A stretch of 64,000 nt of DNA from Psammoneis japonica (Eukaryota). Of this stretch, positions 1 to 64,000 are shown piece by piece. The stretch spans positions 1 through 64,000 of the forward strand of contig QPGO01000016.1 of the NCBI GenBank assembly GCA_008632985.1, in the 5' to 3' direction. Numbering within the stretch: position 1 is the first letter of the stretch; every line of letters starts with the position of its first letter. The translations under genes were made by a program, and so were the position numbers. The notes under the pieces are model-generated. The model made no database searches and had not been told where the DNA came from. It worked only from the letters and a program-made list of their open reading frames with translations.

Positions 1-1
1 C

Positions 2-793
2 AGCAAATCCAAACCCCAACGCCAAGTTCAACAGAGACAGAGAGAGCAGACAGCATCAATCGAGGCTGCAAAACGGAAAGCTTCGGAACAGCGCGACGAA
101 ATGTTCAAAGTCTGGCATCAACAACAACAAGGGAAAACAATTGGTGAGAGCTTTTCTTTTCAGGATTTTTTGCAATTGAAAGAGATGATTGAGAAACCAC
201 ATGTCGCCATGATTGATGGCTTCGAAGCAGAGGTGAACAGCAGTGGTGCAAACGCCATCAGTGTCGCAATGCGCACAACAATGTCGAACGTGCTCACCGG
301 TTTCAAGCGAAAGGATGCGGTTGCCGGCGCAGCGGGTGCTTCCAAACAACCGCCCAAAAAGAAGAGACGTGGAGCCGTTGTCAAGACAGCACGAGGTGAG
401 AATGCAATTGTTGCTGTGCGCCGTACCAAGACAAGGATGATCGAGGTGGGCGAGGCAGAGCAAATGAAACTGAAGGCTGACATCGCCAAGCAATCGAAAG
501 CGCTCGACAAGTTTGATGCACTTCGCTCCAGTGCGCCTCAGTACGGTGAGTGCGAGACGTTGAAGGGAGATGAGCTGAAGATCTTGATTCGGCTGGTTTG
601 TCCAAACGCCGGTTTGTTAGGGAAGAGCATTGAAGTAAAGAAGAAGGAGCTTAAAGAGCGGAAAATTACAAAAGAACATCTCGACTCTATTTACGTTCAG
701 AAAAGGCGCGATCTCGATGACCTCAAATCAAAGCTTCAGAACTCTTCGGCTGATAGTGATTCTGACGACGAAGACCAAGAAGAATTGCTTTAA
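2..793 (+). CDS. 5'-truncated ORF, Lys-rich coiled-coil with acidic tail; probably the C-terminal part of a DNA transposon protein
   Basis: Frame is open from the window start to TAA at 791-793. Has an NLS-like PPKKKRR and a DSDSDDEDQEE tail, and is followed by a terminal-repeat-like palindrome at 954-987. No TpA in 1-423. Confidence 0.45.
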   Translation, partial: SKSKPQRQVQQRQREQTASIEAAKRKASEQRDEMFKVWHQQQQGKTIGESFSFQDFLQLKEMIEKPHVAMIDGFEAEVNSSGANAISVAMRTTMSNVLTGFKRKDAVAGAAGASKQPPKKKRRGAVVKTARGENAIVAVRRTKTRMIEVGEAEQMKLKADIAKQSKALDKFDALRSSAPQYGECETLKGDELKILIRLVCPNAGLLGKSIEVKKKELKERKITKEHLDSIYVQKRRDLDDLKSKLQNSSADSDSDDEDQEELL

Positions 794-953
794 ATGTATA
801 ATCGTCTACATCATCTAGACACTTTGTATGAATTTTCATGAACGGTTGTGATGAGAACCAAATTTCGTTAACTTTTTGTGAGGAGAAATGTGTCAAGTGA
901 TTTTTGATAAACGACCTCGCAACGAAAGAATGTTGCACTTATGGAAGAGACGT

Positions 954-987
954 CCGTTACGTAACGGCTATTTTCTTATCGTAACGG
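954..987. repeat. 14-bp perfect palindrome CCGTTACGTAACGG plus a repeated half-site (CGTAACGG); possible transposon terminus
   Basis: Palindrome at 954-967, second CGTAACGG at 980-987. Confidence 0.5.
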
Positions 988-1338
988 TTGATTGTGCGGT
1001 GCCAGCTGTCTGCTCAACCCACTTGTACCAAGCCACGTAGAAAAATCGCGTAGCGGAAATCCAGTGGATGATAATTCTGTAGAAAGCTACGATGCCTGGT
1101 ATGATAAAAGGAGAATTGGGTCGAGTGATCATCAATCTATTTTATACCAGAGCCTACGTGATTCTACGCCTGACGTCATAATCACTTCAGAGATGGGAAT
1201 CCCCTAGCAGTTCAAGTTGGATTCTTCTGCTTTCTTTTGTCCGAAAACCACCCGTCTGTGCGCAGTGCGCTTTCGCACCCTGACGTCATCCTCATTTTTC
1301 TTGCTCACTTTTTTGGTTGGCGCTCCGTCCATTTCACC

Positions 1339-2142
1339 ATGAGACGCCTTCTCACGTTTCTTGTTGTGCTGACTGTGACACGCGTTGTTCACTCCTTTTG
1401 TCCGAATAACAATGGAGACCCACGAATTGCTTTCACAAAGTCGCGGCTTGAAGCTATTCCGGATGGAACCACCGCTGCCCCAATCGTTTCCGAGGCTTTG
1501 GAAGCCTCGCGGACGTCCTTTTTCATTTGGTTTTTTGGTGCTTCCGGTGCTGCTGGCATTGCCAGAAGCGCCTTTCCTCGCATGTACAAAAGTGTGGTGG
1601 AGATTCAAGAGCTGAAAGATGTCGGACCGACTCTGGGAGGAGAGACGCTTGGATTGAGTCCGATCTGTGGCTATCCGCAAGATTTGTGTCGAGCCGATGT
1701 GGAACAGGTGGCCAACAACCGCATGACAGTGTCACAAATTGTGGCCAAATACCCAGTCGAGGGAAACTTTTTATCGAGCAAAGGCTACCTCACGTTCCCG
1801 GCGTTTGCCCAAGCCAACGAAAAGGCCAATCCGCTCGCTGTGCGTGCCGTTTTTGATTCCTTTGCACAAAGCACCGACGCGGTCAACCCTGATGTAGCAC
1901 AAGACAAGCTTGATTCTTACAAGGAAAATGTGGAGAGTCTAAAACCGATACTTGTAAAGTCCAAGTTGGTTGGTATTGCGGCTATTGTAACGCTGTTGTT
2001 TCTGTTGGGATTGGCAGACATTGTGGCCTTTGGTCACGCATATGACGGTTGGTTTCCCGAGTGGCCGGGTGGTCGCAATTTTCCAGCTTGCATGATTGAT
2101 CCAGAGACTGGTCCATGGACAATACCAAAATATTGGATCTAA
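1339..2142 (+). CDS. Plastid-targeted membrane protein of unknown function
   Basis: Signal peptide MRRLLTFLVVLTVTRVVHS followed by F (ASAF-like cleavage). Two hydrophobic segments; intact ORF. Confidence 0.75.
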   Translation: MRRLLTFLVVLTVTRVVHSFCPNNNGDPRIAFTKSRLEAIPDGTTAAPIVSEALEASRTSFFIWFFGASGAAGIARSAFPRMYKSVVEIQELKDVGPTLGGETLGLSPICGYPQDLCRADVEQVANNRMTVSQIVAKYPVEGNFLSSKGYLTFPAFAQANEKANPLAVRAVFDSFAQSTDAVNPDVAQDKLDSYKENVESLKPILVKSKLVGIAAIVTLLFLLGLADIVAFGHAYDGWFPEWPGGRNFPACMIDPETGPWTIPKYWI

Positions 2143-2202
2143 ATGAAGTAAATTTATAAACTGCTAGTCGCATTTAGCGTCGTCGACCGCAGTCCGAGTG
2201 TG

Positions 2203-3405
2203 TCAAATCATCATGGAGGCAACGGTGAACCCCGTCCCGCCTACAATCAACGCACCCGCTCCACCCACCGCAAATGGACGCCATCCGACACCCTTGAGAG
2301 ATGATGCCGATGTTGATAGACCAACACCCGCCATGGCTGTTCCCAATGCATACTTGGACAAGTCGTTTCCGATGAAATTCATTGCATCATGATACGTAGC
2401 AGCATCCGATCCCAAAAAGTAATAGTCGCCGCATGATCGAAAGGTGGACATTCCCACAAAGGCCACCAAAAAGGTTGGAACGTATTTTTGAAAAGTAGCA
2501 AGTCCTGATATCGTCTCTTGGCTCTTTGACGACTCGTCAGCGTTCTTATCCACACTGACTCCTTTTCGATGGACATACGTGAGAGCCGGTATCGCAAAGG
2601 CGAGTCCCAGATTACGAGTCAGTTTTGTGACTGCCGCCACCTTTAAGGCTACTTCATCATCAAAGGTTTCATAATACGACATTGCCGAGCCCAGCACTTG
2701 CGATGTGTCGTGAATGGCCACTCCCAAGCACATGCCGACTTGTTCGGAAGCTCCTCCACACAATTCGTGAAACAAGTACGGATACAACAACATGCCAAAC
2801 GTTCCAAACGCAACCGTATTGGCAACCGCAACCGCTGTGTCTCGAGGAGACGCCTTTATAGCTGGTGTCAAGGCTGTAATGGCCGTGACACCACAAATGG
2901 ATGTCCCTGCCGTCAGCAAGAGGCTCATTTCTCTGGGAAGACCGGCATACTTTCCCAACGCTGGAATGACAACTAGACCCGCACCAACACTGGCCAGCAC
3001 TACGGGAATACCATTTGATCCTGTTGTAAGCAGTTCCACAAAACTGAGCTTGGCAGCGACAGCGACGATCCCTCCTTGTAATATCGATTTTGTCGAAAAC
3101 GTAATGCCCTTTTGGAAACTGTCCGGGTATCCTGTGCTGTTTCGAATCGTCATGCCGAGGAGAATAGAGAGCGGAATACCAGAAACGGGAACACCGAGTG
3201 AAGCACTCAATATAGATGCTGCTTGAAAGCCTGCTAGAGACGTTGTAGCCGAAAGTGCAACCCCAGGAAGAATCGAGGCGCTCTTGGCTTGCTCATTTTT
3301 TGTTGAGAAGAAACAAACATCCGGCAGAGCAGTTGAGGTGCAAACTGAATGCAATCTTTTCCTCCAGATAAATGATAGGCACGGTTGATGCGTCAGTAAT
3401 CTCAT
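2203..3405 (-). CDS. YeiH/UPF0324 putative sulfate exporter family membrane protein
   Basis: Motifs LLTAGTSICGVTAITA, GVAIHDTSQV, VTKLTRN and TAMAGVGL; about 10 TM segments; N-terminal extension. Confidence 0.88.
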   Translation of the reverse strand: MRLLTHQPCLSFIWRKRLHSVCTSTALPDVCFFSTKNEQAKSASILPGVALSATTSLAGFQAASILSASLGVPVSGIPLSILLGMTIRNSTGYPDSFQKGITFSTKSILQGGIVAVAAKLSFVELLTTGSNGIPVVLASVGAGLVVIPALGKYAGLPREMSLLLTAGTSICGVTAITALTPAIKASPRDTAVAVANTVAFGTFGMLLYPYLFHELCGGASEQVGMCLGVAIHDTSQVLGSAMSYYETFDDEVALKVAAVTKLTRNLGLAFAIPALTYVHRKGVSVDKNADESSKSQETISGLATFQKYVPTFLVAFVGMSTFRSCGDYYFLGSDAATYHDAMNFIGNDLSKYALGTAMAGVGLSTSASSLKGVGWRPFAVGGAGALIVGGTGFTVASMMI

Positions 3406-3920
3406 AATGATGATGATTGATGAAAGCAAATCACGAAATGCACCCGTTTACCCCGCCCATCATGCCCAGTGATAATGTTCGGGGATTCTCGATGAGTCAG
3501 TCCAGTCGCGTGAGTCGATTTCAGCATGGCTGCATAACATACCGTAGATTAAAAATTTGTATAATTTCAATGAAGAATGATTTACTATCAGAAAGGTGAA
3601 CGATTCACATGAAATGTAACTAATGGCAGAGTCGTGAAACAGCTACTATGTTAAATGACAAAGAAAGCTTCTCTTTATAATCTCCTAGACATATTAGACG
3701 TACTTACGGAATACAAACTGCAATATATGTAGAATAATAAATGTCGGAGTTGCACAGAATCGCTGATCGCCGGTAACGAGCGGTTACTTCGCCAGAAAGC
3801 ATCCGTCGCCAAGTAGTCGTATTTCGTATTTCTCGTCACAAAACATGAGACGAAACTAACCACACAAAATCTCAATCAGACCCATCATAACAGGCCATCG
3901 AGAACAAGATTTTTAAAAGT

Positions 3921-4661
3921 ATGATTTCTTTCTTACGCTGGATGATTCCCGTTGCGGTGCTAGGCATGTTGCACTCGCATTTGCCTGGATCGGTGGTTAC
4001 TGCGACCAGTCATGGCAATCGGTATGTACCTGCCAATTACAGCTCACTGCTCTGCCATCTTCCATCACAAATTTTGACTGACTTGCGTTTCGTCCCTTAC
4101 TTAATCAATCTTGTTCATTGTTTAGTCGAATGAGAAACTTGAGTGCTGTCAACATGGATCGTGAGTTGTCCTCTAGAGCTCCTAATCGCGAGTTGTCCTC
4201 TATGGGGGCTCCTTATCGTGAGTTGTCTTCTCGAGCTCCTTATCGCGAGTTGTCCTCTAGGGCTCCTAATCGCAAGTTGTCCTCTAGGGCTCCTAATCGC
4301 GAGTTGGAATCTTCGAGAGCACCTGGACGGTAAGTGCTCTTCGTGTTCAAATTACAGCGCAATGTTCTGTATACTCGTACTTTCACAACACATTGTTTCT
4401 GACTTGAATTCGGCCGTCAATCAATTTTGTTCATGTTTTAGTCGTAAGAGAAACTTGGCTGAGGTCAACAAGGGTCGCGAGTTGTATGCTTCGTCCAGGG
4501 CGCCCCGGCGGTGAGTTACAAATTCGAAACACAGCGTGAGCCCGCTGTTTTGTCTTGTTGTCCTATCACATTATAAACTCACACGGTCATAATATCATCT
4601 CTATTTTAATCAATACAGCCGGATGAGGAGGAGGAGGAATTTGAACGCCATCAATCATTAG
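3921..4661 (+). CDS. Secreted RXL-motif polyprotein (about 139 aa) with SSRAP[N/Y] peptide repeats; 4 exons
   Basis: Exons 3921-4021, 4126-4329, 4442-4510 and 4619-4661, all introns GT-AG phase 2. Spliced product: signal peptide, then RNL, REL/RKL x6, RNL, REL, RNL; ends NAINH*. Confidence 0.8.
4160..4324 (+). repeat. Coding tandem repeat, 27-30 bp unit x6 (RELSSRAPN)
   Basis: cgYgagttgtcctctagRgctcctWat units are directly visible. Confidence 0.95.
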
Positions 4662-4968
4662 AGTTTCCGCGTCACTACGAGTTGAGTTGTTCTCATACAA
4701 AGAGTACAACGCAAGACTAGAACGATACATCGACCGCACTGTCCTCACTTTGAAAGCGGGAAACAGTGCATGAGATTAGCAGTAGAACATTATTCGTAAC
4801 GATTTTAGAAAAAGACATTAACATCTGAAGAAACAATCAACACTAACGTGTTTGATGCCGTTCAAAATGATTGTCTCCCGTGTTGGTTTTTGTCTCTTAC
4901 TGTATGCAGTCACAGGCTTATAGACTGGACTTGTTGTCGGTCGTAATGTCATCTCAATGTCAATGCAG

Positions 4969-5023
4969 CCGGAGGAGGAGGAATGGGGAGAGGAGGAGGA
5001 GCTTGAATGCCATCAATCACTAG
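4969..5023 (+). pseudogene. Duplicated terminal exon of the RXL gene (RRRRNGERRRSLNAINH*); alternative or relic exon
   Basis: Homologous to 4619-4661, including the upstream intron end and 3' UTR, with an AG acceptor at 4967-4968. Confidence 0.7.
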
Positions 5024-5082
5024 AGCTCCCATGTCACAACGAAGAGAGTTGTTCTCACACACAAAGATCGTTGCCCCAGATA

Positions 5083-7709
5083 CTCTCTCCCAGCCGGGAG
5101 TGTCTCGTGCATTGGCGCCATTTGTTGCCACGCCATTCTGTGCTGTCTTGTGGATGCACCTCCCACCTTTCTTTGTTGTTTTGACTGCAGCCAGGCCTGT
5201 CTTGCCACACCTCGCAAATGGTGCCTTTTCATGAGGATCACATCCTCAGAGTTGTGGTCTGAGTTGCCATCAAGCTCACCGTGTGCACCAAAACTGGCAT
5301 GGCTTTTCCTCTCTGGTCCATCTGCTGCTCTTTTCCTCCTTGTTGGCCACATTGGGTCCTCTTTCACTTTCTTGTGGCTCATGGTTGTTGTGCTCCTCTC
5401 AGCATGTCCAATTTTTCTCCTTGGTTGTGTGCGGCACTCAGCTTCACATGTGGCCATCATTGTGTGCACCACGTTCTTGCACCGTCGGGAGTTGCCAGCT
5501 CTGTCTGACCAATGCTGGCCTCATTCACATGTGTTCACACCTGAAAGGTTCAGTGTCAAAGTGAAATTTTGCAACATGCTTTGGAGTTTTGCTGATTTTT
5601 CTGTGAATGCATGCCATCGCGACAACGAGTGCGTGGGGGAGATTCAAACTTGGATTTTGTTGTCATCATCAAGCAAAATGTGAGCACAGAAGTTGGGTGG
5701 GGCTGTGTTTGCAGAACTGATGTGACATTGGCCCTGCCTTGCATTCACTTCCCAAGCAACTTCACATGCTGGTCTGGCAGGATGGGAAACACCACGGAGC
5801 TGCAGAGGCACCCCCAAAGAGATGCCACAATGTGACAAAAATTGAAAACTCTCCACTCCCAACCCCATCTGTGCACAGTGAAATGGGAGCCAATTGCTTG
5901 GCACTGGTGATTCCAAGCATGGTCCTGCATCCCAATTGCTTCACCTGCTGGCAACCATTTTCATCATGGCAACATCACGAGTCTGTGTGTGGTTGTGGAC
6001 ATTGCATGTGCACCAGGCCATCTCCATGTGTTGCATCAACAGACTGGAGATTCTTCCACTGTGCCATGTGGTCATTGGAGTGCAGACAGCCAAGGCAGTG
6101 GCAGGACATTTGTTGGATGATTTGTGCAATGTGCAACTTGAACAACAGATCTCTGTTGGCTCTTGTGCAGTCACAGGCTTCCACAAATTTGACAGGGCCA
6201 GCCTCAAACACAATTGCCACTAAAAATGGTTTTCTCCTGCTTTGGCAGCTGGCACATTTGTGGTGGTGGCAGTCCCATGCTTCCAAATGTTGAAGATTTG
6301 ACTGGGCCACCCTCAGCAATCTTCCTTTCACCATGCATGGCTTCCACTGTGTGGCATGTTCCATGTGTCACATTCATCAAGAAGCACATTGGCGCCAATT
6401 TCTCATTCTTTTGCAGCACTTTTGATGGCTTTGGGTGCCATTTTGAGGCTCCTGCCATGCACAAGGCAGTGGCTTTTCAACTCACATTGTCGTGATCCTT
6501 GCCATGCCATCTGTGAACAACAAAGAAAACAATGATCAAACAAGCCACATTTCTTTGTCCCCACAAGGTTGACAATGCAACCTTGACCACCTGCTCAAGA
6601 ACACTGCCAACAAGGACCCCAACATGAGCTTTTTTGGACAAAGCTCCTCCTCCCAACAGAGTGCACACAGTTGGAAATCATCAACACAGAACACAGCAGT
6701 CAAGGTGCTTCAAGCAAAGTTTTTTGTTCCACAGCACTGGCTGCAATGGACAGAATGCCTCCTCTCATCATGCCAAGTTGCAGCCTGGTTGCAGCCACTC
6801 AAAAAGCAAACATTCTTTCTGGCGCTCTTTGTGGTGGCACTCTTTGTGCAGTTTTGAAGGGCACCAAATGTTGACAGAAGGTGGTGCTCATGTGTTGCCT
6901 TCAGCCAATGCAATCCAGGAAACCAAGAACTCCAGTTGAAGTTTTTTCCATGGCATGAGCTGCATTGGACAGAATGCTGCTTCTCACAGCACCAAATTGC
7001 AACCTGGCCACTGCTGTCAAAAAGGGAACACGACATGCCAAATGTCAACAGAAGACAGTTCCTGCCCTTTGTGATGACAATCTGGCAGCTCTCAATCTTT
7101 TGCTTTTTCCACATTGTCTGGCCACTCCATGCAGTTTGGATCTGAGGCTTGTGCGCATCTGATGCGACATTTTCTTGCACCCCATGTGCACCTGACAACA
7201 CAGCTTTGAAACTCAAGAGGGGACATTTTTCTCCAAACACAAACATTTGCTGCACACACCAGAGAACCTGCCAAATTGCATGGCTCAGGAACCCCGCCAC
7301 CCCAGGCTGGCTCTGGCACATGCTGTCCTTGCCCTGTCCACTTCAAGAAAAGAGAGATGTCAGTCAGAAAGCTCTGCCAGGCCACCAGGAAGAGAGAGAC
7401 AGTGGCTCTGTGCTTGCACGTCAGCTCAGAAAACCAAAATCTCCAACCAGAGTTTGTTTGACAACTGGCAAAATCATGTTGAGAATGGCATGGCCAGTGC
7501 TGCAGCTGCTGGTGCCAAGCGCTCGGACCAACCCTCTCAAAGCAGCGGCACAAGCTGCACCCCATGCTCCTGGTGCATGGCCGGCCACAGACCAAAGAGA
7601 AGGGGCACCACCACTCTCTCAGGTGTGGTCACTGTGAGAGGCATCTCATGATGATTCAGAGCAAAGCACGTCATGACAGTGCAGGCTGTTCATGAGCCAT
7701 TGCGGCGAT
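5083..7709. mobile_element. TpA/CpG-depleted island 1; decayed element, possibly PIF/Harbinger-like on the minus strand
   Basis: One TpA (6221) and about 30 CpG in about 2.6 kb. Minus-strand remnants WPDNVEKAK (about 7100-7125) and GVLGFLDCIG (about 6905-6935) resemble the DDE_Tnp_4 first-Asp region. The composition is certain; the family call is weak. Confidence 0.55.
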
Positions 7710-7841
7710 TAACGGTTGACGGTTTGTGCCTTTCGCCCTTGCTGCCGCTCTTGTTTAGCCCACTCGAGTCGCTCGAACAACACCGAATGATCGGGTTCCA
7801 CGCGCGATCACCAATTTCTTTTTCTGCATTTCACTATCGAA

Positions 7842-7870
7842 AGTACAGTTTTGGATGACAAAACTGCACT
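7842..7870. repeat. Hairpin, 12-bp stem and 5-nt loop, at the right edge of island 1
   Basis: AGTACAGTTTTG-GATGA-CAAAACTGCACT; the single stem mismatch is TA versus CA. Confidence 0.75.
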
Positions 7871-8101
7871 GTTAATCGCCGAAGTGATCGTGAAAACGTT
7901 TGACTGTCTTCTCTACAGAACTTGTCAAATGTCGTACTGTATATTAGATATTATGATCTACATAGTATATTTATTAAGAATCATATTTTTCATGTAATAT
8001 GGTATTGAATACTAATTAGTCATTTCTTTCCTGTATGTATCTATATATACAATATTAAATTCTGGACATTCCTCAGGTACAGAGAATGACTCCGCTTTTT
8101 T

Positions 8102-8164
8102 TTTGGCGGTCGCCTCGCCACAAAATGCCCGTCGCCAAAAACGCAAAAAACCTCGGCCGCCAAA
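8102..8164. promoter_or_regulatory. Inverted pair of E2F-consensus-like sites (TTTGGCGG) upstream of the second RXL gene
   Basis: TTTGGCGG at 8102-8109 and CCGCCAAA at 8157-8164, about 65-130 bp before ATG 8230. Confidence 0.3.
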
Positions 8165-8229
8165 CTTCGTCGCCTCACAATTTTGCAAAGCACGGGGCAA
8201 CAACAACACACAGCACTCGAACTTTTACC

Positions 8230-10337
8230 ATGTTTTTGTTACGCTGGATTGCTCCCATTGTGGTGCTAGTCTTGATGCGTCCTGGAACGATGGTTGCTGC
8301 GGCGGGCGGCAAGATCAAGGGAGCGAAACCGGACGACGTCAACAAGAATCATCGTCAATTGACGGATGGTTTGATCGACAAAATACTTTGCCATTTTGGA
8401 CATTCAACGTGCAAGACGAAGAAATCCAAGAGATCCAAGAAGAAGAAGAAGTCCAAGAAGAAGAAGAAGAAGAGCAAAGGCAAGTACGGGGAAGAAGAAA
8501 TGTACGACTCTCTTCCCGATGCCCCTCCAATGTCGGGCGAGGAGCTTGTGGCCTTCATGCACGAATTGATGGGCAGCCTTGGTGCTGAACACGAAGGCCT
8601 CTCCCCTGGTGCCAGCGAACCTCCTCCAACGCAAGACGAGATTACGGCCATGATGGAAGAATTGATGGCCAACATTAGTGCTGAACTCGAAAGCTTCGAA
8701 CCTCCATCGTCGGGCGAAGAGCTTATGGCCATGTTGAGCGAATTGTTGTCTGGTATTCCTGAGGATGTTAGTCTTCCCGATGATCTTCCGGATGATCTTC
8801 CCGATGATCTTTCGACTCGTCCACCTTCGACCCGAGCTCCATCGAGCAGAGCTCCATCGAGCAGAGCTCCGTCTCCCGAAGGTCGACGGTGAGTAGTTGT
8901 GTTTTCTCACAATATCTATATCTACAATGCAACGTGACGCGTTCTTTTTGTTGTTTCTCGACGTGCGACTCTCACGCATCGGTGGTTTTCATTTTTTTAT
9001 TATTTTGTACAGCCGCATGAGGAAGAGAAAGTTGGCTCTTCCCAATTCCCCTCCCATGTCGGGCGAGGAGCTGCTCAGACGCATGAGAAAGAGGAAGTTG
9101 TCCGATTCTTATCCAACGTCGGGCGATGAGCTTATGGCCTTGATGAACGAATTGATGGGCAGCCTTGGTACTGAACTCGAAAGCCTCTCCCCTGGTGGTG
9201 CCCCCTTGGATGACATTGAAGCTGCTGTTCCTGCAATGTCGCCCGAGGAGATTACGGCCATGTTGGAAGAAATGATGGCCAGCATTGAAGCTGTTCCGGA
9301 AATGTCGCCCGAGGAGATGACGGCCATGGTGCACGAATTGATGGCCAGCATTGGTGCTGAAGTCGAAGGTTTCGAACCTCCAACGTCAGGCGAGGAGCTT
9401 ATGGCCATGTTGAGTGGATTGTTGTCTGGTACTCCGAGGAACCTAGTCTTCCCGATGATCTTCCCGATTCTTCGACTCGTCCGCCTTCCTCCAGAGCTCC
9501 GACGCCCGACGGTCAACGGTGAGTAGTTGTTGTGTTTTCTCACAATATCTACAATGCAATGCGACGTGTTCTTTTTGTTGTTTCTCGACGTGCGACTCTC
9601 ACGCATCGGTGGTTTTCACTTTTTTTATTATTTTGTACAGCCGCATGAGGAAGAGAAAGTTGGCTCTTCCCAATTCCCCTCCCATGTCGGGCGAGGAGCT
9701 GCTCAGACGCATGAGAAAGAGGAAGTTGTCCGATTCTTATCCAACGTCGGGCGATGAGCTTATGGCCTTGATGAACGAATTGATGGGCAGCCTTGGTACT
9801 GAACTCGAAGGCCTCTCCCCTGGTGGTGCCCCCTTGGATGACATTGAAGCTGCTGTTCCTGCAATGTCGCCCGAGGAGATTACGGCCATGTTGGAAGAAA
9901 TGATGGCCAGCATTGAAGCTGTTCCGGAAATGTCGCCCGAGGAGATGACGGCCATGGTGCACGAATTGATGGCCAGCATTGGTGCTGAAGTCGAAGGTTT
10001 CGAACCTCCAACGTCAGGCGAGGAGCTTATGGCCATGTTGAGTGGATTGTTGTCTGGTACTCCCGAGGAAGCTAGTCTTCCCGATGATCTTCCCGACGAC
10101 GATGATGATGCTATTTCGACTCGTCCGCCTTCCTCCCGAGCTCCATCTTCCAGAGCTCCGACGCCCGACGGTCAACGGTGAGTAGTTGTTGTGTTTTCTC
10201 ACAATATCTACAATGCAATGCGACGTGTTCTTTTTGTTCTTTGTCGACTTGGAACTCTCACGCATTGGTGGTTTTCAATTATTATTTGTACACACAGCCG
10301 CATGAGGAAGAGGAACTTGGATGCCATTCAAAACTAG
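8230..10337 (+). CDS. Secreted RXL protein with a poly-Lys/Ser cluster and three Met/Glu-rich acidic modules (silaffin-like biosilica protein candidate); 4 exons
   Basis: Exons 8230-8888, 9013-9518 (1-bp deletion near 9434), 9641-10177 and 10298-10337, all phase-2 GT-AG introns. Signal peptide, RQL, KTKKSKRSKKKKKSKKKKKKSKGK, RRMRKRKL sites and SSRAP repeats. Confidence 0.78.
8889..10297 (+). repeat. Tandem intron+exon duplication, about 630-660 bp unit
   Basis: 9013-9430 is nearly identical to 9641-10058, and the three introns are homologous. Confidence 0.95.
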
Positions 10338-10897
10338 TAGGCGTCTGCTCACACGAGTGGTAGTAGTAGTAGTATTTTTTAGAAGAGAAAGGATCGATTG
10401 CTCGACCATGTTTATTTGAAAAGGAGGGCGAGTGCAAGAGTTTTGTTTACAGAGTTTTTTACGACCACGTCGTCGTAGATGTTATAATTATAAGAGATTA
10501 TTGTTGTTATTTCGAGAAAAATAGTCATCATTGTGCTTTCGTTTGTAAATATATAAACCTATACAAGACTTGATGGGGCCCCCTAATGATTGTTGCATTT
10601 CAACAGGATACAATGGTGCTGTCATTATTAGTTGCTCTCGAAGCTCCTACTTCGTACCCTCGAAGTCGTCTCGTTTCTGGCAAAAAGTGAGCGTGAAGAT
10701 CTTGGCGAAAAGTAAGCGAACATGAATTTATCTACAGACACAAATAAATGTATACGTGGTGAAATCTTTGCGATCTTTTGGTGTCACGTAGAAGCCCCGT
10801 ACGATTCTACGTTCGAATCCGGGATTGTCGCCAGCGACATCATCAACGCACATTCATCACGCACTTTCATTTTTCTGGGGCTTGTTTACATGGGCCA

Positions 10898-13800
10898 ATG
10901 ACAACCGACATTGAAATGGCAAGCGGGGAACACACTCCGTTGCTAGCATCGTCTTCTCAACAACAACATGATGACTCGTTTCGTCAGCAAGTTTATGATT
11001 TTCTCGAAGCCAAAACAAAACGAGGTCGTGCATATGAAGCCTTTACGTTTGTGCTCATTGTAGTGAATGTGTTGGCCTTTATTTGTGGCACGCTCTTTGT
11101 CGAGCAGTACAATGACGCTCCGTGGGCCTCACGTAAGCATGGTATTTGTGGTAATGTCTGTGATGCATTGTGGTTTGGAAATTATCCCGACAATGGTTTG
11201 GGCTTTTTGAAATTGGGAACCACGAGTCTTCTCGAGATTGTTACCGTTTTCATCTTTTCCGTCGATTATCTATGTCGCGTATGGTGTGCCGATTTGGAAG
11301 ATGCACGCTTTCAAGGTTTCTGGGGACGTATCCGGTACTTGCCCACCTTTTACAGCATTGTGGATTTGGCGAGTACAGTGCCCTTTTATATCGATGCCTT
11401 TGTGTTGAAGGAGTCCGATATATTTGCGTCGCAGTTTTTGCGTATGTTTCGTGTCTTTCGCATGATGCGGGTGGAGGGACGCTACGATACAGCCCTCACC
11501 ATGTTTGATGATGTCTATCGTGAACAAAAGGGTATTTTGGGAACGGCACTCTTTGTGGGATTCACCACGTGGACTACCGTGAGTGCGCTGTATTACATTG
11601 TGGAACGCAGATCACTCGACATGATTTATTGTGGAGCGGCTCCGGAGTATTGTGGTGATGCGGATGAGATTGATACGCAACTGTGTGTCATTGATTCGTG
11701 GGGTATTACGGATTGCAGTGCGGCGGGTTGTCCGCCTTCAGACGAGTATCCCGAGCCCTGCTACAATTTGTTCAATTCCATTCCCATGGCATCCTACTAT
11801 GCGCTCTTGAATCTATTTGGGGAATTCCCACTCATTGAACAGCATTCGGCGCCGGTAAAGTGGTGGGGACCTTGACGGCCGTTGTGGCGGTAGCCGTCTT
11901 TGCGCTTCCTGCTGGTATTATTGGCAATGGCTTTGAAGATTTGATTGCACGCAAACGGCAAGAACGGCAAGAGTTGGACGATGAGACTTCCCTGGAAGAA
12001 GATGAATCACCCTTGACGCTTGGATTCTATGCAGATGACGGAACGAAACGGGGACGTCTTTACAACTTTTTACACGCTCAAGTCTCGTATGGATCGGGAT
12101 TCTTTGATCATTTCATCAATGTTCTCGTTTTGGGTACCGCGATTAGTTTCATGATTGACACGGTTGCGGGGATTTCGCCCTTGACACATGTCTGGCTCGA
12201 CTTGTTTGAACTTGGTGCCGTCATGGTCTTTACTGTCGAGTACAGTCTTCGCGTCTACAGTGCCAAGGAAGATCCAAAGTATCAAGGCCCCTACGGACGT
12301 TTCAAGTACATGTGTTCCTTTCTAGCCGTTGTGGATTTGCTTTCGGTGGCACCCTATTGGATTGAGTTTCTCCTGACGAGAAGCGTCGTCACGTCGACGT
12401 CGGATTCCTCGTCTACGTGGAGTACCTTTGTCAAGTGCCTTCGGTTGCTTCGATTGTTGCGGTTTGAAAAGTACACGCACGCCTTTACTTCGTTTGATGA
12501 AGTCATTCGAAGCAACTTGGACGTGGTTGGCCGTGACGGCATTTACGGCAATCTTGTTTTGGGTCTTTTTCGGTGCCATCTTGTACTTGACAGAGCGCAA
12601 CAATCCCGATTCCGAAATGGCGGAGAATTACAACACGGTCCCCAACAGCATGTGGTTGACGCTGTTGAATTTGTCGGGAGAATCACCCCTGTCGCAGTAC
12701 AGTGGATACGGAAAGTTCATTACGGGATTTCTAGGGTTGTGTGCCACGGGTGTGTTTGGTATTCCCATTGGTGTGCTTGGAGCGGGATTTGAAGAGATTG
12801 TCGAGGATGAAAACGAAGACGACGAGGATGAATTGGAACACGAGGACGGCTTGTGGGATTCCGAAGGAAGGGGTGGCACTTCTTTGAGAATTCGTGCTAT
12901 AACTTTGTCAATGGCATTGGATCCAAGGCAGCCATGATTTTTGAGCTGTCCATTTATGCTCTTATTTTTGCAACCGTCGCGGTGGGTGTCTGGCAGACGG
13001 TGGAGGGTCACGAAGAAGACTTTCATGCGGTCGAGTGGTTTGCCGTGGTTGTGTTTACCTTTGAGTACATTATTCGTTTCATTGGTGTGCCGGCGGATCC
13101 ACAGTTTAACTACATTCAGAACAACTTCCTGGCGCGCATCCGTTTCATCTTTTCCTTTTACTCCATTATTGATTTGCTGGCCATTTTGCCCTTTTATTTG
13201 GCAGTCGCAATGCCCAATTCATGGGTCGATCAACATGACGAGTACCTTCGAATGCTTCGTCTTTGCGTCTCGTCAAGCTTGATAAGTACGTTCCATCCAT
13301 TTCTCTGGTGGACGATGTGCTTCGTCTCAAGCGAAACAGTTTGGCTGTTGCTTGTTTTGCGGCCGCGACCCTGTGGATTCTCTTTGCTTCCATGATGTAT
13401 CTTTTCGAGCACAAAGACGACTACAACTCGATTGACAACGTGCCCGAATATGGATGCGATACGAATTGTACCATGGCGGATCGATTCCAGGATTACTTTG
13501 ACAGCATGACGTATACGGGTGTGCACTTGACGGGCGATTATCCCATTATTACATACTCGTGGCCGGCAAGGTTTTTGAATTTCTTCATGGTGATTGCCGC
13601 AGTCGGTGTCGTTTCCGTGCCTTCAGGTTTAGTGGCGAGTGGATTTACTAGTATCTGCCAAAGCAAGGCTCAGCGTCGACGTGGTGAACGGCCACGAGGC
13701 CGAGCAGGCGACGATTGGTACGAGTTTCGCCTTGCCGAGTTGGATGGAGTCGATCCTCCGCCGTCTCGTTTTGGACCACAAGTGGATCGGTGGCAGGTGG

Positions 13801-14714
13801 CAGTCAACGAATTCCTCAACGGCGTTGAAGATGAAGACGGATACACGAGGTACCCGCCGTATGGGTACTGCATGCGTGTCTTTATGTTCACAGTGATTAT
13901 TCTCAATGTCGTGGCCGTTCTTGCTGAGAGTATCCCTGCCATTGACAAATACGTTGGAAACGAGAGCGGGAACTTCTTTGATGTGTTTGAAGCCTTCTCG
14001 GTGTTTGTGTTTGCTGGTGAATACATTCTTCGGTTGTTTTGCGCTCCCAAGAATCGCGAGGCGCTCTATTCAACTTATGTTTATGCCACAACCTTCTTTG
14101 GTATTGTTGACTTCTTGTCGACAGCTCCCTGGTTCATCCAAGAGCTTCTAATCGCGACGGGCGTCATCAGTCCAGCGGATGATACTGCAAGGATCTTTCG
14201 AATCTTTCGTGTTTTCCGTATCCTGCAGCTCGAGGACTTTGTTACGGCATTTAGCAAGCTCGACAACGTGTTCAGGGCCTCCAAAGATGTACTCAAGGCG
14301 ACAGGACTCATGGCAATCATTATTTGGGTAGGTTGTGCAGCACTTTTTTACATTTTCGAGGAAGATAACCCCAACTGGCGTTCGTGTGATGATTCCATCC
14401 CACTCAGTAGCGACGATCCCGATGTTCCTGGATGCTATGATTTCGCATCGACTGCAGCATGCAACGAGTTTTATCCTGGCATGTGCTCGCAGGCTGCTTT
14501 CACAAACATGCCAAATTCGCTCTATTATGTGGCTGTGTTTCTCGGCGGGGAGTGGGGTGTCATTGACTTTACGTGGCCCGGAAGGATGGTATGCCTTTTC
14601 CTTTGCGTCGCAGGCATTGCCGTGTACGCCATTCCGATCGGAACACTCTTTGACAGTTTCGGGGCGGTGCTTGGAATGTGTGAAGATGAGGACGAGGAAG
14701 GTGAAGAAGACTAA
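10898..14714 (+). CDS. Four-repeat (4x6TM) voltage-gated cation channel built from Kv-like domains; four 1-bp frameshifts
   Basis: Four S4 segments (LRMFRVFRMMR, LRLLRLLRFEK, LRMLRLLRLVK, RIFRIFRVFRIL) and four Kv-type S6 segments (FALPAGIIGNGF and equivalents). Frameshifts near 11851, 12526, 12883 and 13263. Confidence 0.88.
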
Positions 14715-15040
14715 GTCAAAGTATGCTAACTATGACCTCCACTGTTTTTTCTGTAACATTGAGAGGAAATGAATACATGTAACCTTTCGCTTCAAACACT
14801 TTGAATCTCAGCCACGTAAGCAATACGTCTTTTTCATTCTGTAGTCTTCTTTTCGCTTTTGTTTTCAAATGAGATGTTCGCCGGTGGCCCGAACCACGGC
14901 TAATAACCACAAGGGGAGAACGATAGCCGTACAGTATGAGCACAGTTACCCTTCATTTTCATCCACAGCATCGAGAAGAGAGCAGGGGAGGCAGCGATGG
15001 CTTGCTGACATTACAGCGCTTCCTTCGTTTACCGCCACAC

Positions 15041-18000
15041 TCATGAATCAATAACGTTTGCACTCCTCTCGGCTACATGTCTCTTTAGTTCCTTGTATGG
15101 CATTTCGTTCCACCGTTTCTCTGGTCCGACCAAGTCACAGAGCGCGAACGAAGCAAGATGCTGTCTCAGCACCTTCTTGGACACAGACATAGTGTCCCTA
15201 TCTTCTTCGTATGAAAGATCTTCATCGAGAATTGAAATTTCCGAAGTACTCTTCATCACGGTAAGCTGAATGTGCTCATACCGATGAGGATTTACGGCGG
15301 CAAATGGCGAGGGCGAGGGCTGTGTGTATTTCAACTCAATGTCACCCACCATGCCTACGTCAGAGAGTTGCTGAAGGATCTGAAGGGCGGTGAAGCCCTG
15401 TGGATTCACCTGCATATCAGATGGTATCACTTTCTCCATACGAGCAGACACGTCGAAATCGATTCTCTTCTTCCGTTCTCTCTGTAGCGTCGATGGCTCG
15501 TCTACGGATTTCGAATCTTTTACCAACCTCACATTTTTCAAGCTTAGATCGATCGAAATTTTCTTTGTTTTTCCTTTCCTATCCTTCGCCATTTGATAGG
15601 CTTTCTTATATCCAACTTTCGAAATGGGAATATCACCAAGCACCGTCTCCAAGATTGATCCCATGTCGGTGTTCTTTCTCTTCTGCCTTTGATCTTGATG
15701 CGAGTTCTTTCCGTGCCGCTGCTTCCTACCAAGCATAGGAGTTGGCTCCGAAGTAGTAATAACACGACTCACTTGTAATCTACGATTCTGCTTCAACGTG
15801 ACAGCCTTTTCGAAAAGGGTAGAGGCGGTTGAAATGGATGGGTCAAAGCAGCTTTTGTCGCATGCATCACTGTCCAATAGTGGTCCCCAAGAAGGATACG
15901 GCGTCCCTTGCCGGTCCTTTCATCCTCATCCATGGGATCATCTCCTGAATCAATGGGCATGCCATTCATAGCTTCTATCCGTTCCAAGCACCTTTTTTCA
16001 AAACGCCTCAGGTCAAACATATTGTCTTCAGGATCCATACACTCTGCATAAATCTCTTCGACAGCATTGCTTTCTGCTAGCTGTCTATAAGGCTCGGGTA
16101 TAAGCTCGCTGACCTGCGATGGAAGAGCTGCAAGACAAGAGAGTCCATCGCTAACAGGCGGCGAATAGTGGTCGCCTAACAATTCACTAGGACCAACGGT
16201 GCGATTGTGATGCAGGGCTTCTCTGAAATACGCTACAATTTCCTTTGCAGTTGGCGACATTCGACGCCCATAGTTGTATGCATAATCCGTACAAACGCCA
16301 TCCTGATAAGTTTGCAGGTTCCAAAGAAGTCCAGCTAGGTAGCGGTCGCACTTTCCGCCTTTTGCTGACTGTATCTGTGGATAAAGAATTGCAAGTCTTT
16401 AGTGGCCGGTTGATCTCTAGCCCATTCCGACGTTCGCTCCAAACAAACTCACCTCCCATGCATAGCCGACACTGGAGATCTCACCCATATCCTGCAGGTC
16501 GTCGTCCTCATCTTCCATGGCTGATAAACTTAACCAATCCTCTCCCAGTATATCATCGAGGGCAAGATTTGCCAACTTGTGTCGTACGCTTTTCTTGCCA
16601 GCAAAAGGCAATTCATATTCGTAAAAATTGTCCGTCCCCTTTTCTCCAAGCGTTAAACGCAGTAGTTGTTTCTCGCAGGACGCATTTGCAATGTCCGTCT
16701 CCTCCTCCTCTTGGTCAAGCTCGGATACTTCCGACGCAAGCTCCTTTCCATTCCTGTCGCCAGGAAGCACCGTCCATTTGATGGGTCGAGGAATAAAACC
16801 TGACTCCCCCATGTTATTTAACTGGCTCAGTGGAGTTTCTCTGCCATCTCTTTCCGTATATCGCTCCGCCATTGTACCATTGAGTAAATTGTCGGGCGCC
16901 AGCTGAGCCATGTGTCGGAAAAATGCAATCGAAAAAGGAATGTTGAATTCGAGAGTGTCGGGATCGACCAAAAAAGGCTTGGCACCGCCATGACTGTTCG
17001 TATCATTTTCGTCGGACGAAAGCCATTGATGAAGGATTCGAAGATAGTTATGAAAAAGGTTGTTGAATCCTGCCGACCCTCTAAGTTTCGGTAGGTAATC
17101 ATTTCCATTCATAATGAGCAACAAGACAAGATCCGTCCGAACGCGCATCATGTCTTTTGAGTCCAGTTTGGGTAAGAACCTACTCAAGGCTCTTGTAGTC
17201 TCCCATAGGCTTATGGCAAGATACTGCTTGCTGCCATCAGGCAACAAGACAAAGACATTATGAGTAATGCTGGGTGGAATGACTAGTCCCTCCAAGACCA
17301 AATCACTGTCGCCACCCAGAATTGCAATCGATTCACTTGGCGAATCTTGTGCTGCAACAGCCAATCCAACAATTTCACTTCTCCTTCTCCCGGGACGGTC
17401 GATGGTGAAAAGTATATTCGAGTTCTAGAAATTGGGTTTTTTGGATTGGACAGCCGTTGCCACGCCCAATACAAGACGGCTTGATGCGCTCTCTCCATGA
17501 ATTCTGTACCCGGTGTAATGGCTAGAATCTTTGGAGCAGCAGCTAGTACACGTCTTTTCTTTGCTCTTGTTTTTGGAAAGAGAAGCAGAACCCCGTTCAA
17601 TGGCGAGAGACAACTGTTGTTTCTTCCATTCAGTACGAATAAGTGTGGAGTACCGCCTTCGTCGCTGAGTTGCAGCTTTGCAGCACTAGGAGGCCCGTCC
17701 ATTGCCAGAACTATGGATTTCTTCGCGACAGCCATGGAAAAGCACATATCCAATTCTTTCAGAAACATAACCAACGCGTGTCCATCGGAACGGGATCTTC
17801 TCAGTGCGACATGAAGCAATTGATTTACATCCAACAACATGATCAAAGCTCTCGTTGGCATCTTCAGAATACCGATTGAAGCTCAGAATTGCTTCTGGAA
17901 ACTGAGATTCAAACCATACACGAAAGCCCTTGATTCCCGATAGCGAAGTTGATGAAAGCTGTGAATGTACATGCGTTCGATGGGCGGGAGCAGCTGTGAA

Positions 18001-18129
18001 TGAGCATACCAGCTTGGTATGCAGGGCAGTGAAGCAAAAGACACCAAAGAAAACGAAAAGCCCCATCTCTAAAGGCTTCACCGCTATCCTTTGTCTCTTG
18101 GGTCGCCATACTGCAGTTGGCGACGCCAT
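15041..18129 (-). CDS. XRN-family 5'-3' exoribonuclease-like protein with a putative bipartite plastid presequence; one intron and several frameshifts
   Basis: Motifs GIKGFRVWF, LDVNQLLH, AMDGPPSAAKL, ITPGTEFM, VPGEGEVKL, GGDSDLVL and GNDYLPKL. Alternative start at 18066. Confidence 0.85.
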
Positions 18130-19303
18130 TTTATAGATCGTTTTGCCCTCTTCACACAAAGCTGACTAGCACTGTATGGATATCAATACGTTCATCGGCA
18201 CAACAAGCGATGAATAGCCGACGCGGCAGACGAAACCAGCATGCAGCCACTCCTATGCGTGCCGCGCAAACAAAATGCGCGAGAGCGCAGACGACTTCGT
18301 CGAAGTATTCAATATCTGATGTTTTAGACATATATATCATAAAATTACTTTGTACTCGATGGTGGTATGTTCGCGTAGAATTGTGTAAAAATTTATTTAT
18401 AGATTATACACTGGGAATGTTGTAATATCACATTTTTTTATTGAAAAGTATACAGCATTTTTATGTTCGTTATATGGACATACAACTTTGACTGTTGTAC
18501 AATAATATCGGCTCCGAGCGAGCACAGAGCACAGCGCACGAGGCACGACGTCGTCTCACCATGTTCAACTGATGATTGGTCGGCAAGAATGAGTTTTGAG
18601 TGAGGGCGAGCCGAGTCGGCAAACGGCAATCAAACCCGGCAAAACTTCAGAAAAATCCAACGGATATTTTTTTCCTCATGCCTGGCTGTACGTAGTACGT
18701 TTGGTACGGCGTCACACGTAAAGCACGAGCTCGAATTTAATGTTTTAGTAACCCGGAACGTTGCAATCGCTGCAATCGTTGCATTTGCACTTTTTTCCCC
18801 GTGTAAATAACACGTGTTTTCGTCAGGAGGTGGGGACATCGGGGGACATTTGGGGACACACCACCACGAGCTCTTTCGTGTAGAGCAGTACTGAGTTCTA
18901 CACGTGCACGACATTCGGCATTTTTCTTTTCACTGCCACCATGACAATTGGTTGATTTGCAACGCCGCTCTGCTTGTCTAACGGCAGAGTGGGTGCTTCG
19001 ACACCTACCCGTTTGGTTCAACTCTCCGCAGCCGTCGCGCTCCAACAACCACAGCTTTGGTACACCGAACAGTATTCGATGAACCCGAATGTCAGGACGC
19101 CCCAAAGTGGTGGCTACATAGAGCGCCGGGATCCGCTCGTGGTGTTGCTCGTCACCGCCGTGCCGACTCAGCAACACGGCGATACTGCGATCGTCATGGC
19201 GGTCCATGTCAGAAATCAGAAAAGCATGCGCGTACTGTAGTAGTACAAGGATATTATGACGTGTACCTCAACATCATGCCGACGCAGTCTCGTTGTCATC
19301 ACC

Positions 19304-19690
19304 ATGGCGTCTTCACGTTGGAAGCGCTTTGCCTTTTTCGATCGGCATACACTGAGTCTCCCATCTCAGGTATCGGAAGACTTGGTATTGTTTCTAGCAA
19401 GCAAGAGCTCGCGCCGTATCGTCGTTTCGGATAACGAACGAACACGTCAGCAATGATTGCTGTCCGTCTTGTTGTCACCACAGCCACGCTATGCCCATGG
19501 ATACCAAGCAAAAGAGTGCAGTTGCAAGCAAGAATCAAACATCCACAGAAGCGTCTTTATCATCCGAAAGAAAGAAAAGAGGAAGTCGAGACTGACAATT
19601 CTCTTACAGGAATGTGGTCCACTCTGACGGCTTGTACAGCTCCAAATAATGCTGCTTCCGATGAAAAAGAGCATCAGTTTCCGAAGACTA
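19304..19690 (+). pseudogene. Possible 5' fragment of a Vps11-like gene
   Basis: MASSRWKRFAFFDRHTL resembles the W-R/K-x-F-x-F-F-D/E N-terminus of Vps11; broken by stops and frameshifts. Confidence 0.35.
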
Positions 19691-21106
19691 CGTGCTTGGC
19701 CCCGAGCATTCGATGAACTGTACCAAGGAACTCATTATGGTGACTCTTGGTGATGAGGACACCAAGCTCGTCCATGAAGTCGCAGACATAGCCCGCAGCG
19801 TTATCTATGATGAAATTCCTGGTTGTCGAGGCTACGGAGCGCCAAGCTATGATTATTAATATGACGATTCCGACAACGATCCTTTAGCTTTGATTAAAAG
19901 CTTTGGTGCCAACGATCCTTTTTTCCTAAAGCTCTCTTGGGAGCAAGGTTATGGTTGACGAGATTATTATGCCGAAATTCCTTGGTGCATGGACTGTGAT
20001 CCCTATTGTCGTCTTGGTGCACTCATTATTGTGGACGAGTGTGAGAATACTTCAACAGAGTTTCTCTTTTTGTTTGGAAAGTGTCAACAATCGCCATGTC
20101 GAGGTTCAAATCTGCAGCTACAACAACCGACAATTGTGGGAGGACCAATTTGGTGAGCCACGATTTGAAATCAATTCCAAAGGCTTTACCGGTTGTTTGA
20201 GTCAGCATCATCATCATTCCAAACCGGGAGAAGAAGTCTATGTGGATGAATGTTCGGATGCGCATTCGGCGCAGACTGGCTATTGGAATCGATATACAGT
20301 ACGCCGTGAATTGCGTCAAGAGACGCTGTAATTTGATGTGAATGAAAAAAAAACGTAGATTAATTTGTTATTGGTTATTGCTATTGATTTGGATTGTCCT
20401 ATTGTACTACATTGGTCCTTTACCAACTACGGTACAAGCACTTGCTGGGGAATACCTACTAGAGAATACAGTAGCACCCCCTTTTCACTTTCACATACAC
20501 GATGAGCCCATGATGGGATGCTAGCGACTATTAATACGACCCACACAACTAGCAGGAGGGTGGCTTCCACTTCTAGCTACCATTCTGCTCTAGCTCTACT
20601 CTGTCTCGGTAGAGATATAGCTACATAAAGTAGTGGTGTTAAGATGGTAGTCGAAGTGGCAAACTCTACGGTAGAAATGCGAAAGATAATTCATTTGTTG
20701 TAATACTTTCTGCTCGAAGCTAACTAATAACATATATTCCCTCGATGCTAATCGAGACTCACTAACGTCTCGATTGCATTTCTCCCACCTGATATTCTAA
20801 TCATGGAATCGTTGTACATTGGAAAGGTTTGAATGCTTCGCTACAGAGCTCTACCCTCTAAGTCGCTCTTCTAGCTAGAGAAAACCACGACCCACAGTGC
20901 GGTTGCGGAGAAAGAAGTAGGTAACGCATAAAGAAGTCCGTTCAAATGGGTTATTCTAAAATTATATACCTCTATCATGACGTGGACGTCATCGTTTCAA
21001 CAACCCTAAGACTATAGCTAATAGAGAAGCTTCCATCGATTTCGTCGTCAATCATTTTGTCTTGAATGCACACTAAAACATGTAGTAGGAGCCTCACATC
21101 AACCCA

Positions 21107-21646
21107 CTACCGTACCTTCCTCGCCGGCGTGCAAAGCTCAACAACCAGCGGTTTATGGGGAATGGAGAAGAAATGTAGTCCAAACTGATCTTTCACTTTT
21201 TGCCTTTTGGGTAGGTTATAAGGACGTGGACAGTGGAGTTGGTAACAGATAAAGTCATTCAGCGGATTGATTCCAGCAACGCTGTTGTCGATTTCGATAT
21301 TAGTGTCGATGCCCTCCATGATTTCCTTGTTGATGTCAATCTCCTCGTTTAATTCAATGTTGATCTCCTCCTTGATCTCCTTTGTAACAAATTTCTTCCG
21401 AACTATTTTGTGCGACGGAACACAAAACTTAATGCCATTGATCACCAACTTGCATCCCTTGAGTGAGTATTGTTTTTGTAATGCCGGTAGGTGCACTAAT
21501 ACTGCTTTCGATTGCGACTCTCTAACCTTGAAGCAAGTCAAGTGATCGTACCTAAGGGGGCACTTGCTAGCCACCTCGTCATCAGGAGCAGCCGAAACGA
21601 GTGTGGCCATGGAGCCGAGCGCGATTAGAGCCTTGAGGAGAAGCAT
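21107..21646 (-). CDS. Small secreted Cys-containing protein with DHLxCxKV / DQFG / LCxPxxK motifs (prokaryote-like, DUF7450-type)
   Basis: Signal peptide MLLLKALIALGSMATLVSA. Two half-repeats DHLTCFKV..FCVPSHK and DFICYQL..DQFG..LCTPARK. Intronless. Confidence 0.65.
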   Translation of the reverse strand: MLLLKALIALGSMATLVSAAPDDEVASKCPLRYDHLTCFKVRESQSKAVLVHLPALQKQYSLKGCKLVINGIKFCVPSHKIVRKKFVTKEIKEEINIELNEEIDINKEIMEGIDTNIEIDNSVAGINPLNDFICYQLHCPRPYNLPKRQKVKDQFGLHFFSIPHKPLVVELCTPARKVR

Positions 21647-22371
21647 CCTTTTGTGGTGAGGATAGTAGAGTTGCCACTCTTGATGTAGTCTTTGCTATTA
21701 TCAGCCTACGTGTATTCAATCGTGAAAACGAAGTGTGAGAACAAATAATTTGTAAGAATTGCTTCGTCGACACGTACTATCTCTTCATTTTCAACACACA
21801 CACACAGGACACTACACATCATGTCACATGTCATTACAAACAAAGGTTGCAGTTCGGAGTGAGTGACGATGGAGTTTTTGCCTTACCCTTCAAAGTTGGA
21901 GTTGTTGTCTTCACGATTGGTCTTCATATATTTTATGAGAGGTTCGTGATGTTGTGAGAGTTTAGCTAGTTGTTTCAAAAAAAGGAAGGCATAATCCTGT
22001 GTTCGGGGTTCCCCCCTTCTCTTTCTTATTCTCTGCTAGTGATATATTTAATGAAGGCAGTCGTACCGTCTGATAAATGTTAAGAAACAATTAACGTACC
22101 ACTTGCACGAGAATTTGAATGATGTCTTTTACTAAATGTTGGAAAATCTAAGGTCATTTGTCTTTATAAATATTCAAATATACTTTGGCATTACGTCGAT
22201 GACTTTGGAAACAAGAACAGCTGAAAATGTCCAAGAGCTGTTGAACAGTGCCGGCCGTGAAAAGAAAAAATGGAATCATTGTCTGTCTGAATGAGATGAG
22301 ATGAGATGTATGAGCGAGCGAATAACATTTTCATTGGGCTGGGGTGCATGCGTTGAATTTCTACCCAACAA

Positions 22372-22650
22372 TTAGAGGAATGCGTTGAGACTGGGCAGAG
22401 ATTGCGAATTCTGGGCAGAGATTGCGAATTCTGGGCAGAGATTCAGAAAATGAACATACAAATATGAATCAATGAGTATAGTTACAGTAAAAAGCGTTGG
22501 ATGCGTTGGATGCGTTGAGAGTGGGCCACAATTGCGAATTGCTGGGCCACGATGAGAAAATGAACATACAAATATCAATCAATGAACATTTACGGTAGAA
22601 GCGTTGGATGCGTTGATTTTTCCCAACATTAGAGGAAGAATGCGTTGAGC
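22372..22650. repeat. Complex short repeats: 20-bp CTGGGCAGAGATTGCGAATT x2.6 plus duplicated blocks
   Basis: Tandem copies at 22391-22443. GAAAATGAACATACAAATAT and GCGTTGGATGCGTTG each occur twice. Confidence 0.8.
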
Positions 22651-23553
22651 TTTGACGAGGAGCTCAACGACCAATGCAGGTCAATCTACGACCGTTTTCA
22701 TGAGGTTGTGTTGTTGGTGCCGGTATTGTTGTTGTGTGTTTTGATTATTTGTACTGCACTCGTGTACTGGAAGTGTGGGTTATGAACCATTTGGCGAAAC
22801 AGCACACTCTAAATTAGATTTGTGCTTTTTAGAGGAGACTACCATTGAAACAATTTCATCCGATTTAGCTTTCGTTTCAGGCCGGGAATAGCCCGACTAT
22901 GGTATGGCGGTAGCCTTGTTGCCACAATCGAAAATTTAATTCGTTTCTTGCATTGGTCAAGTCAAATGCTATCAAGTAATCCCGTTCAGTAATTTCGTTC
23001 ATGTGCTACAAACAGTGTATTCCCTGGTTTTTGCATTCTTCTGACGACTTGGGACGGCAGATTCCTTTGCCGTATCATTGCCCTCTTCCGTTTGTTTTGG
23101 ATTCTGTCACTTTTTCGGAAAGAAGGGACGTATCGGACTCCAGAGGTGTCGAGCTGGTCATGATTCGTGCGAATCGCCTTTTCTTGTTTCTCTGAACAAC
23201 ATCCCGAAACTCAGGACCGACGAGGCGCTCTTCTTACCGAGATCACTTCTCACGCATCAAGTATCCTGTCTTTGGAACTATAAGTTAATAGTAAAATGAC
23301 AAGATTCCGGACACTAATCATGAGTCAGTAAATGCTTCCGCAAGTAGCAACAAGGCAACTTGCGCATCTTGGTCCAATTATTGGTTCATCGTACTTCCGA
23401 ACCGTTCGTGCACTCGACAACACGTTGCAGTCATATACTAGCCTCGGAAAATGTCGTCTCATTTTCCCAATCCTACTGACACCGACCACCAGTTATTCCA
23501 AAGTATGTATTGGACCAGTATTCTTCTTCTTCTTGCATCAAAGAGGTACTCTA

Positions 23554-24945
23554 CTAACTATTCGAGATGTTTTTGGGTGTAAACACTCCGACGTCTCTAA
23601 GCATTTCAGAGGCTTTTTGAACTCCATGCTCCTTCACAAATCCACTGAGCCATGGACGGATCGTATCATCCGTTCCAACCATTCCCTCGTCCTTTTGTTC
23701 AAAGTTCTACGCAAGAGTAAAAAGTGGCAAGTATTGAGAAACAAAAACGTCGACACAAAAGGGCGTCCGCAAAATAAGAAATGACTCAACTTGTCGTCCT
23801 TTCAATGTCGTTCCAAATCGTGCATCGTCTCGAAAGCTGTATGCTTCCCACGAACCACTGTAATGATTGATTCGAAAAATGGCATTCTTGTCGGCCGCAA
23901 GAAAGGGTCGTCGACAAAGAGGTAGAGGTCGATGCGCACTCACAGCTTGAGGCGGAATGTCGGAAACATTGACACGCGACACATCCACAAGGGTCTTTGC
24001 CAAGCCATTGTAAGGGTGGAGTTGTTCTGGTTTTGCGTGATGCCGCCAACGTAGAGTATCAAATCGTGTAGCATTGAATGCAGGAGGGACATGGGCGTCA
24101 CGAAGGGTCGGATCGCTCTCGATGGATCCATATCGTAAGCGAGGTACACTGATACAGGGCGATGCCAGAGTACTGTTTGATTGATTTACCCAAGCATTCA
24201 AGAAATGAATCAGCGAGGATGGCTCTTGCAAGGACGGATACAAGGTGGGGGCAGCAGAAGCTGCTTTCTGAGACTGATTCCCACTACTGGGTGGTTCATT
24301 GTAGAGCAAGAATTCATCGGAATCTTCCATGACCACCCAAGTTCGATTAGCTTTCTTCAGAGCAACTAAACATCTCGACATGAATGTCTTTTGACGACCT
24401 CTGTGCAAGCCTTTGCGTTGTTCATCCGTCAAGTTGTTCTTGAATTCCTCGGGAGAAACAAAGCGATGCGTCAGTTCGTCGGACCTCAAAAAGTCGTCAT
24501 CGGACCATTCCAGTATAGTCATGCCATAGTTACGCCATTGATTCAATATTCTCGAGGGTGATGTAACGCTCCGTGGATCTACAGCGACAATGAGATACCG
24601 TAACGGCAAGACATGATAATGATACGCGATCCATTCCACCAATCGGTGATTGTCGTCCATAATAAGGAGACACGCCGAGAACGAATCATCATCGTCTCCA
24701 CTCATCCTTGTAGTGCTATTACTTCCATTAGAAGATCTTCCCTCAAATGCTCTTGGAGGCTGAAATGACAGGAGATAGGATGCCTGGTGATCGAAAAAAC
24801 TAGTAGATCTCAGTGTCGCCTTCCAGACATTTGTGGGTATCATGATGCAACACGAAGCCAAGATCAACAGGAACAATCTGTTAAAACCGTTTCTTTTTGG
24901 CGCAGCAACAGTTGATTCTTTTGTTCTAGATTGCTTGTTTGACAT
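23554..24945 (-). CDS. Type II membrane GT-A fold glycosyltransferase (GT92/GT2-like, diatom-expanded family); 2 exons
   Basis: Motifs SACLLIMDDNHRLVEWIAYHY, DSDEF (DxD) and FRINHYSGSWE. Intron about 23707-23790; last exon DDTIRPWLSGFV. Confidence 0.8.
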
Positions 24946-25056
24946 GTTGCTGCTGCTCTCTTTTTTGAAAAAAAGACGACGTTAGAGTTTATTGCGTCGG
25001 CTTGTTGCGCTCATCTTCATCATTGCGACCGCGTGATGATGTACCGGTACTGTGTA

Positions 25057-25980
25057 TGAATGAACACTCTTTGTTTTCCGCCCGTTTGTCGTCCGGCTCG
25101 AAATTTTTGTCGTGCGTGCATGGGACAGCACCGGTGACATGCAGGGTCAATCAATGTTTGCTTTGTCCAGTTGCTCCAACAGCATCCTCTCCTGAAAATG
25201 CCCAAGTTGGAGCCATGCCCTCTGGGCTTCGTGCTTCCTTGGTGTGCTGGCATGCAGCGCCGCGAGGGGTGCTGCACGGTGTCTCACTGTGTTGCTCAGT
25301 GGATGTGCGCCGCAGCATGCTCACCATTTGTTGCAGAATGTTCAAGCGAGCACAGCCAGAAGTGCCCTCAAATTGGAGTGTGCATGAGAATGGCAGCCAA
25401 TGTTTTGCAAGCTGGCGTGCTCAATGCCAACCCTCCTGAAAACCTTCAAAAGTTGTGTGAGATTGAGGACAACACCTTGGCTGCAGCTTCCTGTGCCCCA
25501 CACTCCTCTTGGCTGCTGGTTTTTAAGATCCTCTGCAGGGGCCTCTTTGGGTGCTTTTGTTTTGCACCAGCCATGGTGTGGTCATTTCTGAACCCCTCCC
25601 AACACCGCCGGCAGCAGATTTGGCTGTGCAGCTCAAGCCAGCACACCAAGCATTGATGGGTGAGAACTTTGATGGCAGAGTGTAAAATGACAATCCTTTG
25701 CCTGCCAAGTTGGACAGGGTGCTCTGACCAAGTTGTCCCCATTGATCCCGGGAAGAAGCTGGAGGCTCGAGTGGCTGACGCACCCATTTGGAACAGAGCA
25801 AGCACCACATGCTGGTGGGATTGTCTCAGATTTGCGGGCACCACGAGCAATTGAACAGATCAATGTTTGCCAAGTGATGCCATTTTGGAGCTGCAGATTT
25901 TCTTCCCAACACCTGCGTTTCCCTCATTGCTCCTGGTTTGATTTGAATTTGTTTGGCCAGGCCAGCCAGCGCTGCTGCAG
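25057..25980. mobile_element. TpA/CpG-depleted island 2; decayed repeat of unknown family
   Basis: Only 2 TpA (25524, 25683) in about 920 bp. CpG is kept at the edges and reduced in the centre. Confidence 0.5.
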
Positions 25981-26173
25981 AGTAGAGCAGCGAGCAGAGC
26001 GAGCTGTCCACAGGTCAAGGAAGCACATGCGACCATGTCTGAATCAAGCGCGGCGGCCCCAACTATCTCCCGCCAACTCGTCGTCAAGGGATGACGGATG
26101 ACCGCGATCAGCGATGAGTGAAATGCGACGCTGACAATGATTTTAAAGCTCAGTCGAAGCATAAAACGATGCC

Positions 26174-27769
26174 ATGACTGCTGATCAAAGTGTGTTGGGA
26201 GAGCGCTTGGTGGCGGCTATATTTATGCTGTTGGGCGTAGGAATTTTGCTGCCTTGGAACGCGTTTATTAGTGCCAAGTCATACTTTCAGTCTCGCCTGT
26301 GCAATGGAGGCAAAGGAGCGGGCCATGAGGATGTGGAGTTATGGTTTGGACTGGTCTTCAACGTGTCATCTGTGGTTTCGTTGGGCTTGATACTCGGAGC
26401 ACGACATGTTCAAGATTTGCGAAAGGCAAAATGGAGGGAGGTTCCTACGAACGAGGGCCAGGAACTTCCTGGAGTTTTCGTTGATCAAGAGAACGAAAGA
26501 AATTCCTCGTGCTCAACCCACGAGATATTCTCTGTCGTTATTCCGTTGCTGGTATATCTTGCTGTGTTTGTAATAACCACCGTGATGGTCTTGATTCCGA
26601 TGTCGGACTCTACTTTTTTGCGGGTGACGTTGGCCGCTTTGGCCCTTTGTGGATTGTCTTGTGCTGTCGCTGGATCGGGTGTGATTGCTGGATCCCGGAA
26701 GTTCAACTCAATCGGCTCATACTTTTCGGGGCAAGCGATAGGAGGACTTGCTGTATCACTATCCAATCTAGTCTCTGTAGCGGCGGACGACCCAGACACG
26801 TTTTGGCAAGAGCAGTGTCAAACAGACGATCGATTCCTGACTGATGATCCTTCCGCTTCATGCGTACCATACGAAAAAATCGATTGGCCGACCTTTGCCT
26901 ATTTTGCGCTTGGTTGTGTCGTCCTTGGAGCTTGTATTGTCGGTTATCTCTTCGTTGAACATTCCGAGGTAGCTGCAAGTTTGATGGCGCAAGACCAGGG
27001 TCGACGACACCTGACTTCAGACGCGATAGTTGAAAGGAATATGAGCATGTCATCTAGATCAGGAATTGAGCTGCATCAGCAACCGCAGCATTCATTAGAG
27101 GCAGACCCGCAGACTTTAGCTCGTGAAGAAAGTCTAATGGGAGACACCGATGGAAGATTAAAAGAAGCGGACGCTAGCGTCGCAAGTAATCAACCTGAAG
27201 CGGAAAACGAGACAACCTTTTCCGTGCTAAAAGATGTCCAAGGACCGGCTGTTGCTATCTGGCTTACATTTTTTGTCACTTTGGCTCTCTTCCCGAGCTG
27301 GACATCTCGACTCGAGAGTGCGCACAAGTGCAAAAGTAGCCTTCGAATACAAAATGATTTGTTCATGCCAATTACTTTTGTCTTATTCAATGCGGGAGAC
27401 TTAACGGGACGTCTACTTGCGGCCAAGGTGAAGGTCACAGCTATTCACAATCTCTCAAGAAAACTAGTTTTTGCTGCATCGGGACGGCTGTTGTTCGTTC
27501 CATTGTTTCTCGTGTGCTTGGCTACTGGCTCAGCCTTCAATGAAATTGCTGTTGGCATTGATATTTACTCGGTACTGATTCAGTTTGTATTTGCCGTCAC
27601 GAATGGACTGGTCGTGTCGCTTGCCTTTATGCATGCCCCAAGTTTGATCTCGTTGGAATCCCGCGTTCAGGAGACGTCGGCAACGGTGTTGAACTTTGCA
27701 CTTGTGTTTGGATTGCTCTGTGGTTCGCTCGTATCGTTTCCATTTATTCAACTTGCAACCAAAACGTAA
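26174..27769 (+). CDS. Equilibrative nucleoside transporter (SLC29/ENT family)
   Basis: Motifs LLGVGILLPWNAFISAKSYF, VTLALFP, LFNAGDLTGR and FAVTNG; 11-TM pattern. Confidence 0.92.
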   Translation: MTADQSVLGERLVAAIFMLLGVGILLPWNAFISAKSYFQSRLCNGGKGAGHEDVELWFGLVFNVSSVVSLGLILGARHVQDLRKAKWREVPTNEGQELPGVFVDQENERNSSCSTHEIFSVVIPLLVYLAVFVITTVMVLIPMSDSTFLRVTLAALALCGLSCAVAGSGVIAGSRKFNSIGSYFSGQAIGGLAVSLSNLVSVAADDPDTFWQEQCQTDDRFLTDDPSASCVPYEKIDWPTFAYFALGCVVLGACIVGYLFVEHSEVAASLMAQDQGRRHLTSDAIVERNMSMSSRSGIELHQQPQHSLEADPQTLAREESLMGDTDGRLKEADASVASNQPEAENETTFSVLKDVQGPAVAIWLTFFVTLALFPSWTSRLESAHKCKSSLRIQNDLFMPITFVLFNAGDLTGRLLAAKVKVTAIHNLSRKLVFAASGRLLFVPLFLVCLATGSAFNEIAVGIDIYSVLIQFVFAVTNGLVVSLAFMHAPSLISLESRVQETSATVLNFALVFGLLCGSLVSFPFIQLATKT

Positions 27770-27790
27770 TAATAATAGGTAGGTTTCTCG

Positions 27791-29032
27791 TTACCAGTCG
27801 CTTTTAGATAGATTGACAGTCAAGGAGTTCTTTTCGTCAAACACGTCTTCCCGTCCCTTCTCAAGATCGATTAGTGTTGGATTACCCATTGCGTCGATAA
27901 GATGATCCGCAAATCCACTAATTGTATACACGAGGGTGTTGCATTGTTTGGCGAGGTTGAAAGTCGATAAAATGACAGTCACTTCGAGCTTGGGATCTTT
28001 AGATGGTATTTGGTTCTCCCATCCACCTTCAGTACCTCTAAATCTTGTTCTGTTGAAAAATATCCAATTGAACTGGGGGTATTGAGAGAGTGCTTCCGTT
28101 ATTGCGTTCTGATCATCCGTAAGGAGCAAGATGTTTTCAGAAAGTTTGTCTCCAGCAGCTTCAACGTATTCCTTTATTGCGTGGTATTTTCTCGACGAAT
28201 CCTTGTGTAAAACGATGTCAGCTCGGCGAACATGGAACACCGTGCACGGAGTCGACATCTTTATCTGCGACGAATACTGATACACTGCTCGTCGCAGCCA
28301 CGTTTGTTGGCGGGTTGCCCATTGATACGTCCAGCTCCCGTCTCTTGTTCGTATGGATATTTCATCCCCATTGGACGAGACAAAGTCACCCACAAGATTA
28401 TCCAGATTGGGTTCACAGTTGCTGATGTTGAGAAAGAAACACGTCATGTCCTTTTTGGGACAAACGGGTCGCGACCCATCTTTCATTCCTGCGTAGTGCC
28501 ACGCGGCATCTTGCACTGCAACTTGAAAAGGTCTTTTGTTCTCCAGCCCATACATCAAGCCGTCTTCTACATTCAAAAAGTCTGCCCCCCATCCAGAGGA
28601 CCACATTTTCTTGGTAACAACGTTCGAACAATTATTCCTGTACTGATTTTGATAGAGGCTTCTGAAGAACTCCGCTTTCTCTTTGTCCACAATCTGTGCA
28701 AAACAAGAGTGTGTGTCGTTCTCTTTCGACACGAACCAATCTGGGTGATGCATCCAGAACCTATCCATGTTTATACCAGCATTCACGCAAAAGCCTTTGT
28801 GCTGCGGTGGCTCAGGAGGGGCGAGGAGATCGCTATTTTTCGCATTCGTCACCGGGGTGCCCGACATGTTATAGAGGTGTAGCATCTGAATGCTGACAAA
28901 GAAACATATCATGGACACATACAAGGAATTAGAATAGCGCCGCTTCGAAAACCGAGCAACTGGCATGGTGGATGTAGCCCTAGAGGAGAGATCTTCTTGT
29001 CGTTGCATTTTTGACTGATGGACATTCAGCAT
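27791..29032 (-). CDS. Type II membrane fucosyltransferase-like protein (GT23/O-FucT-like, GT-B)
   Basis: N-terminal TM; GDP-fucose-binding-type motifs FHVRRAD and LLTDD; SGWGADF. Confidence 0.72.
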   Translation of the reverse strand: MLNVHQSKMQRQEDLSSRATSTMPVARFSKRRYSNSLYVSMICFFVSIQMLHLYNMSGTPVTNAKNSDLLAPPEPPQHKGFCVNAGINMDRFWMHHPDWFVSKENDTHSCFAQIVDKEKAEFFRSLYQNQYRNNCSNVVTKKMWSSGWGADFLNVEDGLMYGLENKRPFQVAVQDAAWHYAGMKDGSRPVCPKKDMTCFFLNISNCEPNLDNLVGDFVSSNGDEISIRTRDGSWTYQWATRQQTWLRRAVYQYSSQIKMSTPCTVFHVRRADIVLHKDSSRKYHAIKEYVEAAGDKLSENILLLTDDQNAITEALSQYPQFNWIFFNRTRFRGTEGGWENQIPSKDPKLEVTVILSTFNLAKQCNTLVYTISGFADHLIDAMGNPTLIDLEKGREDVFDEKNSLTVNLSKSDW

Positions 29033-29819
29033 GTTGTTGGGTTCCTACCGTTGCATCACACATGTTTTGTTTCTCGTAGTTTCAGCCTTCCTTCCAACGC
29101 TTCATCCTCTAAACTCAAGACCCACGTAGAAGCTACGAAATCGTCTGGTACAACAAATATTCCATTCAACCGGTTGAGTAGAATATTCAGATTCCATTAT
29201 TCCTCCTCCCCACGTAGGACAGGCGGAAATTTGATTTTCCCACTATCCCTCTTGTTTTCGCCATTTTTTGAGTATTTTAGAATTTGTTTTGCAAAATTAA
29301 CAAGATTTATTGAAAAGATCACAAACGCTACATTTTTCAGTTCACTTGTCCGTCGATTTTTTTAATTAAGGGACCTCGATGAAAAATTGAAATATTTCAA
29401 TCGTAGCCCGTGGTATCTTTTCTACGAAGGCGGATGCGCACGATGATGGTGCTGTCTTGTCCGCGAGTTCTGCGCATCATCGTGCAAACAACGCCGACAA
29501 TGGCCGAAATGCCGTTCATTCTCGAAAACTGAACGTGGGGGCTGGAAAATTTCGTCGTAAGTTTATCGATTTTGATATGAACAATGAACTTAGGCCTTGT
29601 GATGAAATTTGCCAGCCTCGATGTTCAATTTTCGAGAATGAACGGCATTTCGGCCATTGTCGTGTTGTTTCAAGATTTTTCCAGAATCGCCGCATAAATA
29701 CAGAAATCAAATCATGCTTTATTTTTACACTTTTTGCAATCATATGCTGAAAAAGAATCCAGAAAAGGCAAAAACAAAGGGGGTCAGTCGTCGCGATCTC
29801 ACCAAGCCTACGTACCGGA

Positions 29820-29908
29820 GGACTCAACCGGTCCCGCCGTCCGTGACTGAAATTTCACCACGGTGAAGCAGGAGAGTCGAATCATTCGATTGGACTCAAC
29901 CGGTCCCG
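29820..29908. repeat. 17-bp direct repeat GGACTCAACCGGTCCCG x2 (subterminal-repeat-like)
   Basis: Copies at 29820-29836 and 29892-29908. Confidence 0.7.
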
Positions 29909-31250
29909 ATTTTGCATCAAAAACGGCATGTTTTACTTTGATGCATCTCGCCATGGCATACATCGTGATGACGACGCGTTATGCAGGGGGGATCTTTTTC
30001 TACCATTGTTATTAAGAGGTTGATACATTGGTTTGGTTTCCTGGGGTGCTTTGGTTGCTGCACATGCTATAAACGGTTGCGTGCCTCGACTCGTGATTTG
30101 ACTGCTGCACGGTACGTGTAACACCTGAATGGTCCACAACGTTGCGCCGGTAAGTTCTTTCTGTGTTTTCTCATTTTATGCCGTTTATCTACTCACTAAA
30201 GATGTTGTTTGTGCTTTGTTACAGCTTCATAAGAGGATACATCGTCTCGTACGGTCGATTGTTGCACCTGCAATATTGGCATCTTTTTCACGTCGTCGTC
30301 ATCACAAAAGCGTATCCGTTTGGGAGCCTTATGCCTCATCCCACTCTACATCCTTTGGTGTACCTATTATGTATATTAATATGGATTTGTGACGCGCTTG
30401 ATATCCTTCTTGGGGGCTTGGTCGGCGCATAATCATGGCATGTCGTTTTTCGGCCGTCGCAATATTTGGAAAGTGCATGCCGTGGGAACAAAACGACGCA
30501 ATGGAGCCTGGAGGACATTTACGACATTGGCATTTGTCAGACAGTCTTATCATAGTCCACAAAAGGTAATCCTATGAGTATAATGTGATTGATTGGCTTT
30601 TAGACTCGTTTTGACGAAATTCTCATACCTCACGAGCCTTTTTTTGTGCGTCTCGTTCATGCGTGCAGGTATCTGGTCCTTTTTGACCCTTTCCACCTAC
30701 CCTTCAACCGCATTATCATCATTATCTAAGACATGATATTGTCCGCGTTATTTTGGGAGATCTTTGTGGTGTAACTACGACTCTAGGCTTTGCAATGGGT
30801 AAAATGGGGAGGTTGATGCTTGTGTTGGCGGGCTCATCGCCTCCTCTTGGATGCAAGGATCCCACGAACCGCTGGTGGTACTTGGGAGCATAAAAATTGG
30901 GAAGGCGACCCAGCTCTCCCTCTAAAAGGTGCACTAGTGAGTATACTGTGACATGTAACCCCAATGGATTGTTATTGTGTACGTTGTTCCACTCATGTTT
31001 TCATTTTGCCTGTCATTTTCCAGTATGACTATCGTTGGCTGTTAAAGCTTGCAGTGGCATTTCCAGGCCCATATTCTACATGATAGATATCTTTTGATAT
31101 TCTTTACTCATATGGGGAAATCAGATCCTGGAGCTCTCAGTTCCTAGTCGGATCTAGTAGAGATGTATGACTATTCGATGAAATGTGGGATGGAGTGTAG
31201 GCGTAAAAGCTGTTGCTTCTGGACGGTACGTACCGTATGCTTACTGTAGA

Positions 31251-31275
31251 GTGTGTGTGTGTGTGTGTGTGTGTG
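31251..31275. repeat. (GT)12 microsatellite
   Basis: Direct read. Confidence 0.95.
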
Positions 31276-31474
31276 CGTACTTCACCATTTCGAATGATGA
31301 CTAACCGATCTACCATTCTAAGACACAGGAAAGATATCTCTCTACTAGCAGTAGGGAGCACGGTGCCGGCTGTGCGCGAGAAGCCATATAGTAATGAAGA
31401 CGGTACCGGCCTAAGCGCAGAAGTCTCCGCTATTGTAGGATGAACTCTCTAGTAGAGAGTGCCACTACTTTTGA

Positions 31475-32041
31475 TTAGAACTTGGTGCAAAAGGTAAGTG
31501 TGATTGAGAAGTTGTGTATTATATATCCCCTTTTAGCACTGAGACTAACGCAGTTCATTGTTCTTTTTGACCCGTATAGATAGCTTCGCACGGCGAGGGA
31601 ATTGGACGGACGTTTCGGACCGGCGGCTCTTGATTCTTGCGATCGGTCCATGCTCATATTCTCTTGTATTCGCTTCTGGCGGGCTTTTTCACTATTCAAA
31701 CGATTGTGGACGTACTGAACGTTGGGGAGTTGAGCGGCGCGAGCTGCTGTCACGGTCGCTCCTTTTATCGTCGCTTGCGAAATGGAAAGGCTATTTTCGA
31801 CAACTTTGAGCTTGCTAACGACTTCTTTCAACTTCCGCTGTGATACTTTCTTCCCACTATTCAATGTGTTCTGGACCTCTTTCAACACGTTTTGCTGGTG
31901 TTGCATGTCCGAAGCGACAGCAGAACTGTCGAGAAGACCGTCGAATGCATTGTCCATTTGGGATTTTCGCATCGACGCAGCGGCATTTTCTTCTGTATCC
32001 TTGAGCGATGAAGCAGCAGATAAAGTATATAGATGACTCAT
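31475..32041 (-). CDS. Hypothetical coiled-coil protein, possibly element-associated or spliced
   Basis: 188-aa ATG ORF with protein-like composition; no recognised motif. Confidence 0.4.
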   Translation of the reverse strand: MSHLYTLSAASSLKDTEENAAASMRKSQMDNAFDGLLDSSAVASDMQHQQNVLKEVQNTLNSGKKVSQRKLKEVVSKLKVVENSLSISQATIKGATVTAARAAQLPNVQYVHNRLNSEKARQKRIQENMSMDRSQESRAAGPKRPSNSLAVRSYLYGSKRTMNCVSLSAKRGYIIHNFSITLTFCTKF

Positions 32042-32252
32042 GGTTTGTCACTGTTCTTTATAGTGTTTATTGGAGCTGCGACTGCGTTTGAAACAATAGC
32101 GGTACGGTCATTGCGGCGTTGGCGTTGACCCGTCGCGTCGGAGGGAATTCAAATCTTGAACGCGTCATCCTTCGCGCGCGGCGGGAACGTTTGAGGCAAC
32201 GGGAACGTTTGAGGCCGCCGGTAGTTTTGTTTCTCCACAAAAACGTGGTGTG

Positions 32253-32290
32253 GTTTTTGTTCACGAGTACCGGTACTCGTGAACAAAAAC
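32253..32290. repeat. 38-bp perfect palindrome GTTTTTGTTCACGAGTACCGGTACTCGTGAACAAAAAC
   Basis: 19-bp arms with no spacer, about 100 bp left of island 3. Confidence 0.95.
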
Positions 32291-32388
32291 GAAAGTCTTA
32301 GTCGAGCGAGTCAAAGTGCAGTCGAATGGGTCAAATGCGTTTTTGTTTTTGTTTTTGTGCGACGATGAGGGAGGGGCTTAGCACTTTA

Positions 32389-35300
32389 CTGTTCGTCCAC
32401 TGTGCTTCCGCATCAGTCGACAACAGCTGGGGATCTGCAATTGGCAATTTGTCGAAGAACAGGCTCAAGGTGGTGCAGGTGCAAAAGTGGGCCAGATTCC
32501 ATGCAAATGGAAACTTGGTGTGTTTTCCACACAAATTGCCAAAGCCACCTCGCCAACTTGAACCCTCTCCTCCCGGATGATGGAAACCTGAACATTTCAA
32601 ATGACAGAGTGTCCAGACTGCTCAATTGCACTCTCCTTGACATGTTTCCATGCATTTTTGGAGACATGCGCCAAATCCAATCAGAAAGGTGCCAAAATTG
32701 CGACGCTCGAGTTTGTCAGAGCTGTGGCAAATGACGGTGTTGCCCATGTGCTCAAATGCTGTCACGCCAGCTGGAGATGTTCAATGTCGAGAGTCCAAAG
32801 CCAAAGCACAAAGCACAGCTTGCAAAGCAATCTGTTGCTGACACTGCACTGGTGACAACAACAACAAGCACAAGCCACACCAGCGGCACTGGGTTGAAGA
32901 CAAACATGCATGTTGACTGAAGCTGCGAACTGCAGAGCTCACACATGGAATTCTGCAGGCAAATGTCACAAAAAGTCCCGCCTGGGGCTGGAGCACATCA
33001 TCTGCACTCTGCATTTGTGACAGAGCTGGGCAAAAACTTGAGATGCTGTGAACAGCAACATCTGAGCTTGTTCACTCAAAACAATCAACAATCAACTTGA
33101 CAGCGATTGCTGCTCAGTGCTGCTGGCACCCCTTCTGCCACAGCATCGCAAAGCCAACTCGTGTTCCTTCTCCAGGAGAGCATCTTGTGAGAATGAGAAA
33201 AAGCTGGGCATGCCAGAGATTCAGCATGCTGTTCAACCATGTTCTGCAGAGGGGTCATGGGGTGGGGTGCCTTGTCTCCCAGCACTGCAGCTTTGATGCA
33301 GCACACATGGCACCACACACACAACACCATGCAGAGAGTGATTGTGGTTGTTGACAAAACCTCTGTGTTGCTGTGTGCGCCACCTTTTGAACAAAATCAC
33401 TCCCTCTGTGGTGCTGAAGCCATTGTGGGGTGGTGTGTCTTTTCAGCAGCCAGGTTTTCAAAGAATGTGCAAATGGGCAGTGCAGCATTTTCAGCTGCCC
33501 TGACTTGTCTCAAAGAAGAGGGTGCAGGGGTGCATTGCTCTCAAGCAAAAACAAGCACAGCAGCTGCTGTCTGCTGTGCATGCATGCACAACATCATGCA
33601 GCCAACAACCTGCACACATCACAGTGAGATGTCACGCCACATCAATGTCAGATCTTGTGTTGCAACACTGACACAGGTCCACAGCATCCTCAACTCAAGC
33701 AAGGCTGGTGGCCAGTGTGCCCATGCTGCAGCGGAACTTTGACCCAGCAAAAACCCAAACATTTGTGGCTGTGTCTTTTTTGTGACAAAGCATGCTGAGT
33801 GATGGCTCCTGACAGCCCATGGAGCACTTCAACGGCTGTCCCCTGTGGCCCATGCAGCTCTCTCTCTCCTTCAGGCTGTGCTCACGAGGTTGCACCTGCT
33901 GCAAACAACACACACTGAGCACTTTGTCTGTTCTCCCCACTGTGTGTTTGCACATGCCAGACAGCAGCACATGCCAACATGTTTGTGCCAGCCATCCACA
34001 TCAGTGCACCATGATGTGCCTCTGTGCACAGGACACATTGAGGCCATCACCATGGACAAAGCGCTTTGTCCAATCACAACAGACACAACATTGTGCAACT
34101 TTGAAACTTGATGACATTTTGTCAAGTGAGGTGTTCAAGCAAACCTTGGCTGGCCACCTTTGAAATGAAAGTTGGCCGGGCCAGCTTTGGAGTGAAAGTT
34201 GTCAGGCCTGGCTGACCAACTTTGGAGTGAAAGTCAGGCGAGCCAATGGATGAGAAAAGGAATCTCAGTGGCCTTGACCCAGGTTCAAGAAAAACACAAT
34301 TCTCTTTGTTTTTTTTTAACCTGAAATGCCTCAACAGAGCTTTCTGTGCAGGCACATGCTTGCTGACAAGCTCTGAGCAGCCAAAGAGCTTTGCCCCATG
34401 AGATGACAACAAAAGGCAACACCGCTGCCACTTGCTCAGTTGTCCATGATGACAATGTGGTCAACCAACCCCAACAATCAACAACAATGGAAAGATCTGG
34501 CATCTGCACATTGCACCATGAAGAGGCATTTTGTGATTGATTTCCAAGACAGCACTCAGGGCAAAATCGCTCATCAGGGTGGGCCAAAATGAACAGAAAG
34601 CTTTCTGTTGCTGCATTCTTTCACAGCAAACTCATGCTCACACTTGTTGATTTGGTTGCAACATGACCCTCTGAGAGACCAGAATGTGCTGCATCATGGT
34701 GAACCCCTCTTTTGGCTGTCGCGTTGCTTGCCCAAGCTTCATTTCCTGGCATTGAAGAAAAGCACATGGTTGAAATCATGCAGAAAAACAATTTTTGCTG
34801 GACTCAACAGGAAGAAACTTTGTCTTAGAATCACCCGCTGTTGCAACCATCCACATCATCAGAAAGCACTTTTTCTTTGGCTTTTCAGCCATGTGATTTT
34901 CTGAAAAAGTTGAAAAAAGTCAACAAACCTCCTTTTCTGATTCGCTGGTTCAGATCCAACTTCAAGACAGGACAAGCACCAGCTCCTTCCTCAGCCACTG
35001 CTTGTGTGTCTTCTTCATGGCATGTGTGTGGCATGGATGGTGTGACTCAGTTGTCAAGAGTCTTGTGGCTGATGTCCTTGCACAAAATGCACCTCATTGA
35101 ATTGTCAAACTCTTTCTGCTGCAATGACCCCCCATCATGGACAAACTGCTGCAGCTCTTGTCTTGGTGGCCTGCCCAGGCACTTTTCCCACTTGCTTGCC
35201 CTTCTCTTGGTCTTTGCACTCACTGCACAATGCGGGCAGATGACTGCAATTTAACTCATCTTGCTCAGCAAATTTGGCCTCTGGGTTTGACGAGCCCGCT

Positions 35301-37460
35301 GTTTCAACACAAGTCCAAATGACCAATGATGACTCACATCTGATGTTGAAGAAGCACGCTTGCAGCCTGCAAGAAACGGAGTCAAGAAATCTCAAACAAA
35401 AGCACCCCAGCTGCAGACAGCTCTTCTTCCTTTCCTCCTTCACCTTCTAAGACCCAGTGCTCAAAATGCGAAACTGTGAAAAAAGGCATGCTCATGAATG
35501 ACAACTTGTTGCACCTCTGCAAAGATGTCAACAAAGTCATCACAAACCTCTCAAAATGACAAAGATTGTGCATGATGGCAAAGACACTCAGCCTGTGGCA
35601 AGGGCACCACAGACTCCTCCCGCCATGGCACCCACCTGTGGATGCATCATCTGCAGATGCAGGGACAGCCAAAAACGCTCAAATTGTCAAATTGTGCAAG
35701 CACTGGATCTGGGGACATGCCATGCATTCAAAAACACACCCGGGGATTTGCAAGTGCAGCCCCACACACAGAGATTGGCGAGCACTCCTTGAGACATGAG
35801 GGAGCCTGCTGCATGATCAAGGAAGATTGCACCATCAAGCAGAAACTCCTTGATGGGTTGTCTCTGTCTTTGAGCACAGATGGCACATCATGGTGCTGGC
35901 TGCCAGCCATCTCTGCTTTGTGGCATTTGCTGACAGAGCTGAACAAGAAGTCAACACTGGTGTGTCTGAGCTCCACTCCAAACAGCGGCACATGCTTTTC
36001 CCCTGAAACAATGAAAAAACAACAAGTGGCTGCAAATGTTGGCTGCAACCACTGTGACCTCAATGTGTCCTGTGCACTGTGCACAGAGCAGGCACATGCT
36101 GTGCAAGGGCCAATGGCACAAACATGCTGGCGCGCGTCTGGCACGCACCAACACACATGCAGTGGGTGAAACAGACAATGTGTTCAGTGTGCATTTTGCA
36201 CACAGATGCAACCTCATAAGAAGAGCCATAGACTGCAAAGAGCAGATGATGTTGAAGTGTCCTGTGGACTGCCAGAAGCTGTCTCTCAGCACAACTTGCT
36301 GTGAAAAAGACATGGTCACAAATGTTTGAGTCTTTCAGTCAGAGTGCCTTTCCAGCATGAGCGCTGACCAACCTTGAGTCAAGGATGCTGCACACCTGCT
36401 GCTCCATTGCAACACAAGATTTTTCATCCCACTGTGTTGTGTGCCATCATTGTTGGCTCCATGTTTTGTGTGCATCATGCACAGCAGCTGCTGTTTTTGT
36501 TTTTGCTTCAGAGCAATCATGTGCCACCCCTCTCTTCTTTGAGACAAAACAAAGCAGCAGCCAGCAGCTGAAAATGTTGCACCACTTGTGCACATGTTTG
36601 AAACTAAGCTGCTCAAGAAACAGACCACACAAGGCTGCTGCGCCACAGGTGGAGGGTGACTTTGTTTGAAAGGCAGCACATGCAGCAATTTCGAGGAGGT
36701 TTTGTCAGAAATCACAGTTGCCAGACATGTTGTGTGTGGTGCCATGTGTGTCACATTAAAACCACAGTGCCAGGAAACAAGGCAACCTGCCACAAATTCC
36801 TTTGCAGAACATGTGTCAACAGTGCACTCTGAACCACTGTAATGTGCCCCGCTGCCAGCTTGTTTTGACCATGAGAAAGCAAAGTGCAGGTGCTCCTCAC
36901 CATGGACAAAGTGCTGCCAATCAAAACAAATGCAACACTGTGCAGCACTGTGCAGCTTTGAGACTTGATGACATTTTGTCAAGTGACATGTTGTCCACAC
37001 TTTTGTTTTGACAAAAAGCAAGCATTCTTCAAAAATGATTTTTTGTGCCATCCAAGGAACAGGGAAAGTTGCTTGGAAGGTTGGCGCAACAAGATGGCAA
37101 AAAACAAACACAGCAATGCTGTGTTTTGGTCAAAACTCAACAGCCACTTGATGTTTGTTGTTTGTCATCATCATTGCTGGAGCTTTGTCAATGGAATGCT
37201 TGGCGCTCTTTCCATGTTCAAGAGCGTCAGCCAAAAATTGGATCCACATCAAGGCCCTTGCAAAGCCAACACAGATCACTGCACCAGATTTGCTCAATTT
37301 CAAAGTCAACATCTTGATCATCAGTTTGAGTTCACATCTGCCAATTGCTTCAGACAATCGCCATGTGAGCAGGGTCTCAGGCATTTGTGCACCATGAACG
37401 TTGATGGCCCCACCTGTCTCAGAAAGGCTGTTGAAGAGCCAAGGACGGCAGGGCAAATTT
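32389..37460. mobile_element. TpA/CpG-depleted island 3; nested or rearranged decayed repeats
   Basis: About 8 TpA in about 5.07 kb; contains diverged internal inverted and direct duplications. Confidence 0.65.
33200..36990. repeat. Diverged inverted repeat (about 33200-34050 versus 36050-36850) plus direct repeat (34046-34130 versus 36897-36990)
   Basis: CACACATGGCACCACACACA and GTGCACAGGACACATTGAGG are shared in inverted orientation. ACTTGATGACATTTTGTCAAGTGA is identical in direct orientation. Confidence 0.8.
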
Positions 37461-37714
37461 TACCAAAAATGTGTGTGCCAAACTAATTCCATTTAGGCGC
37501 TAAAGATTCAATTTGATGTGGCAACCCCATGCAGGTCATTCCGACTCACTGCAGCATCTAAAACACTCCAAGACTTGCCGTGTTGTAAATTCATGCTTCT
37601 CGGATGCCCTGGCCATGACTACATCAATATAAAATGATTTGTCTACAAAATCATTCTCCACGTGACACCAAAGAGAGGATCCAGTGACGGTGCTTTCTTC
37701 CACTTGGCGGCTAC

Positions 37715-38962
37715 TCATGTCGATGTTTCTGAAATGTTCATCATTTTATGGACTTTCTTGATGAGTTCTCCGCCACCAAGCTCTGGAGTATAAGAGAAGT
37801 ACTTTTTGATTGTTTCTTTACCATGCGCCAGAATGGGCTGTTTCAGGATTGCGTCGTATTCTTCCTTGTTCGACTCAAGTTGTCGAACACGAGACAGTGC
37901 TGGCTCTGGGTTGTCTTTGTTGTAGTAGATGAACGCCTCCTTGTTGAAGACATCAAAAATCTCTTCCGTACCGTACCAAATTGGCACACATCCTGCTAGA
38001 AAAGCATTGAGAATTTTCTCCGTTATATACCCGGATTTAAGCCTGTTCTCCATGACAAGACAAAATCGGTAGCCTGCGAAACTCTCCTTGTTATTCCCCC
38101 AATTTGTATCATACACTGGACTCCCTGGCGGCGGCGCCTGCCACAGGGTTTGATTAATCATTCTGCAACAAGAACCCACACAATCCACGACAGCAATCTC
38201 TGTAGCCAGCCTCGTGAGCGCTGTCTGTCGAAAATCTACACAGTTTCCAACGGCATAAATCAAAAAACGTTCTCGCGTATTGACCGGCTTTTTGTCGGGA
38301 TCCATCAGTTTGGGCCACCATTCCGGTCCATATTCTTGTACAGTCATTTGTAGTGGCAAATAGTGAATGGTCCGATCCGTTATTGAGTCTGGGTAATACC
38401 CCAAAAAGTAAAGATTTGCACTCGATTGTCCCTGCCACAAGTGTCTTGATTCTCCGTTGCGCGATAAGACCTTGCCTGGAAAGGTTGGAACCCATGCAAA
38501 AAACTCCTGCTGGTCTTTCCAAACGCCCTCACAAGCCGGATCGTGTCGTTCGCTCGCAATCAAGACATCGTTCGGTGACGCTGTTGTAATGTTTGGAGGA
38601 CCCGTCTCTTTTGATAAGGCAACATATGTGTGGTTGGGAAACAGGATTCGCGTCGTGTTTATCTGACTTTCCCATACCCAGCCGCAGAGATACAGTCTCG
38701 GAGCAAATACCGGCTTTTCTTCTGGGGTTGTTGTTGATACGTTCGATTCTTGATTTTCTTGAGGATTGCTTGCGTTTACGAGTCCGCTCGCTGCATCATG
38801 TTGATGTACCGGTAGCGTCCTCTTGGTCGTGGTGTTTATAATTTCCTCCACCAGAGGAGTAGGCAAAACGCTTTCTTTGCTGCTTGCGAGCCATAGGATC
38901 ATCAACACCAAGTGCAAGCTTAGTACCGCAAACAAAACGATTCCAATCCATTTGCGAAACAT
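37715..38962 (-). CDS. Alpha-1,3/4-fucosyltransferase (GT10)
   Basis: GT10 motif YRFCLVMENRLKSGYITEKILNAFLAGCVPIWYG; N-terminal TM anchor. Confidence 0.92.
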   Translation of the reverse strand: MFRKWIGIVLFAVLSLHLVLMILWLASSKESVLPTPLVEEIINTTTKRTLPVHQHDAASGLVNASNPQENQESNVSTTTPEEKPVFAPRLYLCGWVWESQINTTRILFPNHTYVALSKETGPPNITTASPNDVLIASERHDPACEGVWKDQQEFFAWVPTFPGKVLSRNGESRHLWQGQSSANLYFLGYYPDSITDRTIHYLPLQMTVQEYGPEWWPKLMDPDKKPVNTRERFLIYAVGNCVDFRQTALTRLATEIAVVDCVGSCCRMINQTLWQAPPPGSPVYDTNWGNNKESFAGYRFCLVMENRLKSGYITEKILNAFLAGCVPIWYGTEEIFDVFNKEAFIYYNKDNPEPALSRVRQLESNKEEYDAILKQPILAHGKETIKKYFSYTPELGGGELIKKVHKMMNISETST

Positions 38963-39164
38963 TCTATCTCTGACAGCGATGTTTACCAAGTCTTTTCAAT
39001 AGAGTTCAGAGTCATACTGTAGTAGCAGCATGCAGGATCATGGATCATGCGCCATGCCCAATACCGGTACGGACCGCGCTGCAGTCGGCATAGTCGGCGG
39101 AATTCATTACCGCGCGTTTCTGATGCGCATTGTTTATGCCGAGTAGGCGGCTCATCCACGACTC

Positions 39165-39288
39165 AAAGTACGCAAAATGGTAAAGAAAGTACGCAAAATG
39201 GTAAGAAAGTACACAAAATGGTAAGAAAGTACACAGAATGGTAAGAAAGTACACAGAATGGTAAGAAAGTACACAGAATGGTAAGAAA
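39165..39288. repeat. 20-bp minisatellite AAAGTACRCARAATGGTAAG x6
   Basis: Head-to-tail copies with no spacers, in the divergent intergenic region between GT10 and the sulfotransferase. Confidence 0.95.
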
Positions 39289-39402
39289 TTATGCACGCGA
39301 GCGCATTTCCAACCGCGGAGACAGACGGAGTTGGAGTCTCGATGATGCCGGTATGAAAGAACCTCCAGCAAGAGCTATTGATCTTAGCTGATACACAACT
39401 CA

Positions 39403-40725
39403 ATGTCTCAATTCGATTTTGCTGCCACTGAGGATGTCCAGGCTCGACCTGGTATTTCGCAGTTGCTTACAAGGGCTGCAATCATTTTTGTTTTCGCAAT
39501 CGTCACGTGCTCCTCAGTGTTGCCCGTGTTTTGGATTGCGCAACTCGTCTACAATCGACCGCCTATTGTTGTTCATACTAGTCATGTATGGCGTTATCTG
39601 AAACTTACGTGGACTGAGAGTCCTCCGCTACCGGGATTATCATGGTCGGGACGAGTCTACATCTCCATAAAGGTGCTTCTTCATTGGATTTTGTCACCGT
39701 GGCTCGGATTGGCGTGGCTCTTGGACGAGGTGCTGTATGATAAGTCACTGGAAAATCAACAAGTCAAGGCTCCTATTTTTGTTGTGAGTGCCGGAAGAAG
39801 CGGTAGCACACAAATTACCCGCTATATCGAAGCCGATCCAGCCATTTGCGCACCCTCGGCGGTACAATGCATGTTTCCGTACCTTTGGTTGTGGCGACTC
39901 GTGCACGCCACGCTGGGGATGTACATGACTCCAGAACGTGTCACTGAGAGACTCAAATCAATATTTCCCGACGAAAGCTTGGAACGGCATCCAGAATTCA
40001 ATCCGTTCAAGGCAGATACTTTTGATCCGGCCTTTTTGCAGTTTCATTTGATTCCTCTATCATGTCATCTTGGACCAAGCGCGTTCCTGCAAGAGTTCAA
40101 CTTTGCAACGTATTCTCCTCAAAATCGACTATTATGGCACAATGATTTTGTGGCGTTTGTCGATCGCTTGGGAAGAAAGGCGCTCTTGTGCAATGAGAAC
40201 AAGGACCAGGCTAGGCTCTACATCAAGGGACACTTTTTGTCTGGAGCACCGGCCTTGGCAAACTACTATTCGGATGCAACCTTTCTCACAGTTACAAGAG
40301 AACCGCTTTCGAGAATTCAGAGTGGAATCAACTTTATGCGAGTACAACCCTTGGATCCGGCACTAGGAGCACTCCCGTGGTCATGGCTGGCTCGTGGCAT
40401 TACAGAAATGGAGATTGACTACTGCCGTGTGGAGATGGAGTTCTTTGGCGACACGCAAAATAGCAAGAGGCTTGCAGTGCGCTTTGTGGATCTAGTGGTC
40501 AACCCTAAGCACGTTTTACAAAGGGTTTACAAGGATCTGCTTCGGATAGAGAGACTTCCGGAACAAGTGGTCAAGCTCTTGTCTGAAGATTCGTCTGCCA
40601 ACATGCTAAAAAGGGGCAGATACAAAGTGGATAGGTCTTTGGAAGAGCTCGGCATTGACACTGACAAACTCCGAGAACAGCTTGCTGAGTATATTGCTTG
40701 GTGCAAGGGTGAAACGATTCGATAA
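39403..40725 (+). CDS. Membrane-anchored sulfotransferase (Sulfotransfer_3 type)
   Basis: 5'-PSB PIFVVSAGRSGST, 3'-PB TVTREPLSRIQS, KGHF motif; N-terminal TM. Confidence 0.88.
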   Translation: MSQFDFAATEDVQARPGISQLLTRAAIIFVFAIVTCSSVLPVFWIAQLVYNRPPIVVHTSHVWRYLKLTWTESPPLPGLSWSGRVYISIKVLLHWILSPWLGLAWLLDEVLYDKSLENQQVKAPIFVVSAGRSGSTQITRYIEADPAICAPSAVQCMFPYLWLWRLVHATLGMYMTPERVTERLKSIFPDESLERHPEFNPFKADTFDPAFLQFHLIPLSCHLGPSAFLQEFNFATYSPQNRLLWHNDFVAFVDRLGRKALLCNENKDQARLYIKGHFLSGAPALANYYSDATFLTVTREPLSRIQSGINFMRVQPLDPALGALPWSWLARGITEMEIDYCRVEMEFFGDTQNSKRLAVRFVDLVVNPKHVLQRVYKDLLRIERLPEQVVKLLSEDSSANMLKRGRYKVDRSLEELGIDTDKLREQLAEYIAWCKGETIR

Positions 40726-41099
40726 TGGATTGACAAAGCGGAGGATTGTTTTTGCTGGGATGACAGTGTTTGTTCTTATGATCGAGCAAGTTCAAGAAAC
40801 CTATTCTGCGACGAGACTGCTGCTGGGAACGAACTATACCTCCACCGCTGGCATTCTTGACTACCACATAGCCATGTGAGTCCATACAGGCTGAAATCTT
40901 AGAATTGTGATCTTGGACTTTCGCGATTGTACGAGTGATAGAGAACGGGGGGTACTCGTACCGAGCTTTGGAGAGCGGTCTACACAGTATTCTCTCTAAG
41001 AGCGGTTGGTCCAGATTCTAGTCTTGGAGAGTCGGGGTCTAGAGAATGGATCGCCGTCAATGGCGCCTTGTCTTTTTATAGGTTCACCTGCGAGCCATA

Positions 41100-42386
41100 T
41101 GTTCAATCATCCGTCTCGAATCCAGCCACTCTTCATTGCAGAAGCAAGCCAACAACTCTAGGACTGAAGAAGCGCACTATACAGCTGCAAAATGGACTTC
41201 AAACAATGCGCTCTTATCAATTCTCGGTGAGTTCCAATCAAATCGGCATCTTGACAATAGCTGCGACAAAGTATGACATCTTAAGCGACCCGCTGTTCCT
41301 TAACGTTGAAGATTGTTCGTCCTACACGTTGCGTGTAAGTGAGGGGAGACGGGAAGCAACATATCGTCCAGTTCTTAAACTGTAAGACATTCGACAGCAA
41401 GAGGCATTTTGAGTACGAATTAATGTCAACATGCATGCGGTTTGCATAAGAACGAGGGATCCCCATGGAACGCTCAGAGCACACGGATCCATGAATAAGT
41501 CATGGATGGAGATTTTCGTTTGGACGAGAGGGGCCGGCAGCAATAATAATGGATTCTCACGTGTGCGTCCGTGAAGCATTCGGGGCCCTACTTGCGGAAT
41601 GATCCCGTAGGAGGACGATGTGGATTGTCAATTTAGACGATACGCTTGATTTGATGCGTGCTGCAAGAATTCAAGAGGGACGGATACGTTTGGTATAGCG
41701 TGGCACAATTATGCTCGGGGCTGTGTTGTAAGGCACATTTTGCAGGAAGAGAACCTGAAAGAACAAGAATACTGTCTGGAAGCACTTCTATGTTATGTTG
41801 GATTTACAGGGAAAACTACTGACGGCGGAACTGTTTTTTTTGTCCGCGACCATGATTACAAAATGTACATGATGGAGTTAGGATTGGTCGTAACAGACAT
41901 GGAACGATTATGCGTTCGGGTCAACACACCAAGGACTACTCTACTTGGCAAAGGTAGAGGCCGAAGCTTGAAAAGATTTACCAGGCTGCTTGGACGCGTT
42001 TCGGATAGTCTAACGGCGCCTCTGTTGTCACGAGAAAACCTTTCTTGAGTGCCAACCGTCTTAACTTCGAGGCGGGTGAAGCTAGAGGCATTTTTGCGGA
42101 GGGTGCCGAAATGACGAGACAATCGCGTTTCGAAAGTGGACGATTTCACGAATGGGCACGCCGCTTGGCATTCAGAAGCCAGGTCTGCGCAACTCTGTTT
42201 CTGAGTTCCTCCAAACAGAAAAGTACTGTGGAACTATCTTGTGCAACGCCTTTTGTCTGCCAGTTTGGACGACCGCCTTTTCTGGGGTGAGGACCGAGTG
42301 GCCTACCATGCCGCAGCCATCATGCGGGCATTCACGCACACGGATGCGGAGTCCGCGTACCGCCACTGCGGCTACCAAGTCTAGCT
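41100..42386 (+). mobile_element. Decayed Tc1/IS630-like (DDE_3) transposase remnant
   Basis: C-terminal LWNYLVQRL and AFTHTDAESAYRHCGY motifs; many stops and frameshifts; TpA and CpG not visibly depleted. Confidence 0.5.
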
Positions 42387-42623
42387 AGATTGTAACAGGT
42401 AGAACTTGTATGCTGTAGATTTGGATTGTCGTGTTGTAGTGTGGTGTAGAATAGCGCAGTGTAGAATAGAGCGCATTGTTTGTCAGTACTGGGCCAACTC
42501 GTACGCTTCTACTGAAGAAATGAATGGTACGAACATACCAGAGGGCTACACAAATCGAATTGCCAATGTGCCTCGCGAGACAAATCCTACTTGTGATAGC
42601 GCAATGTAGTGCATTGTATCGCA

Positions 42624-42790
42624 CTACTCTACTCTAGAGCTAGAGAGTTGCTCTACTCTAGACTCTAGTAGCTAGTAGATACTGCTACTTAGTGGTGCTC
42701 TACTCTAGTCTCTACTAGCTAGTAGTAGCTGACAGCTAGTAGCTACTATACCACCAGCAGTGGTGGTCTGAATAGAAGCTAGAGCAACGG
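42624..42790. repeat. CTA/TAG-rich low-complexity tract
   Basis: CTACTCTACTCTAGAGCTAGAG...TAGCTAGTAG. Confidence 0.8.
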
Positions 42791-43005
42791 CGATTGCCAA
42801 ACAATGATTTTACAATGCAAGTGTTGGACTATTGTTGGCCACCACTAAAAAAGAAATGCAGCTTGGTTGAATGAGATAAGCTGACATACTCGACTCGAAA
42901 CGCCGAAGTAGAAGAATTCAATGAAGTACGCACTTGTGCAACAGTGCCACCATACACAGAGCACTCACAAGTGGGGATGGTAATGAGCCGTACCGGTGAG
43001 ATTAA

Positions 43006-44015
43006 CTATTTGGGCGAGTCTGACCGAGTGGACACAATGCTGCCGAATCTGCAGACATCCAAGGGGGTCGAAGTAACCAAAGCTCCATCTTGGGGAGTGA
43101 CATGCCCAACCATTGTTTGGTTTGCAGAGACACAAGGCACCTCGGCATTGGTCTGTTGGGATGATGGAGCAGGAGCAGAAGCTGATTGAGCAGGCAAAGA
43201 AGCTGGAGTTGGAGGAGGACCATTTGCATGCTCTAATGCCTGCTGCGGCTTTTCCCATGTCACATTACCGGTTGTAGAATTGTGATAGAAGGGCTTGCCA
43301 CTGGCTGCATCAGTGCATTCCGTCCAGCCTTGGGGAAGCTGTTCTGGCAAGGTAGGCGGCAACGGCGGCTGCGGCACAGGACGGTGTGCTTGTGGTGGCA
43401 AAGGTGGCACAGGAGCTGGTCGAGGCACTTGCGGTGGAGGAGTTGTGGTTGGAACTGGACTGGGATTGGTCCAACTACTTTTCCCGGTGGCATCATTGTA
43501 GTAATACGACTTGCCACTTTCGCGATCATAACATTGCTTCCAATCTTGGGCAGCGTCACATGAGGCACCGGAGGCGGAGGCTGGACAACACGTTGCGGCT
43601 TTTCCCAGCTTGCTACTCCCGTAACGGTGCTGACATAGAATATCCTGTTACTGGCGGTGTCATAGTGCTCACTCCAGCCTTGAGGGGGGGGTTGTTGGAA
43701 TGGAGGTAGAGGCGCAGTCGGAGGCATAGTCGGAGGCACAGTCGGAGGCATAGCCGGAGGCGGGGGCTGCACCAGCAGAGGCTTGTCCCACCTTGCTTCC
43801 CCAGTTGCGTTGTTGCAATAATGCGGTTTTATGGTTATCGTATGGACTCTCGAGCCCCGGGGAAGCTCGTCTGGCGACGGAGGTGGTGGCGGCAAACCGA
43901 CACCAGTGGCAGAGATTGAGCTGCGTGCGTTTTTACAGAATCCCAAAAGCCAGCGATGTTGCTGTAACCACTGCCCAGTGTTTGCTGTCAAATGATCACA
44001 CAGCAAGGCAACCAA
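43006..44015 (-). pseudogene. Proline-rich protein with three WW domains; frameshifted and probably degenerate
   Basis: GWSEHYD..FYVS..TG..SWEKP, GWTECTD..FYHN..TG..TWEKP and PHYCNN.TG..RWDKP; frameshift near 43435. Confidence 0.7.
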
Positions 44016-44455
44016 CGGGAGTTAGAACAACAGCAGTGCTTGTGGCACACCGGATACAACACTCAAAATGAGAAGAGACGAGACGAGACGAGACAACACC
44101 AACTTACCATGCCTTCCATCACACTGCCATGAGAGTCAATGGAGATACCCCGGCCACGGCCTTGATTGTGTTGAGACGTGAGAGCACCCATACGAATATT
44201 CTTGCTAGCGCGTTTCGATTCTGCAGCTTCTTGTTTCAGCCGTGCTCTGTTCTCCACTGCATCCTCCTGCCGCGAGAACTGATAAGTCTGAATCTGTCGG
44301 GGCGGGTTAGTATGGGTCCATGGGTCCTACCTGAAGAACATGCCATACTTCGACTCTTTCGAGATAAATCTTTCATGATGGCTAAGAACGCGCTATCGCG
44401 TGAAGCTACTACGCAACCGTAGTCAAAGTAAACACCTGGCATCATTTGTCGCTTC

Positions 44456-47400
44456 TCACGTGTCACTGCATTCAAATGCTGCAGGACTTATCTCTGCTTT
44501 CCCACCGACAAAAGAAGTTAGCTCATCCTCGTCAATGTATTTCAACAAATCCGCTGTACTGTTCAAAATAATAATTTTTGCACGGGTGTTCGGATCAGGA
44601 ACATAGGCGCGTAAACCCAAGCTTCCGCCTAAACTCATTCCCAGATATCCCGACCCACCCTTCCCAGGGACCACAAGGACCTTTGAAAGTCGTTCTGGAT
44701 AATGGCGTGACAGCAATTGATTCAATTTGTTGATTAAGGCTGGATTCGTGTGTATGTAGTATTCTTCTTCTGGATCAATCCGTGGGTTGTTACCGATTGC
44801 GAAAGGGTTCCAGCTGCTACCCTCGTCGGTATCCGCATTTTCTTCCTCCTCTGACTGCTTCTTTTTCACCTTCTTGTTTTTCACAGTATGAAATGGTCTT
44901 CCCATCAAAAGAGCGACAGTACACTGAGTATTTGGTTCGTCCTTTGACAAGCTTCGGAGACAAGTTTCCAGCCGATGCACCACAGCTGCAATCACTGCAT
45001 CTACGTCTTTTCGCCATGGACCCAAACACATGTTTTGAAAATAGAAGACAGGAAACCCCCTTCTATCACGTCCCTGCTGAAAGAACTGTCCTGCCTGCAA
45101 TTCAATTCTGCAGGCGCGGGTATCGATTGGAAATGTCACACCCCTTTATGGCGAATAATCAAGAGGGGAGAAAGTTAGGCGAATAGTGTATGAAAACGAG
45201 CAACAAGTATAGAATTGAGATGAAGAGTGACTCTGACACAGCCAAGGGTGATTTCCACAATGTAGAGCGACATGTCGCTGACTAGACTTCGGAGGCAAAA
45301 AATTGTCCACAAAAATATCTTCATCGTCACAACAACGCAAAAACCGCATTAAGCACCTGCAAATCTTGAACTCACCTCCATGCTGCACTTTCGACAACGC
45401 GAACAGCAGCTGTTTTGAGGTCACCGTCAGTCGCTATCAAGTACCGCTGTAAATCAAAGGCCGTGACTCTACGAAGAACAGCCAAGTTTACTACATCTTC
45501 CTTTCTTATGGAAGCTGGAAGCTTGGCTGTTGTACCGAATGACATAATTTCTTCGGTAGCAACTTTCGCCTCTATTGGCGACAAGCTCTCCCTCCGAACT
45601 GGGACGGTGACTCCATACAATATTTCCCAGAGAGCTTGTACTCCGATCGGTATGGCTTTCCGATTTTTGACACGTCAACTCTTGCTGGGAGGACAAGATC
45701 ACGTTCATCAATATATGACTGTCTCTTCTCTTTGGGTTCTCCAGAACGAGACCTGAAACTTGTCCGGAAGGAAACCCATTGACTCCACATGCTAGCGCGA
45801 CTGCTAGGTGGCGAAGAAGCTCGAGGAGTCATCATCGCCGCTGTAGCGGAATCAAAGCTATCAAACAATGCTTCGTTGTCTTCGTCGTCACTCATTGAAC
45901 TGTAAGACACTGGCAGTGCAACTTTCGAGGGATTTATATGAACCAAACGGACGGTGGCCATAACCCGTTCTGGTAACTCTTCCTTGGCCAGACCTTCAAT
46001 CACAAAGGAAAAATCAACAACGGAGGCGGGAAGTGCTCCGTCTTCTAATCTTTGGTATAATACTCGAGCTGCCATGTTGCTCATCTCTTCTCCATCTACA
46101 TGGGACGTCACTGCAACATAATTTCGCGGCATGGAATTTATTCTCTGCAGCGCACCGCCAAAGTGTGTTGTTGTCGTGTAGTTGCTCATGGTCATACCTG
46201 GGAAAGGAGTCCGCACATTTGCACCTCCGCTTTCCCGTGGAATCTCGGCTTCTCCCCGTCGCGTCCAGCTCAGAAGAGCTGAAAACGTCTTTAAAGCAGC
46301 CCATGCCAAAGGCGACAAGCCAGATCCTGGTCCCAATTGCATGAATACCTCCATCTTTCGATCCCTCGCCTTTTTTGAGCCTTTTACATACCGTTCAAGC
46401 TAAAGCGGTGCGTAGTACGAGATTCGTGAGAATTAAGCTGGAGAGAGGAAAGCAGTAAACAAAAGAGAAGAGCGACACTTACAGCAACGTCAAAAGCTTT
46501 GTCGACTCCCTTTGGTAACGACCGACAAAAGAGCAAAATTATTGCAATCCTCGGTCCCTCGGGGAAGAAGCCACTGACAAAGAATTCAACATCAGGGTTG
46601 GATTCGATAATGCGGCGAAGACTAGGAAGTGCTCTGACCGGATCCTTATCATGTAGCAACGGGTGATCAACTCCTTTTGGAGGAAGTTGAAAACAATGGC
46701 ATCCAACCAACGAGTATGCTTGGAACGGACTCGGACTGGAAGAACCCTTTTTCGTCAAATGCTGCGCGGTGTGAACATCACAACGAACGTCTCTGGACAC
46801 GGTTCCTTCGTAATACTCATTTGTATGTTTCGCATCATGCGCACTGTTATTCCCATCGTCATCAAATGCTAAACGGCGTTGCAAATAATCGCTTCCTTGT
46901 GGCAATTCCGTACCCAACACCCACCCCTGGTTTACAACCTTCATGGCACGGACAAATGACGTTACCAAGATTGAAGCCCTCGCAACACGCTTCCGCCACG
47001 TCAAAAGCTGCTCCATTCGCGAAGGTTTTGATTCACAATTTGGCAAGGCCGTGCTCGGTAGCTCAGACACGAAAAGACGAAAGAAATCAACGGGACCAAG
47101 CATGAGACGTTTGCCTTCGTAGAGAGGCGTCAAAGCAGACGGCTCTGTCTCTTCTGCGTCATCACGCCATAGATAGACTTGCGTGTAGTATTCTTGTTGT
47201 TTTTCCAGAGCTTCTCTGACGGACGGAATACCCGAAAAGCATCTCATGGCATCATCCCAGGCGACGCCCGAAACACCGCGTTGAAGAATCTCTGGAGCTT
47301 CTTCATCCTTCTTCTCGCCCTCTTCCGGTGGCGGCGAAGTCTGAGTGTCGTGCAAAACAAACTCTTTACCTTCTGTTGCAATGCTACCGGAATTGACCAA

Positions 47401-48335
47401 GGCCAGTGCCGCAAACATGTTTTGGATTTGCGGTCCCACCACCTGACACCCAAGCAAGTCTTGTTGAAACTGGGCCGCCAACTGAGCCGATTCAAATGTG
47501 TGTTCCATCCACCGTTCGTTTTTGTGCGGTTCTTTAATGTTAAACTCCAGCACGCCTCCCTCAATGGGTTCCTTGACATGAATGGATACCGCTTGTACAG
47601 ATAGTACGCCACCGCCACCATGATTCTCGTTTTGGTTTTGTAGTTCGTCAGGTGTCGTCCCAAGATTTAATTTTGACGACGCCACTTCAATTTGGACCTC
47701 ACGCTGAATCTGATGCTTTTTCACTTTTGGCACAATCTGACGCGAGGCTTCGGTCCACGAGGGAGGCGGTGACCACGTATTGTACGGTAGCGTCTTGGCG
47801 GATGGCCCAAGCACTTCATAACTTGCTTCATTCATGTCGGCCAATCCGTCGGCGGCATCCAACAACAAGTCGTCCATGAGCATGGCATCCTCGGTCGGGA
47901 GTCGTTCACGGTTACGAACCGATCCTTTTCGATCACGACTCAACAAATTGTCCCGGCTCGAACTTCTTGGACGATTTCCTAGTTCACGGCCGCTACTAAA
48001 TCGGGAGCCAATCGCTTATTCTTTTGTTTGGTACGACGACGCCAAACCAGTCCAACAATCAGAATAAAAAACAACATCATGACCGTAACGCTTGTGTGTT
48101 CCGAATACCAATCGACCGCTTCCTGCCGAACTACGTTGCAAATTGCCCTGACGCGAGCCATACTCCAGGTGGGGTAAAGCAAGCCGATGGCTTCTTGTGT
48201 TTTCTCATCACCGTTTGCAAGCAAGTCAGCGTATTCTTCCGTTGGAGTTTGGTTATCAGCAGAGTCCTCTGTCGATTCTTCTCTATCTCCTGGAACGAGT
48301 CCAAAATATGCACTTATATTTTGTAGCAGCGACAT
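44456..48335 (-). CDS. Membrane-anchored DUF1336 (EDR2 C-terminal-like) + CRAL-TRIO lipid-binding protein; spliced, with frameshifts
   Basis: TM at the N-terminus; DUF1336-type VDFSFVIEGLAKEELPERVMATVRL; Sec14-type LQRYLIATDGD..AAWR and HYPERLSKVLVV. Introns about 46400-46480 and about 45147-45375. Confidence 0.75.
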
Positions 48336-48952
48336 GTCGTCTTGACGAATCTCTTCCTTTTCTGCCTCTTTTGGTTCTTCTACAATCTCTTCCTCTTCTG
48401 GAACGAACCCAAAATAGAACTTATATTTTGTAGTAGTGACATTGTAGACTGTTGTGATAGACTAATGGCTTTGATGCAGAGCAACTACTGGGATCGGTAT
48501 CTTATTTCACACAAACATACCGAAGTCATGAATGACAGTTGTTGAATGGAAGCTGCCGCCGAAGAAAAGCGTGAAGCGAAGATCAACGTTTCTTATTATG
48601 ATCTTCAGTTACGAAGCTTTGCATAGAAGATGACCGACACAACGGGCGATTAGATGTATTTGATCACCATCAATCTGAATGAAGATATAAATTTCCCGCA
48701 CTTTTTGAACGCAGGCCAGACGCAAGCAGCACGCAAGCCTCATTTTTTGCGAACTCGAGGAACAGAGCCGCTGTCTCGGAACATTCGACATGACATCAAA
48801 ACAAAGAGCATCTGCAACCGTGTTCTTATTCAGTGCCCACAGCAGCTCTAACCACAAAGACTTGATCGAGCCTCATAGACAACCCACAAAAGCTTTTTAT
48901 TCGAGAGGAATTGCCGACAAAGCGTCTGGTGTATTCTCGCTTCAATCATCTC

Positions 48953-49839
48953 ATGAGTCAACTGGTACTCCACAGAGAAATTCTCGTTCTTGTACTACTC
49001 TTACTTTTCCTCCCAAGCACAGCTGAAGTCCCGAACAACTCGCTTGCCTTTCATAGCTTGTTTCCTTATACTCCTCCTCCACCAACTACTACTACTACTC
49101 AACAACACATGGTCATGCGTGCTTGGACGTGTCACGGTCGCAATCAACGAGAACTGGTGGACAAGCTCATGATGGCCAAGATTGTCCAGTCCCCAGCCGT
49201 ACGAGACGCACTCTACAAGGTGATCGGCTGAATTATGCCGGAACCGACAGTGCACAGGCCGCCTATGCCGATGCGCCGCAGCCTTTGGGCTATGGTCAAA
49301 CCATTTCGGCGCCACACATGCATGCACACGTGTTGGAAGAAATGTTGCCCTACATGAAGGATAGCAAAGCTGATGAACTTTCCATTCTGGATGTTGGAAG
49401 TGGCAGTGGATATCTCACGGCGGCACTCGGGCGTCTTGTCGATCCGCAAAAACCAATCCTTGGTAAAGCCGGCAAGGTCTATGGAATCGACGTGTACCCC
49501 GAGCTTATCGAAATGGCTCGAGAAAACATCAAAAAGGGAGACGGCGATTTGATGGACCGCAACGTTATTTCCGTGGCCTTGGGAGACGGATGGAAGGGTC
49601 TACCCGACAAGAGTCCCTTTGATGCCATTCACGTCGGAGCCGCCGCAGCCGAGTTTCCCACGAATTTAATGATGCAACTCCGCGTCGGCGGAGTGTTGGT
49701 GGTGCCGGTGGGTCCCAATGGAGGTGCGCAAGCGCTGTACAAGGTGGATAGGCTTGTCGAACACGACACGTTTCGCATGGATGATTTCAAACTGACCCAG
49801 TTGTTGGGGGTTCGATACGTGCCGCTTGTTCATCCTTAA
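48953..49839 (+). CDS. PCMT1: Protein-L-isoaspartate (D-aspartate) O-methyltransferase with a possible N-terminal signal peptide; 1-bp frameshift near 49222
   Basis: Motifs QTISAPHMHA, LDVGSGSGYL, FDAIHVGAA and GVRYVPL. The core starts MRAWTCHG at 49115. Confidence 0.92.
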
Positions 49840-50296
49840 GGATTGGCGACGCATTGTCTTTAAAGATTGCACATTCTGTCCTTGACGGCGGTCGAGTACA
49901 CGCGATTGATTGCATGCCGGGTGACGAGCCTCATTGCGTCGAGACCAAGTTGAGTGTACATGGAGTGCTGCCATGGATCTTTACATCATATGCATAGACG
50001 CAGTTAAGCTTAAGATATTACTACTGACACGAGTCCCTATTATTCACTGCCTCGTACCGTATTTTACAAGCCACTACTGAGTATGAACGATGAGAAGGGA
50101 AGGAAGGTTCAGCGGTGTTAGCCACTGTCACTACCCCAAACAACAAGCATTTCGGTTGCGTAACCTGGTGAGGGACCGCACGCATCATTCAAAAATAGTA
50201 ACTAACTGTGACACTTATTAACGAAAAACAAAAGGCAATGCTGAATAATATGATTCTCTATTGGCGACATGCGTCGATGGTCGGTTACAAAACTTC

Positions 50297-51052
50297 TTAG
50301 AAAAGGCCAAAGAATTTCTTGGTTTGCTTCTTCTCGGCGGCTGGTGGCGCCTTGACTCCCTTCATGTTGTAGACATTGGGTGCCTTGTAGTTCTTGGCGA
50401 ACTTTGGTGCGGCAGCTGGGATGCTTTCGGCTGGTCCCCTCTTGCTTCGGGTACCGGTCCAGTCAAGACCCTCTCCGAATCCAAAAATGGACACACTCTG
50501 TTCCTTCTTGTATCCACCATCAGAGTATTCCTTGTCAGAGGTCAACCACCTCTTCTTCTTGGCTCCCTTGATATCAGAGTTGTCCCAAGATCCTCCTCGT
50601 TGCATGTACTGTGATAATTTGAATCGACAAGAAGAAAGCAAAGGCCGTCAGTACAAAGATTCGCTTCAAGCACAAGATCAGTTGTTCAAATCATTAAGCA
50701 GACTACTTACAGGAATATCTTCAGGCTTGAGTTCTCCGCTTGCAATCCTCTTGGCAGCGTTCTCGACAGGCAACAAGTGCGTCGCTTCACCACGTTCCAT
50801 GGCTTCTTGGAAACTTTTCATTGACCTTGACTTGAACCCTCTTGGACCAAGACCACCCAAATTTTTGCTTTGCATCTTTTTCTTTTCGGCGTCCTTGAAT
50901 TTTTTGTAGGATTCCGCCGTGAAACCATCGGGAACGTAGCCGTACAATTCAGAGGAAGGACGAGCCGAAGTAGAGAGTCCGTTGGTGGTGGAGAAGGACT
51001 CAACTCCAACCACCGCGGCAGTAAGTGCAAGAGCGTAGACTGATGCCTTCAT
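50297..51052 (-). CDS. Plastid-targeted algal protein of unknown function; 2 exons
   Basis: Signal peptide+F (GVES-FS); GYVPDG, GPRGFKSRS and IP|YMQRGGSWDNSD; intron about 50610-50710. Confidence 0.8.
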
Positions 51053-51688
51053 TGTATCTTCTTCTTGTTCTTTTGCAAGAGAATATTATGAGAGTTATGG
51101 AACGACGTGTTGTTGTTTTTCCCGAAGATTGTGAGCGCCGATGTGGCCGCACAAAACGCGTGGCCTTGCGTAGCGGCAATACCACGATTGGATACGTCAC
51201 ATCAAAACATTCCTCATGTCTCAAGTTATTTTATTCGACACGTCACTCTTGGTTTTCCGTTGCACAAGATTTCTACGTTGGTTGCAGTACTGGACTTTCT
51301 GGGCAGATGGCGGATTTTCCTTTTCTGTTACACGTTTGTCCGGATGAAGAACCGTCATTGTTCTCATGTCAGTTGAAGTTTCTCAAACTGAGTCAGCGGC
51401 GGTCTTTCTTCAAAGCCTTAGTCGGAGTAATCAATCTCTCATCCGTCTGAACGTTGCCCGTTGCGAAAACGCATCACGGTGCATCCTCATAGTATCTTTG
51501 TGTAAGTAGGATTTGTAGGCGTGGCTACGGTGATTGCCATCCATCTTCAGTCGATCAACCGACGGCATTTTTTGTTCTTCACAAAAACGACGCATCTTTT
51601 GAACTTTCGCAACGACGTAGGCAGGCTACAACAAATAAACTGCACTTTCAACAAGACGCTGCTTCAGACAACACTCTTATCTGTTACC

Positions 51689-53317
51689 ATGTTGGCTAAT
51701 CAGGTCCGCCGTAGCGTTATTCGCCATTCATCAAAGTCTCTGCAACGATGCTTTAGCAGCGAAACCTCATCGCCGTACTGGAAAGATTTTCCAATGGCAC
51801 CTCGAGATCCAATCATTGGCCTTACCGAAGCTTTCAATGAAGATCCCGATCCGGACAAAGTCATTGTCGGCGTTGGAGCCTATCGTGATGATGCTGGCAA
51901 GCCACATGTGCTCCCATGCGTCCGTGAGGCGGAACGAATCTTGATGGAGCAAAACGTGGATCATGAGTATTCTGGAATTGTAAGTTTGTATGGTACTTCT
52001 ATATGATGTACGCTGAATGCATGGATATTTACAGAAAGGGGAAACACGAATAAACACTTGTGCTCTGATGTCACCGTTCTGACTGACTCAACATATGGTA
52101 TTATTGTTCTGACTCTTATTCCAACTGAAAATATTGTGTTAGGCCGGTGATCCCGTTTTTGTGAAACACTCGCTCAAGTTTGCCTATGGCGAGGACTCGA
52201 AACCGCTCTTGGAGGGACGCATCGGTGGTGTGCAGTCGTTGTCTGGAACGGGAGGTCTTCGTGTCTTTGGAGAATTGTTGCGCAAATTTGGGCACAAGCG
52301 CATTTATATTCCAAACCCATCGTGGGGCAATCATACACCCATTTTTCAAAATTCAGGACTCGAAGTCAAGAAATACAGTTATTACGATAAGGAGAATTCG
52401 GATTTGGATTTCGAAAACATGGTCAAGGATATCAAGGACATGCCCGAAGGCAGTTGTATTCTTTTGCATGCGTGTGCGCATAATCCAACGGGGTACGAAC
52501 TAAGAATTCGCTTGGCGTTGAAGAGTATTTTGTCTGCTTCTGTTTTGTCTCACATTTTTTATTATTCTCACTTTAGAATGGACCCAACTATGGAACAGTG
52601 GAAACAACTCAGCGAGCTCATTTTGAAGCAAAAGCTCTTGCCCTTTTTCGATTGTGCCTATCAGGGCTTTGCCTCTGGCTATGCCGCAGACGATGCCGAG
52701 GCTCTTCGCATGTTTGTGGAAGACGGCCATTACTTGGGCCTTGTTCAGAGTTACAGCAAAAACTTTGGCCTCTACGGACACCGCGTTGGTGCATTGTCGG
52801 TGGTGGGCGCCAGCCCCGATGAGGCCAAACGCGTCGAGAGTCAAATGAAAATGGTGATTCGTCCCATGTATTCCAATCCACCACGACACGGGGCTCGCAT
52901 CGTATCGACCGTATTGGGAGACGAGCACCTCAGCAAGGACTTTCACGACCAGTGCAAGGACATGGCGGATCGAATCAATGACATGAGGTTTCACTTGAGA
53001 AAGGCGCTGGAGGAATTGGGGTCCAATCATAACTGGGAACACATTACCAAACAAATTGGTATGTTTGCGTACAGTGGACTTTCGGAAGATCAAGTTATGC
53101 AATTGCGAGAAAAGCACCATGTGTACTGTACTGCGGATGGAAGGATCAGCATGGCGGTGAGTAGTTGCCGTTGCGATTATGACTTGCTGTGTTTCGCAAT
53201 TACATTTTCAACAGTTCTCTCAACATTCTTGCTTGCAAATTCATTTACTTGACTCAGGGCGTTACAACGGAAAACGTTGACTATATTGCAAACGGCATTC
53301 ATGATGTCTCCAAGTAA
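51689..53317 (+). CDS. GOT2: Mitochondrial aspartate aminotransferase; 4 exons
   Basis: Transit peptide; VGVGAYRDD, QSLSGTGGLR, LHACAHNPTG, DCAYQGF, SYSKNFGLYG (PLP Lys) and DGRISMAG. Introns near 51980, 52493 and 53157. Confidence 0.95.
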
Positions 53318-53973
53318 GAGCGGTTGCTACATATACTAGTAGAGAGAGTTTCGGTCTACAAAAAATAGTTAAAACTCGTTTGGATGATGATGATGATGAA
53401 TCGTTCTGGTTCTCGTTTTCTAGCCTTTTTTCTAAACTAGAAATTGTCACCGTTGCGCACACCATCTTTTAAAACTATGCCTAGCGAAGCATTTACTGTG
53501 CTTGGCATCGCATGTATTGTACTCTAGAGTAGCTAGCCTCTCTACTCTAGTAGAGTATTTCTACAAACTGCTCCTCTTGGCGATACTATCCCTTCATTTG
53601 GAGATCTCGTCAAAATAATGTCTTTGTTATTATTTTTAAACATAAAAGATTTTCCTCTCGACATTGGCAAAGTCATGAGCGAGTAACGTCTTGGATATTA
53701 TAGAGAGTGAGCACGAACGCATATGAAAAAGCCGAGGCTTCCCAAGTCCCAACAGTTGCGTGTCTGGACCGCTGGGATCTCTTGCTTCTTTGCTACTCGC
53801 GCCATCACTCCTTAAAATGGTATCGCCTGTGTCGCTGGAAAATTTGTACGGTATCTATTGTCGAGGGTCCAAGACAACGGGCATTACATTCTCTCTCAGA
53901 TGATGCAAACTGATGCCGACGATGATGGCAATAAAAAGAATTATCTACTACAATGTGTGTAAACGAAACGCAG

Positions 53974-54870
53974 CTAGGTTGCAAAAATAATGAGGCCTAT
54001 TTCAGTTGGGATTGTACCACCAAGATTTGTTCCATCAATGTTTACCTTGGCTGACGCGGACAACACGGGGCAATCACGCGTATGCAGATGAGAAAGGCTT
54101 ACTCCATTAATAAAGCCACAACCAAAGCGAGAAACGTCACCCAAGTTTGACGACAAGTACAGATTAGCCGGGAGCGTTCCCGTGAAGTGGTTCCTCTCAG
54201 CATAGAAGTACGGTAGAACGTAGAACCCGTCACTTACCGAAGTTCGTCATATTTTAATCTCTCGGGGAATGTAGCCTATACCATGAAACATCGGAGAGGT
54301 CCAAAATACTAATTTGTTTGAACTCGGTACACCGCACTCCTTCCCATTCACATCAATGAATCGCCCGTACAGAACGTTTTGACGCTGGCGAAAACATGAG
54401 CGGTTTGGTTACAATGATCCCATCTGAATTTGGCAATCGTTTGCAAATAACCAATTTGGCGCTGTCGCTTGCTGGTGTAAATGTACGAGGGACGATTCCT
54501 AGAGTAGGAAGCTGCGCAAGATGACAAAGTTGTATACTCTCAACTTGTCATCCACGATTTTTCTGGATTCATCCCAACGGAACTTGGCAATCTTTTGAAT
54601 CTAGACACACTCATGTTGCATATTATTCGGATTGAGGGGATCAAACCTACGCAGATGGAAAGACGTAAGAGTGTACGTTTAACATTGACACGACTTGGAC
54701 ACGACTCAGTTCCTATGTTTGCTGTGGTACATATTGCTTTCAGAAGAGACGCCACTCACCGTTTACTTTTCTACCATTCACATTTTTGTATCATTCTACT
54801 AGCAGTGTTTTCCATTGAAAGAAACAAGTTAGTCGGAACAATACATTCAGACGTTTGTGATCTGATGCCG
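53974..54870. pseudogene. Leucine-rich-repeat gene fragments in opposite orientations
   Basis: Minus strand LGGTIPTEIGL; plus strand IPSEFGN, GFIPTELGNLLNL and NKLVGTIHSDVC; disrupted. Confidence 0.6.
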
Positions 54871-55307
54871 TGATGAATTCAAGACTGCAGCAGCGTCTCA
54901 GTTTTTCGCCTCGGGCGGCGTCTAGTTCTGTCACACAACAAAGCCATAAAACATGGCCACAACGTTTAAAAGCACAACTCTCATTAGCCTGTACTGGCCA
55001 GAACCTTCTATTTCACAGTGTTGGCAAGGCGATGTCGCTTCCGTCATGGTGCAACATGCATCATACCGTTCACTCGCCGTTGTCGTCGCACTGCACGCAA
55101 GAGGGTTCGAAAGTGAGGATGATTCTTTGTTCTGATCAAGATTCCTTTTTGTATGACGACGAAACCTGATGGTTACAAGAGAGATTCCTTTTTGCCGTGT
55201 GGATCTTACGTAAACACTATACTGGAATCGGAACACTTCGTCAATTTCGAGTCGATTTCGTAGCACCAGAGGAATCCGTCGTACGAAATTGGCCCCATTT
55301 CCTACAT

Positions 55308-55436
55308 ACGCAAATAGGAATCTTTCGAACGAGATTTTCTTTTTTCGGACGCAAATAGGAATCTTTCGAACGAAAATTTCTTCTTTCGGACGAAAATTCA
55401 ATTTTTTGACGAAAATGACGAAAATTTCTTCTTTCA
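55308..55436. repeat. 41-bp tandem repeat x2 plus partial copies (ACGCAAATAGGAATCTTTCGAACG...)
   Basis: Units at 55308-55348 and 55349-55389, then ACGAAAATT fragments. Confidence 0.85.
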
Positions 55437-55476
55437 TCCCCTGCAACATACCGAAGACACGAAACCAACTACCACC

Positions 55477-56103
55477 ATGGAGCAAGCGGCCATCACGTGG
55501 TCAACAGAGCTGACCCGAGCCGGAAACGACCTATCATTGGCCGCTCATAGTATCGAAAAAGAGTTTAGAGACTTGTCCTTGACTTCAGAAAAAGGGTAGG
55601 TGTTTTTTATGGTGTATCTCTCGACGTCATTGGTGTAGAGCGCAAAGCTAGTGCACGCTGTACCATATGCATACTCATAATTCATATTGTCTTGTTTTCG
55701 TCAAACTTTGCAGCAAGGACATTCCAAACCCTGTCAAGTTGCTTCGTCGAATTTGTGCTCTCGAAACGTCCATACAGCGACTTCGAAACGAGTGCGTGGG
55801 TCTGTCCCAAACGCGAAACGACCTTATTCTCGCCGTGACTCAGACGCAGCACGAGAACCTTGCTATTCTTCGGCAGGTACGTAAGAAAGGAAAACAGAAA
55901 GAGAAAATAGGGTAGTGATTCCATATGTTGTATGATATTCTTGTATTTAACCTTCTGTTTCTGTTTCATAGCTGTCTCGTCGAGCTGAGGGTTCTCGACA
56001 CAAGAGCTCCCCATCTCACCGCGAATGGGAAAAGTTGGCAGAGCAAGTGGAAGAGCAACGCAATCTCTTTTTAGAGGCGAATCAAATACGGGAGAAGGCG
56101 TAA
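55477..56103 (+). CDS. SKA2: Spindle and kinetochore-associated protein 2-like; 3 exons
   Basis: Spliced MEQAAITWSTELTRAGNDL..IEKEF..PNPVKLLRRICALETSIQRLRNEC..RNDLI matches the SKA2 N-terminal pattern. Confidence 0.65.
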
Positions 56104-57125
56104 GGCTTGAATAAAAGAGAAGCTGTAGTATGGGTAGTCACGTGTTGGTTCCTCTGAAAAGGTGTTAATGGAAAGAAATGCTTTTCAACAGAAGCTACAG
56201 TGATCGAGGTTGCATGTTTGTTGGGGCTCGAGTTTCTTGATACTTTCTACATCTGAAACACGATATCCATTGCGCCTTTAATTTGGGATCAAAATAATAG
56301 CAAGTACTATCTACATTGGATCACACAAGTTTGGAATCCGGGTCGTTTCTATTCTCGTGACGGCAGCTGTTTGGTTTGTTACAGTAATAATATAGTGACT
56401 TGATTACAATCGGTATGTCACCAAGTTCTTTAAGTAGTCGTGCAATCCTCCGTCTGAAGTGTCCTGGATCTCCTCTAAAAATGCGAAGAAACGAGTACTC
56501 TTACTACTCGCCTAGAGTGCCGATTCAAAACTTTTGAACATGATTACGAAATTTGCAGAAGACATTGCGCATCGCTTCAGTCCACACTCCTTTCACCCCA
56601 TAAGAGTATCCTACCTAGGGATAATATGATGCAGTTCTTTCAATCATGGGCGGATGAATCGATTACTTGTGAGGATTGATCCTCAGGATATTCACGGAGA
56701 CAAGGACCAAATAGTCACACACCCGTGCTGTAGTAATTGAAGGAAAACTATGAAAAACTAATCCTTGTGCTCTGCTTTCAAGAGCTTGGAACACTATACA
56801 TTACTAGTACTTGCAACTTTCCCACCATAAATCTTCTTTTGTTCCTCAAAGCTTCCAAAGGAGAAAGCGGTGGATACAGACTGTGAGACGAAGTACAGAA
56901 ACCTCTCGTCTAGCGAGTGACTCTTATAGCGTGAACCACTCCACTACTGGCTCAACCTGAGAAACGAATCTTTTGAACACACTCTAATCTAACAGAAAGC
57001 AAAACAGGAGTAAATACTCTCGTTGAAGAAGGAAATGCTGAGAACTAAGTAGGCCCTACAGATTCAATGATTCTATGAAAGATCTCCGTTTTAAAACTCT
57101 TCTTCATTTATCGACAAGAACCTTC

Positions 57126-57571
57126 TCAAGAACTCCACGTGCGCAGAGTAGCGTTGCGCTTGATGGGACTAATCTGAACGTCAGGGTTGGTCGTCAAAAA
57201 GGAGACTCCAACTCCGGTGCAAAGCAAACTCGCACATCCCATGACAAAAATCAACGGATAGGTGGACGGATCACTGAGCCAGTTCTTCTTGAAGGACTGT
57301 TCCTTGGAGGCTGTAAGGAACTCGGTACACATGGCCTTGGAGGACTGGAAGCGGCGCTGAGCGACAATGCTGTGTGTAGTAAAGAGAGAAAGCAACGCGT
57401 GCGTCAGACTTTTAGATTACCTTCTGGCATTTGCAACGCATTCAACACACGAAATAAAAATAGCATCAGTCTGAAGCTCGACTACGGAAGCTTTGTCCCA
57501 TTGTTCCGCTCATTCAAATAGGCCCAAGAGTCTACTTACCGAGACGATTGCTTGAGTGCAGAGGACAACAT
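57126..57571 (-). CDS. NDUFA4/B12D-like small mitochondrial membrane protein; 2 exons
   Basis: WLSDPSTYPLI-TM-NPDVQI; exon 1 MLSSALKQSS then GTAAGT at about 57539. Confidence 0.8.
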
Positions 57572-58013
57572 GGTGACGAGTTCAATAACGATGACCAACA
57601 AAAACAAAAGTGCCGATGAAATGCAAGAGCCGCCCGCAAAAATCGCCGATGGAATACTTTGGGGGTGTCACATCAATACCAGTTCCCACGTAGAAACTCT
57701 GTAGAATCAAAAAGACATTTTCAATGGTGACGCCGGACAGCTGTCCCATCGGAAAAAAGTGCACCGAATTCGTGGTACAAATTGTACGTCAAATTCTACA
57801 TGGTTCTGGGTTATGAGTGCTATCGAAAACGAAGTGCCTGTCTTTTTGGGCTGGAAGGATGGACAGACAATGTCTGCTCCACCCTCTCTCGCGCGCGCAG
57901 GTTCGCGCACAAACGATCTTCCCGAAACCGACGAAAAGATCCAAGATCTATGTTCCAACATGGCATTTGATGGCTGATGGCCTCCGCTGTTCGCTGCTAC
58001 TCTTTCATTTAAT

Positions 58014-58460
58014 TGCTCGAGGAACCATCTGAATCATGGATTTATAGCAAAAACGACAAAGCGCTTGCATTGGTATGGAATACCACGACGACTTGGGGAA
58101 TCGACACAAGAGCCAAGAGCCACGAGTGCTGTGCAGACGCATGCTAACAAAGAATGCAAGTTGCCACCTTTGCAGCATAAGCAGCAAATCCGATCTACAG
58201 AATCGCCATTTTGCCTCTTGGCGATTTGATGTGAAGCAAGGAAACCAACGTGTTATTGCGCGCAAGGAAACTTTAGCTGGTAAATTATTTGTAGACTCAT
58301 CGATCATTCAAGCTTCAAGGGAAGGTGGATATCCACTGGGTATGTTCATCAGATGTAAAATGCTCGAGGAACCATCTGAATCATGGATTTATAGCAAAAC
58401 CGACAAATATGGAATACCACGACGACTTGGGGAATGACACAAGATCCACGCGTGCTCTCT
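58014..58460. repeat. About 100-120 bp direct duplication with 347-bp spacing
   Basis: TGCTCGAGGAACCATCTGAATCATGGATTTATAGCAAAA at 58014 and 58361. Confidence 0.85.
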
Positions 58461-58726
58461 AGAGAGACTCATACTAACGAAGTCCATCAGATTCCAGAGG
58501 CGTTGGGTTGCATCAAGGGAAGTGTAAAACCTGATGCATTCGCAAATCAGAAGGGGTCGTCCTCAAGTACCAGGCTATGTACACGTACCAGACCATAACG
58601 CAGAAAGCACAGGATCGGTATTGTTACAGGGCTTTTATCAGTTTTATGCCTCAGACGTCGCAAGCTCCGCTCAACAACGGAATCACACTTTTGTTGTACT
58701 GCTTCGCGACTGGATGTACAAGAGGG

Positions 58727-59794
58727 TTAAGCACTCAACCAACGACGACGTTCAGCGGAGGATGCTGGTAGATGTCGCAATACTGGTATGGGCAGTCTCC
58801 TCTTGCTGGTACCCTGGAGTGCTGCCAAATCTATCTCGGGCATTTGAGACGGTATTACGTGTTGGCCAATGAATGGTTTCAACCGTGACTCATCAGCTTC
58901 GTAAATCATGGCGCGGCCGAGAGCTACAATAGGATCAATCAATATGGCGCCTTCGACTGTATCACATCCCGCAAAAGCAAATGGAATTTCTGTGCATCCC
59001 ATAATTATGACGTCTGCCCCCGCTTTAGCTAAGGCTTCCGCGTATGATCGAAAGCGGCGAGATGCCTTGGGTGTGACCTTCGGAGCTGTACTCTTGATAC
59101 CCCATTTGGTATTATATATAGTCTCGTGAAGTTGTTCTTGGGCATAGTCATCCACCTCGAGCACCTGATACCCCTTCGACTCGAGCAGATCGTGATATAC
59201 GCGGGAATGACGGGTGCCTGTGGTAGACATCAGCCCCACCTTGGAGCAGTGCGGAGCAATCGCTTCAATCATTTTGAGAGTTTCCTCTAGCATGTGCAAG
59301 AGTTTGACATTATTGTCTTTTGCGTTGGCCAGACGAACAAACTCTTGCCATATGGGTGCGGCGTGAAACGTGTTGCACGGAATACCAGCAACAACTTGCC
59401 GTTGCGACAGTCCGTTGGTAGAGTCAAGAAGCATTTTGAATGTGCGGGCCATTCCCACTGCTGGGTTCTCTCCCTGGTTTCTCAATAAGAATTCAGTGCG
59501 GTCACAGATGTCATTTGATCGACTAATGTGGATGATATCCAAGTGGCCCTGATCGGTACCACCATTTTCTGTGTGGTTGAGGATAGCCTCGTGTAGCAAA
59601 ACCCCAGCTGCTGGGCCAACACCACCGAGAATCCCCAGCACGGCCGCGTTGCTCTTTTCCTCCGTGTTCATTATCGTGTCGTCAAATGCGTTCTCTATGC
59701 CAACCGCCTGAAGCGTTGCAAAATGTTTTCGCAATACGTTCAACTTGTGTCCGGTCAGAAATTGACGCCTCAGCTGGAGAGTCACGTTAGACAT
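58727..59794 (-). CDS. Cofactor-independent aspartate/glutamate racemase family protein with a probable mitochondrial presequence
   Basis: GILGGVGPAAG, GIPCNTFH and MGCTEIP (both catalytic Cys present); intronless. Confidence 0.9.
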   Translation of the reverse strand: MSNVTLQLRRQFLTGHKLNVLRKHFATLQAVGIENAFDDTIMNTEEKSNAAVLGILGGVGPAAGVLLHEAILNHTENGGTDQGHLDIIHISRSNDICDRTEFLLRNQGENPAVGMARTFKMLLDSTNGLSQRQVVAGIPCNTFHAAPIWQEFVRLANAKDNNVKLLHMLEETLKMIEAIAPHCSKVGLMSTTGTRHSRVYHDLLESKGYQVLEVDDYAQEQLHETIYNTKWGIKSTAPKVTPKASRRFRSYAEALAKAGADVIIMGCTEIPFAFAGCDTVEGAILIDPIVALGRAMIYEADESRLKPFIGQHVIPSQMPEIDLAALQGTSKRRLPIPVLRHLPASSAERRRWLSA

Positions 59795-59807
59795 GGCTTG
59801 GTTTCTT

Positions 59808-60060
59808 CGAGTAATACTCGATTCAGCCTCGATGCAATGCACGAATGGGTGATGTCGAGAAGTGGAACGTCCGCCAGTGACAACCTGGGATCAGAATCAT
59901 CGCAATCCCGCGAGCGAACTACAGACATGGCAGTGTTTTTTCCTCGAATAATAATACTCAATTCATGGCACGAATTTGTGATGTTGAGAACTCGAACATC
60001 CGCCAATGACAACCTGGAATCAGAATCATCGCAATCCCGCGACCTTGACACTGACACAAA
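59808..60060. repeat. About 129-bp tandem duplication upstream of the racemase
   Basis: TGACAACCTGGRATCAGAATCATCGCAATCCCGCGA occurs twice. Confidence 0.85.
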
Positions 60061-60492
60061 AGTTCTGAAGTTCGGTCGAAGCACGAATCCCATTCAAAGA
60101 CATCACGGCGTTCAATACGACGTAAAAAAACGGTGAGAAATTAAGACACGACTGAGGTATGCACGACTGAAGGCGCCAACAAGAAGTACAGCACAGAACT
60201 GATGACGGAGAAAAGAACAGATCAGATGACGTCCAACAAGGAGGCATTAAATTTGAAATGTGTGTTATGGATCAGGGAGACATTCCATTTTGGTGCACCT
60301 TAGTGTACCTAGTAGCTATTGTAGTAGCAGCTGATAAAGCGCGATGATACTGAGTCTCATCAAACGACAGCTGGGCTATCTTTTCATCTACCGGTTGTCA
60401 CGTTTCGAAAGGTTCGTCATCACTACTGTATTGAATGCAAATAACAAACACTAGTATATCAATTACTTCAGCAGGAACATTAACCTAGAAAG

Positions 60493-63400
60493 CTAAAGAA
60501 CACTCCAGTCCTCCCCCGTGGTAACACTTTCGCCGCCGGTACCTGCTCTGGGTAGTACGTTTATGGTGGTGACAATTTTGGGTATGGAAGAGTCACTCAC
60601 GTCTTCGTCGTCGTCGTCCAGCCAGAGGGCAGAGGAGATCGGTTTGCTGGATTTTATGCCCTCCATACCATCCCAGATCTGTGCTACAATCTTGGAGAGC
60701 TTGGCGCGAGCAAAATCGTCACGATCATCCCATCGTAGACGCAACAGCATCTCCTTCACCGCTTCCTCTCTTGCGTCGGGGCCATGTGTCATCCTTTTCT
60801 TGTTTTTCCACGCGTCGTGTAAATCCCTTGTTCGTCGATGTAGTCCCGGAATGAAGGTATCAAATTCGGAAGGGAATTCAAAGCGCCCGCCTTGTTTGCG
60901 ATATGCTTTATCAGTAAGAGCTTCTTTGATGACAATGGTTGCACCGGGGTATCTCCTGTAAATACTGCGGCGAACTTCGCGATGCAACTGTTCATCGACT
61001 GGCTTTGCCTCAGATCCCCACCATGACTGAATATTCATTTCTGAACAAGGCCGTGTTGTTGGATACGCAGCACCTTGAATTGGATAGTTCCGAGCGTGTG
61101 CGACTCGCTGATTGACAATGGAGGAAATTTGTGACGCCAGTACGAGTCGAGGCTCTTGAAGCATGTTCCTAGTCTCGCTGTCACCGGAATCATTGATGCT
61201 ACCTGACTCAGACAAGCCCCTAATGCAGTGCCGAACCAAACACGACAACACTCTCATGGGATCAGGCAGGACTTCCCTCAAAGTAGTGGCCTGAGGTTCT
61301 GGAACCAGCACCTGCCAGAGACGATGCAGCGTAGCATCATTCGAGGAGCTTTCTTTTGTCATTAAGTCATCGAGCAACATCCAAATTCCTCCAGAGCTTT
61401 GTTCCTGTTCCATTAGAGCACCCCATTTAGACAAAAGAGAACGAAGTGTGCTCCACTCGTAAACAGATGGCGTTCCACATTGTGCAGCTGTTGAGTCAGA
61501 GAGAGCTTGAGACACGAAAGCTGGGTGGCGAGGGGAGTATTTTCCAGGCGACGCGGCCTCCAAAGACCTTAACTCAGCAGGTGCGCTCTGAAATCGAAAA
61601 CTTTCAAACGCAATCTCCTTGCCGCTACGGTTGTCATCGATGGGACTATCAAGCCAATCGTCACCATCGTTGGGCGGGCCTACGAGGGCCCATGCCAACT
61701 TCATACGTTCGGTGTCTGACAACCCTTTCAACTTCCTAGAAAAGGCTCGACGAATCGCTTCATGAATGACGGCTTCTCCCAGATTCACCAAACGCTGGGC
61801 AGGCCAGTCTTGCGCCAGCAATCCTGATGCAATTATTCTATGCAGGTTTTTAGCATTTGGCCGTTTCTCAGGGTGATCGAGGAACGCATTTGCTTCGTCG
61901 AGAACATGGTCTAGAAGCGACTTTCCAGAATGCTCCCCTTTAATCGCGGACGTTGTCGATGCAAGCACGGCGGCCACGCTCCTCGCCCTATGCAAGAGTC
62001 CAATGCTCTTCGTTTTCGCAGGTCTCATTGTCGTAGCTGATTCATCCCTCACAAGCGAAGACACGGATTGACCAAGGAGATCAAGCAACCGAAGCTCTGT
62101 TGCGCCCTTGACGAAAGTGTCTTCTGATGAGGAGAGACGCTCCAAAGCACTTCTCAAAACTAATTTTGCTCGAGAGAAGTGTCCTGGCGATACAAAGAAT
62201 GGCATTCCAACATGAGTGAATCTCTGACGATTGCCATCCATGGTAGAGACTGCTTTCTCTCCATCGTTGGATATAAGCCTAAATACGTCGTACACAATGG
62301 GATTGTCTCCGCAATCATTCGCATATTGAATGCTGCCATCATCATAGAAGGAGACGTCCGACAATCGGAAAAACATTGCCTCTCCCAGATCGGCAGCCTG
62401 CTTTGCATTACGATCGGAAATTTCATCGTACGTACACAACTGACCGTACTTGGACAAGGCTTGAGCCGCCGGAAGGGTCGCAGTCCTTTCTGCGTGACTA
62501 GCATACTCTCTGGCGGAAGCGCTCAGAGGGATGCGTTGGGAGGCATCTCGGAGAACTGCGTCGATTCCCACCGAACCAATGTGGCGGGTGTCGCCGTCTT
62601 TTTCTTCCTCAAAGTGCCCGAGAGCATAGGAAAGACGATTCCTTCTCGTATCCAATTCCTCCAGCCGCTCCAGCAGCAGTGCTCGGCCACGAATGCGAGC
62701 TTTTGGATTGGTAGCCTCGTCCAACACTGGCTGACAAAGCACTTTGACTCCGGCCAAACGCTCGCGAAGCATACAAAGTTCAGTCTTTGTGGGATGTCCG
62801 CCAGAAAGATCTCGAGCGATTTGACGCAACTGCATTTCTCCCCAGTCTAAACGAAAGAGACGGCCCTCGAGTGTGTCTAGATCCACAACGACGGCCTCAG
62901 AAACAGCGACTGAGCCATGAAGAACGGTGCCTGAACCGTCGTCAACCGTGACAACAACCTCGTCTGAGGTCGTCGCAAGAGGGGAAATTCCTAGCTCCTT
63001 CTGAAGCCAAATTTCGTATGTAATGCGTCCCTCTGCTTCTAAAGCTGTACTTCTTGGTATTGGTTCTGCGAGAGACAGGCCTTTCGGTAACGAAGTTACG
63101 CGAATAGAACAAAAGCCAGAGCTTTCCAGTAAATCGACCAGTCCTCCCGAAAGCCATTCGCTCAGTACTTCTTGTCGGTTTATGTAGTAGTACCGATCGC
63201 TGAGATATTGGCACTGCGCCGGATTGTGATGTTCACCAAAGGCAGCAATGCAAGTGTAGTGTGCGCGACAATTCAAGCCAGTCAAAAAGGACTGGAAAGC
63301 ATCACCGGCCGCTCGAGCCTTGTCGGTAGCAGCTTGACTGGTGTACCCCATAGGAGCAGCCGATGTGTCTTGACCATCTGTAAACAATAGCGTCGTCACA

Positions 63401-63792
63401 TCAACGGCACGGACCGCCACTTCCTTATCATAAAGCTTGTCAACCTCACGTTGAATGCATTTCTGGGCAAGTTCAAACGCCTTTTTAAAGTTGGTAAGTC
63501 CGGTTGGAGAAAATTTGGTCCTTAGTAGGTTCGACAAGTCAAGCACAGTTCGAGGTAGCGTCACCTCGGTTGCATCCGTATTGTAGACAATGGCAATCAG
63601 GGAAACGTACGGGTCTCGTAGAGTCTGATCGGTAAACACTCTTGCAAGTGCATCCACAACGAGAGGCCACTGCTCTCTCATGGAGTACGAGTTATCCAAA
63701 ATGGCTGCGAGTATCTTGCGGCGACGACAACCACGTTTAGCACCTCCAACCTCATCATTGGACGGGAATTGCCCACGAACGGCGCAACGCAC
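60493..63792 (-). CDS. Large von Willebrand factor A domain protein; the 5' end may lie further upstream
   Basis: MIDAS ILDNSYSM, TGLTNF and LLFTDGQD; 1099-aa open frame. Confidence 0.85.
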   Translation of the reverse strand: MRCAVRGQFPSNDEVGGAKRGCRRRKILAAILDNSYSMREQWPLVVDALARVFTDQTLRDPYVSLIAIVYNTDATEVTLPRTVLDLSNLLRTKFSPTGLTNFKKAFELAQKCIQREVDKLYDKEVAVRAVDVTTLLFTDGQDTSAAPMGYTSQAATDKARAAGDAFQSFLTGLNCRAHYTCIAAFGEHHNPAQCQYLSDRYYYINRQEVLSEWLSGGLVDLLESSGFCSIRVTSLPKGLSLAEPIPRSTALEAEGRITYEIWLQKELGISPLATTSDEVVVTVDDGSGTVLHGSVAVSEAVVVDLDTLEGRLFRLDWGEMQLRQIARDLSGGHPTKTELCMLRERLAGVKVLCQPVLDEATNPKARIRGRALLLERLEELDTRRNRLSYALGHFEEEKDGDTRHIGSVGIDAVLRDASQRIPLSASAREYASHAERTATLPAAQALSKYGQLCTYDEISDRNAKQAADLGEAMFFRLSDVSFYDDGSIQYANDCGDNPIVYDVFRLISNDGEKAVSTMDGNRQRFTHVGMPFFVSPGHFSRAKLVLRSALERLSSSEDTFVKGATELRLLDLLGQSVSSLVRDESATTMRPAKTKSIGLLHRARSVAAVLASTTSAIKGEHSGKSLLDHVLDEANAFLDHPEKRPNAKNLHRIIASGLLAQDWPAQRLVNLGEAVIHEAIRRAFSRKLKGLSDTERMKLAWALVGPPNDGDDWLDSPIDDNRSGKEIAFESFRFQSAPAELRSLEAASPGKYSPRHPAFVSQALSDSTAAQCGTPSVYEWSTLRSLLSKWGALMEQEQSSGGIWMLLDDLMTKESSSNDATLHRLWQVLVPEPQATTLREVLPDPMRVLSCLVRHCIRGLSESGSINDSGDSETRNMLQEPRLVLASQISSIVNQRVAHARNYPIQGAAYPTTRPCSEMNIQSWWGSEAKPVDEQLHREVRRSIYRRYPGATIVIKEALTDKAYRKQGGRFEFPSEFDTFIPGLHRRTRDLHDAWKNKKRMTHGPDAREEAVKEMLLRLRWDDRDDFARAKLSKIVAQIWDGMEGIKSSKPISSALWLDDDDEDVSDSSIPKIVTTINVLPRAGTGGESVTTGEDWSVL

Positions 63793-64000
63793 AATGGCAC
63801 TGTAGTCTCCACCTCCCTGGCAAAGTGAAACGGTGCAAGGATGTACCTGTTTGTTATCGTTGCTGGAGTTTGCCTTTTGTCCAAACGATGAACGATCCTT
63901 ATCGTCGCGAGTATTATTTCCACCAGAGCTTGTTGTACTTGCGACGGCGGCAGCTCCCGCAGGTGGAGAAGATGTTTGAGAAGAAGCAACAGTAGTAGCT

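Follow-up and report, generated by a model that had tools for sequence, protein, structure and literature searches.

Results

Layout of the locus

We analysed the first 64,000 nucleotides of contig QPGO01000016.1 of the diatom Psammoneis japonica (GenBank assembly GCA_008632985.1, forward strand), and this whole stretch is referred to here as the window. The window begins inside a gene: positions 2..793 on the plus strand represent the 3' part of an open reading frame (ORF) encoding a member of an orphan protein family, with 263 open codons and a 5' end that lies beyond the window. Three further features, none of which has an assigned strand, occupy the same region. These are a tract at 1..423 that is free of TpA and normal in CpG, the left side of which is cut by the start of the window, a transition zone at 424..660 in which TpA returns at reduced density, and a multi-copy stretch at 1..1648 that was recognised by contig depth. 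Deeper in the window there are three islands, also without strand, that are almost devoid of TpA. Island 1 (5082..7709) has a single TpA in 2628 nt, island 2 (25056..25982) has two in 927 nt and island 3 (32388..37460) has nine in 5073 nt. Island 3 additionally contains a diverged inverted duplication, with a left arm at 33214..34046 (plus strand) and a right arm at 36055..36839 (minus strand).

A TpA-free tract with normal CpG

The preliminary description of this DNA had listed TpA at positions 424, 542, 618, 636 and 652 and had noted that CpG is plentiful in 1-423, both of which proved to be exact: the tract has 0 TpA and 26 CpG, and beyond position 652 the TpA positions of the first 900 bases continue with 667, 688, 692, 754, 791 and onward. 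The observed-to-expected (o/e) ratios in 1-423 were 0.00 for TA, 1.00 for CG, 1.52 for TG and 1.48 for CA, whereas those of the background, defined as the 54 kb of the window outside the islands, were 0.61, 1.01, 1.14 and 1.17, respectively. The gradual return of TpA that had been described after the tract is present but weak, with two TpA versus 7.0 expected in 424-617 and five versus 8.5 expected in the whole of the transition zone.

The TA-free state of 1-423 is real and highly non-random, and chance together with codon usage is insufficient to account for it. For comparison we used 16 ordinary ORFs of the window (21.5 kb in total), ten of which match a Pfam family with a score beyond the curated cut-off. 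They contain 30-41 TpA per kb, with TA-free runs that reach no more than 78-150 nt in the individual ORFs. TA-free runs of about 420 bp, which would have counted against the preliminary description had they been usual in ordinary coding DNA, are therefore not common in the coding DNA of this window. At the TpA density of the ordinary ORFs, a gap of at least 423 nt has a probability of 2.5e-7, or ~6e-4 across all 2369 TA gaps of the window. We also resampled synonymous codons, drawing them from the codon usage of the window while holding fixed the protein sequence of residues 1-141, which is already without tyrosine. A total of 11.4 +/- 2.8 TpA were expected for these residues (~11.5 in a second run) versus none observed, and none of 20,000 draws was without TpA.

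The same resampling provided evidence of what had replaced the missing dinucleotides. There are 76 TG and CA in 1-423 versus 58.2 +/- 4.4 expected, a number that was reached in none of 5000 resamplings, whereas the 26 CpG compare with 29.1 expected. The excess of TG and CA (~18) is close to the deficit of TpA (~11-15), indicating that TpA was turned into TG or CA and is not merely absent. Loss of TpA in 1-423 by conversion to TpG and CpA is supported by these counts. Codon-phase counts of TG and CA in ORF 2..793 were too few for showing selection on the direction of conversion.

The ORF and its protein family

Pfam identified no family in ORF 2..793 and none common to the members of its family, and a homologue of near-equal length to its protein was not found. 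A HMMER search over 1.84 billion representatives recovered five remote homologues (best E 1.6e-7, 26% identity), all of them unnamed metagenome or transcriptome proteins encoded on short contigs, and their identity to the ORF protein (22-26%) is too distant for a comparison at the DNA level. Among metagenome contigs, a protein-pattern search for relatives of the ORF gave 390 pattern matches, 0 of which were confirmed, and a degenerate DNA pattern gave 0 matches. Conserved motifs of the family lie inside the TA-free part, and the window copy is thus still recognisably coding.

It had been suggested in the preliminary description that the histidines of the VWHQ and KPHV motifs could be former tyrosines. 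Alignment of the homologues agrees with this for KPHV, where the four covering homologues have F, F, F and Y opposite the histidine (codon CAT), a pattern consistent with a former TAT codon. The suggestion found no support for VWHQ, the three covering homologues having E, L and K opposite its histidine. Near VWHQ, three homologues have a conserved tyrosine (in 'EY'), and methionine occupies the aligned position in the window. A cDNA-like run covers positions 1-667, and the same run contains a spliced joint (16374->16453); no RNA data set was listed for positions 1-10000.

A multi-copy repeat whose copies differ at TpA sites

Other copies of the 5'-terminal repeat were seen through the contigs of a public sequencing run (X1) over positions 1-20000 of the window. 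The similarity of these contigs to the window over the whole 20 kb ranged from under 90% to over 99%, and the comparisons below draw on the 40 differences listed out of 258. Summed contig depth was 902 in 1-667, 1048 in 668-1334 and 375 in 1335-2001, versus a single-copy depth of ~56 (~55-60), and the depth of 1-1334 relative to single-copy depth therefore indicates a family of roughly 16 copies. The right end of the repeat at ~1620-1648 is approximate, there being a loose end at 1648 and a first single-copy contig that starts at 1619. Within the window, blastn and tblastn identified no second copy of 1-2200, the repeats inside 1-2500 were only short chance-like pairs, and Rfam had 0 matches.

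The preliminary description had viewed the return of TpA as an approach to the end of the element at about 660. This proved incorrect, as the repeat depth remains high through 1334. Since conversion fades over 424-660 whereas the repeat runs to ~1.6 kb, the ends of the converted tract are not the ends of the element.

All three of the listed differences between contigs and window in 1-660 interconvert TA or CG with TG or CA. At position 344 the window has CA and the contigs CG; at 416 the window has TG and the contigs TA; and at 543 the window has TA and the contigs TG, a difference that exchanges Tyr for Cys in the protein. As 11 of 27 listed differences in ordinary DNA likewise interconvert these dinucleotides, the three of three in 1-660 are suggestive only. 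In addition, one X1 contig has 33 letters in place of 788-851. When these were aligned by eye to 788-820 there were eight differences, and four of the five TpA of the window (791, 797, 799 and 807; not 816) read CA or TG, including the stop codon of the ORF, TAA at 791, which reads CAA. The copies therefore differ in the reach of the converted tract.

Over 1-423 itself, the high-depth contigs had only two listed differences from the window, and the nearest copies seem to share both its TA-free state and the same choices of TG or CA. As the closest copies agree with the window at nearly all sites of this tract, the bulk of the conversion would be older than the latest rounds of copying, and conversion at that time fits a survivor that still multiplies as well as it fits an element caught early, as the preliminary description had it. 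The check proposed there, whether paralogs carry TA where this copy has TG or CA, came out in its favour among the listed differences, with TA in the sister copies at 416; at 543 the reverse holds, with TA in the window, and the nearest copies seem to be TA-free too.

Three islands without TpA

The islands have TA o/e ratios of 0.01-0.04 and TG and CA ratios of 1.7-2.0. Island 1 has o/e ratios of 0.19 for CG, 1.85 for TG and 1.92 for CA, with a G+C content of 0.50; the corresponding values are 0.40, 1.70, 1.74 and 0.53 for island 2 and 0.20, 2.04, 1.80 and 0.48 for island 3. Scored in 500-nt segments, the regions 5001-7500, 25001-26000 and 32501-37500 had TA o/e of at most 0.11 and TG+CA o/e of at least 1.64. 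The segment 1-500 had values of 0.04 and 1.48, which place it just under the second of the thresholds used to define clusters in Bigelowiella natans, where the preprint employed windows of 1 kb (Mettrop et al., bioRxiv 10.64898/2026.01.13.699255). The sequence of the islands is complex, with no simple repeat, and the G+C content of TA-depleted DNA is 0.49-0.50 versus 0.47 in the background.

Island 2 fills the gap between two divergently oriented ORFs, and its left 400 nt have CG o/e of 0.55-0.66. A part of island 1, at about 5137-6105, has further copies as judged by depth and loose ends. Island 1 is the same in the X1 contigs apart from 16 letters in 3247 nt, and TpA is not restored there, the run possibly being of the same sample as the assembly. 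Among the 39 ORFs of the islands, no Pfam family reached its curated cut-off (best E-values 0.03), and Pfam identified no viral or transposon domain, nor a reverse transcriptase domain, in these ORFs or in ORF 2..793.

Conversion on both strands and after duplication

In the island cores TG (o/e 1.94) and CA (o/e 1.83) are equally enriched, and a runs test detected no strand-coordinated tracts of TG or of CA in the islands (z -0.98 to +0.24). Equal enrichment and random interspersion of the two dinucleotides indicate that both strands were converted, site by site.

Further evidence was obtained from the inverted duplication in island 3, whose arms aligned globally with 581 matches and 168 mismatches, 100 of the latter being transitions. 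Of the 55 dinucleotides in which both positions mismatch between the arms, 20 are CA in one arm versus TG in the other, whereas the next commonest type occurs three times. Such dominance of CA versus TG is expected if, after the duplication, the two arms underwent separate conversion of the same ancestral TA (or CG), and it speaks against an element that lacked TA from the start.

Loss of CpG is nested within loss of TpA

To relate the two losses, we scored 318 segments of 400 nt, 43 of which had TA o/e below 0.15. CG o/e was below 0.35 in 35 of these TA-poor segments, 0.35-0.7 in five and at least 0.7 in three, the last group starting at positions 1, 201 and 25001. None of the 318 segments had CG o/e below 0.35 together with TA o/e of at least 0.15. 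There is thus no loss of CpG by itself among them, and CpG loss is nested within TpA loss. Conversely, 1-423 is the sole place in the window with complete loss of TpA and no loss of CpG. The nesting, together with the near-expected CpG count of the tract, supports the proposal of the preliminary description that the loss of TpA can be separated from the decay of CpG. Its further proposal, that TpA is lost faster or over a wider reach than CpG, also finds support in the window and is in line with rates published for another organism.

The two dinucleotides also behave differently at the borders of the islands, where TpA ends abruptly and CpG declines gradually. CpG density was 25.0/kb at the island edges (first and last 400 nt), 8.8/kb in the cores and 55.7/kb in the background (binomial P = 5e-8). 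The edges had been described as keeping CpG while being without TpA, which is accurate as a matter of degree relative to the cores but not in the sense of CpG being intact, as comparison with the background demonstrates. The window presents three stages: TpA gone with CpG intact, CpG half gone at the island edges, and both gone in the cores. The preliminary description had concluded that the 5'-terminal element is younger. This is one reading of its CpG content and is unproven, since an unmethylated or expressed copy, or purifying selection on a gene in use, would also keep CpG.

Discussion

A probable TpA-specific process acting on DNA

Our results are best accounted for, with a probability that we estimate at about two in three, by a reading in which positions 1-423 are the visible end of a tract that was fully converted at TpA by a DNA-level process, with CpG loss coming second and more slowly. 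The data directly show a TpA-specific A:T->G:C conversion on both strands of resident DNA that is repeated, complete in sharply bounded tracts and, in this copy at least, independent of CpG loss. In the proposed process a transition can strike either of the two base pairs of the palindromic TpA step. Its target here would be one copy of a diatom element of roughly 16 copies, in which the tract spans the 3' half of a gene whose reading frame remains open. The enzyme may be a host adenine deaminase acting on DNA, as has been proposed for Bigelowiella; a modification of thymine that mispairs with G would be an alternative chemistry. The signal for targeting would presumably be repetition or foreignness. 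Loss of CpG in the islands would have occurred later, likeliest through deamination of 5-methylcytosine in silenced repeats. This second process would have left 1-423 of the window copy untouched, and would be largely complete in the three TA-free islands, which we infer to be older than the tract.

Comparison with Bigelowiella natans

The phenomenon is already in print for a chlorarachniophyte, and the window extends it to another host lineage and to a target of a different kind. Of the 302 nuclear point mutations in mutation accumulation lines of B. natans, 231 lay in integrated giant-virus and virophage regions (Mettrop et al., bioRxiv 10.64898/2026.01.13.699255). A->G and T->C changes made up 230 of the 231 de novo mutations in these two viral regions, and every GC-biased one hit a TpA; hypermutation ran at ~6e-7 per site per generation, which is a thousandfold the background, and was confined to some of the lines (bioRxiv 10.64898/2026.01.13.699255). 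The same preprint reported 324 coding sequences that are almost without TpA (mean frequency 0.0018) and 124 genome-wide clusters of 1-kb windows poor in TpA and rich in CpA and TpG, and its authors proposed an ADAT2-like DNA adenine deaminase (bioRxiv 10.64898/2026.01.13.699255). In the full-text literature outside subscription journals, this 2026 preprint was the one report found of TpA-specific, G+C-increasing hypermutation of resident DNA, and none was found for diatoms.

There are considerable similarities between the two cases. In both, TpA is lost and TpG and CpA are gained on both strands, the affected regions are sharply bounded and of kilobase scale in an otherwise normal nuclear genome, and the affected ORFs often cannot be annotated. 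The cases differ in that the host here is a diatom (a stramenopile), whereas B. natans is a chlorarachniophyte (a rhizarian), and in that the target here is a cellular repeat of roughly 16 copies that carries an orphan gene and in which no viral gene is recognisable, whereas in B. natans it is NCLDV and virophage DNA. They differ also in the kind of evidence, as mutations were measured in B. natans and the window provides a footprint and differences between copies only. By analogy, the process in the window would probably be of the same kind as that in B. natans. At the B. natans rate, if it applied here, the supply of TpA would run out one to two orders of magnitude sooner than methylated CpG would decay, which is the order of loss seen in the window.

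A further difference is the relation to CpG that is seen here, with co-loss in the old islands and no CpG loss in 1-423. The term 'CpG' has 0 occurrences in the main text of the B. natans preprint (bioRxiv 10.64898/2026.01.13.699255), and the relation between TpA loss and CpG loss is absent both from that text and from the other papers found.

Comparison with other mutational systems

Repeat-induced point mutation (RIP), which is known from Neurospora and other fungi, creates TpA and lowers G+C. The state of the window resembles its outcome in several respects, in that transitions occur in a dinucleotide context, repeated DNA is affected in bounded tracts, and genes become unrecognisable. As in RIP, mutation followed duplication and struck both copies independently, as evidenced by the arms of island 3 (CA versus TG in 20 of 55). 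The direction of change is different, however, being A:T->G:C at TpA in the window, whereas RIP has been described as C:G->T:A, mostly at CpA (PMC2621366). Fungal-type RIP was rejected as a candidate, since TpA is erased here and not created, and the G+C content of the TA-depleted DNA is 0.49-0.50 versus 0.47 in the background. GC-biased gene conversion was also considered and rejected, as its effect would extend beyond TpA.

CpG decay of methylated transposons, by deamination of 5-methylcytosine, would account for the CpG->TpG/CpA part of the change in the old islands, where the loss is graded and slower. CpG decay explains no loss of TpA, however, and its mark is confined to the islands (CG o/e 0.19-0.40), the ratio in 1-423 being 1.00. 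A potential source of such decay in diatoms is indicated by PMC9998398, which links DNMT5a-dependent methylation to silencing of transposable elements and describes RID-related DNMT4 genes as common in diatoms. In animals, the host enzymes APOBEC3 (C->U) and ADAR (A->I in double-stranded RNA), which edit viruses and retroelements, also produce transitions that saturate in a preferred neighbour context. They differ in acting on single-stranded DNA or RNA and in leaving strand-asymmetric tracks, whereas both strands are equally affected here in resident chromosomal DNA.

Alternative explanations

Five alternative explanations were weighed. An ordinary gene whose chance history, amino-acid composition or codon usage happened to avoid TpA has in its favour that the stretch is coding and that background TpA is already low (o/e 0.61), but its probability is negligible given that none of the 20,000 resamplings was without TpA, that runs in ordinary ORFs reach 150 nt at most and that P is ~6e-4 window-wide. 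Long-read base-callers miscall methylated motifs, so that an artefact of sequencing or assembly, with modified bases read as TG or CA, had to be considered as well. It is highly improbable, as a separate public run, though possibly of the same sample as the assembly, reproduces island 1 without restoring TpA. Editing of RNA, in which an ADAR-like activity would convert A to I at UpA in the RNA of the element and retrotransposition would copy the change into DNA, would suit a multi-copy family and the preference of ADARs for U before the edited A (bioRxiv 10.64898/2026.01.13.699255, Discussion). We nevertheless judge it very unlikely: editing of one strand predicts TG on the sense strand only, whereas TG and CA are raised alike (1.52 and 1.48 in 1-423, 1.94 and 1.83 in the islands) and randomly interspersed, the island 3 arms changed in place after duplication, and Pfam found no reverse transcriptase in ORF 2..793 or the 39 island ORFs.

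Two further explanations concern the cause or scope of the loss. A single machinery could be responsible for both losses, the same enzyme system being fast at TpA and slow at CpG so that the two differ only in rate. This would be consistent with CpG loss occurring only inside TA-free DNA (0 of 318 segments otherwise) and within the same island boundaries, and with the reported ability of ADAT2-type deaminases to deaminate A as well as C in DNA (cited in bioRxiv 10.64898/2026.01.13.699255). It is quite improbable in view of the fact that 230 of the 231 mutations in the hypermutable regions of B. natans were A:T->G:C, that CpG loss is graded from the island edges whereas TpA loss is abrupt, and that DNA methylation which silences transposable elements, documented in a diatom (PMC9998398), is a known alternative cause. 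The other possibility is that the element or its RNA was selected against TpA, for example by a TpA-directed defence or by an RNase that cuts at UpA, such that TA-free coding is an inherited adaptive state of an active family. The TA-free state does appear to be common to the copies, with two listed differences in 1-423 in the high-depth contigs, the ORF is open and keeps the conserved motifs of the family, and a cDNA-like run extends over 1-667. Selection of this kind is nonetheless unlikely, since the same total loss is found in non-coding islands that have no gene to protect and the island 3 arms were converted independently after duplication. In addition, TpA/TpG differences of either direction persist among the copies, and the protein itself bears the marks of conversion, at the conserved aromatic position now occupied by the KPHV histidine and in the Tyr versus Cys difference at 543.

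Implications

Considered together with the findings in B. natans, the preferred reading of a TpA-specific process on DNA opens a broader one, which we hold only tentatively, at somewhat under even odds. TpA-specific DNA hypermutation would be a form of genome defence that is also present in diatoms and not a peculiarity of Bigelowiella, and would be either old within the SAR supergroup or repeatedly evolved. It would target repeated cellular elements as well as viruses, and would go to completion within tracts whose ends lie apart from the ends of the element. It would also be upstream of cytosine methylation and independent from it, so that a copy whose TA has been erased could stay coding, unmethylated and multiplying; potentially, a family without TpA has become immune.

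Diatoms being a major group among marine algae, the footprint of TpA hypermutation in one of them would establish the process as widespread. The locus also provides a setting for the question of what marks DNA for attack, since the sequence affected is present in many copies and carries an orphan gene instead of a recognisable virus, and since the tract comes to a stop within the repeat. The relation of the attack to cytosine methylation can be addressed in the same setting.

Conversion of TpA has predictable consequences for proteins, in which Tyr becomes His or Cys (Cys as at 543). It also has consequences for annotation: the islands are without TAA and TAG on either strand and therefore give rise to long false ORFs, which indicates that such islands should be masked in the annotation of diatom genes. 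Two other genes of the window were compared with named proteins, and neither gave a near-identical match, so that the proteome of this genome is not in the collection searched and the window is not B. natans DNA. The aspartate aminotransferase encoded at 52143-53249 has named best matches in diatoms at 64-68% identity (Phaeodactylum, Fistulifera, Nitzschia, Epithemia, Discostella and MMETSP diatoms), with the one exception of a ciliate transcriptome, and for the fucosyltransferase of the window Epithemia was the only organism-named match.

TpA- and CpG-poor islands and the background around them

Both TpA and CpG are nearly gone from three islands of the window, island 1 (5082–7709), island 2 (25056–25982) and island 3 (32388–37460), in which TG/CA is doubled and G+C is normal. 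Long spurious ORFs are numerous in all three, the longest of 264 codons, because TAA and TAG are missing from both strands. Island 2 occupies the whole gap (24981–26165) between two divergent ORFs, one to its left on the reverse strand (23707–24981) and a nucleoside-transporter ORF to its right on the forward strand (from 26165), and is therefore located at the expected promoter positions of both.

A partial signature was observed at 43001–43500, within WW-domain ORFs, with observed/expected ratios of 0.39 for TA, 0.46 for CG and 1.52 for TG+CA, which could be an effect of protein composition or a weak tract. The background of the window has a TA ratio of 0.61 and a TG/CA ratio of ~1.15. In ordinary genes too, the window and the contigs of a public sequencing run differ at TA/TG/CA steps, namely at 11053 (TG versus TA), 12234–12235 (TG versus CA, a double change) and 13283 (TA versus CA). 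A low-level leak of the TpA to TpG/CpA conversion process into normal DNA is possible.

Run contigs and copy number

Run X2, one of the public runs compared, is labelled 'DNA?' and behaves like cDNA, as one of its contigs leaves out 78 nt with CT..AC ends (joint 16374 to 16453), as if spliced, and its contig depths are uneven (11 to 330). Across the TpA-depleted start of the window (1–667), one X2 contig omits 186 nt, again with CT..AC ends (111 to 298), and X2 contigs part from the window sequence at 29/30; this skip and divergence may point to the border of an intron, to a copy with a deletion or to an antisense transcript.

Summed contig depth at 18677–20000 (179–250 versus ~56) suggests a further multi-copy stretch, in which TpA and CpG are normal and no Pfam family was found in the ORFs. 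Within the multi-copy stretch at the start of the window, downstream of ORF 2..793, the motif CCTGACGTCAT, which contains the palindrome TGACGTCA, occurs twice (1169–1187 and 1279–1297) at a spacing of 110 nt, and several contigs depart from the window sequence left of 1279.

What the first reader, a model, noticed from the sequence alone, without database searches (positions are those of the whole stretch)
5083..7709. Near-total TpA erasure with CpG depletion: candidate repeat-targeted 'inverse RIP' hypermutation system
Seen: by manual scan there is 1 TpA in about 2,620 bp (about 160 expected at equal base frequencies) and about 30 CpG, with abundant TG/CA and sharp edges. ORF translations inside have no Tyr and excess Cys/His. 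Established: 5mC deamination explains CpG to TpG/CpA, and fungal RIP creates TpA; neither removes TpA. Inference: a second, stronger process converts TpA to TpG/CpA (A to G after T) in decayed elements. Candidates are a TadA/ADAT-like DNA adenine deaminase or pol-eta-type error-prone repair coupled to methylated DNA. The effect would destroy Tyr codons, TATA boxes, poly(A) signals, branch points and TA/TAA transposon target sites. I know of no description of this but could not search.
Basis: partly seen in the sequence, partly recalled or inferred. Interest (0 to 1): 0.93.

Follow-up and report, generated by a model that had tools for sequence, protein, structure and literature searches.

The report
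TA-free hypermutated islands in diatom-like DNA
Several non-coding stretches of this diatom-like genome have had virtually every TA step, and most CG steps, turned into TG or CA, the end state of a TA-specific hypermutation so far measured directly only in one unrelated alga.

Summary
Window 5082-7710 holds 1 TpA (about 164 expected from base composition, 112 at the local background rate) and 31 CpG (about 163 expected). The missing TA+CG (294) matches the excess of CA+TG (290). Three more islands lie in the window (1-424, 25055-25983, 32387-37461), so islands make up 14% of it. Read-derived contigs of a public run carry the same sequence, so it is not an assembly artefact.

The islands are non-coding and lie between ordinary host genes of a diatom/bolidophyte-like stramenopile. 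Several results point to mutation rather than native composition:
- The total number of YR steps is unchanged.
- CA and TG are interleaved at random.
- Two diverged repeat arms inside one island differ by CA<->TG double changes 27 times, against about 5 expected.

TA loss has razor-sharp edges. CpG loss is graded and can be absent (1-424), so these are two separate processes.

A 2026 preprint measured TpA->TpG/CpA hypermutation of integrated viral DNA in Bigelowiella natans. This case shows the same signature in another lineage, run to saturation and overlaid with CpG decay. The enzyme, the targeting and the in-place timing are inferred.

The parts
5082..7710 (.). Island B, the finding itself: 2.6 kb, TA-free and CpG-poor, non-coding, lying between divergently oriented host ORFs (2203-3429 on the minus strand, 8086-8892 on the plus strand).
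   Evidence: TA rho 0.01, CG 0.19, CA 1.92, TG 1.85. No Pfam hit in six frames. RY period-3 power 0.97, which is the random level. The longest ORF, 203 aa, matches the roughly 217 codons expected by chance when TGA is the only stop.
6221..6222 (.). The only TpA left in island B.
6508..6509 (.). A site where the window reads CA and the X1 contig at the same locus reads TG. This is an adjacent double transition, as expected if an ancestral TA or CG was resolved differently in two haplotypes or strains.
4945..5081 (.). Left margin of island B, with 2 TA in 137 bases. It contains copy 2 (4987-5066) of an 80-base direct repeat.
   Evidence: Relative to copy 1, copy 2 has lost 3 of 4 CG (to TG/CA) and 2 of 3 TA (one to CA, one to AA).
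4625..4704 (.). Copy 1 of the 80-base direct repeat, lying in ordinary DNA. It serves as the unmutated comparator.
   Evidence: Transition-tolerant local alignment scored 115, against 41-45 for 6 shuffles. Identity is 81%.
1..424 (+). Island A: a TA-free stretch with normal CpG inside an open reading frame (2-793). It is cut by the window start.
   Evidence: TA is 0, against 11.5 expected from the protein sequence and host codon use; 0 of 20000 simulations reached 0. CG rho 1.0, CA 1.48, TG 1.50. RY period-3 power is 5.0, which is coding-like. Many further X1 contigs lie on 1-1334.
25055..25983 (.). Island C, 0.9 kb. Its first 365 bases have 0 TA but still 17 CG.
32387..37461 (.). Island D, 5.1 kb, with 9-13 residual TA and CG rho 0.2.
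   Evidence: No Pfam hit in six frames.
33214..34046 (.). Arm 1 of the diverged inverted repeat inside island D.
36055..36839 (.). Arm 2 of the same repeat, in inverted orientation. Identity to arm 1 is 71%, rising to 89% once purines and pyrimidines are pooled.

Best explanation
The islands are stretches of inserted or repeated non-coding DNA in a diatom-like nuclear genome. A TpA-specific transition process has acted on them almost to completion: A to G after T, on either strand, giving TpG or CpA at random site by site. A slower, separate decay of CpG to TpG/CpA, the usual fate of methylated CpG, is superimposed. The TpA process is most likely the same kind of locally targeted hypermutation that was measured in Bigelowiella natans, and it most likely acts on the DNA where it now lies. 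A DNA-acting adenine deaminase that prefers a 5' T is the leading candidate. Shown here: the composition, its restriction to discrete blocks, strand symmetry, conservation of YR steps, conversion after duplication of the repeat arms, and the uncoupling of TA loss from CG loss. Inferred: the enzyme, what marks the DNA for attack, CpG methylation, and action in place rather than before integration.
For: 1. The missing TA+CG (294) equals the excess CA+TG (290) in island B. Total YR steps are about 250 per 1000 in the islands against 242 in the background. So TA and CG were exchanged for CA/TG by transitions, not removed in other ways.
2. CA and TG alternate at random (runs test z 0.24, 0.25 and -1.0) and are equally frequent (binomial P 0.33, 0.075, 0.09). 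Both strands are therefore hit independently at each site, as reported for B. natans.
3. In the repeat arms of island D, 43 adjacent double transitions were found. Of these, 27 are CA<->TG against 5.1 expected (P 1e-11), while the other classes give 16 against 19.1 expected. A simple model of independent conversion in each arm, scaled from the 9 CG and 3 TA kept in one arm only, predicts about 26 discordant pairs; this is my own arithmetic.
4. AA, AT, TC and CC are not depleted, so the process is specific to TpA.
5. TA loss is complete right up to the edges, whereas CpG rho is 0.27-0.64 in the outer 200-400 bases and 0.14-0.24 in the cores. Stretch 1-424 has no TA and normal CpG.
6. All 4 listed differences between the window and X1 contigs in 1-600 are TA or CG against TG/CA. 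This includes TG (window) against TA at 416 and TA (window) against TG at 543.
7. Precedent: de novo mutations fell only on TpA, at about 1000 times the baseline rate, in integrated viral DNA of B. natans, and 124 TpA-poor, CpA+TpG-rich clusters were found in its genome.
Against: No de novo or polarised TA->TG/CA change was seen at the finding's own locus. None of the 10 differences between the window and the X1 contigs inside island B involves a TA, so erasure there was finished before those haplotypes split, or before integration. No less-mutated copy of island B could be obtained. The CA<->TG discordances could in principle come from CpG alone; the split between CG and TA ancestors rests on 9 and 3 sites. 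The islands show no viral or transposon domain, so 'foreign DNA' is not shown. Few X1 differences were listed in 1-424, so that stretch may be TA-poor in the whole gene family (263 rows were not shown). In 162.8 kb from 23 related eukaryote-like metagenome loci, only one partial parallel was found.
Confidence: 0.6

Rival explanations
1. The blocks were already TA-free when they integrated. Either they were edited earlier (on viral, episomal or cDNA forms) or TA-freeness is the native composition of the element. Only the CpG decay happened in place.
For: The TA edges are razor sharp, as at insertion boundaries. No TA polymorphism appears among the 10 differences inside island B, while 3 CG-against-CA/TG differences show CpG decay in place. 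Stretch 1-424 may be TA-poor across its whole family.
Against: The arms of island D lie in a single block yet carry independent CA/TG resolutions in the number expected if all conversion followed their duplication. The left margin, 4945-5081, is a partly converted copy of adjacent ordinary DNA. Both TA-against-TG and TG-against-TA differences occur among genomic copies at 416 and 543. RNA-stage editing would be clustered by strand, which is not seen. In B. natans the process acts on integrated DNA.
Confidence: 0.2
2. There is no dedicated editor. Instead, a chromatin-linked, context-dependent replication or repair bias in silenced DNA slowly drives both palindromic YR steps (TA and CG) to CA/TG.
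For: Both self-complementary YR steps end in the same product, and both losses occupy roughly the same blocks.
Against: TA loss and CG loss are uncoupled in space and in degree. Removing 99% of TA needs a very large rate bias, as measured in B. natans. The pol-eta WA pattern, as I recall it, predicts AA loss, which is absent.
Confidence: 0.1
3. Selection keeps these blocks free of TA and CG because the sequence has a function, for example excluding TA-targeting transposons or a structural role.
For: The state recurs four times in 64 kb, always between genes.
Against: The blocks share no sequence similarity. There is no Rfam family and no coding signal. The repeat arms have drifted to 71% identity. 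Differences between the window and the X1 contigs are about four times denser inside island B than in the left flank: 10 in 2.6 kb against 3 in 3.5 kb.
Confidence: 0.04
4. The pattern is an artefact: base-calling or polishing errors on modified DNA, or modified bases read as G.
For: TA and CG are typical sites of base modification. Only one sample holds the sequence, and it may be the source sample.
Against: Contigs built from 31-letter words of the reads carry the same interleaved CA/TG pattern at about 99.5% identity and at the same depth as the flanks, about 56-60. A base read as G on each strand would instead give one all-TG and one all-CA version, not a fixed interleaved order; this is my inference. 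The flanks are normal.
Confidence: 0.03

Closest known systems
TpA-restricted hypermutation of integrated NCLDV and virophage DNA in Bigelowiella natans (bioRxiv 10.64898/2026.01.13.699255). I read the abstract, Introduction, Results and Discussion, plus a term search. The supplements are closed.
   Same: Only TpA is hit, giving TpG or CpA according to strand. The effect is confined to discrete regions of an otherwise ordinary nuclear genome. It leaves TpA-poor, CpA+TpG-rich clusters, many of them without annotation.
   Different: In B. natans the rate was measured directly in mutation-accumulation lines; here there is only the end-state signature. The measured B. natans regions are far from saturated (TpA rho 0.45 in the NCLDV region), whereas here rho is 0.01-0.06. 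The host here is a diatom/bolidophyte-like stramenopile, not a rhizarian. CpG loss is superimposed here, and the preprint's text never mentions CpG. No viral or transposon domain is recognisable here.
Repeat-induced point mutation (RIP) of ascomycete fungi. Its features are recalled; the preprint discussion also describes it.
   Same: Local, saturating transition mutagenesis of particular DNA blocks with sharp limits. Parts of the blocks seem to be repeated in the genome.
   Different: RIP turns C into T, mainly at CpA, and so creates TpA. Here TpA is destroyed and CpA/TpG are created, which is the opposite polarity.
Deamination decay of methylated CpG in silenced repeats. CpG methylation is documented in Phaeodactylum (passage in PMC6604790). 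That it sits mainly on transposons is recalled.
   Same: CpG rho of 0.14-0.24 with a gain of TpG/CpA. Three CG-against-CA/TG differences between the window and the X1 contigs show that this is still going on.
   Different: It cannot remove TpA. CpG loss is graded, and it is absent in 1-424 where TA is nonetheless gone.
ADAR hyper-editing of double-stranded RNA. The preference for a 5' U is stated in the preprint discussion; other details are recalled.
   Same: A to G change with a preference for a preceding U/T.
   Different: ADAR also edits after A, but AA is not depleted here. Editing of an RNA copy would give strand-clustered changes, and none are seen.
tRNA adenosine deaminases TadA/ADAT2, with DNA activity reported for amphioxus and trypanosome ADAT2 as cited in the preprint. 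That the natural tRNA target A follows a U is recalled.
   Same: The required chemistry (A to inosine, read as G) and a fitting 5'-T context.
   Different: No such gene lies in the window: 17 ORFs scanned gave no deaminase domain. No genome is held in which to look for one.

Membership tests
B. natans-type TpA hypermutation | Changes are restricted to TpA and go to TpG or CpA | tested here: met
   This test is indirect, from the end state. TA rho is 0.01-0.06, CA and TG are 1.7-2.0, AA/AT/AC/AG are near 1, and the YR total is conserved. Three of the 5 aligned residual TA in the island D arms face CA/TG.
B. natans-type TpA hypermutation | Both strands are hit, giving a mix of TpG and CpA | tested here: met
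   CA 321 against TG 296 in island B. Runs tests gave z 0.24, 0.25 and -1.0.
B. natans-type TpA hypermutation | [quoted passage not shown] | tested here: met
   Four blocks totalling 9057 of 64000 bases. Background TA rho is 0.61 and CG rho 1.01.
B. natans-type TpA hypermutation | A directly measured de novo rate far above baseline | not testable with these tools
   This needs mutation-accumulation lines or population data. The one run that could be laid shows no TA-related difference inside island B.
B. natans-type TpA hypermutation | The target is foreign DNA (virus, virophage or transposon) | tested here: inconclusive
   No Pfam hit in six frames and no codon periodicity. Extra lower-similarity contigs on 4670-6670 and 1-1334 hint at repeats.
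Fungal RIP | C to T at CpA, with a gain of TpA and loss of CpA/TpG | tested here: not met
   TpA is lost and CpA/TpG are gained.
Methyl-CpG decay alone | Only CpG is depleted | tested here: not met
   TA is depleted more strongly than CG, and also where CG is normal.
ADAR-type editing of an RNA intermediate | A to G after U or A, clustered on one strand | tested here: not met
   AA rho is 1.2-1.3 and there is no strand clustering.
Pol-eta WA signature (motif recalled) | A:T to G:C at both TA and AA | tested here: not met
   AA is not depleted, and AG/CT are not enriched (1.01).
AID/APOBEC editing (motifs recalled) | C to T in TC, CC or WRC contexts | tested here: not met
   TC is 0.94 and CC 0.88, close to the background values of 1.10 and 0.88. 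C loss is confined to CpG.

The most novel reading that the evidence does not exclude
Diatom-like stramenopiles run a saturating adenine-editing genome defence, a mirror image of RIP, that erases every TpA in marked DNA. It acts faster than CpG-methylation decay and independently of it. Because the same signature is produced de novo in a rhizarian alga, the system would be old and widespread in the SAR supergroup, and its enzyme could be found by comparing the two lineages.
Probability: 0.45. Interest if true: 0.85.

Novelty: new member of a known kind. Interest (0 to 1): 0.68.

Why it matters
TpA-specific hypermutation has so far been shown in a single species, and its enzyme is unknown. Fully converted islands in a distant algal lineage would have several consequences:
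- They would show the process is not a quirk of one strain.
- They would show what its end state looks like: no Tyr codons, no TAA/TAG stops, no TATA or AATAAA words, and frames that stay open because the process cannot create stop codons.
- They would show it is separable from CpG methylation decay.
- They would give a simple genome-scan criterion for finding it elsewhere: long TA-free runs at ordinary GC content with CA/TG near twice expectation.
- They would give a comparative route to the responsible gene.

The result also warns annotators that long ORFs in such DNA are meaningless.

Tried and rejected
**Data that could not be obtained or gave nothing**
- Whole genome: none is held, so no genome-wide scan or deaminase search was possible.
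- Pfam: six-frame scans of islands B, C and D gave nothing below E = 0.07.
- Rfam at gathering thresholds: 0 matches.
- Similarity of island B to the rest of the window, by blastn and by a transition-tolerant local alignment: only the 80-base repeat at the left margin was found.
- A search in purine/pyrimidine words found no further copies.
- A degenerate 30-letter motif from 6036-6065, allowing TA or CG at each CA/TG, gave 0 matches in metagenome contigs.
- I fetched 80 loci around relatives of the neighbouring PF03601 gene (458,080 bases). The 23 close eukaryote-like loci total 162,803 bases. Only L001 4251-6832 shows a partial parallel; the hits in L045 and L053 are GC-rich with normal CpG and were set aside. 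The L001 island has no similarity to the window's islands.
- ORF 2-793: no homologue in the word-based search. Five weak HMMER hits (E 1.6e-7 to 7.6e-4) have no informative Pfam family. At 21-25% identity they were too distant to polarise Tyr/His/Cys changes.
- Expression: no RNA holder is listed. Run X2 behaves like RNA but has no cover on 4003-8004. No conclusion is drawn from this.
- Earlier findings of this scan: nothing for this genome or sequence. One phage case with a similar word bias turned up.
- The single-gene tree is only the quick version, and the window's place in it is unresolved.

**Explanations considered and rejected**
- GC-biased gene conversion: GC content is unchanged and the effect is specific to context.
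- Transcription-coupled mutation: there is no strand asymmetry.
- Pol-eta, ADAR, APOBEC and modified-base read-through: see the membership tests and rival explanations.

**Literature searches**
- Four searches gave only the B. natans preprint for TpA hypermutation.
- A fifth search found the Phaeodactylum mutation-accumulation paper. Its text has no occurrence of the term TpA, and it names CG as the most mutable context (passages only).
Full report
**1.
In window 5083-7709 I count 1 TA, against 164.3 expected from base composition. There are 31 CG (162.6 expected), 321 CA (166.9) and 296 TG (160.1). Every other dinucleotide lies between 0.85 and 1.27 of expectation. The single TA is at 6221, and the bounding TAs are at 5081 and 7710.

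At the window's own background rate (0.0428 TA per base), 112.5 TA are expected, giving P(<=1) = 1.5e-47. In 1000 shuffles of the island the lowest TA count was 128. Six-frame translations contain no Tyr. Cys is 6.4% and His 5.8%, against 3.6% and 3.5% next door. The missing TA and CG (163 + 131 = 294) equal the surplus of CA and TG (154 + 136 = 290).

**2. It is not alone.**
The same state occurs in three further places:
- 25055-25983: TA rho 0.06, CG 0.40.
- 32387-37461: TA rho 0.03, CG 0.20.
- 1-424: TA 0, but with normal CpG (rho 1.0).

Together these blocks make up 9057 bases, or 14% of the window. [quoted passage not shown] The remaining DNA is ordinary, with TA rho 0.61 and CG rho 1.01.

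**3. It is real DNA.**
One public run, X1, holds 87% of the sampled words of 4200-8600. Its read-derived contigs cover 1619-5674 and 5659-8893 at the same depth as the flanks, about 56-60. They differ from the window by 4 letters in 4057 and 16 in 3247. X1 may come from the source sample, so it is not fully independent. Even so, the small differences show it is not the same consensus.

A modified base that is read as G on each strand would produce one all-TG version and one all-CA version. It would not produce the fixed interleaved order that both data sets share. That argument is my inference.

**4. What the blocks are.**
The neighbours are ordinary host genes with long uninterrupted ORFs. 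They include a PF03601 membrane protein, ion-transport proteins, a nucleoside transporter, glycosyl- and sulfotransferases, an aminotransferase and a racemase.

The PF03601 protein is at most 75% identical to any protein in the collection. All 5 source-named organisms among the 120 hits listed are diatoms or Triparma. No B. natans protein is listed. A quick single-gene tree leaves the window unresolved among Triparma and unnamed sequences (the careful search did not finish). I therefore call the host a diatom/bolidophyte-like stramenopile.

Islands B, C and D lie between genes. They have no Pfam hit in any frame and no Rfam family. Their codon periodicity in purine/pyrimidine coding, which transitions cannot erase, has mean power 0.97, 0.24 and 0.97, where 1 is the random level. 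Ten of the 14 host ORFs score a mean above 2.5. The ORFs of up to 203 aa in island B are what chance gives when TGA is the only stop, with about 217 codons expected.

Extra X1 contigs of lower similarity lie on about 4670-6670 and especially on 1-1334. This suggests related copies elsewhere. Summed depth is not a copy number, however.

**5. Evidence that the state arose by mutation.**
(a) YR steps as a whole are as frequent in the islands as outside (about 250 against 242 per 1000). Within nearly every flanking context, the TA and CG counts have simply moved to TG and CA.

(b) CA and TG are interleaved at random (runs tests z 0.24, 0.25 and -1.0), with no significant excess of either.

(c) Island D contains two diverged inverted arms. 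Over 753 aligned positions there are 535 identities, 137 transitions and 81 transversions. Identity is 71%, rising to 89% once purines and pyrimidines are pooled. Of 43 adjacent double transitions, 27 are CA against TG. Independent single changes predict 5.1 (P 1e-11). The other classes together give 16 against 19.1 expected. This is the mark of an ancestral TA or CG resolved independently in each arm. Nine of the 11 aligned residual CG, and 3 of the 5 aligned residual TA, face CA or TG in the other arm. I scaled from those counts using per-arm conversion of about 0.84 for CG and 0.95 for TA. That gives about 12 + 14 = 26 expected discordant pairs, and 27 were observed. This is my own arithmetic on small numbers.

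(d) An 80-base repeat has one copy in ordinary DNA (4625-4704) and one in the left margin of island B (4987-5066). The alignment score is 115, against 41-45 in 6 shuffles. The margin copy has lost 3 of 4 CG, all to TG/CA. It has also lost 2 of 3 TA, one to CA and one to AA.

(e) In 1-600, all four listed differences between the window and X1 contigs are of this kind. They are CA against CG at 280 and 344, TG against TA at 416, and TA against TG at 543. A further 263 rows of that table were not shown.

(f) At 6508-6509 the window has CA and the X1 contig has TG at the same locus. At 5624, 5767 and 7577 the window has CA/TG where the contig keeps CG.

**6. Two processes, not one.**
TA is absent right up to the edges of each block. 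CpG loss, in contrast, is graded. CpG rho is 0.39 and 0.35 in the outer parts of island B against 0.14 in its core. It is 0.64 against 0.24 in island C, and 0.52 and 0.27 against 0.16 in island D.

Stretch 1-424 is TA-free with CpG at 1.0 and lies in a frame with coding periodicity. Given its protein sequence and host codon use, 11.5 TA are expected, and 0 of 20000 simulations gave none. TA erasure is therefore independent of CpG decay, and faster or more complete than it.

One caveat applies to 1-424. Few differences from X1 copies were listed there, so the whole gene family may share the TA-poor state. Its relatives are too distant, at 21-25% identity, to settle this.

**7. What is against an in-place process at the finding's own locus.**
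None of the 10 differences inside island B involves a TA. I could obtain no less-mutated copy of it. Erasure there was complete before the two sequenced versions diverged, and it might even predate integration. The sharp edges fit an insertion boundary as well as a targeting boundary.

**8. Specificity of the process.**
AA (rho 1.2), AT (0.78-0.89), AG and CT (about 1.0), TC and CC are not shifted in the way expected from pol-eta WA mutagenesis, ADAR editing after A, or APOBEC-type editing. Those motifs are recalled. GC content hardly changes, so GC-biased conversion is not the cause. One unexplained extra is that the context G-YR-C is 1.8 times commoner in the islands than outside, and GC rho is 1.27-1.39.

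**9. What is known.**
My five literature searches gave one description of TpA-specific hypermutation. It is bioRxiv 10.64898/2026.01.13.699255, of which I read the Introduction, Results and Discussion.

In mutation-accumulation lines of Bigelowiella natans, 231 of 302 nuclear point mutations fell in two integrated viral regions. They occurred at about 6e-7 per site per generation, roughly 1000 times the baseline. Almost all were A->G or T->C, and all of those fell on TpA, giving TpG or CpA. The genome holds 124 TpA-poor, CpA+TpG-rich clusters, mostly unannotated. An ADAT2-like deaminase is proposed as the cause.

The text of that preprint contains neither 'CpG' nor 'diatom'. The Phaeodactylum mutation-accumulation paper (PMC6604790, passages only) reports CG as the most mutable context and has no occurrence of the term TpA. 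This case is a new host lineage and the saturated end state, with CpG decay on top.

**10. A possible second case.**
I scanned 793 one-kb windows from 80 loci around relatives of the PF03601 gene. Only L001 4251-6832, at a contig end, combines the three features. Its TA rho is 0.34 (0.14-0.20 in its last 800 bases), against 0.55 in the rest of that contig. Its CG rho is 0.16 against 0.86, with CA 1.83 and TG 1.61. In the quick tree that contig's protein groups near Bacillariaceae and Nitzschia. This is mainly a CpG-decay island with moderate TA loss, so it is a hint and no more. Metagenome contigs also under-sample repeats.

**11. Verdict.**
The best reading is B. natans-type TpA->TpG/CpA hypermutation run to completion on inserted or repeated non-coding DNA, most likely in place, overlaid by slower methyl-CpG decay (confidence 0.6). 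The main rival is that the DNA arrived already TA-free (0.2). Novelty: a new member of a just-described kind whose enzyme and targeting are still unknown. Interest: 0.68.

Noticed in passing
window 1-1334 (ORF 2-793): This ORF belongs to an orphan protein family. The word-based search found no homologue, and five weak HMMER relatives have no informative Pfam family. Many further X1 contigs lie on it, with summed depth of about 900-1000 against 56. Its first 424 bases are TA-free with normal CpG.
   Followed up: partly
window 8086-10238: Tandemly repeated ORFs encode proteins with Ser/Gly/Glu/Leu/Met-rich repeats. Stretch 8918-9435 is repeated at 9545-10063. There are also Lys-rich low-complexity runs, where four window-against-X1 differences cluster (8400-8432).
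   Followed up: no
window 16374-16453: A contig of run X2 skips 78 bases with CT..AC ends, that is GT..AG on the minus strand. X2 covers mainly ORFs, so it behaves like RNA and this looks like a spliced intron.
   Followed up: no
window islands B, C, D: The four-letter context G-YR-C (GTGC/GCAC) is 1.8 times commoner in the islands than outside, and GC rho is 1.27-1.39. TA and CG conversion alone does not explain this.
   Followed up: partly
L001 4251-6832: The end of a related diatom-like metagenome contig is CpG-poor (rho 0.16), moderately TA-poor (0.34, falling to 0.14) and rich in CA/TG.
   Followed up: partly
window 4157-4306: A short tandem repeat gives a spurious Leu/Ile/Ala/Ser/Cys/Pro-rich ORF (4143-4514) in the spacer left of island B.
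   Followed up: no
window 4905-4919 and 6166-6180: An exact 15-base match links the left flank and the interior of island B. The alignment did not extend significantly beyond it.
   Followed up: partly
window 10778-14714: Ion-transport (PF00520) domains lie in ORFs 10898-11875 and 13392-14714. A third ORF, 11860-12792, which I did not scan against Pfam, abuts the first and may belong to the same channel gene.
   Followed up: no

What the first reader, a model, noticed from the sequence alone, without database searches (positions are those of the whole stretch)
5083..7709. Near-total TpA erasure with CpG depletion: candidate repeat-targeted 'inverse RIP' hypermutation system
Seen: by manual scan there is 1 TpA in about 2,620 bp (about 160 expected at equal base frequencies) and about 30 CpG, with abundant TG/CA and sharp edges. 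ORF translations inside have no Tyr and excess Cys/His. Established: 5mC deamination explains CpG to TpG/CpA, and fungal RIP creates TpA; neither removes TpA. Inference: a second, stronger process converts TpA to TpG/CpA (A to G after T) in decayed elements. Candidates are a TadA/ADAT-like DNA adenine deaminase or pol-eta-type error-prone repair coupled to methylated DNA. The effect would destroy Tyr codons, TATA boxes, poly(A) signals, branch points and TA/TAA transposon target sites. I know of no description of this but could not search.
Basis: partly seen in the sequence, partly recalled or inferred. Interest (0 to 1): 0.93.

Follow-up and report, generated by a model that had tools for sequence, protein, structure and literature searches.

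The report
TpA-erased, CpG-poor islands in a diatom
A 2.6-kb stretch of non-coding DNA in what looks like a diatom genome has lost almost every TA and most CG dinucleotides to TG/CA, which is the footprint expected of a TA-specific hypermutation of silenced DNA so far reported only in a 2026 preprint on an unrelated alga.

Summary
Window 5083-7709 holds 1 TpA (164 expected from base composition), 31 CpG (o/e 0.19), and CA/TG at o/e 1.92/1.85. Two more non-homologous islands (25055-25983, 32387-37461) and a TA-free, CpG-normal stretch (1-424) show the same pattern.

It looks mutational rather than compositional:
- In each island the missing TA plus missing CG equals the CA+TG excess.
- In a diverged internal repeat, coupled CA<->TG double changes occur at 16% of Y-R steps against about 4% of other steps.
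- One CA/TG double polymorphism separates the window from an independent read set, which reproduces the island.

AA and TCY contexts are untouched, and TG roughly equals CA in every 250-bp bin. That argues against pol-eta, APOBEC-like or one-strand RNA-editing signatures.

CpG loss is graded and always nested inside TA loss.

The core idea is no longer undescribed. A 2026 bioRxiv preprint measured TpA->TpG/CpA hypermutation in Bigelowiella natans. This window's genes are diatom-like, so this would be a second lineage. The enzyme and the targeting are untested here.

The parts
5081..7710 (.). Island I1, the finding: TA-erased, CpG-poor, CA/TG-rich non-coding DNA, bounded by the TAs at 5081 and 7710. 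It may start near 4945.
   Evidence: Pfam found nothing above its curated cut-offs in the island ORFs. No Rfam match.
6221..6222 (.). The single surviving internal TpA of I1.
   Evidence: No difference from run X1 is reported at this site.
6508..6509 (.). Adjacent double transition: CA in the window, TG in the allelic X1 contig.
   Evidence: This is what is expected if an unstable TA or CG resolved differently in two lineages.
5624..7577 (.). Four sites (5624, 5767, 6027, 7577) where the window has CpA/TpG and the X1 contig has CpG.
   Evidence: CG count is 31 in the window against 35 with the X1 letters.
5002..6170 (.). Part of I1 with short segments that have multi-copy relatives (90-95% alike) in run X1.
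   Evidence: Summed depth is 208-230 in bins 5002-5168 and 5837-6003 and about 450-475 at single positions, against 56-60 in the flanks. Of the 45 records laid, 33 were 90-95% alike.
25055..25983 (.). Island I2: 2 internal TAs. CpG o/e is 0.63 in the left part and 0.24 in the right. It lies between two divergent ORFs.
32387..37461 (.). Island I3: 5 kb, 9 internal TAs, CpG o/e 0.16 in the core.
33214..34046 (+). Arm of a diverged inverted repeat inside I3. Its partner is 36055-36839 on the opposite strand (67% identity).
   Evidence: One search found the repeat. Searches give its substitution pattern.
36055..36839 (-). Second arm of the I3 inverted repeat.
1..424 (+). I0: a TA-free stretch with normal CpG, cut by the window start. 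It lies in the 5' part of ORF 2-793.
   Evidence: 0 TA, CpG o/e 0.99, missing TA 15.0 against CA+TG excess 17.0. The ORF has 5 weak homologues, best E 1.6e-7.

Best explanation
The island is decayed, non-coding, partly repetitive DNA in a diatom-like genome that has been subjected in place to two context-specific transition processes.

1. A very strong process, confined to the island, converts TpA to TpG or CpA (A:T to G:C at TpA, hitting both strands equally). It has run to saturation.
2. A weaker, graded CpG to TpG/CpA decay of the kind caused by 5-methylcytosine deamination in methylated repeats, nested inside the TA-erased domain.

The first process is the same kind of event that was measured de novo in Bigelowiella natans in 2026.

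Shown here: the composition, the closed dinucleotide budget, the coupled CA<->TG changes, the strand symmetry, the strict TpA and CpG specificity, and that TA loss can occur without CpG loss.

Inferred, not shown:
- That the chemistry is adenine deamination on DNA by an ADAT2/TadA-like enzyme. From recalled knowledge, the natural substrate of these enzymes is an A preceded by U. I put this at about 0.35-0.4 on its own.
- That the targeting follows silencing of foreign or repeated DNA.
- That CpG loss reflects CpG methylation.

The confidence given here is for the mutational, island-confined TpA erasure of the B. natans kind, not for the enzyme.
For: 1. Dinucleotide budget against the window's own background:
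- I1: missing TA 98 + missing CG 134 = 232, against CA+TG excess 239.
- I2: 28 + 40 = 68, against 64.
- I3: 196 + 241 = 437, against 477.
- I0: 15.0 + 0.4, against 17.0.
CpG loss alone cannot pay for the excess.

2. In the I3 inverted repeat, both-position transitions occur at 34 of 212 Y-R steps (16%). The other step classes give 9/211, 7/186 and 7/152. The enrichment holds under three alignment scorings. Of 86 transitions in Y-R steps, 68 are in coupled CA<->TG pairs.

3. An independent contig set (run X1, word depth 56-60, the same as the flanks) reproduces the island. No allelic difference creates a TA. It differs by a CA>TG double change at 6508-6509 and by four CpG vs TpG/CpA sites.

4. 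Three islands that share no homology with each other, even in a purine/pyrimidine alphabet, show the same state.

5. Specificity:
- AA is not depleted (ratio 1.06-1.15).
- The TCY fraction is 0.404 against 0.399 in non-coding background.
- TG roughly equals CA in every 250-bp bin, and the runs test gives z = 0.24, 0.25 and -1.01.

6. Nesting: no 500-bp window is CpG-poor with normal TA. CpG o/e is 0.35-0.36 at the I1 edges against 0.12 in the core, while TA is 0 right up to the edges.

7. Precedent: in B. natans mutation-accumulation lines, 230 of 231 mutations in the two viral regions were A>G or T>C. All of these fell on TpA, at about 6e-7 per site per generation. The genome holds 124 TpA-depleted, CpA+TpG-enriched clusters (I read the abstract, Results, Discussion and the dinucleotide Methods). 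By that paper's cluster criteria, window 5001-8000 and 33001-38000 qualify.

8. Diatom methylation is mainly at CpG and lies on repeats (passages read in PMC5124317, and PMC2806351).
Against: - No de novo mutation, no less-mutated homologue and no outgroup copy was available, so polarity (TA ancestral, TG/CA derived) is inferred and not observed.
- The coupled CA<->TG changes cannot tell a TA ancestor from a CG ancestor.
- All short pieces of other family copies seen in X1 loose ends are also TA-free, which fits an intrinsically TA-free family equally well.
- X1 may come from the same isolate as the assembly, and its library type is not on record.
- No viral or transposon domain was found: only 3 of 104 ORFs gave weak hits below Pfam's cut-offs. 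'Foreign DNA' is therefore unproven.
- Away from Y-R steps the islands are richer in C/G than the local non-coding DNA (C fraction at Y-Y steps 0.463 vs 0.396, computed). The two processes do not explain this.
- Methylation, small RNAs and the enzyme could not be examined.
Confidence: 0.78

Rival explanations
1. Same mutational outcome, different chemistry. Thymine in TpA, not adenine, is enzymatically modified (for example 5-hydroxymethyluracil-type oxidation by a TET/JBP-like enzyme). It then mispairs with G or is misrepaired, giving T>C. Because TpA is its own reverse complement, this reads the same as A>G on the other strand.
For: Sequence alone cannot separate A>G from T>C at a palindromic dinucleotide. 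TG and CA are equally frequent. It is recalled, not checked here, that 5-hydroxymethyluracil in dinoflagellate DNA is enriched at TpA and TpC.
Against: No TpC-linked signal: TCY fraction 0.404 vs 0.399. No such modification is known to me in diatoms (recalled). The preprint's authors favour adenine deamination.
Confidence: 0.12
2. Intrinsic composition. The islands are insertions of mobile or viral DNA whose functional copies already avoid TA and CG, so nothing was erased in this genome.
For: Every fragment of other family copies seen (30-letter loose ends at 5137, 5215 and 5972) is also TA-free. The edges are sharp, like insertion boundaries.
Against: - Three non-homologous islands plus a gene segment share the state.
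- Coupled CA<->TG changes arose after an internal duplication and between two near-identical haplotypes or strains.
- A coding element with 0.02% Tyr and no TAA/TAG is implausible, and 0 of 104 ORFs reached a Pfam cut-off.
- CpG loss is graded within the island.
Confidence: 0.06
3. RNA-level editing. ADAR-like A-to-I editing of double-stranded transcripts of retroelements, fixed by reverse transcription and reinsertion.
For: From recalled knowledge and the preprint's Discussion, ADARs prefer U before the edited A. I3 has long inverted arms that could form dsRNA.
Against: - A reverse-transcribed edited strand would give TG on one strand only. Here TG roughly equals CA in every 250-bp bin and the runs test is flat.
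- AA, ADAR's second-best context, is not depleted.
- No reverse transcriptase remnant was found.
- I1 has no long inverted repeat.
- In B. natans the mutations arise in resident single-copy DNA.
Confidence: 0.04
4. Base-calling or polishing artefact on heavily modified DNA, with modified A in TA and 5mC in CG misread.
For: The pattern hits exactly two palindromic dinucleotides that could carry symmetric modifications. The sequencing technology behind the window is unknown.
Against: - Logan contigs of run X1 cover 4000-8893 in two pieces (4,057 and 3,247 letters long in all, word depth 56-60). They differ from the window at 3 and 16 positions and keep the TA-free state.
- It is my inference that 31-mer contigs of that length and depth need accurate reads.
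- The same spectrum was seen with Illumina data in B. natans.
- Coupled CA<->TG differences between old repeat arms are not what a miscall would give.
Confidence: 0.03

Closest known systems
TpA-specific local hypermutation of integrated viral DNA in Bigelowiella natans (Mettrop et al., bioRxiv 10.64898/2026.01.13.699255, 2026)
   Same: TpA>TpG/CpA with CpA+TpG enrichment in discrete genomic clusters that are mostly unannotated. The window passes that paper's cluster criteria. The specificity is strictly for TpA.
   Different: - The host here is diatom-like (stramenopile), not a chlorarachniophyte.
- Erasure is saturated (Rho_TpA 0.00-0.07 in core 1-kb windows), against 0.45 for their NCLDV region.
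- The islands are also CpG-depleted.
- No viral genes are recognisable here.
- No de novo mutations were observed here.
Fungal repeat-induced point mutation (RIP)
   Same: A context-specific transition hypermutation confined to particular DNA segments, leaving sharp compositional islands and wrecking coding capacity.
   Different: RIP is C>T, mainly at CpA, and so creates TpA. Here TpA is removed and CpA/TpG accumulate. Dependence on duplication and on a sexual cycle was not tested here.
CpG decay of methylated repeats (5-methylcytosine deamination), as in vertebrates and in methylated diatom repeats
   Same: CpG o/e of 0.12-0.2 with TpG/CpA excess in repeat-like DNA. Diatom methylation is at CpG and on repeats (passages in PMC5124317).
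   Different: It explains only about 134 of the roughly 239 excess CA+TG in I1 and does nothing to TpA. CpG loss here is weaker than TA loss, graded, and nested within it.
tRNA adenosine deaminases TadA/ADAT2-ADAT3, and the DNA-editing activities reported for some of them
   Same: A>I with a pyrimidine (U/T) just 5' of the target matches the TpA context. This is recalled knowledge. The preprint names an ADAT2 homologue as its candidate. A search listing's abstract notes a U at -1 preference for fungal A-to-I editing (PMC11156358).
   Different: No such gene could be looked for, because no genome is held. Activity on chromosomal DNA in algae is unproven. How an enzyme would be confined to islands with edges sharp to within tens of bases is unknown.

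Membership tests
B. natans-type TpA hypermutation clusters (2026 preprint) | [quoted passage not shown] | tested here: met
   5001-8000 (3 windows) and 33001-38000 (5 windows) pass. 25001-26000 passes as a single window. The criteria were read.
B. natans-type TpA hypermutation clusters (2026 preprint) | Mutations are A:T>G:C and fall only on TpA | tested here: inconclusive
   No de novo or polarised data were available. Indirect support: the closed TA+CG vs CA+TG budget, coupled CA<->TG changes, and AA and TCY unaffected.
B. natans-type TpA hypermutation clusters (2026 preprint) | Local rate orders of magnitude above the rest of the genome | not testable with these tools
   Only an equilibrium estimate is possible, and it is an inference. 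(CA+TG)/TA is 617 to 1-2 in I1 and 1,212 to 10 in I3, against about 3.4 in the background (counts). That implies TA removal about 35-180 times more effective than in the background. The same ratio for CG is about 20.
B. natans-type TpA hypermutation clusters (2026 preprint) | Targets are of foreign (viral or transposon) origin | tested here: inconclusive
   0 of 104 island ORFs reached a Pfam cut-off. An island ORF has no homologues. Parts of I1 are multi-copy in X1.
Fungal RIP | C>T at CpA (or another CpN) producing TpA excess | tested here: not met
   TpA o/e is 0.01 and CpA o/e 1.92, the opposite of RIP.
5mC-driven CpG decay | CpG depletion with matching TpG/CpA gain | tested here: met
   CpG o/e is 0.19. 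It accounts for 134 of 232 missing dinucleotides in I1. It does not account for the TA loss.
5mC-driven CpG decay | The region is CpG-methylated | not testable with these tools
   No methylation data. Diatom repeats are CpG-methylated in other species.
Pol-eta WA or ADAR-like (U>A 5' neighbour) signature | Depletion of ApA as well as TpA. For edited retro-copies, a one-strand bias as well. | tested here: not met
   AA island/background ratio is 1.06-1.15. TG roughly equals CA per 250-bp bin, and runs z is about 0.
AID/APOBEC-type cytosine deamination (TpC context) | Loss of TpC in contexts untouched by the TA and CG processes (TCY vs TTY) | tested here: not met
   TCY/(TCY+TTY) is 0.404 in the islands against 0.399 in non-coding background.

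The most novel reading that the evidence does not exclude
TpA erasure is a widespread, ancient genome-defence layer of SAR-clade algae (now chlorarachniophytes and diatoms). It acts on resident double-stranded DNA through a symmetric, dinucleotide-reading mechanism analogous to CpG methylation plus deamination. It strikes first and independently of CpG methylation, as shown by TA-free but CpG-intact segments such as 1-424. It is roughly ten or more times stronger than 5mC decay. It can also reach into host genes. Because TA-containing signals (Tyr codons, two stop codons, TATA-like elements) vanish irreversibly, it would be a one-way inactivation system distinct from RIP, APOBEC and ADAR.
Probability: 0.3. 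Interest if true: 0.85.

Novelty: new member of a known kind. Interest (0 to 1): 0.7.

Why it matters
If the reading is right, a hypermutation process known from a single 2026 preprint in one rhizarian alga also operates in diatoms, and here it has gone to completion. Diatoms are a dominant, genetically tractable group of marine primary producers.

That would turn an isolated curiosity into a candidate general defence of SAR algae against invading DNA. It would also give three practical handles:
- A simple sequence signature (TA o/e near 0 with a closed TA+CG to CA+TG budget) for finding old targets in any genome.
- The observation that TA loss precedes CpG loss and does not need it, which constrains how the system is targeted.
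- A reason why a large share of diatom repeats is 'unclassified': this mutation removes Tyr codons and two stop codons and shifts copies apart, so homology searches fail.

A natural TpA-specific A:T>G:C editor acting on chromosomal DNA would also interest base-editing research.

Tried and rejected
- Whole genome: not held. Genome-wide scans and a deaminase search were therefore impossible.
- Coding content: Pfam on 18 island ORFs at E<=1 and on 104 stop-to-stop ORFs of 60 aa or more at E<=0.01. The second run gave 3 weak hits (Zn_ribbon_TOP3B, DUF6830, Hfx_Cass5), all below cut-off and about the number expected by chance.
- Rfam: 0 matches in the window.
- Homologues of island ORF 5721-6290: none.
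- Deaminase lead: island ORF 7196-7648 hit SNAD4 (an AID/APOBEC-like family) at E 0.069 and carries HVE...26 aa...PCSWC. Rejected as chance for three reasons. The motif appears in 12.7% of 300 composition-matched simulations. No deaminase appeared among solved structures (one unrelated hit, E 1.6). The Atlas recognition score was 1125, in the range of shuffled sequence.
- An intact relative inside the window: no 36-letter purine/pyrimidine match from I1, I2 or I0 to anything else.
- Relatives elsewhere: a YR-degenerate 30-mer from 5886-5915 found 0 metagenome matches.
- Islands in other DNA: 0 of 80 metagenome loci found with a PCMT alignment had a TA gap over 454 bp. Few of these loci are diatoms, so this says little about the breadth of the process.
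- Terminal repeats or target-site duplications at the I1 edges: nothing convincing.
- Strand-coordinated tracts: none.
- TpC signature: none.
- Taxonomy by Atlas: unhelpful.
- Expression: no RNA holder listed.
- Runs X2 and X3 laid nothing.
- Tyr-to-Cys/His traces in ORF 2-793 against its 5 weak homologues: uninformative.
- Literature: six searches and term look-ups in three diatom papers found no report of TpA erasure in diatoms. The only description found was the B. natans preprint.
Full report
**Observation**

Window 5083-7709 (2,627 bp) holds 1 TpA against 164 expected from base composition. It holds 31 CpG (o/e 0.19), 321 CpA (1.92) and 296 TpG (1.85). The whole window has TA 0.53, CG 0.90, CA 1.27 and TG 1.24.

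The two TA-free gaps, 1,140 and 1,489 bp, compare with a median gap of 15 bp and a 99th percentile of 143 bp. At the background TA rate, ln P is about -50 and -65.

The right edge is abrupt: 0 TA in 7481-7680, then 5, then 29 per 200 bp. An intact TA-rich stretch thus lies within about 200-400 bp of the border. On the left, 4945-5080 has only 1 TA in 136 bp, so the island may start somewhat earlier than reported.

The amino-acid remark is correct but derivative. Six-frame Tyr is 0.02% against 2.48% in the background, with Cys, His, Trp and Gln raised. Of 115 stop triplets on both strands, 113 are TGA.

**More islands in the window**

- 25055-25983 has 2 internal TAs.
- 32387-37461 has 9 internal TAs.
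- 1-424 has none and is cut by the window edge.

The islands share no similarity with each other in ordinary BLAST. In a purine/pyrimidine alphabet that ignores transitions, I1, I2 and I0 match nothing else in the window. The one exception is a diverged inverted repeat inside the third island (33214-34046 vs 36055-36839, 67% identity).

**What the islands contain**

- No Rfam family matched anywhere in the window.
- 18 island ORFs were scanned at E<=1 and 104 at E<=0.01. None reached a Pfam cut-off, and the few weak hits are the number expected by chance.
- An island ORF has no homologue among 5.8 billion proteins.
- A weak hit to an AID/APOBEC-like family, with an HxE...PCxxC motif in ORF 7196-7648, was followed up and rejected. 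The motif arises in 12.7% of composition-matched simulations, and neither solved structures nor the Atlas supported it.

**Host**

The surrounding genes are ordinary, long, largely uninterrupted eukaryotic ORFs: ion channels, a nucleoside transporter, fucosyltransferases, PCMT and an aminotransferase.

Every named relative of two of them is a diatom:
- Seminavis, and MMETSP records whose truncated names begin Coscin-, Dacty-, Synedr- and Probo-.
- Nitzschia, Seminavis, Mayamaea, Fistulifera, and a record beginning Asteri-.

The best identities are only 66-67% and 43%. The host is therefore diatom-like with no close sequenced relative in the collection. It is not Bigelowiella natans.

**Is it real?**

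One public run (X1, coded) holds 87% of the sampled words. Its Logan contigs cover 4000-8893 in two pieces at word depth 56-60, the same depth inside and outside the island. They differ from the window at 3 and 16 positions.

Twelve of these positions lie in the island. Eleven are transitions, and none creates a TA. X1 may be the same isolate's other haplotype, and its library type is not recorded, so independence is limited. I infer, however, that 31-mer contigs of this length and depth need accurate reads. That makes a modified-base miscalling artefact unlikely.

Short pieces of 5002-6170 attract further contigs that are 90-95% alike: 33 of the 45 records laid fell in that band, and summed depth reaches about 475. 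Part of the island therefore belongs to a dispersed repeat.

**Is it mutational?**

There are four lines of evidence.

*The budget closes.* Relative to the window's own background, the figures are:

| Island | Missing TA | Missing CG | Sum | CA+TG excess |
|---|---|---|---|---|
| I1 | 98 | 134 | 232 | 239 |
| I2 | 28 | 40 | 68 | 64 |
| I3 | 196 | 241 | 437 | 477 |
| 1-424 | 15.0 | 0.4 | 15.4 | 17.0 |

CpG decay alone leaves about 40% of the excess unexplained.

*Coupled changes in the I3 repeat.* Per-site transition frequency is the same in and out of Y-R steps (0.20 vs 0.22). Inside Y-R steps, though, transitions come as coupled CA<->TG pairs. These occur at 34 of 212 steps, against 9/211, 7/186 and 7/152 in the other step classes, and the result is stable under three scoring schemes. 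This is what is expected if TA and CG are unstable intermediates that resolve at random to TG or CA after the duplication.

*A live example.* The window and X1 differ by exactly such a double change at 6508-6509. Four further sites have CpG in X1 and TpG/CpA in the window.

*Unrelated sequences share the state.* These include the 5' part of ORF 2-793, which has weak but full-length homologues.

**What kind of process?**

- It is strictly TpA-specific. AA is not depleted (island/background ratio 1.06-1.15). This speaks against a pol-eta WA signature and against ADAR-like neighbour preferences.
- TCY, a context that the TA and CG processes cannot alter, is unchanged (0.404 vs 0.399). This speaks against a TpC-type cytosine deaminase.
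- TG and CA are balanced in every 250-bp bin, and their order is random (runs z = 0.24, 0.25 and -1.01). Both strands are hit alike with no long one-strand tracts, which argues against edited RNA copied back into DNA.
- CpG loss is a separate, weaker layer. It is graded (o/e 0.35-0.36 at the I1 edges, 0.12 in the core). It is absent in 1-423 (0.99) and mild in the left part of I2 (0.63), although TA is zero in all of these.
- No 500-bp window anywhere is CpG-poor with normal TA.

An equilibrium estimate can be made from the counts. It is an inference that assumes equilibrium and equal back-mutation rates. It puts TA removal at roughly 100-600 times the ordinary transition rate and CpG removal at about 20 times. 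The latter is the usual figure for methylated CpG. The former is in the range of the rate elevation measured in B. natans.

**What is known**

A bioRxiv preprint (10.64898/2026.01.13.699255) reports mutation-accumulation lines of B. natans. I read the abstract, Results, Discussion and the dinucleotide Methods; the supplements were closed. Its findings:
- 230 of 231 mutations in two integrated viral regions were A>G or T>C, and all of these fell on TpA.
- The rate was about 6e-7 per site per generation.
- Only some of the lines were affected.
- The genome holds 124 TpA-depleted, CpA+TpG-enriched clusters, mostly unannotated.
- An ADAT2 homologue is proposed as the candidate enzyme.

By its criteria, the present window holds two clusters. 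Its main text never mentions CpG or diatoms.

Six literature searches and look-ups in three diatom papers found no report of this in diatoms. Diatom methylation is at CpG and on repeats, and 40% of the Cyclotella cryptica genome is 'unclassified repeats' (passages). This fits the CpG layer, and also the idea that such mutation hides repeat identity.

**Verdict**

It matches a process that has since been demonstrated experimentally in another alga, so it is not categorically new.

What is new here:
- The host lineage is diatom-like.
- Erasure is saturated.
- CpG decay is nested, separable and weaker than the TA loss.
- TA erasure is evident inside an apparent host ORF.

Still open: the enzyme (an ADAT2/TadA-like DNA adenine deaminase is my leading guess, about 0.35-0.4, with a thymine-modification route as the main alternative); the targeting signal that gives borders sharp to tens of bases; the origin of the islands; and why non-Y-R positions in the islands are richer in G+C than the neighbouring non-coding DNA.

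Noticed in passing
window 1-424 (ORF 2-793, + strand): A TA-free stretch with fully normal CpG (o/e 0.99) lies inside an apparently real ORF. The ORF has 5 weak full-length homologues of unknown function. The TA-free state ends abruptly at 424, inside the ORF. The stretch is cut by the window start, so it may be the end of a larger island.
   Followed up: partly
window 33214-34046 and 36055-36839: A diverged (67%) inverted repeat of about 0.8 kb with about 2 kb between the arms, inside the 5-kb island. If transcribed it could form a long hairpin, a possible trigger for silencing. The element type was not identified.
   Followed up: partly
window 4905-4919 and 6166-6180: An exact 15-base direct repeat, with one copy about 160 bp outside the island and one inside. 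The flanks do not align. Its meaning is unknown.
   Followed up: no
window 7196-7648 (+): An island ORF with HVE...26 residues...PCSWC and a sub-threshold Pfam hit to an AID/APOBEC-like family. Judged to be chance, given the Cys/His-inflated composition.
   Followed up: yes
islands I1-I3, non-Y-R positions: C fraction at Y-Y steps is 0.463 in the islands, against 0.396 in non-coding and 0.426 in coding background. After a purine, the A fraction (against G) is likewise lower than in the background. The TA and CG processes do not explain this. It could be ancestral composition or weak off-target A:T>G:C.
   Followed up: no
window 7881-8080: A very TA-rich stretch (29 TpA in 200 bp) just upstream of ORF 8086-8892 and only about 170 bp beyond the island edge, left intact. 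It shows how tightly the erasure is confined.
   Followed up: partly
window 8059-10181 (+): Three adjacent ORFs with repeated acidic modules (SGEELMAMLSELLSG-like, PDDLPDD, SRAPSS repeats). The second and third are near-duplicates. X1 differs here by a 9-base insertion in an AAG-rich tandem repeat.
   Followed up: no
window 10763-14714 (+): Three consecutive ORFs with Ion_trans domains. This is probably one multi-domain voltage-gated cation channel gene interrupted by introns or frame changes.
   Followed up: no
window 5926-5927: A second X1 contig (1,561 letters, depth 30) matches the window only over 5897-5962 and is probably a paralogous copy. It has TA where the window has TG. This is the only site seen where another copy keeps a TA.
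   Followed up: partly

What the first reader, a model, noticed from the sequence alone, without database searches (positions are those of the whole stretch)
32389..37460. 5-kb TpA/CpG-depleted island whose internal duplicates differ by TG-versus-CA swaps
Seen: about 8 TpA in about 5.07 kb. The inverted copies (about 33200-34050 and 36050-36850) repeatedly differ as CA versus TG (CACTGCAG versus CACTGTGG; GATGCAGC versus AATGTGAC) and once as TG versus TA (TTTGAT versus TTTAAT). Inference: each copy independently resolved an ancestral palindromic TA or CG on either strand, which gives an internal test of the mutational process.
Basis: partly seen in the sequence, partly recalled or inferred. 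Interest (0 to 1): 0.8.

Follow-up and report, generated by a model that had tools for sequence, protein, structure and literature searches.

The report
TpA- and CpG-erased DNA island
A 5-kb non-coding stretch between ordinary genes of a microbial eukaryote has had nearly every TA and most CG turned into CA or TG, which looks like the end product of a TpA-targeted hypermutation so far reported only in a 2026 preprint on one alga.

Summary
Window 32389-37460 has 9 TpA (about 337 expected from base composition, o/e 0.03) and 58 CpG (o/e 0.20). CpA and TpG are nearly doubled, and the edges are sharp. Two more such islands lie at 5082-7710 and 25056-25983.

The inverted copies are real (33202-34046 and 36055-36853). 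CA-versus-TG swaps are strongly enriched between them: 20 of 206 CA/TG sites against 8 of 529 other sites, with 0 of 5000 local permutations reaching 20. The result is stable under MAFFT realignment.

Single transitions at these pyrimidine-purine (Y-R) steps are 5-7 times too rare. Swaps occur at about the neutral transition rate. This fits mutation rather than selection.

The total of Y-R steps is unchanged, so TA and CG were converted by transitions.

An independent contig of reads differs from the island at two sites, both residual ones: CG>TG and TA>TG.

The closest known case is TpA>TpG/CpA hypermutation of silent viral insertions in Bigelowiella natans (bioRxiv 10.64898/2026.01.13.699255). 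This window is probably from another organism, and its islands also lose CpG.

The enzyme, the origin of the island and the ancestral states at swap sites remain unresolved.

The parts
32389..37460 (.). Island 1: TpA-free, CpG-poor, CpA/TpG-rich non-coding DNA. It lies between the start of ORF 31475-32041(-) and the stop of the fucosyltransferase-like ORF 37715-38989(-).
   Evidence: TA 9, CG 58, CA 636, TG 576. Edges from TA positions 32387 and 37461. rho_TpA 0.00-0.28 and rho_CpA+TpG 1.56-2.11 in five consecutive 1-kb windows, 33001-38000. No Pfam family above cut-off in 12+28 ORFs. No Rfam family. No period-3 signal.
33202..34046 (+). Arm 1 of the old inverted duplication (TA 0, CG 5).
36055..36853 (-). 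Arm 2 of the inverted duplication (TA 5, CG 8). It holds 5 of the island's 9 TA.
34047..34135 (+). Segment B, copy 1. It follows arm 1 directly and is repeated in direct orientation after arm 2, so arm and B are inverted relative to each other in one copy.
   Evidence: 7 transitions and 3 transversions over 86 aligned columns. 98% identical in purine/pyrimidine coding over 53 columns.
36897..36992 (+). Segment B, copy 2.
34145..34247 (+). Short local duplication, 34145-34185 / 34207-34247.
   Evidence: 95% identical in purine/pyrimidine coding. 9 transitions, 2 transversions, 1 CA/TG swap.
34943..34944 (.). Residual CG in the window that the read-derived contig has as TG.
36217..36218 (.). Residual TA in the window that the read-derived contig has as TG.
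32450..33337 (.). Left part of the island, which probably belongs to a multi-copy family (approximate limits).
   Evidence: Summed contig depth is 874 and 2961 in bins 32004-32670 and 32671-33337, and 2289 at position 32567, against about 64 for single copy. The other copies could not be read.
5082..7710 (.). Island 2, same composition and no sequence similarity to island 1. It holds an internal direct repeat, 6698-6806 / 6921-7025, with 22 transitions, 9 transversions and 4 swaps.
25056..25983 (.). Island 3, between two divergently oriented genes. TA is depleted (rho 0.11) and CG only about halved (rho 0.46).
   Evidence: Reads have CG where the window has TG at 25810 and 25976.

Best explanation
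The island is non-coding, probably silenced relic DNA with old internal duplications, lying in the nuclear genome of a microbial eukaryote. A dinucleotide-specific mutational process has acted on it, and probably still does. The two self-complementary pyrimidine-purine steps are removed by transitions: TpA>CpA or TpG, and CpG>TpG or CpA. Which strand is hit at each site is random.

Shown:
- The composition and the sharp edges.
- The total number of Y-R steps is unchanged.
- The swap excess, and the deficit of single changes at Y-R steps.

Inferred:
- The TpA part is the same kind of process as the TpA-targeted A>G/T>C hypermutation measured in Bigelowiella natans. That preprint proposes, but does not prove, an ADAT2-like adenine deaminase acting on DNA.
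- The CpG part is either deamination of methylated cytosine in silenced DNA or cytosine deamination by the same system.
- The target was foreign or selfish DNA.
For: 1. TA o/e 0.03 and CG o/e 0.20, with CA and TG nearly doubled.
2. Y-R steps make up 0.2497 of dinucleotides in the islands, against 0.2398 (coding-like) and 0.2465 (intergenic-like) elsewhere. TA and CG were therefore replaced by CA/TG, not lost by transversion.
3. Simulated TA+CG>CA/TG conversion of ordinary window DNA raises the 4-mer correlation with the islands from 0.47-0.62 to 0.92-0.93. Converting CG alone gives 0.69-0.83. Part of this gain is built in.
4. Between the arms, 143 Y-R steps are concordant, 20 are swapped and 8 differ singly. 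Swaps run at 0.12-0.16 per step, close to the free-site transition divergence of 0.17. Single changes run at 0.05-0.06 against about 0.34 expected. Strong purifying selection against TA/CG would make swaps rare, about 0.03.
5. Isolated C/T differences sit before a pyrimidine in 39 of 47 cases, before G in 6 and before A in 2.
6. A 6057-base contig of run X1, at single-copy depth 63.6, covers 32965-39020 with 2 substitutions. Both fall on residual sites (CG>TG at 34943, TA>TG at 36218). Such bases are 104 of 4496 there, so P is about 5e-4.
7. CA and TG are not strand-clustered (runs test z = -1.0, 0.24, 0.25), as expected for single-site hits on either strand.
8. Precedent in the preprint: 230 of 231 new mutations in two viral insertions of B. 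natans are A>G/T>C, all on TpA. The authors also report 124 TpA-depleted/CpA+TpG-enriched clusters. By their criteria this window holds two clusters, 5001-8000 and 33001-38000, plus one single window.
Against: - No new mutation was observed here. Two read-versus-assembly differences are a small sample. They could be assembly errors or strain differences, and their direction is unknown.
- In island 3 the two differences run the other way: the window has TG and the reads have CG.
- No viral or transposon domain was found in any island ORF, so a foreign origin is assumed.
- A neighbouring multi-copy element at 29.3-31.4 kb has normal TA and CG content. Repetition alone is therefore not the trigger.
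- The preprint never mentions CpG (0 occurrences), so the CpG loss has no direct precedent in that system.
- TA depletion to 0.03 is far stronger than in the active B. natans NCLDV (giant-virus) insertion (rho 0.45).
- The mass-balance argument assumes an ancestor composed like the rest of the window.
Confidence: 0.65

Rival explanations
1. Selection rather than mutation. The island is kept free of TA and CG because these dinucleotides are harmful there. Examples: a long transcript that must avoid UpA- or CpG-directed RNA decay, or DNA that must avoid a TA-specific nuclease or TA-targeting transposons.
For: TA and CG are self-complementary, so avoidance in a single transcript would look symmetric on both strands (inference). 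The edges are sharp and sit just beyond the promoter-like regions of neighbouring genes. TA o/e 0.03 is more extreme than any mutational bias I know of (recalled).
Against: Swaps accumulate at about the neutral transition rate (0.12-0.16 against 0.17), which strong selection against the intermediate would prevent. The copies have diverged freely (76% identity, 81 transversions, many indels). No ORF family, RNA family or period-3 signal was found. Three islands share no sequence.
Confidence: 0.1
2. Imported composition. The island is an insertion of foreign or mobile DNA that already lacked TA and CG when it arrived, and nothing happens to it in place.
For: The edges are sharp. The left 0.9 kb seems to be multi-copy. 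The 5-base word TTTAC stands at both edges, 32385-32389 and 37459-37463 (read); chance could give this.
Against: No terminal repeats, no element genes and no relatives were found. The swap pattern arose after the internal duplication, that is, within this lineage of sequence. Residual TA/CG sites differ between assembly and reads. Three unrelated islands share the composition, which points to the host process rather than a common source.
Confidence: 0.12
3. Ordinary decay of methylated CpG explains the island, and the lack of TA is an unrelated property of the ancestral sequence.
For: CpG o/e 0.20 with a TpG/CpA excess is the classical signature of methylated DNA (established knowledge; listing).
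Against: The CA+TG gain (about 0.09 per dinucleotide) is about twice the CG loss (0.04-0.05). The missing half equals the TA loss. TA loss is complete even where CG loss is partial: the left 0.9 kb has TA 0 and CG 19, and island 3 has rho_TA 0.11 and rho_CG 0.46. CG-only conversion reproduces the k-mer spectrum less well.
Confidence: 0.05
4. Assembly or base-calling artefact.
For: The window differs from the reads at two residual sites.
Against: A contig built from the reads of run X1 reproduces 32965-39020 at single-copy depth with only 2 substitutions and 1 gap. That run may be the source of the assembly, so this is support from reads rather than from an independent sample.
Confidence: 0.02

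Closest known systems
TpA-targeted hypermutation of integrated viral DNA in Bigelowiella natans (Mettrop et al., bioRxiv 10.64898/2026.01.13.699255). I read the abstract, Results, Discussion and the Methods section 'Dinucleotide analysis'. The supplements were not available.
   Same: TpA is turned into TpG or CpA by A>G/T>C transitions. The result is kb-scale clusters of TpA-depleted, CpA+TpG-enriched DNA, mostly without annotation. This window meets their window criteria.
   Different: Here the depletion is near total (rho 0.00-0.07 in the core, against 0.45 for their active NCLDV, giant-virus, region). CpG is also lost about five-fold; they do not mention CpG. No viral or transposon gene is recognisable. 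No mutation was watched happening. The organism is probably another one: the best relative of the nucleoside transporter is 42-43% identical, the exact proteins are absent from the collection, and there are many uninterrupted ORFs longer than 1 kb. The last point rests on my recollection that B. natans genes are intron-rich.
Repeat-induced point mutation (RIP) of fungi
   Same: It is a dinucleotide-specific, transition-only, regional mutagenesis of unwanted DNA that runs to saturation and leaves sharp compositional islands.
   Different: RIP makes C>T, mostly at CpA, and so enriches TpA (established knowledge; abstracts listed). Here TpA is erased and CpA/TpG is the end state. A neighbouring multi-copy element is untouched.
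CpG decay by deamination of 5-methylcytosine in methylated repeats
   Same: CpG>TpG/CpA, with o/e about 0.2.
   Different: It cannot remove TpA. Methylation of this locus is untested.
ADAR-type A-to-I hyperediting of double-stranded RNA from inverted repeats, and APOBEC editing of retroelements
   Same: These are deaminase-made transitions. ADAR favours U before the edited A, as the preprint's Discussion says. The island holds an inverted repeat.
   Different: Editing of RNA changes DNA only through reverse transcription. It hits many A contexts and is strand-coordinated. Here AA, CA and GA are kept, CA and TG are not strand-clustered, and the depletion extends far beyond the repeat.

Membership tests
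TpA-hypermutated clusters of the B. natans type | [quoted passage not shown] | tested here: met
   33001-38000 (5 windows) and 5001-8000 (3 windows) pass. 25001-26000 passes alone (criteria).
TpA-hypermutated clusters of the B. natans type | New mutations are almost only A>G/T>C, and all fall on TpA | tested here: inconclusive
   No mutation-accumulation data. One TA>TG and one CG>TG difference between window and reads. Two TA-versus-CA/TG pairs between the arms. Swap statistics fit this but do not separate TA from CG.
TpA-hypermutated clusters of the B. natans type | The target is of viral, transposon or other foreign origin | tested here: inconclusive
   Pfam scans of 76 ORF entries gave nothing above cut-off: 18 (12 in island 1, 4 in island 2, 1 in island 3, 1 at the window start) and 58. 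Two island ORFs found no homologue. A third found 1 hit at E 5e-4, to an unrelated tandem-repeat protein. The left 0.9 kb looks multi-copy.
TpA-hypermutated clusters of the B. natans type | Transcriptional silence of the strongly mutating region | not testable with these tools
   No RNA run was listed.
TpA-hypermutated clusters of the B. natans type | The host encodes an ADAT2-like deaminase with the residues linked to DNA editing (a hypothesis of the preprint) | not testable with these tools
   No genome is held for this window.
Fungal RIP | C>T at CpA in duplicated DNA, giving a TpA excess and a CpA/TpG deficit | tested here: not met
   The direction is the opposite: TpA o/e 0.03, CpA 1.80, TpG 2.04.
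Methylation-driven CpG decay | CpG deficit matched by an equal TpG+CpA excess | tested here: not met
   The CG deficit is present (o/e 0.20), but the CA+TG excess is about twice the CG loss. This process can be only part of the explanation.
Methylation-driven CpG decay | Cytosine methylation at the locus | not testable with these tools
   No methylation data.
ADAR-like hyperediting footprint | Strand-coordinated runs of A>G in several A contexts, confined to double-stranded RNA-forming repeats | tested here: not met
   Runs test z -1.0. AA is kept at 462. The depletion covers 5 kb while the arms cover 1.6 kb.

The most novel reading that the evidence does not exclude
This organism, probably a stramenopile-like alga unrelated to Bigelowiella, runs a RIP-like editing defence that erases both self-complementary pyrimidine-purine dinucleotides in sharply bounded kb-scale domains. 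TpA would go by adenine deamination and CpG by cytosine deamination, possibly through one dual-specificity DNA deaminase. The process runs until only CA/TG steps are left. If so, TpA-directed DNA editing is an old and widespread eukaryotic genome defence, and islands like these are its fossils, findable in any assembly.
Probability: 0.3. Interest if true: 0.85.

Novelty: new member of a known kind. Interest (0 to 1): 0.62.

Why it matters
TpA-directed hypermutation of DNA has been reported once, in one chlorarachniophyte, in a 2026 preprint. I found no other report in nine full-text searches.

A second genome carrying the saturated footprint would have several consequences:
- It would show that the process is not a peculiarity of one species.
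- It gives a simple way to find further cases: kb-scale windows with rho_TpA near 0 and rho_CpA+TpG near 2.
- It raises the question whether CpG loss belongs to the same system.
- The internal duplicates give a purely sequence-based test, comparing the swap rate with the free-site transition rate. That test separates mutation from selection and can be applied to any such island.

Tried and rejected
- Whole genome of the window: none is held. Other genomic copies and deaminase genes could not be sought.
- Other copies within the window: blastn of the island, self-blast of the whole window and blast in purine/pyrimidine coding (best null score 61.9) found only the internal repeats.
- Protein-level relatives of island ORFs: none for 33197-33742 or 32369-32734. 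For 36335-37129(-) there was one hit, E 5.2e-4, to an unrelated tandem-repeat protein.
It was replaced by stop-to-stop ORFs, which gave nothing above cut-off. The weakest leads were DUF6830 at 16.5 bits and Hfx_Cass5 at 17.1 bits, both below cut-off.
- Rfam over the window: 0 matches.
- Coding relic: no period-3 signal, even in purine/pyrimidine coding.
- Relatives' DNA: 29 metagenome loci around nucleoside-transporter homologues (110,402 bases) have no TA-free run longer than 267 bases. They are mostly genic and short, so this says little.
- Sequencing runs: one holder (X1, possibly the source) and no RNA holder listed. Expression is therefore untested.
- Guessing TA or CG ancestry from flanking bases: uninformative.
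- Transposon insertion: no terminal or long terminal repeats. Only a 5-base TTTAC at both edges, which chance could give.
- Organism: the Atlas look-ups gave no usable taxon, and exact look-up of six window proteins found none. The nearest named homologues of one gene are diatoms at 35-36%.
- Earlier findings of this scan: nothing on this genome or on look-alike stretches. The word searches returned only an opposite case (CA/TG-free zones in phage terminal repeats) and an unrelated purine tract.
Full report
**1. The observation**

Window 32389-37460 (5072 bases) holds 9 TA and 58 CG. Base composition predicts 337 and 295, so o/e is 0.03 and 0.20. CA (636, o/e 1.80) and TG (576, o/e 2.04) are nearly doubled. 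The other dinucleotides stay close to their values in the rest of the window, where TA o/e is 0.58 and CG 0.96.

The edges are sharp. The last outside TA is at 32387 and the next one at 37461, and flanking DNA has 15-40 TA per 500 bases.

The same composition occurs at 5082-7710 (1 TA) and 25056-25983.

A TA-free stretch at 1-424 has normal CG content. It reads like the coding part of an ORF, so I do not count it as an island.

**2. The duplicates**

- blastn finds 33202-34046 against 36853-36055 (inverted, 67% over 879 columns).
- It also finds 34047-34135 against 36897-36992 (direct, 76%). So in one copy the long segment is inverted relative to the short one.
- A global alignment has 769 aligned columns: 585 identical, 103 transitions and 81 transversions.

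**3. The swap test**

- Of 63 adjacent double differences, 20 are CA<->TG.
- Double transitions occur at 20 of 206 CA/TG sites and at 8 of 529 other dinucleotide sites: odds ratio 7.0, P 1.4e-6.
- A permutation that keeps substitution frequencies within 60-column blocks gives a mean of 4.7 swaps and a maximum of 13. None of 5000 reach 20.
- CA and TG are so common here that misaligned segments would give chance CA-over-TG pairs, so I checked two further ways.
  - A MAFFT alignment gives 27 of 208 against 16 of 540, P 1.3e-6.
  - Among double differences anchored by at least two identical columns on each side, 10 of 18 (pairwise) or 10 of 17 (MAFFT) are CA<->TG. No other type occurs more than once.
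- The smaller repeats show the same bias. The island-2 repeat has 22 transitions, 9 transversions and 4 swaps. Segment B has 7 and 3. The short duplication at 34145/34207 has 9 transitions, 2 transversions and 1 swap.

**4. Mutation or selection**

A transition is free where it cannot make or destroy TA or CG, that is, at a pyrimidine before a pyrimidine or a purine after a purine. At such sites the arms differ at 0.17 per site.

At Y-R steps, single transitions would be expected at about 0.34 per step. They are seen at 0.05-0.06. Swaps are seen at 0.12-0.16, against 0.03 expected for two independent hits.

Isolated C/T differences stand before a pyrimidine in 39 of 47 cases.

This is what one expects if TA and CG are short-lived states that a second transition resolves, half the time back and half the time onward. 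If selection simply removed TA- and CG-bearing variants, swaps would be rare rather than running near the neutral rate.

The numbers do not tell whether the unstable TA/CG stood in the ancestor at the time of duplication (predicted swap share about 0.20) or arose later by ordinary transitions (predicted about 0.17). Both readings are the same process.

**5. What was converted**

- Y-R steps make up 0.2497 of dinucleotides in the three islands, 0.2398 in coding-like DNA and 0.2465 in intergenic-like DNA of the window. TA and CG have therefore been replaced by CA/TG, which only transitions do.
- The CA+TG gain (about 0.09) is about twice the CG loss (0.04-0.05). The remainder equals the TA loss.
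- Converting TA (97%) and CG (80%) at random to CA or TG in ordinary window DNA raises the 4-mer correlation with the islands from 0.47-0.62 to 0.92-0.93. CG alone gives 0.69-0.83. Part of this gain is built in, and the argument assumes an ordinary ancestor.
- TA loss is complete even where CG loss is partial. The left 0.9 kb of island 1 has TA 0 and CG 19. Island 3 has rho_TA 0.11 and rho_CG 0.46.
- CA and TG follow each other without strand clustering (z = -1.0, 0.24, 0.25).

**6. Reads**

One public run (X1, coded, possibly the source of the assembly) holds 98% of the island's sampled words. No RNA run was listed.

Its contigs cover the island at depth 63.6. Neighbouring unique contigs stand at 54-116. 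One contig of 6057 bases spans 32965-39020 with 2 substitutions and 1 gap. The two substitutions are CG>TG at 34943 and TA>TG at 36218. Residual TA/CG bases are 104 of the 4496 island bases covered, so P is about 5e-4.

In island 3 the reads have CG where the window has TG, at 25810 and 25976. In the nucleoside-transporter gene next to it, one TA/CA difference occurs at 26778.

So the sequence is real. The few differences seen concentrate on TA/CG<->CA/TG changes. Their direction, and whether they are strain differences or assembly errors, is unknown.

Summed depth of 400-2960 over 29.3-33.3 kb shows multi-copy DNA. It includes the left 0.9 kb of the island and a neighbouring element at 29.3-31.4 kb with normal TA and CG content. 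I could not read the other copies.

**7. What the island is not**

- Pfam scans of 76 ORF entries (18, 58) gave no family above cut-off.
- No Rfam family.
- No period-3 signal.
- No protein relatives.
- No terminal repeats.
- No similarity among the three islands, or to the rest of the window, even in purine/pyrimidine coding.

**8. Context**

The surrounding genes are ordinary eukaryotic nuclear genes, some with introns. They include:
- a nucleoside transporter;
- fucosyltransferase-like, sulfotransferase and ion-channel genes;
- XRN, PCMT, an aminotransferase, and CRAL/TRIO and WW domain proteins.

The nearest named relatives of the transporter are diatoms at 35-36%. The best unnamed relatives reach 42-43%. 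No genome is held, and six window proteins are not in the protein collection.

Island 1 begins 348 bases beyond the start of ORF 31475-32041(-). It ends 255 bases beyond the stop of ORF 37715-38989(-).

**9. Comparison with what is known**

Of nine full-text searches, six found nothing relevant. Searches found one relevant paper, the preprint 10.64898/2026.01.13.699255. I read its abstract, Results, Discussion and one Methods section.

What it reports for mutation-accumulation lines of Bigelowiella natans:
- Two silent viral insertions mutate about 1000 times faster than the rest of the genome.
- 230 of 231 mutations there are A>G or T>C, and all fall on TpA.
- The genome holds 124 clusters of TpA-depleted, CpA+TpG-enriched 1-kb windows, mostly unannotated.
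- The authors propose an ADAT2-like DNA adenine deaminase.

By their thresholds this window has two clusters and one further window.

Differences from that system:
- Depletion here is near total.
- CpG is lost as well. The preprint never mentions CpG, and its cluster table is in supplements I could not open.
- No foreign gene is recognisable.
- The organism is probably a different one.

That last point rests on the absence of any close protein match. It also rests on the many uninterrupted ORFs longer than 1 kb, set against my recollection that B. natans genes are intron-rich. If the window were from B. natans after all, the island would simply be one of the published clusters.

Fungal RIP works the opposite way, since it makes TpA. 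CpG decay explains only half of the change. ADAR-like editing does not fit the context specificity or the lack of strand clustering.

**10. Verdict**

The island is best read as the saturated footprint of TpA-directed hypermutation plus CpG loss, in a second organism. The mechanism (deaminase, methylation, trigger) is inferred and not shown.

Noticed in passing
window 25041-25050, 32267-32276, 39061-39070: The palindrome GTACCGGTAC occurs exactly twice and once more with one mismatch. In all, 5 matches at up to 1 mismatch against 0.42 expected. These three sites lie 96, 226 and 72 bases upstream of the start of a minus-strand ORF (23707-24945, 31475-32041, 37715-38989), so the motif may be a promoter element. 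At 32253-32290 it sits at the centre of a perfect 38-base palindrome.
   Followed up: partly
window 29336-31336: Summed read-contig depth is 1400-2400 against about 64 for single copy. This is a high-copy element with normal TA and CG content and no Pfam family, directly beside the island. It contains a 185-base imperfect palindrome at 29486-29670.
   Followed up: partly
window 31475-32041 (-): An ORF of 188 aa without any Pfam family lies in DNA with about six-fold depth (bin depth 402), so it probably belongs to a small gene family or to the neighbouring repeat.
   Followed up: no
window 8635-10320: A 1-kb direct duplication (87% identical) lies inside a run of ORFs without Pfam families. 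It holds 66-base units repeated at 9224-9353 and 9852-9981.
   Followed up: no
window 39165-39288: A 20-base unit is repeated 6.2 times (97% matches) between two divergently oriented genes.
   Followed up: no
window 10778-14714 (+) and 15041-18159 (-): A multi-domain ion-channel gene and an XRN-like exonuclease gene are each split over several overlapping or adjacent ORFs. This shows short introns in this genome.
   Followed up: no
window 26778: Inside the nucleoside-transporter ORF the window has TA where the reads have CA. TA<->CA differences therefore also occur outside the islands.
   Followed up: no
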